Below, one piece after another: positions 1-64,000 of a DNA stretch of 64,000 bases. Each line of letters begins with the position of its first letter. Position 1 is the stretch's first letter. The notes beneath the pieces are model-generated. The model made no database searches and was not told the DNA's origin. It saw only the letters and a list, made by a program, of their open reading frames with translations. Origin of the DNA: Octopus sinensis (taxonomy: Eukaryota); NCBI RefSeq assembly GCF_006345805.1, contig NC_042999.1:148118001-148182000 (forward strand), given 5' to 3'. A program made the translations under genes and the position numbers.

Positions 1-3000
1 AATATTTCTTTTCAATACATGTTTTTGGTAATTTCTGGTGGGGAGGCTTTGGTCTTGTGCTGCAATTAAAGATCCCTCTGTCTCTGCTTTGAGTCCTGAG
101 CTTCTCAACCATTGTTGGGATTTTTCTTTGTCTATTTCTTTTGCGTTTAGTTTAGTCCAGTATTTACCATGAAGGAGCTTTTCTTGCCATCGTTTTATCA
201 TGGTTCATTGCTGTTCTATTTTTAGTTTGGATTTCATTTGTTTTATAGCATTTGTTGTTTCTTCATCTTCTTCTTCTTCTTCTTCATGTTTATTAGGTGG
301 TATGATTTCTTGTTTGTATTTGTCAGCTTCCTTAAATACTGAGAACAGTTTTTTGTTTTGCTCGTGTTTTGCAGCTATCTGGATCAGTTTTCCTTCCTTC
401 TGAAGTAGATATTTTTGCAGTCCTATGGTGGTTATTTTATAGTAGTTTTCCAGCTGTATAAGGCCTCTACCACCTTCTATACGATGTATATATAGTCTTT
501 CTATGTCAGATTTTGGGTGATGCATCCTAGATCCTGTCATTATTTTTTTTGTTTTCCTATCTATTTTGGTCAGTTCATTTCGTGTCCAGTTAAGGATATT
601 GTAGCTGTAACTTATAACTGGGACAGCTAAAGTGTTGATACCTATTATCTTGTTTTTAGCATTGAGCTCTGTTTTTAGTATTGATCTAACTCGTCTATAA
701 TATTCTTTTTTTACTTTCTCTTTCATTTGTGTGTGTTGTGTCTTGTCTAGTTCATGGATTCCTAAGTATTTGTAAGTTTGGCTTTGGTCTAATTCTTTTA
801 TTTCATTGGTTTTATCTAGTGTGATGTTGTTACTCTTAACTAGTTTTCCTCTTTTCATGGTTACTTTGGCGCATTTTTCTAATCCAAATTTCATATCTAT
901 TTCTTTGGTAAATCCATGAACTGTCTTTAATAGTGTTTCCAGCTGTTTGTCATTTGCAGCGTATAGTTTTAGGTCATCCATATATAAAAGGTGGCTGATC
1001 GTTTTGCCGTAACATTTATATCCGCATCCAGTTCTATTTAGTATATCAGATAGAGGTGACAGTGCCAAGCAGAAAAGGAGTGGAGAGAGCGTGTCTCCCT
1101 GGAATATTCCTCTTCTAATGGGGATGTCTTTGGTTTTCATGAGTCCCTCTTTTGTTTGGAGGTGTAGGACTGTTTGCCATTTATTCATAGAGTGCTCTAT
1201 GAATTTTATGATTGTTGGTGCTACTTTGTTAATGGCTAGTGTTTCGAGGATCCATGTGTGGGGGATGCTATCAAACGCCTTTTGGTAGTCAATCCAGGCC
1301 ATACTGAGGCCTTTCTTCTTTCTGTGGCTGTCTTCAGTTATGGCTTTATTAATCATTAGTTGATCTTTACAGCCGTATGAGCCTTTGCGGCATCCTTTCT
1401 GCTCTTCTGGGAACAGTTTGTTTTCGTCCAGGTGCTTGTTCAGCCTTTGCGATATCACTGCAGTAAATGCCTTGAACATAGTAGGGAGGCAGGTTATTGG
1501 TCTGTAGTTTTCTGGTTTTGCTGTTTCATTTGATTTGGGAATTAAGATGGTTTTCCCCTTCGTGAGCCATTCAGGCATTGTCTCTGGCTCTGCTAGTATG
1601 TTGTTAAAGTTTTCAGCCAGCTTTTTGTGCATTCCTGTTAGATATTTCAACCAGAAGTTGGGGATCTTGTCATGCCCAGGTGCTTTCCAGTTGCTTAGTC
1701 TTTGCAGTTCCTGGGTGACCTCTTCAGTTGTTATGGGGGTCCAAAGTTGTTCAGATGCCGAGTTTGTTATTTTGATACTCCTTTTTTTTGGTTGTTCGTT
1801 CGCCGACCATATTTCTCTCCAGAATTCTTCCAATTCTTCTGCCGTTGGTGCTGCAGTGACTTCTATTTTATTTTTGCCCAGTTCTTGGTAGAACTTTTTG
1901 GGGTTGGAGTTGAACTTTTTGTTTTCTTCAAAGAAGCGTTGGCGTTTCTCGTACCGGCGGATCCTTTGTGCTTTGGCAAGGATATCTTGCTTCAGCTTTT
2001 CTTTTATCTCAGGCAAATCTTTCTCTGTGATGTTATATTTGCGGAGTATTTTTGTTCTCTTTTTGTTGCTCAGTAGCGTTGATTGTTTGCTGATTTCATT
2101 AAGAATCGACAGGTCTTTTCTAATTTTTTTTATTTTGTTTTGGATGTTATTTATCCACAGGGTTTGTTTGGGTGGTGGTACTCCTGTTTGGGCGGGTTTG
2201 GGTAAGTATCCAGCTTCTTTTGTGGCTGCAGTGGCTGCTGCGTATATTAAGTCATTTAGCTCAGTGATATCACTTTTTTTTGTTTCAGTGGCTATCAGTT
2301 CAGTGACGGCTAGGTTTATGCTGTTTATAATTGGTGTTGTTATTTCGTTTATTTTGATTCTTGGGAGGTATGGTCGGTGGTCCATTTTGAGCTCTGTGGT
2401 TTCCAGTTCTTTGATTATTTTATTTTTTATATTATCATAATCATTAGGCTCCCCTTCGTTGTTTACATCGTGTTTGTTGGGAATGTTGCGTTTGTCTTCG
2501 TGTTTTACAGTTTCAGTGTTTATATTATTGGGCATTGTTGTGTGGCTTCTATCTACATGTTTCTGGTGTATGTTTTCTTTTAGATGTTCTATTTCTATTT
2601 CTGATATTTTTTTGTGTTGAGAATGTATCTTCGTACGGTAACTAATTTATTAGGGTTCATTGCTGTATCCAAGTCTATATCTCTATTATTTTCCTTCCAT
2701 ATTTTATATGTATGTGTTGTTGTATTTTCATTTTTTGGGTAGAGCACTGCTGTGAAGTTTGCGTGTAAGATAGAAATGTATTCCTCATGTGTCCATTTAC
2801 GTCTTTTGGGTTTTATTTGCGGGACATGAGGTACAACGTCCGGCCCATTATTTTGACGGTCGTCATTTTCGTAGGGTACCGGTCCGTTTATTTCTGTTGT
2901 CACATTATTTCGCACGTGTAGTTTTTCGTACATTTTTTGTTGTAAGTTTAATGTACGTACCGCTCGATTGTTATTCTTGGGTTGAATAGTATCGGTGGCA

Positions 3001-3293
3001 TTTAATTTCCGCGTAGTTCCTTTGTACATGGTGTTTGGGGTCGGGGATGATCGTGATGTTCCACGCATGTTTACATGTGTTGCGTTAGAGGTGGAGATGA
3101 TATCGAGTCAAAATACATCATTTCGTTTCGAAAATAGTAATAAATTTCAATTAGTATTACTTACTCGGATACAGTCCAATTCTTTGTTAGTAAAACTTTG
3201 GCTCCATAGGATGCCCTTGTTTTCGATGTTTGTGGATAGATTTCGGAGCTCTGTATTTTCCTTCTTACATCTTAAACGTCCCCCGGTGTTCTC
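1..3293 (-). mobile_element. R4/Dong-clade non-LTR retrotransposon (RT + REL type), 5' end intact, runs off left edge, disrupted ORF
   Basis: RT motifs KAPGHDKI, DYQKAFDSIPH, GIFQGDTLSPLLF, YMDDLKLY in ORF 205-2535. N-terminal RRKWTHEEY in ORF 2595-3068. Nonsense TGA at 205-207 (CGA in the sister copy at 8805-8807) and a frameshift at the A7 run 2607-2613. 5' end abuts (TAA)n. Confidence 0.9.
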
Positions 3294-3354
<61 letters not shown>

Positions 3355-3368
3355 CATTATTATTATTG
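3294..3368. repeat. (TTA)n/(TAA)n microsatellite, target/tail tract
   Basis: About 25 TTA units between the LINE 5' end and a SINE-like repeat. Confidence 0.98.
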
Positions 3369-3680
3369 AGTGAGAGAGCAGTGCATGCCATCAAAGTGAC
3401 ACCGGGGTAAAAATATACGAAGTCCAGTATACCCATCATGACTACTCGTCTGATAAGGGTACACCAGGCACATTCATCACAACCATATGTGCGCGACATG
3501 GTGATCTCATATCAAAATAAACAACGCATGACCTGGCAGGTGGGGCCCAGTTAGAATTTTCTTCTGTTCGAGTAACCCATCCTACTCAAAAGGTTCCTAA
3601 ATAAGGGTTGTTTAAGGATGTTGAACGAAATACCCATGTTTCCAGAGGTAAATTATTAAAACCCCAAAGAATCCCTAAAA
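3369..3680 (-). mobile_element. SINE-like interspersed repeat ending in (TAA)n
   Basis: Non-coding, higher-GC block whose minus-strand 3' end runs into the TAA tract. I recall it as a common octopus repeat (not verified). Confidence 0.5.
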
Positions 3681-3965
3681 CTAAATGAAGGCTCTCTGGT
3701 TCTAAGTTATACTTCTAAGTTAAATCAAGCACAGTACACATAGAATTTAAAATAGGCCCACTGGTTACATTGATGAACAGTAATTTTTATTTATAGGCTG
3801 GTGATCATACATGTAGAGACAAAATGTCTTCGCCAGGCAAATTGTATTCCTTCGGGTAAATGCTTATCGTACTGATTTGTACAGGAACAAATTTCATCAA
3901 AAATATTTTGGGATATAATGTCATGTATTAACAAAAGAAAACAACATAGAGTATAAACAACTTAC

Positions 3966-4124
3966 CATATTTATCCTTTGAATAATCAGAGCTGGGTCCA
4001 GTATAACTGGAAGAAGTACTTCCCTGATTTCTTCTCCATGTGTATTCATTAGGATTCATACAGTCAATTGTGTAATTACAGAGTTTTGGGTTATTAAAGT
4101 GGCACACGTTGTGTGTTATCCCAA
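3966..4124 (-). CDS. Coding exon 9: MAM3 N-terminal part (not in ORF track)
   Basis: [52 protein letters not shown](G) carries the MAM W-x-R-x2-G-x-T-x-S-x2-TGP-x2-D motif. Acceptor gttttag, donor gtaag. Confidence 0.88.
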
Positions 4125-6360
4125 CTAAAACATAAAATTATAACAATTTATGACAATGGTAAAAAGTTACAAATTCATAAAAAGTGAGTTATAGATATAC
4201 GAATTATTTCCAGTGTATGACCAGAACTGATCCCAAAAAGAAAAAAATTCCTTCAGGGGTACTTTGATGTGAAATAGGAGAAACTGCAATATAATCTCTT
4301 GTGACACTGTTTCCACAATGTGGAATTTTTATATATAAAACTGAAGTTGTGTGTGTGAGAGTCTGTCTCCTCCGATTTAGATTCCTAACTACTCCCACAT
4401 TTTGCAGTGCAGTTTAACCAAAAGCGAGTATCTTATAGTCGTGATTCATATCGAGCCCTTCTGAGTATTAGCGTGCGTCTACGATGAGTCTACGATGATA
4501 AAAAATTTAACATCATTTTTTCGCATTTTTAATGCATTTTTTGCTCGGTTTATATAAGGGAAGTAACTCTCTAAAAATGCTTATATAGTTATTTCCCTTA
4601 TGTGTTTTGTGCCTTATTCGAATAGCAGATTTCATAAGTTCTGCTGTTTTCTTCAAATTTATAAAAATATGCGTTGTTGCAGACAATATCTTTGTTTTGA
4701 TTTTTCCAAAAGTATGGATAAAATGGAATGCAATTTCGTCAAAATTAACGCTTAAACAAGTTATTCATCAAATTTCTATCTACCCGAGAAATAGTCACAG
4801 ATTTGGAAATTCAAATTGATTCAGTGTTTGTGAGTATTCTTTTTAGCTACTTTTACGATGTATTCTAATTACATGATATAATTTAGACTATTATAAAAAT
4901 ACGAAAATTGCATAACATACCTAATAACACAGATTAATTACATATGAGAAGTGTTTATGTCAAGTATTGCTCGAAAACACGTTAATGAACTAAAACCCGT
5001 TAGTGAGAACGCGAAGACCTGAGTAAGTCTCATTCAGCTGATCAAGTTTGTCAATTTGTATCCATCTGGAAACTTGGATTAAAACGGGCATGGCAATGAA
5101 GACTTTGTAAATGGTAACGAACAGACGATAAACCATATGATTTGTGGATGGGCCGAATAACTAATCAGAGAATCAATACCAATCATTTAGTAAATTGGCT
5201 GATTAGTTGAGGGTTAATTAAAAAAATAATAAAGAACTACTGCATGGGTTTTTATTAGCACAAATAACTCACCCAAGATACAACAAGGTATACTTTGTTT
5301 TCGGAAAATTAAATGAACAAATTTTATTAAAATATGCGAAATGTTTTTCACATAACACAGATCTAAAATACTTAGAAAATGTAGTATTTCAAAAGTTATT
5401 CAGCACATGTAATGATAGAAAATACAAATATACTTACTTTGACAGGAACCTTTGGAAAAGTGAATATCATCAAGAGCCATTCCACCAGACCATCCACTTG
5501 CTGTTATACCATAGAACATGATTCTTCCCTTTTTATTAGTAGGTAGCTCCATACAACCGTATTGCCATAGAGATCCATGGTCTCCAGAATCTTGCCAAAA
5601 GTATGATTTATCATACATTTGATCTCCATCTTCCACAAATCTTAATTGTAGTTCTCCACGGCTACTACCTTTCATGTAGTAATAAAACGTGACCTTGATT
5701 TTCTCTGATGGAAGATCTAGTAAAGGTGATGTTACACTGCTTTTCAATATGCTATAATAAGACCTTTTATATACCAGGTAGTATCCTACAAAACAAACAG
5801 AAGAGTTAAGAGTATGAATGAAGCTTACTTCTAAGACTATGTAAGCAATTCTTCCGACCTGCTGCTCATGTACATAAATAGAAACGAACATACTTTGACC
5901 ATATTTATCATCATTGATTCAACAGTCTTCAGTGATATTTAGTGCATGGTACTATCCTGTAAAGTCGTTAGTAAGAGAAACTATATTGGCATGAAACAAT
6001 GAAAAGGCTACCGATTCAGAAGTATTCAGAATGGATTGCATTGAGAAAGACTTGTCCAAGAAGTCACCAATGACCATTCGTCAATCTGATAATGTTGTCA
6101 GTTTTGTAGCCATACCCTGTTCTATTCAGTTCACTTGAGAGTGGTATTAGTGTTATACAGAAAATTAGTGGTGAAAGTGAGTCACTTTGGAAAATGCCAC
6201 AGTTTATGCTAATATTGTTTGAGCCAATACTCCATTAGAATGATATAATTGGAGCTTCGTGTTCCATAGTGACATATTATACTTTAAAAATCACAGGAGT
6301 GTCAGAAGTTTTATAGATGTTATACTTCACTGAATTGGTAGCGAGAGCTTGGTCTTGTGC

Positions 6361-6396
<36 letters not shown>

Positions 6397-7853
6397 TATT
6401 ATTATTATTATTATTACAGGAGAAATTTTGAAAATATCCAGCGATTTCAGAATCCACGAACGTGGTATGCTGTCAAAGACTTTTTTAAAGTCGATCCATG
6501 AGGAGCTGAGATTTCTGCGCTTGTTATGGCAGTTCCCAAGGATCATGCGATTAATTAGGAGCTAATCTTTGCATCCGTATGAGCCTCGTCTGCATCCTTT
6601 TTGTTCAGTGGGAAAGGGGTTATTCTCTTCCATAAACGTATATGTTTTCTCCACTAGAATAGATGTCAAAATCTTATAGGTAGTAGACAAACGTGTTATA
6701 GGCCGGTAGTTTTTTTTTTTTTGGTCTTTGGTTTCGTTATTTTTCGGGAGGAGGTAAGAAATGCCATTTGCCATCCAATGGGGAGTTTTTTCCGGGTCGT
6801 TCATAATACTATTAAATAGTATTACTAACATTTTGTGTGCGGACGAGAGTAATAACAGCCAGAAATTTGGTATTCTATCAATACCAGGAGACTTTCACTT
6901 ATGAGCCTTCGTTAGTGCCCTCCTGAGGTCGACGATTGAAATGTCTTCTCATACCTGTTCTTGTAGATTTTTGTAGGCATCTTAGGTGCGTTTGACCCAG
7001 TCTACATTTTCATTGTATGGTTTCTCATCACTCCAGATTCCTTTCCAAAAGTTTTCGACTTCTTCCATTAGAGGTGGATTTTCAATGGTTATTTTTTCTA
7101 TCCTTATTTCTCTGTGAAATGATTTGGCATTAGATTTGGACATATTTTGCTTGTAGTATTTGATTCTTTTCTCAAATCTGCGTATTCTCTGAGCTTTTGC
7201 TTGAACTTTTTGTTTAAGTGTTTCTTTCGCTGACATTAGTTCTCCTCTTGTTAAGAGTCCATATTTTCTCATAATCTTCCTGCCTTTATTTGATCTTACA
7301 CCATTTCCAGAGATTAGCTCAGTTAATATTGATATCTCCCTTCGCAATGATTCAATCTCAGTTTCGATTCTACTCCTCCAGTTTGATTTTCTTTTCGAAT
7401 TTGGTTTTGTTAGCTTTTTGGGTGTTAAACAGCGCCTTTCGATTACCTTAGCAACAGAGTAAATAATTTCATTTAACTTATTAAGATCGGGTTTTTATTT
7501 GTGTTTTATGTTGGTGTGCATTTGAGAGTTTATGGAGTGGTTCCATATCATTCACATTTGTATGCCCTACAACTGCAAACTCATTCAGAACTTCTTGCTT
7601 CATTTCAATGATAGATTTTCTGTGTTGTTCAGCAACTATGTGGTCTTCAAATTCTGTTTCGACATCATTTTCCTGACTGTTTTTTCTAGGGTCATTAAAT
7701 TTTCCTTTTACTTCAGGATCTTGAGTGGTTTCGGCAGATGGTCGCCTTTCAGTCAATGCTTGTGGTCCAACATTCCTCTTCTTTGCTTCGTTGTTATTAT
7801 TATTATTATTATCATTATTATTATTATTATTATCATTATTATTATTATTATTA

Positions 7854-7921
<68 letters not shown>

Positions 7922-9570
7922 ATTATTCAGTAGTATATTTTTTATATCCTGCTTTCACTTCACTACCGAGCACAGCTCTGTGTGCCTTGGGTATGTGCTG
8001 TGATTTGTTGTGATGCTCTGATGGTTATTGTATGGAAAGTGTTCTGCGTAGGATGTGTGCAGTGCCTAGTAGCGCATTTTTCTGTATGTTATATGTGTTT
8101 GTAAGTCCTGGTGTTTTTGTTATGTATTTGTCTGAATATTTTTTTATCATGCCTAATGCACCTACTATGATAGGAATTGTTTCTGTTTTTAGATTCCACA
8201 TTCTGGTTACCTCTATTTCCAGGTCTTTGTATTTTAAAAGTTTCTCCATTTCTTTTAGAGACACGTTGTCATCCGCTGGTATTGATACATCAATTAGAAA
8301 ACATTTTTTCTTCATGATCTCTGACAACTATATCTGGTCTGTTGGCCTTAATTTCCCTATCTGTGTGTATTGGCATATCCCAGAGTATTGTTACTTTCTC
8401 ATTTTCTGTGACCTTTTCTGGTGTGTGCCTATACCATCTTTTTCTGTTGTTATTCCATGATGTTGGCATAGTTTCCAGTGTATATAGGTCCCAACTTTGT
8501 CGTGTCTGTGAATATATTCCTTCTTAGCCAGGACTAGGCAGCCAGAGATAATATGGTTTATTGTTTCTTGTCCATCTCCACATATTCTGCAGTTACTTGT
8601 TATATTTCTTTTCATTACATGTTTTTGGTAATTTCTGGTGGGGAGGCTTTGGTCTTGTGCTGCAATTAAAAGTCCTTCTGTCTCTGCTCTGAGTCCTGAG
8701 CTTCTCAACCATTGTTGGGATTTTTCTTTGTCTATTTCTTTTGCATTTAGTTTAGTCCAGTATTTGCCATGAAGGGACTTTTCTTGCCATCGTTTTATCA
8801 TGGTTCGTTGCTGTTCTATTTTCAGTTTGGATTTCATTTGTTTTATAGCATTTGTTGTTTCTTCATCTTCTTCTTCTTCTTCTTCATGTTTATTAGGTGG
8901 TATGATTTCTTGTTTGTATTTGTCAGCTTCCTTAAATACTGAGAACAGTTTTTTGTTTTGCTCATGTTTTGCTGCTATTTGTATCAGTTTTCCTTCCTTC
9001 TGAAGTAGATAATTTTGCAGTCCTATGGTGGTTATTTTATTATTATTATTCAGTAGTTTTATTTTTATAGCATGCTTTCACTTCACTATCGAGCGCAGCT
9101 CTGTGTGCCTTGGGTATGTGCTGTGATTTGTTGTGATGCTCTGATGGTTATTGTATGGAAAGTGTTCTGCGTAGGATGTGTGCAGTGCCTAGTAGTGCAA
9201 TTTTCTGTATGTTATATGTGTTTGTAAGTCCTGGTGTTTTTGTTATGTATTTGTCTGAATATTTTTTTATCATGCCTAATGCACCTACTATGATAGGAAT
9301 TGTTTCTGTTTTCAGGTTCCACATTCTAGTTACCTCTATTTCCAGGTCTTTGTATTTTGAGAGTTTCTCCATTTCTTTTAGAGACACGTTGTCATCTGCC
9401 GGTATTGATACATCAATTAGAAAGCATTTTTTTTCTTCATGATCTCTGACAACTATATCTGGTCTGTTGGCCTTAATTTCTCTATCTGTGTGTATCGGCA
9501 TATCCCAGAGTATGGTTGCTTTCTCGTTTTCTTTGACCTTTTCTGGTGTGTGCCTATACCATCTTTTTTC

Positions 9571-9612
<42 letters not shown>

Positions 9613-12600
9613 TATTATTATTGCCATGGGCAATTATGGAGTGCATTTTATGGTTTATAAATCTAATATTTTCCTATCCTTCCTTAATACCGGTTCCCAT
9701 ATGCTACTCACATCTGCACTTGGTCTGCTTAGGAGGTTGTTGTGTCCTAGCATATGTGCTGCGTCTTTTAGTTTTCGTATTTTCCAGTAGTGTTCTCTGT
9801 CTATTATTTTAATCTCATCCCACAGGGTGAGGTGGTCTCCATTTTTCCATACATGATCAGTTCTACCCGATTTATCAATATCTCCTCGTGTCACAGCTTT
9901 GCGATGTTAGTCTACTTTTATTTTGAGGGGGCGGCATGTTTTACCTTTGTATAACCTACCACAGCTGCATGGGATGGAGTACACGCAGTCTTTGGTCATA
10001 TTCTTTTCTATTGGTGGTTTTACTCGAAGGAGATATTTGCGAAGTATTGTACTACTCTGGAATACTGTGCTGATGTCATATGGGCCGCATATCTTTTGTA
10101 TCTTTTCGGAGAGGCCTTTCACATAACGTACAGACTGTAGACAGTTTATTGATTCCATCCTCTCTTTTCTTCCTAATTGGAGAGGATAGTATGTTTTGTG
10201 GGTAGTTGTTGCTTAATAGATTGTTATTGAGCTTGATCATTTCTTCGTGGGGTGTATCACGATCGCCACTTATATTCTTTGCTCGATGTTTTAGGCACTG
10301 AGCAATCCATCTCTTTACACTGTATGGATGGTGGGAATTGAAGTTGAGGTATCGTCCAGTGAAGGTCAACTTGCAGTATACGGATGTCCTGAATCCATAT
10401 TTGGTGTGTGTTATTAATACGTCCAGGAATTCTAACTGATTGTCTTTTTCCTTTTCTATTGTGAACTGTATGGATGGTGTAGTGATTAAGAGCGCGAGCT
10501 ACAAAACCCAAAATTCCGAGTTCGATTCCAGGCAGTGACCTGAGCAAAGATCCTCTGGGATTTTATGATTCGTCTTAATTGAGAAAGAAAACAAACTATG
10601 CTGGATCATAGACATAGCATACCCAGCTGACAACAAGGTATGCGATAAGGAAGTAAGAAAAGTCGAGAGATATGACAGGTTAGCTTGGGAAGTTAAGCAG
10701 TTGTGGTCAATGAAAAAGGTAGCAGTAGTACCAATAATTGTCGGAACCGTGGGAACAGTGAGCAAAAATCTCCAGAAGTACGTGGAACAAATAGGGGCTG
10801 CAATAAGGGTGGAGCACTTGCAGAAAACAGCACTGCTTGGAACCGCTCGAATACTCTGGAAGGTGCTCGAAAAATAAGAGGTGTTACCTTAGTTCACTGG
10901 TATTTGTAAAAGAGTTCCGCCAGAATATGTAAAAGATTTCTTGTAGATATGGAAAAAGAAGTTCCTGTAATTCTTTGATAGTTACTCAAATTTTGAATAC
11001 GATTTCTACTTAAAACAATGATAAAGAAAAGAGAGCTATTTACCAGAACCAGAATGGTCACTTAGTCCAAACAACTTGTCCAAACTCCAGCCATAGCTTG
11101 AATACTTAGAATCAATATCATAATTGCAAGTGTCTTCATGAAAATCACAGGAAGCATTCCAAACTGAAATTAATGCAAAATGTGTGATTTAAGTAGTTAA
11201 TACAATTATCTCTGAGCAGTTACTCAGAAAATCAATGTATTTGATGTTCAAAGCTATATTCTAAAATCAATCCATTTCTTTATAATTCTTACACCATGGG
11301 CCACAACTTTCAGGCAATATATCCACAGGTTTGCTAGAATGATTGACCTGTTTACTTACTAGATATATTTTGATTCACAATATATGACGATCAGTGATGT
11401 GGACCTAATTGTAGAGATCACTGCCAGTTGCTGTTTTCAGTGTTTACCCATTTAACAAATTGATTTGTATTCACACTTAACCCTCTAGCATTCAAATTAT
11501 TCTGCCAAAAATAATGTTTAATCAATTACATTGTTTTGAATTAAACATGGATTATCTGATAGCTTTGAGATTTTGATGAGGTAACTGTTAATTTATGGAA
11601 TGATATTCTAGGGTTGGCTTTCAAACTGGCCAGTTTGAACATGGTAGAATATTTTGGCCGGATATGGCCGGTTAGCCATTACAAATCTAAATATGGTATA
11701 ATCAAAATTCGGTCTCTCACGCCTTTTTGTGCTTACCATGCTCTTTGCTCAGTTTATTTTAAAGCTATCATTATTTGTTTTCCTAGAACCACCAACAAAC
11801 CTTTCAACTTGTGAACAAAATATCATTTTGAGAGGCTCGTATTGTTCAGCTGTATTAACTTGACTGTCAATGACATTGCTCTCAATATTTCTCAAATTCA
11901 CATATTTTAGGATACAGATATTTGATTGGGGACCTCCCGTAAATAACTCTGGAGATAAGAATGAAATTTAGTTTTTGCATTCATTTAAATATATATCTGA
12001 ACATTCATCAGTCTACACACAGATGCAGTTGCAAACATCACATACACAAGTGTATGTGCAAATCTTCTTTCTTTATTATGTAAATGTTCATTTGAAAATC
12101 TAGACAAGAGTTAGTTAGTAATCAAGCAAGAATATGCATCGGATTCAAATAACAATAACTGGCACTCCTTCGGTTGTGATGACGAGGGTTCCAGTTGATC
12201 TGATCAACGGAACAGTCTGCTCGTGAAATTAACGTGCAAGTGGCTGAGTATTCCACAGACACGCATACCCTTAGCATAGTTCTCAAGCAAATTGAACGTG
12301 ACACAGAATGTGACAAGGCCGGCCCATCGAATTACAGGTAAAATTCAATTTTGCCAGCTGAGAAAACTGGAGCAACATGAAATAAGCTATCTTGTTGAAG
12401 AACCAAACGCACCTACGGGAGCCAAACTCATGACCTTTCGGTTGTGAGCCGATTACCCAGACCACTAAGCCACGTGCTTTCATCAAACAACAATAAGCAG
12501 AGCAAAATACTGACTATTTGGAATGTTTGGTATATTTAACAGTGTTTCATAGTAACACATTTTTATTGCTCAATGCAAGAACACTTATTGTGGAAACTGA

Positions 12601-15600
12601 ATTTCCAAGCTGTTTTCACATTGAGCAAGAGTGTAAGAAGTACAACGTTTTATATATAAATTCTATTGTATTATGTTGTTACTGATGTCTCACCCTAGGT
12701 CCATGCTGACCAGACAGATATATGGTCGCAAGCATTTCAATTATGTCTAACCAGTATATTAGGTGTTTGCCAGGCTACACTTATCCAATGTGTACTTTTT
12801 CTTTTCAAGATTTTAGGACAGTATTTCATGGTGAAGTGTCTATTGTCTAAAGTAGACTCAGTCACCAAGGAGAGGTCCTCTCGTATGATGCACTTGTATC
12901 TAGTACTGAACTAGCAAACCTAGAATAGACTTCTTTAAGCAAACCATGGGTGAATTTCGGGTTTAAGCAAAAGCAGAGATACTCCATATTTTTTAAACAT
13001 CAGTAGGGTATTTAGAAATTGAAAACATATTTAAAAGAAGATGAAAAACATTTATCAAATTTTCTTTTAATCCTTCTTTTTGTTCTTTTACTTAGTCGGA
13101 TCCATGATGAAATCAATACTGTAATATAAATGGAATGGAATAAACTTGCGTAAATATATGGATGTACAAAGATACACTCACATGCATACAGACTTACGCA
13201 CACACGCAAACACACACACACACATGCACGTACGCACGCACATACTGGTGTTCATATGCATAATAGTTAAAGCTAATTATCAACAATAGAATTGTAGGTA
13301 ACATGTAATAATATATTTATTCTCTTACATGAACAGTTGTTTGTTGATATGGTCACATCATCAATAGCTATATCACTCATGTAACCGGATCCTTGAACAG
13401 CTTCAAATACGAATTGCAGTTTTCTTCAAATAAACATTTAAAAAGTAAACAGAAACACTTTAATATGTAGGAAAAGTTATGAAAATTCACATAAGGTCAA
13501 GGAAAATATCTAGTTCTCAGCTTTTTATGATTTACTTAAAATATCTTCAAATCCTAACCAGCATGACTCAAATATGCTGCTGTGTTCGTAACTGTGTATG
13601 GTAAATTTTTTCTGCCCTAGACACAAGGCCCGAAGTTTTTGAGGAGGGGGCAAGTCGATTAACTTTTATTTTGTATTACGGTGTGTATTTATTTCTATTT
13701 TTTGTACATCATAATTATTACTTTCTACGTTTTTTTTTCAGATATTGTATGGTAATTATAATGTAATCAAATAGACGTGGTTCTGTAAGTCACCCAGACA
13801 ACTTCTACGATATCTCTGGACAATATACACCTAAGCCACAACGTAGAATCATAACAACAAAGATTGAACTTGCCTACAGGTATTATTTTTTTTCTGTAAG
13901 TCAGTAGAGGAAGGGAGGGACTGGGCATCACATACCTTCTGTACACATTGCAAAGCAATGTTAACAGATTGGATGAGTGATAAAAGGAAAGCTATGCCAT
14001 TCTCAATCCTCATGGTTTCGGGTGAGCTGAAAAATCACTTCAATGGTTATTATTTTTATTTGAGAAAATTTGCTGGCTTCACAAAGAAAGGCAAATATTA
14101 TGAATCAGCAATAAAATCAGTACCACATGAGGAAGCATCAGTTCCACCAGCAACAAAAACAAACAGCAATTCATCTGAAGATTCTGCTTCTGATATAGGA
14201 ATAGGTAAATATGGCGTATATGTTCCAGATGCAACTAGTTCCCCACATTTGTTAAGTCAATCAGAGTTAAATGGTATAGTGTGCGATTTGAAATTACCAA
14301 AACTAAAAGGCAGGGTGGCTTGATTCCAGACTTCAAGAATGGCATTTCTCTCCAGCCAAACATCAAAGTTTTCCCATTTCCACCATCAAAAATTGCAGTT
14401 TTTAAAACTTTACTTACAGGAGGAAAACGTTTGTTTTTGCCACGATATCAGTGGCTTGATGGTAAGGATTGTTTTTCTCTATAATCCAAAAGAATGGAAA
14501 CTGTTCATTGACTCTAGTAAAGCTAACCTTAAAGCTGTATTACCGCACAGCAGTATTGAAAAACCTTTCATATCTGTAGTACATGCCACTGGCCTTAGCA
14601 AGACTTACGAAAAATCAGAACTGCTGTTAAGACAAATGAAGTATAAGGACCACATACGGAATATCTGTGGTGATCTTAAAGTTGTATGATTACTTCTTGA
14701 GTTACAGTTGGGCTACACAAAACATATCTGTTTTTTGTGTCTAAGGAAAAGCAGAGATGACAAAAGCCACTACAAAAAAATGATTATCCATCTAGATAGA
14801 ATAGAATGTTGGTAAACACAGTTTGAACCAGCAAACGCTTATTGACCCTCAGAAAGTACATCTTCCACCACTTCAGATTAAACTCGTCTTTATGAAAAAT
14901 TTCCTGAAGGGTATGGATCATCAAGCTAGTGGTTTCTAATATTTAAAGGATAAATTCGAAAGAACATTGACAAATGTTAGGATAGAAGCTGGAGTTTTCA
15001 CTGGACAACAGATCTGCAGTGTCACCTATGATTCATCGTTTCCATTTGATCCAAACAAGAATGAACTAGGAGCATTTACATCTTTTGTTCAAGTTGTCAA
15101 AAATTTCCTTGCAAACCACAATGCTGAAAACCACCGAGAACTCGTTGAAAACAATAAAATCTTATGAAAAAATGGGATGTAGAATGTCTTTGAAAATGCA
15201 TTTTTTACATTCCCATCTCGGCTTCTTCCCGGTCGACCTTGGTGCTGTAAATGACGTGCATGAAGAGCACTCACCAACATTTATCGGGTATGGAAAACAG
15301 ATACCAAGGTAATTTCAACCAAAATATGATAGGAAATTATTGTTTGTTCCTGCAGAAGGAGAGCTCGTTATCCTACAAACGACAAAGGAAGAGGAAACAC
15401 CAAAGTTTCACTGAAGAACAGGAAGTTGCCTTTCGGTAGTAACAACAAAATACTAACGCGTTTTGGGTGAATGGTTGGGGTGCAGGGGTGGTAACTCCTC
15501 CAGCGGAAATTCGTTGTCTGTCTTAAACCAGGATAAAGAGGGAAAGAAATTCCTGTACACTAGTTATTTAAATATGCTTAACATAAAACGTGGCACGGAA

Positions 15601-18600
15601 AAGAACCTTGGACGATTTCCGTAATAGAAGCGGGTAAGAAAACAATGAAAAAGAGGGGTTTTTGGTTATACAAAATCTGGACATGATAGAGAAGTTTTGT
15701 TATCAGATCTGAAATTAGCATCAGAAATTTGGTAGGAATCAGCAGTTCATGTGTCTATCAAAAAAATAATTTGTTGCCTAATGTTATGTAAAATTGACTA
15801 TAAATAGATAAGGAAAGTTACAGAGAAGGTTATAGCTCAACTAATTTGAAAGAGAGTTAGCCTAGATGAGATGCAGTTTGGCTTTGTGCCTGGGAGAAGC
15901 ACAACTGATGCTATATTTCTGGTAAGGCAACTGCAGAAGTATTTAGCTAAAAATAAACCTCAATACTTATTTTTTGTTGACACCCAGAAAGCTGTTGGCA
16001 GGGTCACCCGCTCCCTTCTAGTGGTCAATGCAGAAGCTAGGGATAGATGAATGGTTAGTGACAGCTGTACAAGTCATATACAGAGATACTGTTAGTAAGG
16101 TGAAAGTTGACAAAGAGTATAGCAATGAATTCACTGTACATGTAGGAGTTCATCAATGATCAGTTCTCATAGTGTTCCGGGCCATATCAGAGGAATTCAA
16201 CACTGGCTGCCTCTGGGAGTTCCTCTACACTGATGATCTTGTTCTTATAGCTAAATCACTACCTGACCTAGAGAAGAAATTCAGGTGCGGAAAGAAAACC
16301 TGGAATCTAAGGGTTTTAGAGTTAATTTAGCAAAGACCAAAGTCCTAGTAAGTAGGAAAACAAACAAATCACAATCCCTTCTGTGAGACAGCCCTGCTCG
16401 ATGTATAAGAAGCGTGTCGCTAGAAACTCCATACGTTGTACATAGTGTAAGCACTGGACACATAACAGGTGTAGCGGTACCAAAGGGAGGTTAACAGAGA
16501 AAATAGTCTATGCGTGTGGAAAATTAGAGGTACAATAAGCACTAAAAATGTGCACACAATATACTTCCTCAAATGCTTGTGGGTGTAGATAGTTTCTGTT
16601 ACCTAGGTGACCAAGTTAGTAGTAGAAGAGGAAGTTCTAAAAGTGTAGCTGCTAGAATAAGAACGGGCTGAGAAAAGTTCAGAGAGCTTCTAACTCTTTT
16701 CGAAACTAAGGGCCTCTCCCTCAGAATGAAAAGCAGATGTATGATGCTTCTGTACGTACAGCTATACAACAAAGAAGTGAAGCATGGACTATGATTACAG
16801 AAGATTTGCAAAGACTTGAAAGAAATGAAGTTAACATGCTCTGCTGGGTGGGTGATGCCAGTGGGCATGCATGTCAGAGTGTAAATGATTTAAGAGAAAA
16901 ACTGGGTATAAGAAGCATGTTTATTCATGTAATGCATATGGATGAGTGCAGCTGCGTAAAGAAGTGCTTAGCTCTAATTGTTGGGTGGGGGGTATCTATA
17001 GAATAGGTAGACATTGGACGAAACGGTGAGAAAGGATCTTCAGACACTGGACCTCGTTGAGGAAATGTCAAGAGATTAGGAGTTGTGCCAATTTGCTGTA
17101 CTTGAGAAGATGCATTAAGTTAAGTACAATTGCGGTCAACCATACATACAGGTATGTCCTTTGCAGTTGTCGGTGCCACGTAAAATGCACTCGTGCTGGT
17201 GCTACGTGAAATGCACGCGTGTCAGTGCTGCGTAGACGCACCTCTGCCAGTGGAACGTAAAAAGCACCCAGAACACTCTATAAAGTGGATGGCGCAATTA
17301 AAGGCACCTAACCATAGAAACTATGCCAAAAAAGAGAATTGTAGTCTGGACAGCTCCCCAGCTGATCAACTCCTGTCAAACTGACCAACCCATTTTAATA
17401 TAGAAAATGGACGTTGAACGATGACGATGATGATGATGATGACGACGACGACGACGAAAGTAGTAGTCAACATTGGCTTATGGCACCATTATCATATTTT
17501 ATAAAAAAAGAGAGAACTGTTCGTAAGTGCAAGGATACTAGCTTCTTATGATTAACAATCCGAATGACCAATGTTGACAATGGACTTTCCGTGGTTCCTC
17601 GGCTTGTGAAAGATCATTGAAGAGATTTCATTACTAAAACTTGAAAATTATAGATACTAAAATGATAAAGTTTTTTTTAATAATATTTACATTTAATTAT
17701 TTCTGTCGTGAGCGGAAGTTACTGCGGAATACTCAAGCAAATGATGCAAGTTTTTAATGGTCACGTAAGATGCCAGAAATACCAGTAAAATCCCCCTTTA
17801 ATCCTATATCACTTTCTTAGAAAGGACATGGTAGACGATTATTTCTTTTATATTATTTACATTATTTATATTTGACGGATATATTATTTTTTTATGTTGG
17901 CAGTTTTGTGAAAGACAGCTAAGGCGAAAAAACATTACATTGATGCTTTTGTGTCTACTAAATAAGCGGAGAGAATGTTTCATAAGCCACTGGATAAATT
18001 CTATTTATCGTTTAAAAGATTCTATCCAGAATGTTTGTATACGGTAAATGTAATATACTATACTACACTAATGAAAGTTGTTTTGGTAAAGAATCATCAA
18101 CTGTTCAAAAGCTTATTTGCAGCACTGATCAGCTGTCTAAAGTTGAAGTATTTGGAATATTTTCTAACCTTGAAGATTGAAAATGAAATCTAAACTTTGC
18201 AGTCCCTCATAGACAAATTAGATTGTTTCAGAATATGTTGAAGTGAATATGTTTAGATAAATTACTGCGGTAAGAGAAATTTCATGGGAGATTTGTAAAA
18301 ATGAAATTTTCTATGCATATTAGATGGAATGCTAGAAGTGGACAGTTAAACCAAGACGGATTATCTGATTAGGCAGACCAACAGAAAATAAACAGTGAGC
18401 ATTTAAAAATTGAACTAAAACCAAAATATTCTTCTTACCCATATTTATATGTCAGAGGAACACATGCATACTTCCATTTATCACCGTGATTGCCTGATAT
18501 AGTTTTCAGTAGAGTTTTTCCTGAAAAGTTTTCCCTATAAATATTTAGTTTCCCCATATCTTTTCCAAACATGTAATAGTAGAAACTAATACTCTTAGCC

Positions 18601-21600
18601 ACAGGATAAAAGATATTTGTTTTAAAATCCGTTTTTTGACCAGGAAATCCCACTGCAGAGGCAAACATATATTTCCCTGTAAAATAAAAATTATAACATT
18701 AAAAACATACATATGTATGATAAATGAAAAAAAAATATACATTTCTTTTATTCTTGCCAATATATTTACCGAAGTAAAACTTATCAGCAAATAATTGGTT
18801 TTATCCAGATGGACCCACACATAAAATTATTAAGTTACATCATATCTTTAGATTATAGTATTTCAACTACAGTCATTTGTAAATGTAATGCTAATATCAT
18901 TCATTCACGAAATCAATTTTAATCTTTTATTCATTTCCCTTTCTGGTAGCATGGTTGTGTAGATGTTTCCCTTTCTCTTTCATATTTCTCGAGAGAAATA
19001 AAGGCAATTAATGTTCAATGTAAAATATGAAATGAAAGTCAACATTTATTTAAAGTAAGCGTACGATAAACGGTAGTGAAAACTGAAGGATGACTTATAC
19101 AGAGAATGTAATATTTTGGTGCCTTAAATTAGCTAATGATAAAAAGGGGGGGTAAAGATACACACACCGCTTCGATCATGAATGACCCTGGGATTGCACT
19201 TATAAAATTCCCCTTCGAGGCACAACTCCGAGCAAGGTGGTTTATGGAAGACCAACTGTCATCCATGCATGCAGGCTTTACGCACGCCACTAATGTTATC
19301 TAAGGGAAAGGCAAAGGCCGATACAGCTTGATACCAGTGACGTCGCAACTCATTTCTGCAGCTGAGTGAACTGGAGCAATGTGAAATAAAGGGTTTTGAT
19401 AAAGAATACAGCACACAGCCGGGTTAGGGAAACGAACTCACTACCCCATGATTGTGTGCCTGACATTCTAACCACTGAGACATACGCCTCAACTTTTAAC
19501 CAATGATGGAAATATCAATTTCAAATTTTGGTAAAAGGTCAGCAATTTCGGGAAGGAGATAAGTCGACTACCTCAACCCCAGTATTCGATTAGTCGTTAC
19601 TTTATCGACTCCGAGAGGATGAAAGGCAGAGTCGACCTTGGTGGAATTTGAACCCAGACCGTAAAGACGGACGAAATGCCGCTAAGCATTTTGCCCAGCA
19701 TGCTAACGATTCTGTCAGCTCAGTGCCTTAACTAATGATAGAAATATTATTATCCATGAACTATGCTGATATACAAATTGCAATGCCTGCGATGAGGGGA
19801 CAAATAGTTTACTTGTGTACAAATTAAAACACCTGAACTAAAATTTACTTTATCACCTTATGTTTGGTATGGAACAGCCATTGCTACTACTACTGAGAAC
19901 TAAGGGAAATAAATAAGTTATGTTTAGATTATTTAATAATTATATATATATAATTAGTGCCTTAGTTATTAGGATTTGTGTTATATATGTGGCTAAGTGG
20001 CTAGAGTATTCGGCTCTCGATCGTAAGGTTATAAGTTCAATTCCTGGCAACGCGTTGTGTCCTTGAGCAAAATACTTTATTTCACGTTGTTCTAGTTCAC
20101 TCAGCTGACAAAAATGAGTGGTTCTTGTGTTTCAAAGAGCCAGCCTTGTCACACTTTGTGTCACGCTGAATCTCCCTGAGAACTACGTTGAGAGTAGTAT
20201 ATGTGGAGTGCTTAGTCACGTACACATTAATTTCACGAACAGAGTGTTCCGTTGACATCGTGATTATCCAGAAGTGATGGAAAGAGACCAGGTGGTTTTA
20301 CCCATTGCCCCTGTGTAACAGGTAGGTGTCACATCTGGTTTGTCACAATCTGTGACTCCTTTTTCTCCCTCCCACGCCCTGGATGCTGCAATAAAGGGAA
20401 GGATCACGAATTCGATAACCGAACAGAACAAAATCCTTATGTATCGGGGCTTATCAGTGAACTAATATCGTCCAGCCTGTGATGTTTGAGATGTTTGGAA
20501 GGGCTGAGCTGCTAACAACAAAGTGCTTGTCATCGTTGGCAGCTTACGTTACCGAAGTGTCACGTGATGCCTGTGAGTGTGCTTGGCTGTTCCAACGTCT
20601 TAGTCTCGCTATTATCCGCAGTAATGCCGCGAGCATGTTGGCTTGCTTCTGTAGGTCCCATTGAACCTTGTGATATGCGACCAGTTGAAGCACTTAGTGT
20701 TGAATTGATGCTTCTCTTTTCCTTTCTTTTTTCTTCCCTTTCCCCTTCTTTTTCCTCTTTTGCTTCCTTTCTTTGCTCACGTTTGTACTGTCTTCGTTTC
20801 TGGATTTCTATTTTAAAGTGGTTTTGTATTATATATGTATCATATACGTATTACATATGTAATTACTAAATCGTCTAAACTAAGTTACGCTATTACTGAA
20901 GGAAAGAAAGAAAGAAAGAAAGAATGAAACGGACAAAAACAGCAAACGAAACAATGTGAATGATACAACAATATTAACGAGATGAAAAGAATTTATTTCT
21001 TACATTGTTTATTATCAAACTAGCGGGACCTGTGACTATTTCACGGAATTAAGGGTAAACCTATTGAGTTATTTATGAAAACTTTATCCACAAAAGCTGA
21101 AAACGTAGCCTGTGTTGAGTCTTTATGGAAAAATAATCACTCATCTGCTACTCGTTGGAAAGTGAAATAAATTGGAATACAATGATTACTTAATGCACCT
21201 TATATATACACTTAATATACTTTCTGCGCAATTTTATAGATTTAATACGCAGTACTCGTAAAATAAATATTCACTCTTATTTTTCCATTTTTCCCATAAA
21301 CAAACAAAAAAATATATCCCGTACATATGATACAACCTTTAGTTAAATTGCATATATCTGCCACATAAATAAGCTTGAATATTTCACGGAATTGTACTTA
21401 AGCGCATGCGTTAAATGATAGGTGATATAAAAAATGTAGTTTAATTTAAAAAATACACTTTTCACCATCCAGTTACCACCGCCTCCATCTCGACTACCAC
21501 TACCATCATCATCATCTCTCTCTCTCCCTCTCTCTCCCCTCTCTCTCCTTCCCTTCTCTCTACCCCTCTTTCTGTCCTTCTTTAACCTCATCCTCAGAAC

Positions 21601-21678
21601 ATCACCCTCACATCACGTACCTCACATCATGGATGCTTCTCTCTTCCTCTTTTTCTCTCGCCGTCTTTTTTCTTTCTC

Positions 21679-21714
<36 letters not shown>

Positions 21715-24146
21715 TCCCTCTTCCAGTCTCACTCATCGCCTTATCCTCTTTTTCTCTCTCCTTTCTCTTCTCCACTCTTTCCTTTCAACTAATCACATGA
21801 AAGCGTTACAATTATATTCTCTCTACCTCACGTCATGGACACTTATCCCTCCCTCTTTTCTTTCGCCCTCTTTTTCTCTAATCAGGTGAAAGCGTTACCA
21901 ACGGGCTAAGTAACACAATGACAAGGGGGATTATTTTAAAATAAGGACTCTATGTATACCTGATTATATGGTAAAATTATTCCACTGCACTCTGTCATTT
22001 CTCTTTTATCGAATCACTAAATTACAGGCATGTAAACACAGCAACAGCGGTTGTTAAGCTGTGATGGAGAACAAAAACACACAAACACAACACAACACAC
22101 ACACACACGACATGCTTCTTTCAGTTTCCGTCTGCCAAATTCACTCACAAGGCTTTGGTTAGTCTGAGGCTATAGTAAAAGGCATTTCTCCAATGTAAGG
22201 CGTAAATATTTATGTATGGGATTGAACCCAGAACCATACGATTGGGCAGCAAATCGTTTACCACGCAGCCATACCTGCGTCTATGGATATCGACCTAAAA
22301 TAGAATAATCTGATTTTGACCTTATTTTGATGCTGCATTTCTAATGAGCCAGTCTTTAGTTGCTCTTGTCGTTAATCCTTCTACCCCTGCCCTTATACCC
22401 TAAAAAACATTCCTAGCATGACCAACCCATCTTTTCTTTATTTACTGCACGATTCTATCCCCCTTTTTTTCAAGTATACGATTAATAACTTGCAAACTGG
22501 TCAGTTAGCCATCACTTATTGCTAACATGCAAATCAAGCATCTTATTCCCCTCTAAGGAACAGATATTACGTATTCTATCTTTATAGCATGTCTGATATC
22601 CACCTTCACTCCGAAACAGGTTATCTGCATGTATGTCGTTTCTTCTCTCCTTCTCTCTTACATCTCTTACGACTATTTAAGAAACTATGATTTCCAGTTA
22701 TTCTTGAGCAAAGTCTAACGTCCCGCTTCCATTTCTTTTTATCCACTAACAGAACATGACTACTAGCATTAATTTCAAATTTAGGCACACGACCAGTAAT
22801 TGCTGGGGAGGGTGCAAGTCGATTACATCGACCCCAGTGCTTGACTGGTACTTATATTATCGACCCGGAAAGATGAAGGGCAAAGTAGACCTCGGTGGAA
22901 TTCGTACTCAAAAGGTAAAGACGGCAGAAATGCCGCTAAAAATGTTATCCGGTGTGTTTACGATTCTACCAGCTCGTCGCCCTGACTCCTAATAATGATA
23001 GATTTTACATTTTACCACAACAAAGCATTTATATTCACAACTATTATGATTTTACGTATTACAATTACTAATGAATTTCATACACAGTCATTACTATTGT
23101 TGTTTACCCGTAACTACTTCTAATATATTTTACCCACAATAATTATTATCGGCTTTCATTCACTATCCCCAACAGCCACGAAAAGGCATTTTACTCACGC
23201 TACTAGTACCATTTACTTACTATAAATACTGTCTTTAACCCACTACAACTACTAATGTATTTTACAATCTACCAACACAAATATGTTTTACTCACGCTCA
23301 TTACTAATGTCTACTATCCAAAACCAATCCTAAAATTTTCTTTTACCCATTAGCACTATTAAATATTTACGCCTTACTTCTATGAACAAACACTTAAAAA
23401 AATAATAAACTGACGATCTCTCCCGGTTATCTTACATAGAGTCACTTCTCTCATCACTCAATTAGTGTCTCTTTCTCCTAGAGCTCAGTCCTTATCTCCC
23501 GAATATGAACCCCTTGAAATTCCTACCTACCCACTTTCTGTCTATATGTATCAACTTGCAGTTTTTGAATCTGAATAACAACTGCCTCAATCTGACCATG
23601 ATCGGCAAGGTACATAATGTATCTAGAATTATCTTATCAAATGTGTCCGTAATAATTAACCTAAATTCTAAACAGGCAAAACTATTATAATCCACAACAT
23701 ACCCAGGACAACAGACTTCTTTACTAAAATAAGTTCCAGGTGTAATTAATGATTGGTAAACTTACTGACTGAAGCACTGTGTCAAGGACACGAAAGAAAA
23801 ATTACAAAGTGATATATAATAGAAACGGTGAATAATTACCATATCTAGTTTTTGCTGTATGATCTGTTATGGGTCCTGCATCTTTTGAGGAAGGAGGGAG
23901 TGAACGTTTCCATACATAACCTGTACCATTGATTGCCATGCTACAATTATTGCTCTCAAAGGAGCAATATAATTCAGCAGCTGCAAAAAGACATATATAA
24001 AACATTATCCAATTTACTTATATTTTATGAAGAAATACATAAACAAAAATATTATTTTATTCATCTGTTTAAAAGCTAAATTATTCATGTAAGAGGTATA
24101 TTTAAAAGTTAAAATAGAATGAATTTATATATATATATATATATAT

Positions 24147-24184
<38 letters not shown>

Positions 24185-26116
24185 TATATATAATTTGTAT
24201 GTGTGTGTGTATACATATGTGAATTTTTGTATTAAATGTATTTAATATTTTTTGTCTATTGGCTTGCCTAACTTGCTTGTCCTTACATTTAATCCTCTAC
24301 CTGCTCAAGTTCAAATTACTTGAGTACTACAAAATGTATTCCATACAGAGAATTCATGCCTCTGCTAATCTATCAATGGTGTACGTATTTATGTGGTAAT
24401 CAACTGATGTACCGGTGAATTGCATGTTTTACACACACATTTGAAGGAATTCTTTTCCTTATGCAAATAGACTCACAAGCATGCACACACACACACACAC
24501 ACACACATTTGTATACAGATATGTGTGTGTGTGTGTGTATGTGTGTGTGTGTGTGTGTGTGTATAGATATAAAATCAAAATGAGCAACAAGAATATGTTA
24601 CTTATTTTGATTCTAACCACCTTATTTTGAAATTGTATGGATAATACTGTACTAAATTCTAGTGCCTCAACTTAAGCACCATATTCATCTGAATCTAAAT
24701 TTTTACTATACATAGGAGGCGGTCGAAAAAGCCAGCTTCTATATATGGCTGAAGCGGGAAGACCGAAAATGGCTTGAAAGTCATAAACACGCTGACGGGA
24801 AATTACATCATTAGGTGAGACAAGCTGACTGACAGGTGACGGTCGTTTAGAAAAAGTGCGGGCTAAAACCACGCGTCTCCACTAGTCAGTTAAGGTGAGA
24901 CAGTGTCACGTGAAAACTTGCTGGGGCTGCCAGGCAGAAACGATGGAGCGGCCAGGGTAGTTGGGTTTATGTATTCTGGGGAGGAAATAGATGGTGGAGG
25001 TCCGGGGTGTTCGGACGATGAGGTTGGTGGCGGTGGGGGGGAGGGAGCAGAAGAGAATATGAGGTCGTGAACGGTGGAGGACACTCACTGTTGGTAGGAG
25101 GAGGTGGGGGTCGGAGGGGAGCAAGCGATAGAAGAGGGGATTTTGAAGTTGGCTGAGCGCTTTTTCTCTGTATAGGTCTGCACGCCACACCACCACTACT
25201 CCGCCTTTGTCTGCCGGTCTGATGACAATGTCGTTGCGGCAACAGAGGTTGCGACGGGCAATCGATTCAGCACGGGTGAGGTTGGCTGGGAGGGATCTTT
25301 TTTTGAAATTGAATCAGTTGACCAACACATTGCACGAACAATCTAGGCTACTGAATTGTGGGATGTGGAGGGGTCTGTGGAGGGTGCAGGGGGAAGGTCG
25401 TGGTGGATGCGAGATTGGAGGGAGTCAGGGGAGCTAAAGGGGAGGATGTAGGGATGTGGGAGGGGAAGGAGGGGAAGGGTTGAGCAGGTGGTGGAGTTTT
25501 TTGTTTTTTGTGTGTGAGGAAATTGTGGAGTTGGTGGTTGAGATTAAGAATGAAGCGGAGAGTGCGTTGGGGATCTTTTCAAATTTGTGGCCAGGACCCC
25601 AGATCTTTCTAGTTAACTAAATAATTTGAAACTTTGTGTACTCATAGAGTGGAACTAGTTTATTCGCCAGTTGGAACTAGTTTATTTGAGAAAAATCTAT
25701 TTTATGACTTTAATCGTAGATTAAAACTGCGAATTTTAACCAATGAGATTGCTTGTTTTCATATCTAAAACGTTACTGCGATCTGTTAGTGTGACGTTGA
25801 AAGCAGTTTTGTGACGTAGTTGAAGACGGCTTATAAGCACGTCTGCTATTTCTAAAAAGCTTTGTGTGTGGTAAAGTAATTTTTTTACTTTACCATATTT
25901 TTATAAATTATATCGGAGAATCCATATTTTTATAACATATATCGGAGAATCCATGTGATTTTTCGTTGTTTTTCTCTTATACGTATGTGAATTATTTCTG
26001 AGTATGCATTGTCTGGGAGACTTTTTCTTGCAGTTGAGAAATTTTTGGCTGCTATTTCTAAAAAGCTCGGTGTGTGGTTAAGTAATTTTTTTACTTTACC
26101 ATATTTTTATAAATTA

Positions 26117-26169
<53 letters not shown>

Positions 26170-28421
26170 TTACTCGGTGTATGTGTATATGTATGTCTGC
26201 ATGTGTGTGTGTGTGTAAGTATGTGTAAAAAATTACATTGAATCGGCCATACATACATACATACACATACACAGATACATACACACATACATTCAGGCAT
26301 ATACACATACACCGAGTAAAAAATTTCAGTTATCTCTCTCTTTCACACATTACTCTCTCTGTCTCTTCACACACACTAACAGAAGCACTTCACTTACACA
26401 ACATACTGTCTCCCACACCCCATCAAACACACACACACACACATGTACATCAATGCTTCCCCTAGACGGTAACTTCAAAGACAACTTTTGTTATTAGAAG
26501 GTGGCTGACTATAGCTTGTTTACATTTAAGATGTTTAATACGTCACGAAATTGGTGGTCGAGACGGAGTAAATAAAATAAAGCCGAATGACGGAATATCA
26601 TTGGTTAAAATTCTAATTATTAAACAACGTTAAACTTAGAAGTTACAATTCCGTTTTCATTCTGGTTTACAATTAAGTTTACTTTTCACACATTCTACCA
26701 GTATACGAAGTTTCAAATTGTTTGGTTCAGTAGGAAAAATTTGAAAAAACTGGCTTCAGAATAGAAAAGATCCTGGGTTGGGTGAAGGGTGGAGGGAAGA
26801 GGGAAGAGATAATAGTGTCATTGAGAACCAAAGGTGTCAGGTAATGCTGAATAAGTGCTATAGACAGACCATAGTTAAGTTCCAGATTCGGTAATTTTGT
26901 GAATAAGGGGTTCAACGTTGGTTCTATGTCAGCGTGTGTATATAAGAATTTTTTGGCGTAATAAGATAAAAAAAAAACCAAGGCTGTGTAGATATTAGAG
27001 CATTTATAGAGAGAAGGTCTTACAGCTGTTTCTAAGATATTTATTAATTATACCCCTTCATCGGAGACGGTATGAGAGGATAGTTAAGTCAAAGTTAGTT
27101 TAGATGTGATATAAAATAGAGAGTGAGTGGAGGAAAGAAAATAGATGCAAGATATGTATGGATATTGAAGTTGTAAATCCATTTTTTTAGGCATCATGGT
27201 ATACATGCAATATTTCAATATCCTATGAGTAAAGTCCAAAAGTCCAACTGAGTTTAATATGAGTCCTTCCAAATATAGAGTTTATAAGCAATGTAAGATC
27301 CCTTATGAGTGAGATCCAGCAGATTTTTAAACTTGGTAATTCCCTGTAGAGAATTTATATACAGTGTTGCAGAGTCAAAGGTTTTCATTTAAAGTGACCA
27401 AAAAATAGGGAGTGTATTAGTATAGTCAAATCAAAAACAGGAAGAGAGGAGTGAAGAAAGAGAAAAAAAAAGAGAAGAGACAGAAAAAATGAGAGAGAAA
27501 AAAGAGAAAAAATAAAACCCCCGAAGGGTGGGATAAAGGGAATAAAGAAAAAAGAATAAAGAAAAATGAATATATAGATCAGTCAGTGGTCAATGGAGAT
27601 AATTTGAAAGTAGGAGTGGGGATATGAAGGGTGAAAGAGAGAGAAAGGTATTATAGTGTAAAAAGATAGAAGGAATGACAAATGTGTAGTAGTAGAGTCT
27701 AAGTGTAGGGGTAGAGATATGGGGTTAGTAGTATGAAGAATTAAGGAATTTATATGTTTAGCCGTCCGGTACTTAGTAATATGAGAAAATATATATGTGA
27801 AGATGAATATACATGTATATCTCAGACAAGTTACACAGACAATCCTTACTCGCATGCATATGCACTCATGCACGCCCGCTTATACATTCATCTGCATGTA
27901 ACATCACCCCTGTATCTGTAGGTATATATACCTTACATGCGTACGTATATTTACACATACCCACATACATGCATATACGCATACCCTCACTCATACATAT
28001 ACACGTACACATGGGTGTATGCACATACATACGAATATAATCAGATGGTTGTATATGTGAGGAACTAGATAGGGATTAGGAGTTAGAGTGTAAGTTTATA
28101 AGGTTATTGGGACTACCTAAGGAGTATTGTGGAAATGTACAGTATGGGCATTCTGGCATTTGAATTTGTGATAAATTTGTGATAAATATGGACCATGATA
28201 GAGTATAGGGTATATTTGTATTTTTGAGATGATGTATGTGATTGGCGAGTGTTGTAAATTTACTATGTTTCTCGTATCTAAAAGAATGGAGATGAGTGGC
28301 ATACCGTTGCTTAACATTTTTTGTTGATCCTACGTATATGGCTGTAGAGTTGTGTAATAGATTAAGGACCGTGCATTTGTAAAAGATACGCAAATAATTA
28401 TTTTATATCTATATCTATCTA

Positions 28422-28455
<34 letters not shown>

Positions 28456-29806
28456 CAAATAATACTGAAGACGTCATAAACGTTATATATGTTTTGTATG
28501 TCCATCTTCAATGCGCATTAAAAGAATTAGTATACAATGAAAGATTTGTGATAACACTATTGTTAGAAATATCATGTTTGATATAATTTTAATGCTAATT
28601 AAATATTACAAAAATTAACAATGTGGTTTTTTCAATATTATATATATCTAGCATCCTTTCAATGCTGGTACCATATCTTTCATTGATGTTCAGAAGTCGT
28701 TCTAATTAATATACAACACTTCGCTCTTGATTTCATTTAGCAGAGCTGGTGCTATCGTCAGCATTCAGTGCTATCGTCAGCATATCGTCATACATTCAGT
28801 CTCTGCCTTAACTATTTAAATTTTTCCCTGCACTGATCTACAGATTTTCGGGGCGAACATAGAACTCGATCACCATAAATCTTACAAGTCATTGAAGGTC
28901 TTCAGAGTTCATGAGCACCTTTTCTACCTACTATCTATCTCATGTAATTAGAAAAAATAAATATGTTGTATGTTGATCTACATTACAATTATAAATATAA
29001 ACATGAGCAGTAGCCTAGTGTAGTTGTTGAGTGCTTTGTTGGCTTACGCCGTCTAATTCCGTTATTCTGGTGGCAAAAGAGACAACTGTGATTGGGTAGG
29101 GTGCGGCATACTCCAACAGAAACTAGAACTATGACTATCGCAGTGTTTCTCCAGATTTGTACAAAAAGAACGTATAACGATTTATTGGAATGAGAGAGAA
29201 GATATCAAAATGAAGTGTTAATATCTGTACTCACGATTTGCCATGCATTTCACCGCAAGCTTCAAGGAGCAATATTGATAACTTGACAGATATGGGTAAG
29301 AACAACCCATTATGGAGTTCTCATCACCTCTGCAAGTTTGCCCATTCATGAAGGCTGGTATTTTCGAATAACTTTTTGAGTAATAATTATATCTGAAAGG
29401 TAAATATAACAATGCAATAATCCATATAGATGTACATATTCCATTCTCTACAAATCAATGTAATGCTACTCAAGAACACGGTGCTATTTTTGTTTGCATT
29501 TCTCGACAGTAATGCTCATAATGCTTTACTGAATACTAAGATAATAATGGTTTCTGACATATGACATGAAAGAAATTCTGTATATACGTAAATTTTATAT
29601 GCACCTCATATTAAAAACATTTCTACAAACATTTAACCAACATCCTATGCTTTGACGAATATAAACGACACGTCTATGTATGTATGTATGTATGTATGTA
29701 TGTATGTATGTATGTAGTATGTATGTATGTATGTATGTATGTATGTATCATGCCTGTCTCTTTGTATGTTTATCTATGAATCGAACTAGCTCCCTTATTG
29801 TCTGCA

Positions 29807-29869
<63 letters not shown>

Positions 29870-32800
29870 CTGGGAATGTGTGTCTGTCTGTCTGTGTGTT
29901 TCCCTAAAACTTGAGAACTACACAACCAATTTCATTCAAATTTTACATATGCCTTACTTAGGGTCCGGGGAGTGTCATCGGCAAAAAATTTTTTTACCTT
30001 TTTGCCTAGGGCGAGCCAACAGCAATATTATATCTTCTCCATTACGATTCCCTAAAACTTGAGAACTATACAACCATTTTCATTCAAATTTTACACATGC
30101 CTTACTTAGAGTTCATGTAGTTTCATGGACAAAAAAGACGTTCAACTTCTTGCCTAGTGCGAGCCCATAGCAATATCATATCTTCTCCACTATTTCAGTA
30201 TTACGTGTTAAAAGTGAAACAAAAACATTTCTCTATTTTATGTCAGATACTTTCACTTTAACAATAAAAATAATAATAATAACAATTGAATTATATGTAG
30301 TAAGTAATAATTAAAATCAAACTAAAGTATAATATAATCATAACATAACAAAAGTAAAAATAGCAATTGGTATAAAATTGCATCAATGACTTGAACTTGA
30401 ATAAGTGGTTTCACATGAATGGGAATAAATTAAAAATAAAATTAGCGTGCAGAAATGGAATAGTCCAGATGGATAATAAAAAATTAAATTAAAGAAAAGA
30501 CTATTGTCTATAAAGTATACAATATAGAGAAAAAAGATTTGAACACCTGGAGGAAAGCACCATCGAAAAGTGTCTTGGTGCGACTATGAAAGATATCTAA
30601 CCAGAGGCGGTAAATTCGCCACAATAGAAGCAAGTTTCGAGTCAACGGAACGTGCAACGAGTACTCGACTCGAACTTGCAAAGTGGAAATATTATATTTT
30701 TACTTTTATATCTGGGACGTAGGACGTCCCGGATAAAAATTTAAAATGTCCCCCCAGAAGTAGAGGTAGGCTGGATTGTAGCCACACTTCTTTCCAAGAA
30801 GGAGGACAAGATACTATTGATCGAAATTGCAAGAGACGGGTTAACAATTCCAGTCTGTTATATATTTTGAGTATTGTTATCACTAGCGATATCAAGATAT
30901 AACTTTGTATTTTGTATTTTATGTGTAGATGTATATATATATATATAGATATACATGTAATGTGTACATATATATATACACATATATACATGCACTAGTA
31001 CTATAACCCGGCAACGACGGGTCATAATGCTAGTCTATATATAAAACTGAGAATATGTGTCTGTCTGTGTGTTTCCCTAAAACTTGAGAACTACACAACT
31101 AATTTCATTCAAATTTTATACATGCCTTACTTAGGGTCCGGGGAGTGTCATCGGCAAAAAGAATTTTTAACTTTTTGCCTAGGATGAGCCCACAGCAATA
31201 TCATATCTTCTCCTCTCTGATTCCCTAAAACTTGAGAACTACACAAACAATTTCATTCAAATATTACACATGCTTTACTTAGGGTCCATGTAGTGTCATG
31301 GGCAAAACAAATGTTTAACTTCTTGCCTAGAGCGAGCCCACAGCAATATCATATCTTCTCCGCTATTTCAGTATTACGTGTTAAAAGTGAAACAAAACAT
31401 CTCTCTATTGTATGTATATGGATGTGTATATATATATATATATATTACAAAATATAAAGTTATATCTTGAGATCGTTAGTGACAACAACGCTCAAAATAT
31501 ATAACAGACTGGAATAGTAGTGCTCAAATGAGCTGTATACACTTATTAATCCGAGGGGAGGCAATGCGAGCAGCAACTACAAGAGCACTACAAAATCCAC
31601 AGAAAGATCAAACACATAAATATATTCATATATTCATTGATATCTACAGAACAGACATAAAGCCCGACGTTTAGAAATATATAGTAATATATAAACATCA
31701 TATAAAAATATATTGTGCGCATAAGATCCACTCGACGTTCCATAAGAAATTTAGAAATAAAAATTGCAATAAAAGTTAGAGGTAATAATAACAATTGAAT
31801 TAAATATAGTAAATATAGTAAGTAGTAATTAGGTATATTTTATTTTATTAAAATGGTAATTAAATCGTAGTATAACAATTAAAAGAAAAAATAGCAATCA
31901 GTATAAAATGTATCAAGGACTTGAACTCGAATATGTGGCTTTGCATGAATGGGAGAAATTAAAAGATGAAAAATTTAATTGAGTGAATTAGTCCAGTTGG
32001 AGATGTGCGCATACCATTTAAAATAGCTGCTAGATCGAATTATATGCTTATAAAGTAGCATTCAGTATCTATGAGAATTTTGGAGAGTACGTAAAGTCTG
32101 CTCTTTCGCATGTAGCAGGTACATAATTGTGCATTTGTTTCCGTGTACTATGTGTTGTGTGTTATTGTGCTTCTTATTTGAACCTGTGAGTTGCTGTTTA
32201 ATTGTTAATTTTTATCGTTAAACGTTATTGTTACACGTTTTTTTTTTGTTTTTTGTCTGTCTGTGTTGAGACAGACAAAGAAGGAGTCGGCTGCCCCCCC
32301 CCCTAAGGGAGAGATGGCCAGACGAAGTATGTTCGAAAGTGTGTCGGATTTGTCGACTTCTGAAGAAGAACTTGAAAAGGCGATAAAGAAAATGGACAAG
32401 CAATTAGGCAACACATACGCAGGAGCGACAAGAACGGAGGAAAGAGAAATAGATTTGGCCAAGTTGCCAAGCTACCAGGCATTTATTAAAAAGGTCGGCG
32501 GTGAAGTGGAGTTGTCACCGCCACTAAAACGAAGAGAGTGGCATGAACGAAGGACCATCACGTACCGGGTTTATGCCAATGAAAAATAGGAAACAGAAGT
32601 CGTCAGTATGGAGACAATAGTAGAAGCATTAAAAAGAACGGAAGAAGACTTAATATTCTTGGCGGCAAGAGGCATAAAATTTCGGTACCGTGGTGGTCCA
32701 ATTCAAGAATGAAAGTGTGGCGAGGAAAATGGCAGCGAGAACGGTGAAGACAGAAAAGGTGTTCCTTCTGCCCTCATATCTGGGTAGAAAAACTACTCGG

Positions 32801-34374
32801 ATGAGGGTGGAGGGGATACCTCCCAATGTTGACGGAGAGTGGATAGTGGCAGCCGTAATCAATGGATGTGAGGAAGAAGTTGACATCCTCCATGCTACAG
32901 TGAAAGATGAAGGCTGGAAGGGTGCAGTTTTGGAACTAAACGTGCAAGCAGAGGCTGAAATATTGGAACAATTGCCTGAGAATATCAGAATGGGAAGTGT
33001 TATTATGAGAGTGTGGGTGGAGGGCAGAGCTCCACGCTGCTACAAGTGTGGCCTGAAAGGTCACATAAGAGCTAACTGCCCTCCCCCATCAAAGTAAATT
33101 GATGTGGAACCTCAAAGAGAGGTAGTGGCCAACGAGGAAGAGCAGAAATCAACAGAGAAAGACACACCGGAAGAGGAGGAGGTACAAAAAGAATGGGAAG
33201 AAGGCAGAAGAAGGAGGAAGAGAAGAAGGAAAAAAATAAATAGTGCTGAACCCCAATCCACCCCAACACCACTCGCACCCTCTGAGACCCACCCTTCCCC
33301 TGCAGACAGTGAACCCACCCGCTCCCCACCAACAAGAAAACAAAAATGAGAAACAAACACAAGATACCCCAAAAAAACCTGGGCCCAATTTTCTAGGTAT
33401 TTCGACGAAAAAAGACGTAAAAGAAATATTGAAAGATTATCACTGGTGTGACAAGGACAGTGATAGGTACGCTGTAATCTCGGAAGAACGTATAGAAGAA
33501 TTCGTGGGAAAATGTAAAAAGAAAAACTATAAATTGTTTAGATTTGAAATAGATGACGAGATGATAACGGAAATGGAAAAGAGATTTGCGATGAAAACAG
33601 AGCACAATGTGTATTATATTCAGGATAAAGTATGAAGGACAGGTAAGTGATGCTAGCGGATGGGGCCGTTAGCATCACTTTCATTTTTCATTTATCATTT
33701 TCATATTTTATTTTCCATATTTATGTAATTGTGATGTTTTATGTCTCCAATGTTTGTATTGTCCCCTCTGTGTAGCCCTTTATGGGTAAGAAAGAAACGA
33801 TGTGTTGTGTGTAAAAAACATCCTGACGAGGGGTCTGTGAATTTTAAATATACTATATGTTTCATATTAATTGGTGCATCTCCGAAACGGCCCGTAGATG
33901 AACTTTTATGTGTTTTTGTAAATTTGTATATTTATCTTCTATGTATTTTTCTCTGGAATTTTAATTCGTCTTTTTAATATGTCATTGTATGTTTTAGTAC
34001 CCCAATTTTTTAATTTAACAAATTTATACCAAACTAGCACTATGACCCGGCATCACCGGATCATAATGCTAGTATATATATGAAGATGAGAATGTCTGTC
34101 TGTCTGTGTGAATCCCTAAAACTTGAGAACTACACGACCAATTTCATTCAAATTTTACACATGCCTTTCTTAGGGTCCATGTAGTGTCATAGGCAAATCA
34201 CATTTTTAACTTCTTGCCTAGTGCGAGCCCAGAGCAATATCATATATTCTCCACTATTTCAATATTACGTATCAAAAGTAAAACAATAACTTCTCTCTAT
34301 TTTAATGTCAGATATTTTCACTTTAATACTGAAACTATTATCTCACATATATAAGGCATACATACATATATATG

Positions 34375-34408
<34 letters not shown>

Positions 34409-34509
34409 TATATATATAGATGTACATGTAATATGTACACATATATACACACATATATACATGCATACACACACACACACACATACACACACACATATAT
34501 ATATATATG

Positions 34510-34590
<81 letters not shown>

Positions 34591-35059
34591 ATATATATAC
34601 ATAGGTACAAGTGTGGTTGTGTGGTAAGAAACTTCGTTCCAAAACAGATGGTCCTGGGTTCAGTCCCACTGTGTGGAAATGTCTTAATAAGGGTTCTGAT
34701 GTGGTAATGTTTGCTCTTTAACAACAGATATTTCTTGATGAAGTTACAGAGTTCCAGACGGGGCAGTATATTTGTAGCAATGAGGCTTTTTGGAGAATAT
34801 TTGGTTTTCCTATTCGTGGATGACACCCTCCAGTAGAACAATTGTCTGTTCAATTCCATATTTAAGAGATGGGAAATTATGCAAATTATTTACATTATTT
34901 ACATTATATACATTCGACAGATACTTGTCCTAAACCTGTTTGTTGCTAACACAACTTTTCGGGTGATATACCCCCTAGCCTTCTTCAGGTGTCTTGGGGA
35001 AATTTAGAACCTGGGTTCTCATTGCTAAGGTATTTTCGATGTTGTTGTTGTTGTTGTTC

Positions 35060-35137
<78 letters not shown>

Positions 35138-36414
35138 CTTCTTTCTACACCAAGGACAGAGAAGCTCATTGTATGCATTACCAGATTACACACGCAAATT
35201 CACAGGTAAAATATGTATTTAAAAAATTAATAAATAAATAAATTAATGGCTGGATGTTGTTTTCACAGCGATAATGCTCTTCTCAGTACATGAGCCGTTC
35301 CAGTTAACACGATTTTTTGCACTTCTTGTAGGGATGGTAAGCCTGGTATCATTTTCAAATAGGTTTCAGTACCTTTTTTTATAATTCCTAGAGATCCTAC
35401 AATCTCTACTGTAGTCGCCTTGAGATGCCACATTTTTTCAATTTCTATTAGCAAGTCTTTATATTTACTAATCTTGTCAAATTCTTTCGCCGCTATATTG
35501 TGATTGCAAGGGATACTCATGTCAATTAATAAACACATCCTTTTTGTCCGATCTTTTATTATAATATCCGGTTTATTAGCTTTTATAGTCTTGTCAGTCT
35601 GTACGGGGAAGTCCCATAGAATCGACACATTTTCTCCCTCAGTCACAGCTTCAGGATGGTGGTTATACCATTTGTCAGCGGTTTTGATTTTATAATACCT
35701 ACATATTGTCCAGTGTAAATACTGGCCGACTCTGTCATGTCTTGCTTTACAGGTGCTAAGACTCTACAACCTGAGATTAGGTGGTCTATTGTTTCAATCT
35801 CATCGTTAGAGAATCGGCATTTTGGGTCTGCTTCATTTTTTATCACATTGGCTTGGTAGTTCCGGGTTAAGAAGCATTGGTCTTGTTCAGCTAATATGAA
35901 ACCTTCACTCTCCGCTTTTAGCCCTGAGCTTCGCAACCATTGATGCGTGTGTTTCTGGTCGGCATCAGCTTGTTTGCTACGGGCCATATACTTGCCTTGC
36001 AGAGGTTTCTGTTCCCATCTGCTAGCTAATTTTTCATGCGCTTTTGTCTTTGCAATTAATTTTATTTTCTTTGCAGCAGAAGTTGGCGCATTTCCTTCAA
36101 CCTGATCAATCTGGTAGGTATCTAAGAGATAAGCAGCGAATTTTTTGCTCTCTTTCAGAATAGATTGAAGTTTTTTCGGTCTTTCATGTTTTTCAACAAG
36201 TTTTAATATCCAATCGTTGGTTGCTTCAAGGTATTTGGCCAGTCCGATCGTGGTGGTTTTGTACGTAAGTTCAAGCTGGATCAAACCTCGTCCTTATTAT
36301 TGTTGTTATTGTAATGATTATTATTATTGTTATTGTTCAGGTCACTTCCAAGCAGTGACATGAACAATAACAATAATAATAACAATAATAATGATAATAA
36401 TCATAATCATAATC

Positions 36415-36463
<49 letters not shown>

Positions 36464-37104
36464 TAACAACAACATTGAAAAATACCTTAGGAATGAGAAC
36501 CCAAGTTCGAAATTTCCTCAAGACACCTGAAGAAGGCAGGAGGGTATATTAGCCTAAACGTTGTGTTAACAACAAACAAGATGAGGACAAGTATCCGTCG
36601 CATGTAAATAATGTAAATAATTGTCTGTTCGTTTAGAGAATGGACAAAGAATGCATTTTACTACTGAATCTGTTGCTCAGCAGACACTTGCTGCAAGGGA
36701 AACTACATTAACAGCATTTGACAGTTATCTTAATATGTGACGTGTAGGACAATTGTCTGTTCATTTAGGGAATGAACAAAGAATGCATTCTACTACCGAA
36801 ACTGCTGCTCAGTATTCCCTTGCTCCAAGGGAAACTACTTCACAGCCTTTTTTCAAATTTTGCCAGACATACTCTTTTACTAGAACCTTATTGTACATCT
36901 ATACATATAAAGATGAGAATGTGTTTCTGTCTGTCGGTGTGAATCCCTAAAACTTGAGAACTACACAACCAATTTCATTCAAATTTTACACATGATTTAC
37001 TTAGGGTCCATGTAGTGTCATATTGTAATGTCAGATATTTACACTTTAATACTGAAACTATTAAAGTGAAAATATTATCTCACATATATACAGGCACACA
37101 TACA

Positions 37105-37168
<64 letters not shown>

Positions 37169-40100
37169 TTATTTATTTATTTATTTTATCTAGTTTCAGC
37201 TCACGAGCTGTGGCCATGCTGGGGCACCGCCATTTAGTGTCGCTACATGATTTTACTTCACGAATGCTTTTTAGCAATTGCCATTTGGTGCATGAGGGAG
37301 TTCGATGCAGCTGCCCTCATCTGCACCTCCTGTCGTGAAGTTGGTTCATCTGGGACACCTGACAGGAAGAGATCCAGTTTTATTTTAAAGACATCTGATT
37401 CCACCCCATGCAGGTCTCTCAGGTTCTTCGGGAGGATATTGAAGAGCCCAGGCTATCACAGTATCTTGTTCTACATCTTGATGGCAAATTTGGAGTCCTT
37501 GGCACTATGCAGTGGCACCCAGTTCTAGTATTTGTGTAACTCTCGATGCCAAAGTTTGGGACAAGTCCTTCTAGGATCTTCCAGATGTATATTATGGCAT
37601 ATCTTTCTCGCCTACGCTCTAAGGAATAGAGTCTTAATCTCTTGAGTCTTTCCCGGTAGCTTATATGCTACACAGAGGCTATCTTCTTCGTGTAGCCTCG
37701 TTGGATCGCCTCAAGTTCTGTGATTAACTTGACACTGGATGGTGACCATAGCTGAGAGCAATAGTCAAAGTGGCTTAGGACAAGTGTCCTCCAGAGGACC
37801 ATCATGGTTTCCTGGTCTCTTGTTCTAAAGGTTCTAAGAATCCATCCGGTCAGCCGCCTACATTTCATTGCCAATTTAGCAACATGCACATGAAAGGTTG
37901 CACCATCACTCATGTAAATACCCAGGACTCGCACTGATTGTGCCTCTGGGATTGCAATCCCTCCAGGTCCAGTGTATTTATTGGGTATTGCATTTAGTTT
38001 TGCATGCTGATAGCATAAAGCTTGAAACTTTTCGGCGTTGAACTGCATGCTATTCTTTTCAGCCCACTTGTATATTTTGTCCAGCTCACATTGCAGGTGC
38101 ATAGTGTCTTCAGGGTTCTGTATTGCCTGTGAAACTTTTGTATCATCTGCATAACTTGTGATCGTGGCTCTCTGCGTGGCTGAGGGCATGTCTGAGAGGG
38201 CCATTATGAACAGTAGTGGTCCCAAAACAGTGCCCTGCGGAACACCGCTCACTATTTGCGTGTTGATGGAAGTGGCCCCATTGGCTACTACCATCTGGCT
38301 TCTATCCTTCAGAAAGTCATGAAGCCATTCTCCCAATTTTCCAACTATGCCAAGATCACGCAGTTTGTGAAATATCATTCCATGATCGACTTTATCAAAG
38401 GCCTTTGCAAAGTCGAGATATATCACTTCCACATTTGAGTGGTTGAGCAGTCGTTTCAGCACCCAGTCATAGTGTTGTAGGAGCTGAGTTAGGCAGCTTC
38501 TTCCTGGTCGGAAACCATGTTGGGTGTCAGGCAGCAAGTCATTTTCTTCAAGGAAGGTGATTAGTTTTCTTCTGACTATTCGTTCCATGATCATGCTGAT
38601 GTGTGAGGTCAGAGAGATAGTTCTGTAGTTCTTGGCCTCCGCTCTGCTACCTCCTTTATGAATAGGGCATATTTTACCTTCCTTCAGTTTTCTTGGAAGT
38701 TTGCCAGTTGCAAGGAAGCTCTGAAAGAGGAACTGCAGTGGTCTTGCTAGGACTCTCTTACATACTTTTAGAAGGATTGCTGGGAATCCATCGGGGCCAA
38801 TAGCTGAGTTTGTTTTCATTTCATCTATAGCCTTTATTACATCGTCTTCCTTTGTATTGATGTAATCAATCTTCGCTGCCTCTGATTTTATATCTGCAGT
38901 GGTAAAGAAGTCAGTTGGATTGCTGACTTGAAAATGCCCTAGGGGTGGAGTGAAAATACTCTTGAATTGCTCATTTAGTATTTCACTTATCCTCATTGGA
39001 TTTCCTGTGAGTGTGCCATCTTTTCAAGGAGTGGCCCTATCCTACAGTGCACCGTAGCTGTTTCTTTGGCATACCTGTAGAAAGCTCTGGGGTTAGATTT
39101 TATGTTGTCTATAGCCCAGGCTTCTTTGTCTGCTCTTTCTTTTTCATGGGAGAGTAGCAGACATTTTTCAATTTCCAACAGTTTTATTTTCAGGCGGGAC
39201 TTTTCACTGCTTTCAATTTGTTTGTTTACGCGATTTGAAACTTTTGTACGCCGTCTCATTAGAATGTTCCTCTCTCTGGGGATTTTGTTCTTGTGTACAG
39301 TGGCCTTTCTCTCTGGGACACATTTGTAGCATATGGCTTGCATTACAGACATGAATTGTTGAAGTTTCATGTCGATGTCTGGCGAGGAGAGACATTCAGG
39401 CCAGTTTTGTTTGAGGATCTCTTTCTCAATTTGTTTCCAGTTTGCCTTATGGAAGTTCAAGCTGGAAAGATTTCTTGTAGACTGCATGTCCATGCTTTCC
39501 TTTGGCCCGTACATGGTCAGCTCTACCATGTTGTGATCCGAGAGTAGTGTCGGTGTCACTTTCACATTATGGATGAGATCCATATTATTTGTGAATCAGA
39601 GATCCAGTATGTTACCTGCCCTGGCTGGTTGGAGTATTATTTGCTCCATGTACAGAGTGTTGATGAGGTTCAGGAGGGACCTCGCCTGTCCTCGTTCGCA
39701 TCGTGTCATTCCAGGGAGAGAAAGGCCCTCGGGCCATCTGACATTGGGCAGATTGAAGTCTCCCATAAGAAGTACGCTTATGAGTTGTTCTAATGTGACT
39801 AGAACTTCTATTTTTATAAGGCACTCTTCAAACTTGCCTACATGGCTTGGAGCATCTGGAGGGCGATATGTAGCACAAATAACTACAACAAGTTGCCTTA
39901 TATGTACAATTAGTGTGTCACACACCGAATTTGAGTATGACAAAAGGACCTGGGGTGTGAGGTCCTCGCGGATGTACATAGCAACTCCTCCATGACTCCT
40001 TTCTTTTCTGTCGGTCCGTAGTACAATATACTGTGGTATGTGTACTTCCGCATCTGCTATGTCCGGTTTCAGGTGTGTTTCCGTAAGTGCTATGCATAAG

Positions 40101-41483
40101 GCTTGATTGCATGCAACAAGGTCTCTCAAGAAAGGGATTTTTGTCTTGTTACTGAGTGTTAGCAGTCCTCTGATGTTCAGTAGGAGCATCGAGGTGATGT
40201 GTGTGCTGTTGCCGGTGGTGTTCATCTTGGGTCTATTTGCTGTGGCGGTCTTGTGTATTGTGAATAGTCCCATCTGCGAGTTTGAGTTTGATGGAGCCAG
40301 GTTAGCTGCTGTACAATCTTTTGTGCCATGCACAAAAAATATTCTTGTTCAGCAGCTGCCCTTTCAATAACATGTTGGTGGTTTGTAGCACGCACCACAT
40401 CTGCGTACCTCCGTTTTGGGGTAGGTGGTGCGTGGTCCATTCCTTTTCCTTTTGGCAGTTGGTTTCTGCCCTGTTTCATGTATATGTGGCAGGGTCTTTG
40501 GTGTGCAAAACGGCAGCCTGCACCTTCCTCTCTATGCTAGCAGACACCTTTCAGATAGAATTTACACATTCGTGTGCGCTGTCTTTTTCTATCCTTTTTG
40601 GTATATGGATAGTCAAGTTTGCTTCTATCCTTGGCTGTTTCATCTTTTGGTTTTGTTTGAGTTTTAGTTTTTCCTTCTTTTTATTCAAATTTGTTTTAAA
40701 TGCAAGATCTTAGGTGGGTCTATGAAATGTCATTAAATATATATATTGACTTAGGACGAGGATTAAATTTACTGTATCACTAACCTTGTCTGACAACTTT
40801 TTGTAAGAAAGTCCGCGTAATGTAGAACATACATATATTCATACAACTTAACCACTGGCAACCGGTCACCCTAATGAGATTGTTTCTCAAATAAATGGAG
40901 GGAGAAATGACCAGTGAGAAAAAGAGAAAAATAAAGAAAAATGAATGGGTTATTTTCATTTGGCCGTTCATGGAAAATAGAAAGGTTATATCTGAACTCC
41001 TTCTATGGGCCCTATCCGTCCAATTATAGATTAGATTTTTATTAAACTGCAATGAGCCTAGTAACATGTATAAAAGGATTCGTTAATGGGTGTAGACGGC
41101 AACTTGACACAAACTACCAAACTGATTGCTGTTTATATATACTGACAAAGATACCCGGCCTCGCTCGGGATTAAAATGGCATAGATTGTCATTGTCTTAC
41201 TTGTTTCAGCCATGTGATTGCGGCCTTCTGAAGCACCGCCGTTGGTCGAAGAAATCAACCACAGGATTTATTCTTTGTAAGCCTAGTACTCATTCTGTCA
41301 GTGTCTTTTACCAAACCGCTAAGTTACGGGAATGTAAACACAGCAACATCAGTTATCAAGCAATGGTGGGGGTACAAACGCAAGACACGCACACACATAC
41401 ACATATATACGACAGTCTTCTTTCAGTTTCCGAGTATGAAATCCATTCACACAAGGTTTTTGTCGGCCTGAGGCTATAATAAG

Positions 41484-41544
<61 letters not shown>

Positions 41545-41890
41545 AATCTCTGACCTCGCTCAGAGATTTATTATTGCTTGGTTACACTTTTTCGATATCA
41601 GTGACTTTTCGTCCCTGGAAAAAGGATATATATTTGCAAAGCGAGGCCTACTTTTCATCGACAACCGTTGATTGTCATATGCTGATGACGGATCAGTACC
41701 CAGAAACTCGAGTCCGAGTGTATCATAGGTTGAAGACGGGAAGGATGGCTTCCCTTGCAAATATTGATAGGGCACAGAAAGTGTGTCAATAGCCAGCTGG
41801 AGGAGGAGTCCTCCTGGGGCTACAAGCTACAGTAGCATCCAGCCTTAGGGTTTAGCCACATTTAAGTAACAAATATAATTCACGATATAT

Positions 41891-41963
<73 letters not shown>

Positions 41964-41982
41964 AGACATATACACATATATA

Positions 41983-42052
<70 letters not shown>

Positions 42053-42944
42053 GTAGCTGACATACTCGGTAATTCCCGGGAAAGCGGGCGTATCCCTTGG
42101 TTCCGTTCTCATAATTGTTTCGCTAGTCCAGTAACAACAATATAAAGTAGGTACCCTTCAAGACGGTTTTTGTGTATTTATTGAGAATACTGAACTCTCT
42201 TACAAGGGATCTTGTTTTTAGGACTACCCAATAACTTATGAATACCCAAATTGTGAAGTCAGTTATGTAATAGCATGAAATGAATTACTCTATAGTAACA
42301 ATTCAAATAAAGTAGCCCTGAAAATGGTTTTAATACGTTCCCAGAGTATATTTTAGGAGGAAATAATAAATAAGGTATATATACTAAAATCGTGAAACAT
42401 GTTACGTAATAACAGGTTAATCGGATATGAGATAATAACAATTCAAAGTAATTAACTGTAAAAAAAAGTTTTTGGGTGTTCCCAAAGAATATTACCCTCA
42501 GCAGCGCTTGTGTTGGTATATTCGTGAATAAGTCACTAACCGAAATAAGTGGATCTATTGTTTAGGACAATACTATTTACTTGTTTAAGTGTTGTATTGG
42601 ATACATTGAGAAAATAACTAAAAGAGTTCAAATACTAAGAAATAAGCATACTAAAAATGAATGGGTTATTTCCCTTGGTGGTTGTTTCCAGGAGGGAATG
42701 TGTTACTTCCCTTGGAAGCTTAAAATATTTACTCTCTTACGCCCAAATGTTATTCCTCCCGCCGTTTACCCGAACATTTTTTTTTGAAATAAATTTATAC
42801 TTAAAACCTCCCCAGACACATAAGCAATGTGCATGCGAAGTTTAAGAAAAATCGGTGGAGCCGTTTTGGCGCAAAACGAGGACATACCAATACACACACC
42901 CACACACACACACACACACACACATTTTCAGATTTCATACACAC

Positions 42945-42990
<46 letters not shown>

Positions 42991-43361
42991 TGTTGGATCT
43001 TACTCATAAGGTATTGGAATCTTACATTGTGTATAAACTCTATATTTAGAATGAACAATTTTGAATACTGTTGGATTTTTCTCATAAGGAAATGGAATCT
43101 TACATATATACCATTCTGCCTAAAAAATGGATCTACAAATTCAATATCCCTACATATCTCACATCTATTTTATTTCCTCCACCTCACTCTCTATTTTGTA
43201 TCCTATGTAAATTAACTATTACTTAATCATCCTCTCACACCGTCTACGATGAAGGGACATAATAAATAAATATCCTGGAAACAGCTGTAAGACTTTCTAT
43301 CTATAAATGTTCTAATATCTACACAGCCTTGGTTTTTTTATCTCATTACGCAAAAAATTCT

Positions 43362-43430
<69 letters not shown>

Positions 43431-46400
43431 TTTCTTTCCTCCTTGCTTCCTTAAATCATATATCCAATACAAGGATATAAAACATGCACACATACATGGT
43501 GGTTGTCTAATCCTTATGCATATTTTGACCACTTCCTGTATCTACACCTTATCACCATCATGGTATCTGATGTGGCTTTTTAAGCCAGACAATGTTCTGA
43601 AAAGACACCCACATAGATTTCACATCCGATTTGGACCATCTTTGTGGAAATTCAAATGTCTTTTGAGGCCTCTGTTGGGTTTGCAAACCTTCTGGCATAC
43701 ACTACATTCAAAGGTGTGCACATACATGTAGGCAGAATAGTTGGTGGAGGTTCGCTTTCCATGGGTTCGCAGATGAGATTTGAGCCCAGCAAAAGACAGG
43801 CATGGTCTGTCACAGACTGTGCACACAAAAAGGTCATTGTAAATCATTTTCTTAATCGTTACATTTTTCCTTAGATCTCTTTTGGATCTTACATGCGTTA
43901 TCCTGGCCTCTTCGAATGCTTTCACTCCACTCCACACCTTTTTTTGCCATCAAACTCGATCCGAAGCAAGGGTTTCTATGTCTGCTGGATCCATTCTAAG
44001 TGACTTCATAGTAGTCCTTATGCCATCCTTAAACCTTTTAGGTTTACGCCGATAGCGTTTCCCCTCTGGAAGCTCACCATAAAACAGTTGTTTCGGCATG
44101 CGTTCATCTACCATTCGAACAATATGGCCACACTATCTCATTTGGTTCCTTAAAATCATAGCTTTAATTGAGATGATGCCTGTAGGTGCAAGGACATCTG
44201 TGTTTGGAATAAAAGAACTCCGTTTAATTTTCAAAATGCGATGAAGGCATTTTTGGTGGAATTGTTCTAACAATTTAAAATGCCTTTCATAACAAGTCCA
44301 CGTTTCACAGGAATACAACAGGGATGGTAAGACAAATGATTTGTAAAGAGCCAGCTTTGTATTCTTATTTATATGTCGCTGGCACCAAACGCGTGACTCC
44401 AAGCCACCAAAATGCTTTTGCTGCCCTTTGAATTCGCAGCTGTATTTCTGTATCAAGATTTCCAGCATGTTCAACAGAGTTTCCAAGGCAGATGAACGAA
44501 TCGACAACCTCAAGTAACTTACACTTAACAAAACTTTTAGAGGAGTTACAAACAGCACCACATACAATTGAGGCATTACAACTGTTTTTCTTTTTCCAAG
44601 TTCATGGTCAAGCCAAAATCATCACAAGCCGAGTCAAATGCATATACAAGAGATTGCAGACCTGTTTCAGAATGGCTGACAAGATCGCAATCGTCAGCGT
44701 ACAAAAGTTCCCTAATGAGTGAAGTAAAAACCTTCGTTTTAAATTTCAGTCTGGTCAGATTAAAATCATTTCTGTTGTTCGATATTTTATGTAAACCCCT
44801 CCTCAGAATTTTGAAAAGAATGTGACAACACAACAGCAAAGTATATTGCAAAGAGGGTAGGTGCATTAAGGTCTCCTTGCTTTACTCCATTAAAAGATTC
44901 AGAGAGCCTACCACCAAAGTTAACTCTAGCTTTCATATCTTGATGCAAAGCCCTGACCATTTTTACAAATTGATGGGGGGGGGACCTATTTTCCTTAGAG
45001 CTATCCACAGAGCATTTCGATTAATAGTATCGAATGATTTGCGCGAATCAACAAAGCAATGGTATAGAGCAAGATTCTGTTCAATACACTTTTCTTGTAA
45101 TTTTCTGACAAGTGTGCTCCTGGAGGAAGGAAAACCACACTGAGACTCAGACTCAATATTTGGAACTATAAAAGTATTTAAACGTTCGAACAAAATGCGG
45201 GCAAGTACCTTTCCAACCACAGACAAACGCGAAATCCCACGAAAATTACCACACAGATCCTTTGGCCCCGATTTATACAAGGATACTAAAATGGCGTCAA
45301 TCCAGACTTGAAGCACTTTCTCAGTTCTCCAACAGTGACAAATAAAAATATTTAAGAGTTCAAACATTTTGTCACCCCCCCCCCCATATTTCAAGACTTC
45401 TGCACAGATTCCATCAGACCCTGGAGACTTATTGTTATTCAGCTTATTCACAGCTAAATAAATGTCATTTAGGGTTGCATACATACTTACATGCACACAT
45501 ACATACATACATACATACATACATACATGCATACATGCATACATGCATACATACATGCATACATACATACATACATACATACATACATGCATACATGCAT
45601 ACATACATACATACATACATACATACATACATGCATACATGCATACATACATACATACAAACATACATACATACATACATACATACATACATACATACAT
45701 ACATACAAACATACATACAAACATACATACATACATACATACATACAAACATACATACATACATACATACATGCATATATATATACATACATACATACAT
45801 ACATACATACATACATACATACAAACATACATACATACATACATACATACATACATACATACATACATACATGCATATATACATACATACATACATACAT
45901 ACATACATACATACAAACATACATACATACATACATACATACATACATACATGCACACATACATACATACATACATACATACATACATGCATGCATACAT
46001 ACATACATACATACATACATACATGCATACATGCATACATACATACATACATACATACATACATACATGCATACATACATACATACATACATACATGCAT
46101 ACATGCATACATGCATACATACATACATACATACATGCATACATACATGCATACATACATACATACATACATACATACATGCATACAAACATACATACAT
46201 ACATACATACATACATACATACATACATGCATACATACATACACATACATACATACATACATACATACATACATGCATACATACATACATACATACATAC
46301 ATACATACATACATACAAACATACATGCATACATGCATACATACATGCATACATACAAACATACATACATACATACATACATACATACATACATACATAC

Positions 46401-49200
46401 ATACATACATACATAGTACGTACGTACATACGTACACATACACACACACACACGAACACACACACACATATACACTAACACACTCATGCACACACAAGTA
46501 TATATGAAGGGAACGTGAAGATGTGATATTGTATTTTATCATTGACACAAGTGAAACGAAGTCGTTTAAGCTGAGAATAGGATTTAGGTTCACCTAAATG
46601 TCTTTTGTTTTTTGAATGGCGTTTGAAAGTTTTAGTTCCATTTGTTCGGTCTACGGAAGTATCTATCTATCTATTTTATCAGAGTGACTGTAGATGAGTG
46701 TTTCGTTTCATCAATATTTGTGTTTTAAACGTAGCCTTAAATCATACTTAGGATGACAATGTAGAACAAGTCCCTTTGATTAATAAATCAGTCTTTTCAA
46801 TGCCCTCCATATTGCTTCTGTTAACTCAGTGATATTCACAGTAAGAGATAAAAAAAAAACAAGGATTTGCAGTAGAAAGTTGCCTAAAGTATCACACGGT
46901 CAAGCAAAATTCCGAACTCTTTTGCAACACCTTAACAGATTTATTGAACATACGCCATTCATAAAAAAATACTTTTTTACTTACTTGAGTCCTAAACTGC
47001 GACATATTGCGCTTGCCATGAGGCGGGCACGAGAACTGCTGTAGCATATGGTTCCCCATTTGCCATTATAATGTATTTTCACTAAGCCAGAATATTCTAG
47101 GGCAACATCTCCATTATCTTTCAAAGAAAAGATTAGATATACATATATACAAGCATAAATATTTCTTTGATAAGTAAACATGTTAAACAAAATATTACAT
47201 GACATATTTTGAAAAATGTCCTTTCTCAAATTAATTACTTTCGTTTTATTTGCAAAGCATAAATAACACGTCATATGTTAGTTATAGAATTTTCAAAACC
47301 TTGAGATACTACGTAAATCATTGGTAAGTAGCTTGTTTACCAACCACATGGTTCCGGGTTCAGTCCCACTGCGTGGCACCTTGGGCAAGTGTCTTCTACT
47401 ATAGTCTCAGACCGACCAAAGCCTTGTAAGTGGATTTGGTAGGCGGAAACTGAAAGAAGCCCGTCGTATATATGTATATATGTATGTGTGTGCGCGTGTG
47501 TGTTTGTGTGTCTGTGTTTGTCCCGCTAGCATTGCTTGACAACCGATGCTGGTGTGTGTATGTCCCCGTCACTTAGCGGTTCGGCAAAAGAGACCGATAG
47601 AATAAGTACTGGGCTTACAAAGAATAAGTCCCGGGGTCGAGTTGCTCGGCTAAAGGCGGTGCCCCAGCATGGCCGCAGTCAAATGACTGAAACAAGTAAA
47701 AGAGTAAAGAGTAAAGAGAGAGCATTTTTTAAAATATCGGTACGTGCAGCCTATTGTGGGTTATTAATTCAATATAAGGAAGATGTTGAAATTTCCCATC
47801 TGCGAATTTATTTTTTTCAACAGCAAAGGGAGCTATTTTTTTCGAAGGGATAAGCTAACAAAAGCCTCTTTATTCTGTCTTCTCACACAGCCTGCACATA
47901 AACTAATGGCGAATGCTGCATAAAGTTTCATGGAGCGAAGGCAAAACTCTTATTTAAAGGTTGATTCTTTTGGACGAATCATATGTGATAGTTTAAAAGA
48001 GGCTTGAACGACAATGCTAAAACATATTTGAAACAATGGACAATAGTCGAAATATCATAATAGATCGGTAAATAAGCAACCCTAAAGTAAAACAACGCAT
48101 TGGTAGGTGTTAATAAATTTTAGGGTAGCAAAAAATTCTAGAAAAATTCTCCGCTACCAGCGGTCAAGTGAGAAAGAAAAATTAGTCAATAGACTATATA
48201 ATATACATTCAAACATATAAGGGACGGCCATAATAGGACATCCGACTCACTAGAAAGAGCAGCCAAACTCCGCTCTTTCTAGTGAGTCGTATGTCCTATT
48301 ATGGCCGTCCCTTATATGTTTGAATATATATATATATATATATTTATCAATCTATCCACCCATCTATCTATCGGTCTGTCTCGCTACTTCAGTCTCTATC
48401 AGTCTATATGATTATCACTCCATCAAGTAATTCCTCAGTATATACGTATCTGTGCATGTGTGTGTTTCTGTGTGTGTTGAGTGTGTATGTGTAGCTACAC
48501 TTGTCATCTAACTCAAAGTAACCTTTTCGTTGCGACACAGTAGGAGGTCAACCCATCTCTGTCTTCCTCTCCCACAAACAGGAAATCATGGGTCAACATG
48601 GCCGGTTTCACGTGCCACTTAATTTTCATAAGGGGTAAGATCTGTTTGAAAGAAAAGCATAACTAATAGCTAGATGTACTCACTAAACATAGTGAATTTG
48701 GTCAACCGATTAACCCGGTTTGTATATATTATCTATTAATCGTTTAAAAGCGTTCCTTTGCTACTATATCTATCGTATGGCCTAAGGAAATCTTTCTTCC
48801 CAGCATGCTGTACTGCCACTGCATTATTATAATGGTTTCAAATTTTGGAACAAGGCCAGTAATTTTGAGGGAGAGTGTAAAGCGGTTACATTGACCCCAG
48901 TGCATTAGTGATATTTATTTTATCGATGATGACAGGATGAATGGCAAAGTCGACCTCGGTAGAATTTCAAATGAGAACATGAAGACGGACGAAATACCGC
49001 TAAGCATTTTGCTCGGCGTGCTAACGATTCTGCCAGAATACCTTACTGTATTCTTATAACGAGAAACATTTTTACGTCTTTTTCTTCTTTAAGAGAAAAA
49101 CAATAAGCTATATCTACTTACAAGTAGCATATCCAGATGTCAAAGCAACAAATATCAGTAAAGTCAGGCAGACACTGATTTGACGCGGGTACCAGTTCAT
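3966..49200 (-). CDS. Multi-exon host gene: secreted or membrane SRCR + tandem MAM domain protein (9 coding exons in window, 3' end off-window to the left)
   Basis: Manual splice of exons 49122-49200, 46985-47117, 29235-29392, 23840-23980, 18439-18676, 13329-13423, 11044-11163, 5438-5785, 3966-4124. All introns are GT..AG and phases (1,2,1,1,2,1,1,1,1) give one open frame: [51 protein letters not shown]...[22 protein letters not shown]...[13 protein letters not shown]...SDIAIDDV...CDFHEDTC...DHSGSGYYL...[15 protein letters not shown]...CHFNNPKLC... Confidence 0.9.
4310..4600 (+). mobile_element. Non-autonomous Helitron 5' part (same family as 61562-61944)
   Basis: Head tatatataaaactgaagttgtgtg. 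The segment gagagttac..aaaatgcttatatagttatttccctt is the reverse complement of 61596-61630. Confidence 0.6.
5438..5785 (-). CDS. Coding exon 8: MAM2 C-terminal part
   Basis: YYLVYKRS...TSPLL...[17 protein letters not shown]...[11 protein letters not shown]...[16 protein letters not shown]. Acceptor ttttgtag, donor gtaagt. Confidence 0.9.
6277..7790 (-). mobile_element. Degenerate second R4/Dong-family LINE, internally deleted
   Basis: [44 protein letters not shown], then an (ATA/ATG)n tract, then AQDQALATN. Many stops and frameshifts. 5' end abuts the TAA tract at 7791. Confidence 0.8.
7791..7927. repeat. (TTA)n/(TTG)n microsatellite
   Basis: Direct reading. Confidence 0.98.
7928..9039 (-). 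mobile_element. 5'-truncated R4/Dong LINE copy 2 (zinc knuckle + REL endonuclease + 3'UTR)
   Basis: Near-identical to 1-440 where they overlap. [18 protein letters not shown] knuckle, [26 protein letters not shown]. 3' end runs into (TAA)n. Confidence 0.92.
9051..9573 (-). mobile_element. 5'-truncated R4/Dong LINE copy 3 (REL + 3'UTR), tandem with copy 2
   Basis: [21 protein letters not shown]...LIDVSIP...KYKDL. Same 3'UTR as copy 2 with several substitutions. TTA tracts at both ends (9040-9050, 9574-9621). Confidence 0.92.
9625..10420 (-). mobile_element. Penelope-like element fragment (RT thumb + GIY-YIG endonuclease)
   Basis: [43 protein letters not shown] across frameshifted ORFs. Confidence 0.85.
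10470..10543 (+). mobile_element. tRNA-derived head of the hammerhead SINE family (head only)
   Basis: A-box-like tggtgtagtgattaag and B-box gagttcgattcc followed by aggcagtgacctga, the same as the reverse complement of 57797-57870. Confidence 0.8.
10544..10880 (+). mobile_element. 3' REL fragment of another R4/Dong-like LINE fused to the tRNA head
   Basis: KILWDFMI...[22 protein letters not shown]...VPIIVGTVG...[18 protein letters not shown]. Confidence 0.8.
11044..11163 (-). CDS. Coding exon 7: MAM2 N-terminal part (not in ORF track)
   Basis: [39 protein letters not shown](G). Acceptor aatttcag, donor gtaaat. Confidence 0.87.
12140..12478 (-). mobile_element. tRNA-derived SINE family C (MIR/CORE-like centre)
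   Basis: tRNA-like head on minus strand, central ttcatgttgctccagtt..tcagctggcaaaa. Related copies at 19165-19490 (-) and 19985-20265 (+). Confidence 0.7.
13329..13423 (-). CDS. Coding exon 6: MAM1 C-terminal part (not in ORF track)
   Basis: [31 protein letters not shown] carries the MAM FE...DIAIDD...C motif. Phase 2 in, phase 1 out. Donor gtaaga. Confidence 0.9.
13780..15785 (+). mobile_element. Chapaev3-like (CMC / Transib-RAG supergroup) DNA transposon relic
   Basis: Degenerate motifs [83 protein letters not shown]. Right end aatttgttgcctaatg resembles a Chapaev3 terminus. Left TIR not found. Confidence 0.65.
15790..17455 (+). mobile_element. RTE-clade LINE, 5'-truncated and degenerate, with (GAT)n tail
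   Basis: [51 protein letters not shown]. The 3'UTR has a ~27-bp tandem repeat (17173-17270) and ends in (GAT/GAC)n. Confidence 0.85.
18439..18676 (-). CDS. Coding exon 5: MAM1 middle
   Basis: [46 protein letters not shown]...[14 protein letters not shown] carries the MAM F-x-Y-x-M-x-G...G-x-L...G-x-HG-x2-W pattern. Acceptor ttttacag, donor gtaaga. Confidence 0.9.
19515..19728 (-). mobile_element. tRNA-derived SINE family B
   Basis: Minus-strand A-box tgacagaatcg, B-box gggttcaaattcc, core gtcgactctgcctttcatcc..gataaa..gtaac. Further copies at 22775-22990, 48832-49038, 49570-49682, 49685-49882 and a partial one at 13600-13660. Confidence 0.8.
19985..20265 (+). mobile_element. tRNA-derived SINE family C
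   Basis: gtggctaagtgg A-box, aagttcaattcc B-box, tgtgtccttgagcaa CORE-like segment. Confidence 0.7.
20340..20860 (+). mobile_element. CRE/NeSL-like REL LINE 3' fragment
   Basis: VTICDS...[10 protein letters not shown]...[18 protein letters not shown] resembles the C-terminal QR(I/L)S.A.QRGNA motif of CRE-type REL domains. T-rich 3'UTR follows. Confidence 0.55.
21480..21880. repeat. CT-rich simple-sequence region
   Basis: (CT)n and polypyrimidine tracts. Confidence 0.9.
22030..22282 (-). mobile_element. tRNA-SINE family A, diverged copy
   Basis: ttctttcagtttccgtctgccaaattcactcacaaggctttgg...attgaacccagaacc matches 54140-54296. Confidence 0.75.
23840..23980 (-). CDS. Coding exon 4: MAM1 N-terminal part
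   Basis: [46 protein letters not shown](G) carries the MAM C-x-FE...C...W...GP-x2-DHT motif. Acceptor tttttgcag, donor gtaatt. Confidence 0.9.
24890..25620 (-). mobile_element. Penelope-like RT N-terminal fragment
   Basis: [45 protein letters not shown]: typical PLE RT pre-motif region. GC-rich relative to the flanks. Confidence 0.85.
26640..28400 (-). mobile_element. Penelope-like element in partial-tandem layout: GIY-YIG end, 3'UTR, pLTR with hammerhead variant, start of next ORF
   Basis: IFYKCTV...[29 protein letters not shown] (28076-28393). Segment 26950-27320 is the reverse complement of 43000-43350 and contains a hammerhead-like motif at 27017-27068. Confidence 0.75.
27017..27068 (-). 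ncRNA. Minimal hammerhead ribozyme variant, family 2 (PLE pLTR)
   Basis: GUCU-CCGAUGA-A-GGGGUAU..AUAUCUU-A-GAA-ACAGCUGU-A-AGAC: stem I GUCU/AGAC, perfectly palindromic stem III, GUA site, U4C core variant. Confidence 0.6.
29235..29392 (-). CDS. Coding exon 3: SRCR C-terminal half
   Basis: [52 protein letters not shown] matches C-x-G-x-E-x4-C ... C ... V-x-C. Acceptor cctttcag, donor gtgagt. Confidence 0.88.
32263..33635 (+). pseudogene. Disrupted gag-like / LINE ORF1 (RRM-like + CCHC zinc knuckle), no ORF2 downstream
   Basis: [21 protein letters not shown] knuckle. Nonsense codons at 32587 and 33095, frameshifts near 32680 and 33345 join the four ORF-track pieces into one ~440-codon frame. 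Confidence 0.75.
33819..33900 (+). ncRNA. Type I hammerhead ribozyme with canonical core, family 3
   Basis: CAUC-CUGACGA-GGGG[46 nt]CUCC-GAA-ACGG(C)CCGU-A-GAUG: stem I CAUC/GAUG, stem II GGGG/CUCC, near-palindromic stem III, GUA cleavage after 33896. Confidence 0.75.
34603..34680 (+). mobile_element. tRNA-SINE family A head fragment
   Basis: gtggttgtgtggtaag...gggttcagtcccactg. Confidence 0.7.
34852..36620. mobile_element. Inverted head-to-head dimer of the tRNA/(TAA)n/hammerhead SINE with a nested Dong LINE, flanked by a target-site duplication
   Basis: Left arm (-) 34852-35135 plus 36294-36345, right arm (+) 36346-36620. Centre ttcaggtcacttcc|aagcagtgacatgaa. aattgtctgttc duplicated at 34840-34851 and 36619-36630. 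Confidence 0.8.
35136..36293 (-). mobile_element. 5'-truncated R4/Dong LINE (third family) inserted in the SINE (TAA)n tract
   Basis: [80 protein letters not shown] tracts on both sides. Confidence 0.9.
37170..40765 (-). mobile_element. Near full-length CR1/L2-group LINE (ORF1 with CCCH finger; ORF2 APE + RT), inactivated
   Basis: APE: [38 protein letters not shown]: [37 protein letters not shown]. Nonsense codons at 39596 and 37668, frameshift near 39023. 3' tail ggcggtgccccagcatggccacag..ctgaaac then (TAAA)n. Confidence 0.92.
41190..41480 (-). mobile_element. tRNA-SINE family A, diverged copy
   Basis: cttgtttcagccatgtgattgcggcc..aagcaccgcc tail and ttctttcagtttccg body. Confidence 0.75.
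41676..41720 (+). ncRNA. Minimal type I hammerhead ribozyme, family 4
   Basis: CAUAUG-CUGAUGA-cGGaU-CAGU-AcCCa-GAA-ACUCGAGU-C-CGAGUG: canonical core, perfect palindromic stem III, GUC site. Stem II has two mismatches that single transitions would repair. Confidence 0.7.
41890..41968. repeat. (GATA)n microsatellite
   Basis: Direct reading. Confidence 0.98.
42050..42950 (-). mobile_element. Non-autonomous Helitron-like element (related copy 54460-55085)
   Basis: Both begin on + with (c/g)tagctg....c(c/t)cggtaattcccggg (hairpin + CTAG read on minus) and share aatgggttatttcc and an aagttt...aaaatc end. Confidence 0.55.
43000..43360 (+). mobile_element. Solo PLE pLTR-like segment with hammerhead variant at 43242-43292
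   Basis: Reverse-complement homolog of 26950-27320. GUCU-aCGAUGA-A-GGGAcAU..AUAUCCU-G-GAA-ACAGCUGU-A-AGAC. Confidence 0.65.
43560..45476 (-). mobile_element. RTE-clade LINE, 5'-truncated, with two C-terminal C2H2 fingers
   Basis: [86 protein letters not shown] and [21 protein letters not shown]. Confidence 0.88.
45477..46415. repeat. ~940-bp (TACA)n compound satellite with TGCA and AACA variants
   Basis: Direct reading. It generates the spurious MYVC/HTYI ORFs. Confidence 0.98.
46985..47117 (-). CDS. Coding exon 2: SRCR N-terminal half
   Basis: (Y)[43 protein letters not shown](K) matches the SRCR G-x-V-x4-G-x-WGTIC ... C-R-x-LG pattern. Acceptor ctttgaaag, donor gtaagt. Confidence 0.88.
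47322..47716 (+). mobile_element. tRNA-SINE family A with CR1-like LINE tail
   Basis: B-box gggttcagtccc. Tail ggcggtgccccagcatggccgcagtc..gactgaaac then (gtaaaga)n. Confidence 0.85.
48201..48331. repeat. Near-perfect 60-bp inverted repeat with 11-nt spacer
   Basis: 48201-48260 versus the reverse complement of 48272-48331 shows two mismatches. Confidence 0.95.
49122..49200 (-). CDS. Coding exon 1: signal peptide
   Basis: ATG at 49200, [26 protein letters not shown]. Acceptor tttacag at 49210 upstream of the ATG (so a 5'UTR exon lies further right). Donor gtaagt at 49121. Confidence 0.8.
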
Positions 49201-50541
49201 CTTCGTTGTCTGTAAATAAGAACGTATTAATTTATGATAGATTATTATATATAAAACGATTATTTTTACTAGTTAACATAAGTGAAACTAGCGTTTAAAT
49301 TAGGGTTGAAATTAGGGTTGGTTAGAACATGTTATAATGGATTATGATAAAGACACTGACAATAACAATTCTACCGCTGTTCTTGGTGATGGTGATGATG
49401 ATAATAATTATATTAATACACGCACCCGCCTATATATCATAGCTACACATTACTAAACATCGCTGATAAAAATATTTATTGCACTTCTGAGATAATTCCG
49501 TACCGATTCCGAATATTCGGATTCGCTGTTAATAAGGTAAATATGTGTACATATATATTGATTTCAAATTTCGACACATTAGTACCAGAACTCAACTGGT
49601 ACTTATTTTGTTAACCCCGAAAGGATGAAAGGCAAAGTCGCTCTCGGCGGAATTTGAACTCAAAACGTAAAGACGGACGAAATATAGGTTTAAAATTTTG
49701 GCACAAGGCCACCAAATTGGGGGAAGGGATAAGGAATTACATCTAATCGAGTGCTCAACTGGTACTTATATTATCGGCGTCGAAAGGTGAAAGGCAAAGT
49801 AGATCTCGGCGGCATTTTAACTCAGACCGTAAAGGCAGACTAAATGCTGCTAAGCATTTTTCCCTGCGTGCTATCGATTCTTAGCATATACACTTATATT
49901 GGAGCCAGTTGATTTTTCCCTCGAGGCAAAGAGACTATGTTTCCACTGTTTTTTTTTTTTTTTTCAAATTGCTGATATAACCTATCGATAGTGACTTCTG
50001 ACAAAACCGTCGCCATTTTTCCATGACGGGAGGGAATTTGAACCCAAGACTGCACAGATACTGCATAGTGTCCCGTGTGGCACTCTTACAATTCCAATAC
50101 ATGTGTATATATATTTATGTCTTGCCTATATATGTCTGTATATGTATGTAGCTATGTACATGCGTCTGTATGTTTAGAGTATATATGTATATTACAGATG
50201 GTTTGGTATGTGCATATACAGCTAAAGGTATATGTAATCCAACGTGAATATTTGTTTAAACGGATATAACTTTTAATGTATTAATTGATTTATATTTTAC
50301 AAATAATTATTTACCCTAAGTATTTAGGCTCTGTCCTTCTTTATAAGCTATTTTTGATTTAAAGTTTTCTTCGATTTTACGATAAGATGATTTTATACCG
50401 AAATTTGTTCATTGAATGCAACCGGTCATTGTAAAGACCGTTAGTTGAAAGGACCAATCAAACAAAACTCATTTTCAAATGTGTATCCATTAAACTAATT
50501 GTATATGTTTGCTTATAACCTTATTTTTGTTCCGTCTAAAC

Positions 50542-50587
50542 AAAACTCTCCGACGAACAGGAACGTGAAACTCTGAGTAACAGTTTT
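50542..50587 (+). ncRNA. Minimal hammerhead variant, family 5
   Basis: AAAACUcU-CCGACGA-AC..GU-GAA-ACUC(U)GAGU-A-AcAGUUUU: 8-bp stem I with one mismatch, U4C core, 2-bp stem II, near-palindromic stem III, GUA. Confidence 0.5.
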
Positions 50588-51126
50588 TGAGATACTTTTG
50601 ATGCTTTTTAAAAGAGCATATATGTATATTCATCTACCCCGTGGGTCGAGGGCAATGACAATGCGTGACTTCGTTGAAACAGTCTTTTCCGCAAAGCAAA
50701 TTAAATAAAATTTGGGATTATTTTGTGAAGGGTGAAAGTGGTAACAAGAACAAGACAGTAAAAACAAATAGTGAAGGCTGTTAAGCCAAGACGATAGAAA
50801 AATTATTATGAACGCTAGGAAGACGAGCTTATGAGAGGAGACAGGTATAAGCACGTGTTGTCTTTAGGTAGGATATGGGCAAAAAGATAGATTCCCTTTC
50901 GTCACGTATCAGCGACGAGAGAGTGAAGAAGGAAGAGTGAGGGAGGGGGAACGATGAAGAGGAGAGGAGAGGAATAGGGAAGGGTGGGAGAGAAAACCAG
51001 AAAGAATGAAGAACAAGAGAGGGAGAGAGATGGACAGAAGAGATAGTAGAGAAGAAGAGTGCGCATCGTAATTATTAAGATATGTGTATATATATATATA
51101 TATACATATATGTATATATATGTATA

Positions 51127-51257
<131 letters not shown>

Positions 51258-51829
51258 TATATGTATGTATATATATATATATATATATTAATATATATAT
51301 ATATATAATATAATATATATATAATATATATAACATATATGTATATATATGGCCTGCTCGCTTACCAGCGGGGTGGCGTCATTCGAAGGCTAAAACAATG
51401 CGAACGCATTGTGACCAGCGATGTGTAACAACATCTGATGGTCTGGTCGGTCACGTGATCACGTGATATATATATATATATATATACATACATACATACA
51501 TACATACATACATACATACATACATAACTACATACATACATACATACATACATACATACGTACGTACGTACGTACGTACGTACGCACATGCAAACATATA
51601 TATGGAAAGAGGATTGCGATAAAGAAGAACTGAAATTCCTTCAACGCTAGGAGAAAAGCGCCTCTTGGTTCTCAAACTATGAAACCATCTTTCAAATAGG
51701 GCACACTTCTAGCAAACCTTTCCTGAAAATAAGAAAATCAAAACAACACTCAAACACTGATTCACACCTATCTAAAAACTGGAACTATCACCCCTACCAA
51801 AAAAAAGAATACAAGACCTAACACTAACT

Positions 51830-53795
51830 TTGTAAGCCACCAGCGATATAACATCGGGAGTACCCCAACTTTAAACAGAGAAATGAAAAATCACTACCAC
51901 CAGGATAGTCGTTGCTTTCAATGCCAAAATTTGGCACAATTCCTTCCAGGATCTTCCAGATGTATATTACTGCATACCTCTGCCTTCTCTCCAGGGAGTA
52001 AAGTCTTAGTTGTTTCAGCCTTTCCCAGTAACTGAACAGTTGCAAAGAGACGATCTTCTCTGGATTGTTTCAAGGTCCGCTGTTAATTTCACACTGTTGA
52101 GTGACTATATCTGGGAGCAGTAATCCTGACGACGAATGTCCTCCAGAGGACCATCGTGGTTTCCTTATCTCTGGTTCTGAATGTTCTCAGGATCCATCCA
52201 GTCAGTCGTCTGCACTTTGTCGCCATCCTGGTAATGTGCACTTGGAAAGAGGTATCATCACTCATGTCGATACCCAGGTCCCTCACTGATTTAGGCTCTG
52301 GGATTGAAATTCCCTGTGGACCAGTGTACCCTGTACGTTTCATATTCCGTTTTGGACGCTGGTAGCGCAGGGCTTGGAATTTTTCAGCATTAAACTGCAT
52401 ATTATTATCCTCAGCCCATATGTAAATTGAGTCCAACTCCTCCTGCAGATGTGCAACATCGCTGGGGTTCTGTATGTTCTGCGAAACTTTCGTATCATCT
52501 GCGTAACTTTCAAGGGTGGCTATCCGGGCACTTGAGGGCATATCTGAGAGCGCCACTATAAAAGCAGTGGTACCAAGACAGTAACTTGTGGAACACCGCT
52601 CACTATTTGTATTTTCATAAAGGTGGTTCTATTAGCCACTACTGCCTGACTTCTATCTTTTAGAAAGTCATGTAACCACTCTCTAAGTTTTCCAGCTATG
52701 CCAAGATGACGCAGTTTGTGGCATATCATACCATGATTCACTTTGTCAAAAACATTTGCAAAATCAATGTATATTACATTTACAAGACGGCAGAAAAATA
52801 AATCAGGGTTGTATAAAATGAAGACAAACTCTAGAGCTTTTATAGATTTTCAAAGAGTCTGCTTCAGTAGTGCAATTGTCTGAAGAAAACAGCTCAGACT
52901 GTAGGTCACCAGAAGGTAAGCGAAATACTATACGTGCAATTTGTCCTTCGTGTGCAATACAAAGTTGTTGAGTAACTGCCTCAACACCCAGTCATAATGT
53001 TGTAAGAGCTGATTCAGGCAGCTCCTACCTGGTCGAAAACCATGCTGGGTATCACTCAACAAGTTATTTTCTTCAAGGAATGCGATTAGTTTCCCTCTGA
53101 CTATCCATTCCATGACTTTGCTGATATGTGAAGTCAGAGAGATAGGCCTACAGTTTTTGGCATCTGATCTGCTTCTCTCTTTATGGATTGGGCATACTAT
53201 TCCCTCCTTCAGCTTGCTTGGCAGTCTGCCATTTGCAAGAAAGCTCTGGAAGAGAATCTGGAGGGGTTTTGCCAGGGTATGCTTACACGATTTGAGGAGG
53301 ATTGCTGGGAAACCATAAGTACCAGCAGCTGAGTTTGCGTCCACCTCATTTATAGCTAGTAGTATATCTTCTTCGCTAATGTCGATGTATTCCATCGTAA
53401 CTGCCTCGCTGGTTATAAGTGAGGAGGCAAAGAAGTCCACTGGTTCGTTCACTTGTCTGTGTTCCAACGGGGTGGTAAAGACTCTTTTGAACTGGTCATT
53501 CAGTACGTCACTGATCCTAGTTGAACTGTCTGTGAGGGAGCCATCCTTTTGGAAGAGGGGTCCTATCTTGAGGCTGTTTTTTTCGCGTACTGAAAGGTTT
53601 TGGGTTTGACTTAATGTTTTTTATAGCCCATGCTTCTTTGTTTGCTCTCTTCCTCACATAGGATTGTTGCAACCTTTTTTCAATCTCCATCATTGTTGTT
53701 TTTAAGCGGGACCTTTCACTACTTTTGGGATATTGGCTGAGTCGATTTGCAACCTTCGTCCGTCGTCCCATGAGGATCTTCCTCTCCCTTGGAAT
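51830..53795 (-). mobile_element. Second, older CR1-like LINE copy (RT region)
   Basis: [55 protein letters not shown]. Interrupted by a 180-bp insert at ~52785-52965. Confidence 0.85.
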
Positions 53796-53811
53796 TTTGT
53801 TCCTATTTGTT

Positions 53812-53885
<74 letters not shown>

Positions 53886-53887
<2 letters not shown>

Positions 53888-54296
53888 TTTACTCTTTACT
53901 CTTTTACTTGTTTCAGTCATTTGACTGCGGCCATGCTGGAGCACCGCCTTTAGTCGAGCAAATCGACCCCGGAACTTATTCTTTGTAAGCCCAGTACTTA
54001 TTCTATCGGTCTCTTTTGCCGAACCGCTAATTGACGGGGACGTAACACACCAGCATCGGTTGTCAGGCAATGCTAGGGGGACAAACACAGACACACAAAC
54101 ACACACACACATACATATATATATACATATATACGACATGCTTCTTTCAGTTTCCGTCTACCAAATCCACTCACAAGGCATTGGTCGGCCCGGGGCTATA
54201 GCAGAAGACACTTGCCCAAGATGCCACGCAGTGGGACTGAACCCGGAACCATGTGGTTGGTTAGCAAGCTACTTACCACACAGCCACTCCTGCGCC
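53886..54296 (-). mobile_element. Full-length tRNA-SINE family A
   Basis: Head ggcgcaggagtggctgtgtggtaag, B-box gggttcagtccc, LINE-like tail and (agtaaag)n end. Confidence 0.88.
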
Positions 54297-54316
54297 TATA
54301 TATATATATATTATAT

Positions 54317-54395
<79 letters not shown>

Positions 54396-55379
54396 TGAGA
54401 GAAAGAGAGAGTGAGAGAGCGTGTTTTTGCTTGTGTCATTATCCCATACATATATATATACTAGCTGGTGTACCCGGTAATTCCCGGGGATGAAGATGTT
54501 CTATTGAAACGCCTTATTATTCTGATATAAGAAAGCAATTTCGTTATAACTGCCACAAAAGGTGTATTTTCCGTCACGAAAAATGTACAAAAATTCTCAG
54601 CTGAAGGAGAGAGAGATTGTTGGAGGTTAGCGAGAGAGGTTGTCGGAGGTTGGCGATTTTTTTCAACAATCTAAGTATGTTACGAGGTTTCTAAACATGA
54701 GTACTACTCACGTGTCAAATAAAGTATAAAAGTGATATTGTTTGCAAAAATTATAAATAGGACACATAAAAAATCAATATTCAAAGAAATCGAACATAAA
54801 CAATCAAATGGGTTATTTCCATTGAGTGTTTAAAAAAATATTGTACAGGTGCTATGAGTTATTTCTGTTGGATGTTTAAAAAAAATTAGTTAAATGAGGT
54901 AGATATAAAGGTCCCTTCCAGGAGCTGTATTATCGATTTTTTTCAATAATCTAAGTATGTCACGAGACTTTTAGACATGAGTTCTACTCATGTGTCAAGT
55001 TTCATCAAAATCAATAAAACGGTGTAGAACGAGTTAGCTAACAATGCCACAAACAATTACCGATTTTCCACATAGGTAGTAGATATATACATACACCTGA
55101 AACAAACACTACTTAAACTTCAATGTGAACTCAAACACTCCTATGAAGACAGCAGACAAATAAGTCAGGGTTGTATAAAATGAAGACAAACTCTAGAGCT
55201 TTTATAGATTTTCAAAGAGTCTGCTTCAGTAGTACAATTGTCTGAAGAAAACAGCTCAGACCGTAGGCCACCAGAAGGTAAGTGAAATACTATACGTGCA
55301 ATTTGTCCTTCATGTGCAATACAAAGTGTTCCCTTGGGCAACTTGCTGAAAGCTAAGCCAATAAGTTCTTCGGCACCAC

Positions 55380-56225
55380 GGCTCTACACAAATGGATGGT
55401 AATTATCGATTACATCGAAATAGAAGAAACTGATGTAGTATCAGCCTTGGTGAAATGAGCCACAACAATCTTCCTTAAGAAATGCAAAGCGGCTCTAGCA
55501 AGACCATTGCAGATCTTCTTCCAAAGCTTCCTTGCAAGTGGGAGATTTCCTAGAAAGTTAAAGGGGTTAATAGAGTAGATGCTAAAACTTATAGGCCTAT
55601 TTGTCTTACCTTACATGTTATGGAACGCTTTTTCAGAACGCAAAATCATGAAGCGCTTTATCAGAAATAAACTGATCGCTTTCCTGAAAGATAATGACTT
55701 GCTCCCTGAAAACCAGTACAGTTTCTGCTCAAGAAGCAGCTGCCTCACAACTTTCTGCATCATTATGACTGGGTATTGAAAGAATTAATGAATCGCTCAA
55801 ACGTGGATGTGATGCATCGCTATTTTTCAAAGATCTTTGATAAGGTTGATCACGAAATAACATGTTGCAAGCTACAGAGATTCCGCATAGTCGGAAACAT
55901 AGGGGAGTGGTTATATGGCCTCTTAAAAACAGAAGCCAGACTGTGGAACCCAATGGGGACTTCCTCAAGGAGACAGTAACAAGGAGTGGCATGCCTCAAG
56001 GAATTGTCTTCGAGTCGCTGTTTTTTTTATGCTGGCTTTTTCGGATATCACATCAGTTACACAGTCAGCCACACTAGTTAGCTATACCGGCCGTACAAAA
56101 CAAGTACAGGCTAAAGGATCTTCCAATGTTGATCCTCTACAAAAATATCTTGAGATTATATATAAATGAGCTGGAGAAAACAACATGCAATTCAATTTAG
56201 GAAAATTCCAAGACCTTCGACATTA
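55380..56225 (+). mobile_element. Third, heavily decayed CR1-like RT fragment
   Basis: LKKCKAALARPLQIFFQSFL, FSKIFDKVDH, SGMPQGIVF, FNLGKFQDLR. Confidence 0.75.
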
Positions 56226-56411
56226 GCCACTTTGCGCCAACATGCCGCAACAAAGATACATTTGGAACAAAAGGAGCGGTAATCTTAGAGTCAGAAAATT
56301 GTGCAATACAAAAGCAGTGAGTGAGACGGGGATTAATACAAACAACGACGCCCGATTTCGCGTACATATCACCGAGATGTTGACAGTATGCAGGCAAATG
56401 GCCGGATGAAT

Positions 56412-56448
<37 letters not shown>

Positions 56449-56645
56449 ATATAGTTGAAATTTACAGAAAGACAAAAGTCGAAGACAGGTGTATGAACAA
56501 CAAGTAGGTGTATTAGTTTGACGATCTTCAACAAAAAAGGAAGAGAAAATAAACAGAGAATATATATGGAAACATACACACATACATACTTCCATAGACT
56601 ACATAGATACAAAAATACATATATACGAACGCACACACGCACACA

Positions 56646-56688
<43 letters not shown>

Positions 56689-56931
56689 CAACACACACAA
56701 ATATGCATCTATGTATATCCATGTATGTATCTTAAATTTATTAAGAAAAATACACCATGTATATACATATATATATATAACTTATAAAATAAGGGCAAAA
56801 GAAAAATTCTAATGCCAAATATGCCAAAAATTTTAATTATAAATTTAACCTTTAAAGGTATTTTTTGATATGCTGGCCATTGATAAAAATTTTTTTCGAA
56901 AAAAATTTTATCCTACATCAGTTATATATAT

Positions 56932-57037
<106 letters not shown>

Positions 57038-57103
57038 ATATATATATAATATATATTATATATATAACAAGTTGTAAGGTACCGCACGAGTGGAAATATA
57101 TAT

Positions 57104-57460
57104 GAAAGAAGGCTTGAAAATGCAATTTTAAAGATGTTTATTCACTTGACTGGTTTCACTCTTTTTAGAAAAAGATTGTCAAAAGTAAAATGTAAAACTT
57201 TGTATAAGCTTTGTTGTGTTAAGTACTGGTTGTCACAAAAGTATTAAAATACATACATTCGTTCTTTTCTTATTATTATCAAAGAATTTATATATGTATT
57301 TTAATACTTTTGTGACAACACATCAAAGCTTATACAAAGCTTTACATTTTACTTTTGACAATCTTTTTCTAAAATGCAATTTTAAAGATGTTTATTCACT
57401 TTGCTAAACATCTTTAATATATAAACATCTTTGAAATTGCATTTTCAAACCTTCTTTCAT
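57104..57460. repeat. ~350-bp foldback (MITE-like inverted repeat)
   Basis: Three blocks pair across the centre, e.g. tagaaaaagattgtcaaaagtaaaatgtaaa / tttacattttacttttgacaatctttttcta and gttgtcacaaaagtattaaaatacata / tatgtattttaatacttttgtgacaac. Confidence 0.9.
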
Positions 57461-57564
57461 GTATGTATATATATATATATATATTATATATATACATAGG
57501 CACGTACGAAGTGTGTGTTTGTGTGTACGTATGTGCATTAATATTATATTAGTATTGATAATAC

Positions 57565-57735
57565 AGTTCTATATTTAGTAGGTGAGGAATTATGTACATT
57601 ATTTACATTATTTACATTTGACGGATATTTATCCTCATCTTGTTTCTTGTTAACACAGCGTTTCAGCTACATCAGGTGCCTTGGTGAAATTTCGAACCTG
57701 GGTTCTCGTTCTTAAGGTATTTTTCGATGCTGTTG

Positions 57736-57801
<66 letters not shown>

Positions 57802-57913
57802 TCACTGCCTGGAATCGAAATCGGACTCTTGGGGTTAGTAGACCGCGCTCTTAACCACTTCGCCATATGCCCGTGGATGTAGTGGTTAAGAGCGCTATTA
57901 TAATAATAATAAT

Positions 57914-57984
<71 letters not shown>

Positions 57985-58131
57985 CAACAACATCGAAAAG
58001 TTCCTTAGGAATGAGAACCCAGGTTCGAAATTTCCCCGACACACCTGATGAAGGTATATCAGCCGAACCGTTGTGTTAACAAACAAGATGAGGGCAAATA
58101 TCCGTCAAATGTAAATAATGTAAATAATGTA
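57565..58131. mobile_element. Second inverted head-to-head dimer of the tRNA/(TAA)n/hammerhead SINE
   Basis: Left arm (-) is complete with A/B boxes (57797-57872). Right arm (+) 57873-58131 has a truncated head. Hammerhead remnants at 57648-57680 (-) and 58041-58076 (+). Confidence 0.85.
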
Positions 58132-58159
58132 GTTTTGATCAGATGAATGTATAACGTCT

Positions 58160-58480
58160 TACCTCAACGAAGACTCTGGAAAATTAAGTCACTTTCAGTA
58201 GACGTAATCTTTTGTGTTGAATTCAACCAGTCAAATACTTTATATAAACAAGTTTCATGTTGCGTATCAGTATTTTTTTCTATTGTATGTGTGTATTGTT
58301 GGTTGTATGTATGATGTATGTATGTATGTATGTATGTATGTATGTATGTATGTATGTATGTATGTATGTATGTATTATGTATGTATGTATGTATGTATGT
58401 ATGTATGTATGTATGTATGTATGTGTGCATGTATGTATGTATGTACGTATGTATGTGTGCATGCATGTATGTATGCTTGT
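58160..58480. repeat. (TATG)n microsatellite region
   Basis: Direct reading of the tract 58305-58480. Confidence 0.85.
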
Positions 58481-58487
58481 ATGACTG

Positions 58488-58523
<36 letters not shown>

Positions 58524-58642
58524 AATTGATTCATGCGTATATGTGCATGTATGTTTCTACATCTATGTGTGTGTATGTGTTTGTGAGTGAGTGTTATGTG
58601 TATATATTATATAGAGAGAGAGAGAAAGAGAGATAGATAGAT

Positions 58643-60517
58643 ATGTTTCTTTATTAGCCACACAGGGCTGCACACAGATAGAACAAATTACAAGGTAGAG
58701 CTTTTCTTTTGAAGGTATTAAAAAAAAAAAAAAAAAAAAAAGGAAGGGGGAGGTTCGATCAAAAGGGATCGTAAAGGAGAGAAAGAGGACAAAAATAAGG
58801 GGGGTTAAAAAAAAAAAAAAGGGGGGGGGGGGAGAGGAAAAAAAAAAAAAAAATGATCAATAGGGATCGTTATCACAGAAATGTCAATATGAAGTGTAAA
58901 GGGGAGGACAGGTGAGGTTTACCCGTGGAAGAAAAGCCTGCGGAAAAGACCACGGTAACCTCGGTCAATGAAGTCACATTTTATATTTCTTTTTTTTTTT
59001 TTTTTTTTTTTTTGCAAATAAGCAACTCTCTGTTTTCGATTTCTGGGTTCATAGGACTATGCTCAAGGTGGCTTCGTCATTCATACGTGCCATTCTTGCT
59101 ACATTCACCCATCTTTTTTTAAAACATTCGCTAGACAAAACTTGCCTCTCTACTCTCACTTTCCTTTTCAAGTGGTACTTGAAGAAGTTGATGAGAGATT
59201 GACCAGAGAGGAAAGTGTTTGTCTCCAATCCTTTCAGACGCGTCCACCAGATACATTCTTTCGCCATAGCCACAAGGATGATGAAAATAGCTCTTCCTTC
59301 CCGTTTGAAGGAAGGAGGCGTGACAATATTGACGATAGACTCAGCTGATAAACCGGCTCGTCCCACACGTGACAGCAGTTGTTCGACATAAGCCCACAGG
59401 TCGGAAATTGTTGGACACTGAACGAGTGCGTGCAGAACGGTTTCGTCGCTCTGACCGCATCTCGGGCAGGTCGGCCCCGTGTTTCTCGAGCCGTGTCTGT
59501 AGAGCTTATCCGAATGGGTAGCGCTTCTCGGTAGCACTGCCAGGCCAGGGATCTCTGGAAGTTGTCCATGGCCCTGGCCGAAAGTCGTCCCGAACAGGCG
59601 GGTCAGGTACTCCTCGTCGACGTCCAGGTTCGCCCCGAGCTCGTCGTCGTACCTCCCCTCCACTAAACCCCTATAGAATGCTTGGTTGTGTTGAAGTCAC
59701 TTAAGGTCGACCCAGGACGGCAGAGTTGCTTGAGAGCAACGCGACACTCGCGGTGCCATTCGCCTTCCTCGGCCTCTTTTTGATCCACGACTGCAGTTCG
59801 GTCATGGAGACGAGCTGCGGGAAAGCGTGCCTCACAAACGGCGACCACACCCCTTTCACCGTCGTCTACATAGAGCCAGAGATGTCGCAGTCTCAGCGCG
59901 TGTCTGCGCATCATCAACCACGGCATGCCCAGCCCTCCTTTTAACGGGTGTTGACAGCAAATGGATCGCCTGACCATCGGGACGCATCCTTTCCACAAGA
60001 AGCGAAAGAGGATGCGTTGTAGTTTGGTGATGGTAGGGTCGGGACAAGGTACGACGGTCAGGCGGTAGTAGATGACGGACGCGATGTACGTGTTCGCCAC
60101 CTCCGCTCGACCTTTTAGGGACAGTTTCCTCTCGGCCCATTGCCGGGCGAGAGTGACCACCCTACTCGTTATCTCGTTCCAGTTCTTCTCCACTTGGAGG
60201 TCCGGACCAAACCAGACCCCGAGCAACTCAACCGGGCCGTCGGTCCAGCGTCCCACGACGGAGGCGCTGGTGGACGGCATGGGCTTTTCTCTCAGGTGCC
60301 TAGTCGCAAGCCCACTGACTTTTCCCGGTTGATTTTCGCTCCTGTCACCGCTTCGTAGTTTTTCAGTGTCTCGCCGACCAGCTCGATGTGCTCGTGGCTA
60401 GACACTATGACGGTGACGTCGTCCGCGTATGCAGACACGCTCGTCCCGCATCCCAATTCTCGCGGGATGCCCCTTAGAGTCGCCAGCTTCCGCAGTAGTG
60501 GCTCAAGAGTTAATACG
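58643..60517 (-). mobile_element. 5'-truncated Tx1/L1-clade LINE inserted in (GATA)n
   Basis: LEPLLRKL, SAYADDVTV, GAKINREKS, LLGVWFG, LSLKGRAEVANT, CPRCGQSDETVLHALVQCP. 3'UTR with AATAAA (58650-58655). GC-rich. GATA repeats on both sides (58632-58642, 60520-60610). Confidence 0.9.
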
Positions 60518-60520
60518 TAT

Positions 60521-60612
<92 letters not shown>

Positions 60613-61012
60613 GCAAAGAAATGGAGCAACAATTAACATTTAGAAGTTAATTAGATAGTTTAATTATAGTTCAAGAATATAGATAGGAGAAAAAGGGAAA
60701 TGAAAACAAAAAAAAGAAAAAGGAAAAACGGAAAAACGGAAAAACGGAAAAAGCTCGTTAAGTCTTTAGGCTTTCCTTCTTTTGTGACCTTTTGGGGTTC
60801 CACGTACGTCTAAGTTTCTCACTCTGATAAACTCTAGATCATTCTGACGATGTTTGTTAAACGGAACGAGATAAATGCAAATTTACTTCGAATTAACAAA
60901 ATGAAATAGCTATAAATGTTATTGAACTACAATTAAACTATAAGAATAAACAGAAACAAAAACAAATTACACGAACGTATATAAACAGAAGATGCAAATA
61001 TTACAGGCATTT

Positions 61013-61056
<44 letters not shown>

Positions 61057-61561
61057 CTAAACATAGACGCACATAGAGATATAAGCATGCGCAAATGAAG
61101 ACATACAATAGAAATACAAAATGGCTTACGGTTAGTAAGGAGAGACACACAAATAAGAAAGAAGAAAGCAAAGGACCACTGATGCGGTCACAGGAGTGTG
61201 ACGAAAGAACTCTGGCCGAAATAAGATTAAGTTTAATGTAAAAAATAAATAACACTGAAGCAAAGTAACACCAAATATATAGTGCATGTGTTTTTATTGG
61301 CTAAACTGGCAAAATTACCATTCCGAAATACAACAATAAACTATCACCTAATACCAATGATCAACTTCTAATTGTTAATAGCTGCTCAATTTCTTTTCTT
61401 ATCTGAATATATTAAATCACGGTTTTACTATTTAAATTACCAACTACTGTTAATCTTATAGCAAGGCCTATACATAGTGAGGTAATACACCAGTAGTGCC
61501 TATGGATACATTTATCCCTTAGACGGTCGCATAACCTCTAACTCATAATCATATATATTTA

Positions 61562-61944
61562 CTAGCAGTATCGCCCGGCGTTGCTCAGGTTTGTAAGGGA
61601 AATAACTATAAAGCATTTTTAGAGAGTTATAGCCAAAATAGCGCAAAAAAATGGAAAAAAATGATGGTAAATTTTTTTTTAAGTTAAAAAAGGTGGAGTT
61701 GCGTCCCCTAGACAGTTTGTGGTTTGTGTTTGTGATTCTCGACCCCATGTCGAATTTATCGATTTTTTTCAGAACTGGGGGAACTTTTCAAAATTTTCGC
61801 TGCGTTAGTTTTGAATTATGACATTGGGCTATGTGTGTGTCAAGTTTCATCAGAATCGGTTGAAAGCCGTGGTCAGGGTGAGGGTACAAGCAAACAGACA
61901 CACAGAAACACGCACAGACAAACTGCCGTTTATATAGAGAGAGA
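61562..61944 (-). mobile_element. Complete short non-autonomous Helitron
   Basis: Minus strand begins (A)TCtctctctatataaac and ends with hairpin cctgagcaacgccggg followed by CTAG(T). Confidence 0.75.
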
Positions 61945-61999
61945 TATTGTACTACAAGCGAATACTGGTCCCGGTGCGCGCACACGCGTAGTCGCGCGT

Positions 62000-62640
62000 C
62001 CGCGCTAGCTAGTCGTAAGTAGTCGATCCTACAACGACTTGCGCGTATGAAAATGAGGTGATTGGTGCATGCGCGATACATACTTGTGTAAATAAATCAT
62101 TTCTGAGAACAATGTATATGATTTTTTTTACACAAATAATTACAGTAAATAATTTTTTTAACTAAAAAAATTTATTATTTTTTAAAACAATGTATATGAT
62201 TTTTTTTACACAAATTAAATATTTTTTGAACAAAGTAAATAATTTTTTAAACTTAGTTAATTAATTTTTTTTTATAAACAAACTAAGATTTTTTTTTGAA
62301 AAATGTATATAATTTTTTTACACAAATTAAACAAAGTAAATAAAAAGCAAATAGCAAATAAAAAAATTGAATATCTCACAGTTTTTGCAATTCGTTCGAA
62401 ATGCCACCAAATAATAAAATAAAATGTTGAAGTTCATTTGACTTCCTCGAATGTGAACCATTCTGAAAGGTGCTTCAGTATGTTTTCAAAACATTCCTGT
62501 CCAGTTTTTCCATATTGTTCCCTCCACAGAAATTCATCTAGGTACGACTCCATCATGTTAGTGTGTACCCCCATCATTGTCTTAAATCGTCTTTTCGCAT
62601 TCTTCCAGAAACATTCCACATGCTGATGAAATTTTACATG
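62000..62640 (-). mobile_element. Merlin (IS1016/ISXO2-like) transposase C-terminal fragment with AT-rich subterminal repeats
   Basis: MECFWKNAKRRF...GVHTNMMESYLDEFLWR...FENILKHL matches the E..W...K ... YL.EF.WR motif. Confidence 0.7.
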
Positions 62641-63059
62641 TTTCGGTTCTTCTTGAAAAAGCGAACCTTATCAAAAATATTTTAAAAAGTTAAATGTAAT
62701 AAAAAAGTTCATAATTGTTTCTTACTAGTCTCAACAGAGTCCACGTGGTGGTGTTTTGTGGGGGGGGGGAGCATAATGGCTGTCTTGTGTGTTGACCAGG
62801 TTTGTTGGCTGTAATTGGGGAAATAACAATAGTAGCAGTGACTGTTGGTCGTAGTAGTAGTGACCGTGGTGGTGGTGGTTGGGGTTGCAGCAGTTCATTG
62901 GCTGTAGTAGTAGCAGCAGTGGAAGACTGTTGGTTGTAGTAGTAATAGTAGCGACCAGGGTGGTAGTAGTAGTAGTAGTAGTAGTAGTGATCGTGTTGGT
63001 AGTGGTAGAATTCCATTTTTCTTTTCGGAAAACCAATATATGGTTTTAATGTTCCTGGC

Positions 63060-63580
63060 CCAGGGTGTTTAGACTTGGTCCGAATTTTCTAATAAAACAG
63101 AGTTCTTTGTTATGACGTTGAGTGAAAGTTACGTTGTTACTGAATTGGTAAAGTGGGAAAGTTGTGAATTTGGGATTTTTATTTGAAGCACATCTGTCTA
63201 TGTGGCCGCTGACAGGTATTTTCCTGTATTCAGGTTCCTAATTTGGGATTTATGTACTGCCATCCTTTTTCGTAAGCTTTTTTTTTTATGGCCAATATAT
63301 TGTCTATTACACCCTACGCATGTTAACACGTAAATTAAGTTTTCTGATGTAAAGGTGAAGTTTGTTCTGATGGTAAAATGATGTCCTTTTTCTAATGTGT
63401 ATTCAGAACCTTCTACTAAGATGACACAGATTCCGAAGTTGGGCTTTCCACAATTTTTAACTGTTGATTTTCTGGTTATTATTGGGTTTAGTTTAGCTTG
63501 GGTTAAAATCTTTTTTAAGGATTTTGGTTGCTGTCTACTTTTTATAATGGTGTACGTTTGGAGGATTCGGTTCATCTTTG
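63060..63580 (-). mobile_element. Penelope-like (Neptune-type) linker + GIY-YIG fragment
   Basis: RQQPKSLKKILT, CGKPNFGIC, FTFTSENLIYVLTCVGCNRQYIG, LRKRMAVHKSQI, then KELCFIRKF. Confidence 0.85.
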
Positions 63581-63624
63581 GGTCTCCATATATATATATA
63601 TATATATATATGTGTATATATATA

Positions 63625-64000
63625 CAGGGTGGGGAAGCAAAATTTACGTTAAGTTGCTTTTTCTCAGCAGGCACTAAGTTAATTGTTTTGAAACCTAGCA
63701 TATATTGATGCCATAATCATACCTAACACTATTATCCTTACCTTTACAGAAACTTTTGCTTATATGAGTAATCTGGAAAGCAAACGTCAAAGAGTGTGTG
63801 ATTTGCTGAATGCATTCGTCACACCAAAGGAGATTTCAAGAATAGTTGGAGTGTCCATAAAGACTGTTTATAATGTAAAGAATAGAATGACTATGAGCAA
63901 CACTATTACAAGGAAGTCTGGAAGTGGAGGAATCAACAAAAAACATTCCAATGCTTTTATTAAAGCTCTCAAATCCCAAATCCTAAAGGATCCAACCAAA
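63625..64000 (+). mobile_element. Tc1/mariner-superfamily transposon 5' end (TIR + HTH), runs off the right edge
   Basis: TA|CAGGGTGGGGAAGCAAAATTTAC terminus. ORF open from ATG 63764 to the window end: MSNLESKRQRVCDLL..TPKEISRIVGVSIKTVYNVK..RKSGSGG. Confidence 0.8.

What the first reader, a model, noticed from the sequence alone, without database searches (positions are those of the whole stretch)
34840..36630. tRNA-head/(TAA)n/hammerhead SINE inserted as an inverted dimer with a target-site duplication
Four copies in the window (34950-34995 -, 36522-36566 +, 57648-57680 -, 58041-58076 +) give the consensus GACAC-CUGA(U/A)GA-A-GGCUG-loop-CAGCC-GAA-ACGU-U-GUGUU. This is a type I hammerhead with stem I GACAC/GUGUU, a 5-bp stem II, a loopless ACGU palindromic stem III (obligate dimer) and an extra A after A9, as in the CChMVd viroid hammerhead. 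It lies downstream of a tRNA-like Pol III head and a TAA tract. The whole head-to-head pair splits a Helitron ORF and is flanked by aattgtctgttc on both sides, so the foldback seems to have integrated as one event. Inverted 5' partial copies are a PLE hallmark. Inference: a Pol III-driven, ribozyme-bearing non-autonomous element mobilised by Penelope-type RT/GIY-YIG, analogous to Schistosoma Sm-alpha but with its own architecture. Each copy here has at least one core or stem mutation.
Basis: partly seen in the sequence, partly recalled or inferred. Interest (0 to 1): 0.88.

Follow-up and report, generated by a model that had tools for sequence, protein, structure and literature searches.

The report
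Octopus SINE with Penelope-type hammerhead tail
A short octopus retrotransposon joins a tRNA-like head and a (TAA)n tract to a tail carrying a decayed minimal hammerhead ribozyme, and both insertions in the window are head-to-head inverted pairs with the insertion marks of Penelope-like elements, so it is probably copied by a Penelope-type enzyme rather than a LINE.

Summary
Four copies sit at 34948-34993(-), 36522-36567(+), 57652-57680(-) and 58040-58077(+). None is an intact hammerhead. Their majority consensus passes a strict minimal type I hammerhead descriptor that found nothing in the real window or in 30 Mb of random sequence.

The motif's features are those published for the "min-HHR" of metazoan Penelope-like elements (PLEs), so the ribozyme itself is not new.

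New points:
- Both loci are head-to-head inverted pairs with different central junctions, so they arose independently.
- In each pair only one arm carries a homologous 35-40 nt 3' extension. This matches the published one-sided PLE "tail".
- Locus 1 has an exact 12-bp target-site duplication, backed by an uninterrupted paralogous site. Locus 2 has a candidate 10-bp one with one mismatch.
- The 1.16 kb between the locus 1 arms is a nested, 5'-truncated, probably R4/Dong-like LINE inside the (TAA)n tract.
- The host is an octopus.

Best reading (confidence about 0.6): a tRNA-headed non-autonomous element mobilised by a PLE reverse transcriptase/GIY-YIG nuclease that primes on both target strands.

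Untested: a PLE sharing the tail, Pol III transcription, and self-cleavage. No further octopus DNA could be reached. It is a new variant of a known kind.

The parts
34840..34851 (.). Left copy of the 12-bp target-site duplication AATTGTCTGTTC (locus 1)
   Evidence: Exact repeat of 36619-36630. It occurs once in the uninterrupted paralog at 36744-36769.
34852..34886 (-). Arm A: 35-nt 3' extension ('tail'), absent from arm B
   Evidence: About 76% identical over 34 nt to the arm C extension at 57560-57599. Only 12 of 20000 random window 42-mers score as well. No similarity to the flanks of B or D.
34887..35040 (-). Arm A: tail body. It holds the (ATGTAAATA)n 9-mers at 34887-34913, the hammerhead remnant at 34948-34993 and a box-B-like motif at 34999-35020.
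35041..35136 (-). Arm A: proximal part of the internal (CAA)n(TAA)n tract
   Evidence: Sequence read directly.
35137..36293 (-). Nested, 5'-truncated, frameshifted non-LTR retrotransposon (RT C-terminal region, probably R4/Dong-like) inside the (TAA)n tract. It is not part of the original element.
   Evidence: Its homologues carry RVT_1 and zf-RVT. A paralogous LINE ORF in the window (205-2535, same family) has relatives that include a Pediculus RT, a species listed among R4/Dong-like elements in PMC7998251. (TAA)n lies on both sides. Dong targets (TAA)n in molluscs (PMC7998251).
36294..36346 (-). Arm A: distal (TAA/CAA)n tract at 36294-36335 and an 11-nt remnant of the head 3' end (AGTGACCTGAA) at 36336-36346
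36347..36364 (+). Arm B: 18-nt remnant of the head 3' end (TCCAAGCAGTGACATGAA), joined directly to arm A
36365..36618 (+). Arm B: (CAA/TAA)n tract at 36365-36473 and tail at 36474-36618, with the hammerhead remnant at 36522-36567. It ends in the 9-mer repeats with no extension.
36619..36630 (.). Right copy of the 12-bp target-site duplication
57550..57559 (.). Candidate left target-site duplication of locus 2, TAGTATTGAT (one mismatch to 58130-58139)
   Evidence: It is the only match of 10 nt or more with at most one mismatch in the 40-nt flanks.
57560..57599 (-). Arm C: 36-40-nt 3' extension ('tail'), absent from arm D
57600..57795 (-). Arm C: tail body (9-mers at 57600-17, hammerhead remnant at 57652-57680) and (TAA)n tract at 57731-57795
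57796..57872 (-). Arm C: complete 77-nt tRNA-like head with box A TGGCGAAGTGG and partial box B TTCGATTCC
   Evidence: A second head copy, 86% identical, lies at 10474-10543.
57873..57895 (+). Central junction of locus 2: 8-nt filler, then a 15-nt inverted copy of head positions 14-28 (complement of 57845-57859)
57896..58129 (+). Arm D: (TAA)n tract at 57896-57988 and tail at 57989-58129, with the hammerhead remnant at 58040-58077. It ends in the 9-mer repeats with no extension.
58130..58139 (.). Candidate right target-site duplication of locus 2, TAGTTTTGAT

Best explanation
The element is a roughly 310-nt non-autonomous retrotransposon of an octopus genome. Its parts, in order, are a tRNA-derived head with an internal Pol III promoter, a (TAA)n(CAA)n tract, and a tail of about 190 nt. 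The tail holds a PLE-type minimal type I hammerhead, 2-3 copies of ATGTAAATA, and a terminal segment of 35-40 nt.

Inferred mechanism. A Penelope-like element's RT/GIY-YIG protein, probably acting as a dimer, cuts both target strands 10-12 bp apart. Each 3'-OH primes reverse transcription on a SINE RNA at one of two initiation sites 35-40 nt apart. That leaves one arm with the 'tail' and the other ending in the 9-mer repeats. The two cDNAs grow toward the head and are joined head-to-head at a variable point. The result is an inverted pair enclosed by one target-site duplication.

The hammerhead is read as part of the captured PLE 3' module. It was intact in the source copies and has decayed neutrally in all four copies here.

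Shown: the anatomy, the consensus hammerhead, two independent inverted pairs, the one-sided extension and the duplication. Inferred: the PLE partner, Pol III transcription, ribozyme activity and priming on both strands.
For: 1. The consensus passes a min-HHR descriptor that has 0 hits in 128 kb of real sequence and 0 in 30 Mb of random sequence. The lesions are private to single copies.
2. [quoted passage not shown] Pairs of such motifs on opposite strands 100-700 bp apart were also reported (PMC4209133).
3. Two of two loci are head-to-head pairs. They are the two longest inverted repeats in the window. Their central junctions differ, so each pair formed on its own.
4. In each pair only one arm has the homologous 35-40 nt extension. 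The literature describes a 30-40 bp tail, often at only one end of a PLE insertion, together with an adjacent inverted 5'-truncated copy (PMC8557442). It explains the tail by two adjacent internal RT start sites and by cleavage and extension of both strands, unlike R2 and L1 (PMC11167929).
5. There is an exact 12-bp duplication with an uninterrupted paralogous site and a candidate 10-bp one. Variable duplication length is expected for PLEs.
6. Parsimony-informative sites group the arms by locus 4:0:1, including CUGAAGA in A and B against CUGAUGA in C and D.
7. No sense strand has a run of four or more T; the antisense strands do. The box A match is perfect.
8. Penelope elements are present and recently active in octopus genomes (PMC13282606, PMC8967140).
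9. No LINE in the window shares the tail.
Against: - No PLE with a matching 3' end was found or could be searched for. The only GIY-YIG traces in the window (63198-63701 and 28076-28393) are unrelated remnants.
- Only four copies at two loci were available, and the descriptor was written after the motif had been seen.
- Rfam hammerhead models do not detect any copy.
- Minimum-free-energy folding prefers other pairings, such as the GUUGU/ACAAC hairpin.
- Helix II is shorter (3-6 bp) than the 7-8 bp quoted for the Schistosoma min-HHRs.
- The short 3' tandem repeats resemble the tails of stringent LINE/SINE pairs.
- The locus 2 duplication has a mismatch.
- Arms within a locus (85.7% and 87.3% identity) are not clearly closer to each other than arms from different loci (80-89%).
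- Arm D lacks head positions 29-76, which needs a further deletion or a templated junction to explain.
Confidence: 0.6

Rival explanations
1. It is an ordinary LINE-dependent ('stringent') tRNA-SINE. Its tail comes from a CR1, L2 or RTE-type LINE that ends in short tandem repeats. The hammerhead-like motif is a fossil with no role. The inverted pairs come from twin priming or template switching by a LINE RT.
For: The (ATGTAAATA)2-3 repeats lie at the very 3' end of arms B and D, as in LINE/SINE pairs with microsatellite-like tails (family knowledge from memory). LINEs are abundant in the window.
Against: No LINE in the window shares the tail. Twin priming inverts the 5' part and does not duplicate the whole 3' tail on both arms. 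[quoted passage not shown] This reading does not explain a homologous extension on exactly one arm in both loci, and it leaves the complete PLE-type hammerhead as a coincidence.
Confidence: 0.17
2. The unit is not one element. A tRNA-head plus (TAA)n SINE, mobilised by a (TAA)n-specific Dong/R4 LINE, repeatedly inserted into a (TAA)n tract at the 5' end of a separate short PLE derivative. The head therefore plays no part in mobilising the hammerhead tail.
For: A probably Dong-like LINE did insert into the (TAA)n tract of arm A. The same head occurs at 10474-10543 joined to a LINE fragment, with no (TAA)n and no tail.
Against: All five informative copies (A, B, C, D and the O. bimaculoides NUP42 copy) have head sequence on the far side of the (TAA)n tract. 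In locus 1 both arms stop 11 and 18 nt into the head and meet exactly at the centre. That is expected for two 5'-truncated cDNAs of one composite RNA and unlikely for two separate insertions.
Confidence: 0.12
3. The arms are two independent insertions, or a later DNA-level palindrome or a foldback/MITE DNA transposon, and the flanking 12-mer is a coincidence.
For: Long inverted arms with a flanking direct repeat look superficially like a MITE or foldback element.
Against: The exact 12-mer occurs once in the uninterrupted paralog. The two ends of each pair are unequal, because the extension is on one side only. The duplication lengths differ (12 versus about 10), unlike a DDE transposase. The arm polarity, with both 3' ends facing outward, is what priming from both target strands predicts. 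Two nested insertions would leave their own duplications at the head ends, and none is seen.
Confidence: 0.05

Closest known systems
Minimal hammerheads (min-HHR) in the pLTRs of metazoan Penelope-like elements (Cervera & de la Pena 2014, PMC4209133; Lunse et al. 2017, recalled from memory)
   Same: [quoted passage not shown]
   Different: Here the motif sits in a short element with a tRNA-like Pol III head and an internal (TAA)n tract, not in a pLTR next to an RT/GIY-YIG ORF. Helix II is only 3-6 bp in the reconstruction.
PLE insertion architecture: an inverted 5'-truncated copy, a one-sided 30-40 bp 'tail' and a variable duplication (Craig et al. 2021, PMC8557442; Frangieh et al. 2024, PMC11167929)
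   Same: Inverted head-to-head copies enclosed by one duplication, a 35-40 nt extension on one arm only, duplications of 12 and about 10 bp, and AT-rich cut sites.
   Different: There is no ORF, no tandem pLTR arrangement, and no autonomous partner has been identified.
Sm-alpha / Sj-alpha SINE-like elements of Schistosoma (Ferbeyre et al. 1998 and Laha et al. 2000, as summarised in PMC6765202)
   Same: A short non-autonomous retroelement that combines an apparent Pol III promoter with a type I hammerhead.
   Different: Sm-alpha has a canonical, efficient hammerhead with loop-loop contacts and occurs largely in tandem arrays. The octopus element has a loopless min-HHR and a (TAA)n spacer, and is seen as inverted pairs, not tandems.
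Animal non-LTR retrozymes (Cervera & de la Pena 2020, PMC7229834; Li et al. 2026 preprint, 10.64898/2026.07.22.740005)
   Same: Non-autonomous, type I hammerhead, and proposed to derive from PLE pLTRs.
   Different: Retrozymes are tandem repeats processed into circular RNAs. No tandem arrangement is seen here, and a Pol III tRNA-type head is not part of retrozymes.
Octopus tRNA-derived SINEs (Ohshima & Okada 1994, cited in PMC10886601; 'unclassified SINEs' in PMC13282606)
   Same: Same host genus, a tRNA-derived head, and high SINE load.
   Different: Whether this family matches a named one (OK, OR1, OR2) could not be checked. In the papers that could be searched, none mentions both octopus SINEs and hammerheads as a linked finding, and the octopus repeat papers that were read do not link a SINE to PLEs.

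Membership tests
PLE-type minimal hammerhead (min-HHR) | Conserved core CUGANGA ... GAAA with U16.1 and H17 in type I order | tested here: met
   Met by the four-copy majority consensus in all 8 resolutions. Not met by any single copy; each has 1-3 lesions.
PLE-type minimal hammerhead (min-HHR) | Unpaired nucleotide between A9 and 10.1, and a G10.1-C11.1 pair | tested here: met
   CUGAAGA-A-GGC...GCC-GAAA in A, B and D. Features as listed in PMC4209133.
PLE-type minimal hammerhead (min-HHR) | No helix III loop; palindromic 15.2-16.2; helix I of 4-5 bp | tested here: met
   GAA-ACGU-U-GUGUU pairs with GACAC (5 bp, one G.U pair).
PLE-type minimal hammerhead (min-HHR) | Long helix II (7-8 bp in the Schistosoma families) | tested here: inconclusive
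   3-6 bp, depending on three columns known from only two copies.
PLE-type minimal hammerhead (min-HHR) | Self-cleavage as a dimer | not testable with these tools
   Minimum-free-energy and cofold predictions do not favour the hammerhead fold. A bench assay is needed.
Rfam hammerhead families | Match to a curated covariance model | tested here: not met
   No hit at the gathering threshold or at E<=10 on either locus. This is expected for decayed, loopless variants.
Penelope-like element (autonomous) | ORF with a telomerase-like RT and a GIY-YIG endonuclease | tested here: not met
   There is no such ORF in or beside either locus. The interior ORFs belong to a non-LTR LINE. At most the element is a non-autonomous dependant.
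PLE-type insertion (dependant of a PLE) | Adjacent inverted 5'-truncated copy forming inverted repeats around the unit | tested here: met
   Both loci.
PLE-type insertion (dependant of a PLE) | 30-40 bp 'tail' extension present at only one end | tested here: met
   Arms A (35 nt) and C (36-40 nt) have it; arms B and D do not.
PLE-type insertion (dependant of a PLE) | Target-site duplication of variable length around the whole complex | tested here: met
   12 bp exact at locus 1. 10 bp with one mismatch at locus 2, which remains a candidate.
PLE-type insertion (dependant of a PLE) | 3' end shared with an autonomous PLE of the same genome | not testable with these tools
   No octopus DNA outside the window could be reached.
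tRNA-derived SINE | tRNA-related head with internal Pol III boxes A and B | tested here: inconclusive
   Box A TGGCGAAGTGG is perfect. Box B is partial (TTCGATTCC). ARAGORN and the Rfam tRNA model do not call it.
tRNA-derived SINE | No Pol III terminator (T4 or longer) inside the sense strand | tested here: met
   No run of four or more T in the sense strand of any arm; the antisense strands have T4-5.
tRNA-derived SINE | 3' tail derived from a partner LINE | tested here: not met
   No LINE in the window shares the tail. This covers the window only.
Non-LTR retrozyme | Head-to-tail tandem repeats, each with a type I hammerhead | tested here: not met
   Only inverted pairs are seen, no tandem copies.

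The most novel reading that the evidence does not exclude
Octopus genomes hold a class of Pol III, tRNA-headed SINEs that are mobilised by Penelope-like RT/GIY-YIG enzymes rather than by LINEs. Because those enzymes prime on both target strands, these SINEs often integrate as ready-made head-to-head foldbacks. If the family is large, part of the 'unclassified SINE' load of octopuses would be PLE-dependent, and the built-in inverted pairs would be a systematic source of long hairpin RNA in a lineage known for heavy A-to-I editing.
Probability: 0.4. Interest if true: 0.7.

Novelty: new variant of a known kind. Interest (0 to 1): 0.55.

Why it matters
SINEs are defined as dependants of LINEs. A tRNA-headed SINE whose 3' module and insertion marks are those of a Penelope-like element would extend SINE parasitism to a third retroelement class.

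It would also give a short, easily handled natural template for studying the odd PLE integration mechanism: two RT start sites, priming on both strands, and inverted copies.

It could help classify the very large 'unclassified SINE' fraction reported for Octopus (PMC13282606).

The inverted pairs are potential hairpin-RNA sources. The ribozyme itself adds little, because it matches a known min-HHR type and all four copies here are dead.

Tried and rejected
- Rfam at the gathering threshold on the whole window, and at E<=10 on both loci and on the third head copy: no hammerhead or tRNA hit.
- ARAGORN: no tRNA.
- Attempts to obtain more copies all failed:
  - exact-protein look-ups of a window ORF and of two SINE-derived proteins;
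  - two metagenome scans and one viral scan with conserved tail patterns;
  - a search with SINE-derived peptides, which gave only two hits, neither with DNA, though it identified the host as Octopus;
  - a search with the intact 776-aa LINE ORF, which gave no relative above 57% identity, so octopus gene calls are not in the collection.
- I first suspected that the interior ORFs were the PLE partner. Rejected: they are the C-terminal part of a non-LTR LINE.
- A PDB search to confirm a restriction-like endonuclease in that LINE found nothing, so 'R4/Dong-like' rests on relatives and on the (TAA)n target.
- Pfam on the joined Helitron flanks found nothing.
- The weak GIY-YIG ORFs at 63198-63701 and 28076-28393 were examined as possible partners. 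They are isolated remnants with no tail similarity.
- Thermodynamic folding of the consensus as monomer and dimer did not reproduce the hammerhead fold.
- The other long inverted repeats in the window are (TA)n microsatellite or an unrelated MITE-like element.
- Four papers could not be read (Ohshima & Okada 1994, Ferbeyre 1998, Lunse 2017, Pyatkov 2004).
Full report
**What is in the sequence**

A tail of about 150 nt occurs four times in the window, as two inverted pairs:
- arm A, 34852-35040 (-), and arm B, 36474-36618 (+);
- arm C, 57560-57730 (-), and arm D, 57989-58129 (+).

BLAST and an nhmmer profile find only these four, at E 1e-50 to 1e-58, plus a 33-nt fragment at 17849-17881. A 22-nt motif from the tail matches exactly these four places, against 0 expected by chance. 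The hammerhead-like stretches lie at 34948-34993 (-), 36522-36567 (+), 57652-57680 (-) and 58040-58077 (+).

**The element**

Read in the sense direction, arm C is a complete copy. It has four parts:
- A 77-nt head (57872 down to 57796). Box A, TGGCGAAGTGG, is a perfect match. Box B, TTCGATTCC, is partial. The head ends in CAGTGACCTGAA.
- A (TAA)n(CAA)n tract.
- The tail, which carries a box-B-like GAGAACCCAGGTTCGAAATTTC, the hammerhead motif and two or three ATGTAAATA repeats.
- A final segment of 36-40 nt.

No arm has a run of four or more T on the sense strand; the antisense strands do. This fits Pol III read-through in the sense direction. ARAGORN and the Rfam tRNA model do not recognise the head, so 'tRNA-derived' rests on the promoter boxes.

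The same order of tail, (TAA)n and head is seen in an independent copy that was swept into an Octopus bimaculoides NUP42 gene model. A peptide translated from the antisense tail matches that model at 95% identity and runs on into antisense head sequence. This shows two things: the host is an octopus, and the three parts travel together.

**The hammerhead**

The four-copy majority consensus reads GACAC-CUGAWGA-A-GGC...GCC-GAAA-CG-U-U-GUGUU.

I wrote a descriptor from published features. It requires:
- a 5-bp helix I;
- CUGANGA;
- 0-1 unpaired nucleotide;
- a helix II of at least 3 bp that starts with G10.1-C11.1;
- GAAA;
- a complementary 15.2/16.2 pair with no loop;
- U16.1, and H17 other than G;
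- the 3' strand of helix I.

The consensus passes in all eight resolutions of its three ambiguous columns. The real window has no match on either strand, even when the descriptor is relaxed. Thirty Mb of order-1 Markov sequence also has none. Because I wrote the descriptor after seeing the motif, the figure is a guide and not a formal probability.

No single copy passes. Each has its own lesions:
- A: C15.2 to A, and a G to C in helix II.
- B: G12 to U.
- C: a 17-nt deletion, U16.1 to C, and C11.1 to U.
- D: an 8-nt deletion, A15.1 to C, and the outermost helix I pair lost (G to C).

Private lesions over an intact consensus are what neutral decay from an intact source would leave.

Rfam hammerhead models find nothing even at E<=10. 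ViennaRNA prefers other folds for the consensus. So there is no thermodynamic or curated-model support.

**Comparison with published hammerheads**

They are the listed hallmarks of the 'min-HHR' of metazoan Penelope-like elements:
- a short helix I of 4-5 bp;
- a conserved G10.1-C11.1 pair;
- a palindromic 15.2-16.2;
- predicted action as a dimer, with low activity in vitro.

The same paper noted pairs of such motifs 100-700 bp apart on opposite strands (PMC4209133). The ribozyme is therefore a member of a known type.

**The insertion architecture**

Locus 1 is bounded by the exact 12-mer AATTGTCTGTTC at 34840-34851 and 36619-36630. A nearby paralogous copy of the flanking sequence reads straight through, GTAGGAC-AATTGTCTGTTC-ATTTAGG, at 36744-36769. 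It serves as an empty-site proxy. The whole pair therefore went in as one event.

The joined flanks give the bat Helitron transposase Helraiser (7LCC, residues 767-812) as the best PDB hit, with the alignment running across the junction, but only at E=0.33. Pfam finds nothing. The Helitron label is plausible but weak.

Locus 2 has a candidate 10-bp duplication with one mismatch, at 57550-57559 and 58130-58139.

First, both loci are head-to-head pairs, and they are the two longest inverted repeats in the window.

Second, their centres differ.
- In locus 1 the arms stop 11 and 18 nt into the 3' end of the head and are joined directly at 36346/36347.
- In locus 2, arm C runs to the first base of the head. 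Then come 8 nt of filler, a 15-nt inverted copy of head positions 14-28, and arm D's (TAA)n tract.

Different junctions mean the pairs were made separately. Pairing therefore looks like a property of the integration mechanism and not of one source copy.

Third, in each pair only one arm carries an extra 35-40 nt after the 9-mer repeats: A at 34852-34886 and C at 57560-57599. The two extensions are about 76% identical to each other and unrelated to the flanks of B and D.

**Why this points to a Penelope-like element**

The literature describes PLE insertions as follows:
- They often have an inverted 5'-truncated copy next to them.
- They often have a 30-40 bp 'tail' at only one end of the insertion (PMC8557442).
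- The target-site duplication varies in length.

[quoted passage not shown] It starts reverse transcription at two adjacent internal sites, and the sequence between those sites is the tail. [quoted passage not shown]

The geometry here fits that model. Both arms have their 3' ends facing outward against the duplication. One arm starts at the distal site and the other at the proximal site. The two meet at a variable point in or near the head.

Parsimony-informative sites group the arms by locus 4:0:1, which fits each pair coming from one source. Pairwise identities do not separate the loci clearly (80-89%).

Penelope elements are present and recently active in octopus genomes (PMC13282606, PMC8967140).

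**The interior of locus 1**

Positions 35137-36293 (-) are not element sequence. They encode, with a frameshift, the C-terminal part of a non-LTR retrotransposon whose homologues carry RVT_1 and zf-RVT.

A paralogous LINE ORF of the same family lies at 205-2535. Its relatives include a Pediculus reverse transcriptase, a species listed among R4/Dong-like elements (PMC7998251).

The fragment is 5'-truncated, lies in the same orientation as arm A, and has (TAA)n on both sides. Dong elements target (TAA)n in molluscs (PMC7998251). I read it as a later, target-specific insertion into the SINE's own (TAA)n tract. A PDB search did not confirm the endonuclease type.

**What could not be done**

No autonomous PLE sharing the tail could be sought, because every route to more octopus DNA failed. 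The only GIY-YIG traces in the window are isolated remnants with no link to the tail. Transcription, cleavage and the partner are therefore inferences.

**Rival readings**

- A LINE-dependent SINE (0.17). The terminal 9-mer repeats suggest it. It does not explain the duplication of the tail on both arms, the one-sided extension, or the complete PLE-type ribozyme.
- A composite made by repeated Dong-type insertions of a head-(TAA)n SINE (0.12). The nested LINE and a head copy at 10474-10543 joined to a LINE fragment suggest it. The symmetric head remnants at the locus 1 centre argue against it.
- Independent insertions or a DNA foldback (0.05). The empty-site paralog, the unequal ends and the unequal duplication lengths argue against it.

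**Verdict**

The best explanation (confidence about 0.6) is a tRNA-headed, non-autonomous dependant of a Penelope-like element that integrates by priming on both target strands.

The ribozyme type and the insertion marks are known. Combining them with a Pol III tRNA-type head and a (TAA)n spacer in a cephalopod SINE was not found in the literature available to me. The closest precedent is Sm-alpha of Schistosoma (PMC6765202). I rate it a new variant of a known kind, with interest 0.55.

Noticed in passing
window 35137-36293 (-): A 5'-truncated, frameshifted, probably R4/Dong-like LINE sits inside the SINE's (TAA)n tract with (TAA)n on both sides. It looks like a target-specific nested insertion, so the SINE's internal microsatellite may act as a landing pad for Dong elements.
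   Followed up: partly
window 10474-10543 (+), continuing to about 10870: A third copy of the tRNA-like head (86% identical) is joined directly to a 5'-truncated LINE C-terminal fragment in the same orientation. It has no (TAA)n tract and no hammerhead tail. The head may be modular, or this is another nested insertion with loss of sequence.
   Followed up: partly
window 63198-63701 (-) and 28076-28393 (-): Two isolated ORF remnants have GIY-YIG-like motifs (..NLIYVLTCVGCNRQYIGHKKKSLRKRM..; ..[17 protein letters not shown]..). The first gets a weak Pfam GIY-YIG hit (E=0.005). No RT lies next to either. They may be remnants of N-terminal-endonuclease (Naiad-type) PLEs, which are reported as old relics in cephalopods.
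   Followed up: partly
window 36619-36750 and 36751-36882: There is a 132-bp tandem duplication (86% identity) of the Helitron-like flank immediately right of the insertion. The second unit also repeats about 7-20 nt of the sequence left of the insertion, so it serves as an empty-site proxy.
   Followed up: partly
window 34073-34340, 36900-37063 and 31040-31330: A repeat (..CCCTAAAACTTGAGAACTACAC..) is present at 95% identity on both sides of locus 1, each copy followed by a (TA)n microsatellite. It also occurs twice inside an element with about 100-nt terminal inverted repeats (30844-30951 and 31411-31518), which looks like a MITE.
   Followed up: no
window 34600-34700 (+): A different tRNA-derived SINE-like head (..GGTCCTGGGTTCAGTCCCACTGTGTGG..) lies just left of the Helitron fragment, after a long (TA)n/(CA)n microsatellite.
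   Followed up: no
window 17849-17881 (-): A 33-nt match to the 3' part of the tail (TATCCGTCAAATATAAATAATGTAAATAAT; nhmmer E=0.002). It may be a severely 5'-truncated copy without the extension.
   Followed up: partly
window 5400-5891 (-): An ORF with a clear MAM domain (Pfam E=2e-18). It may be an exon of a host gene in this otherwise transposon-rich window.
   Followed up: no
window 44963-46593: Several long ORFs overlap here on both strands (300-500 aa each), one ending in an RVT_1 match. The cause, for example internal tandem repeats or low complexity, was not examined.
   Followed up: no
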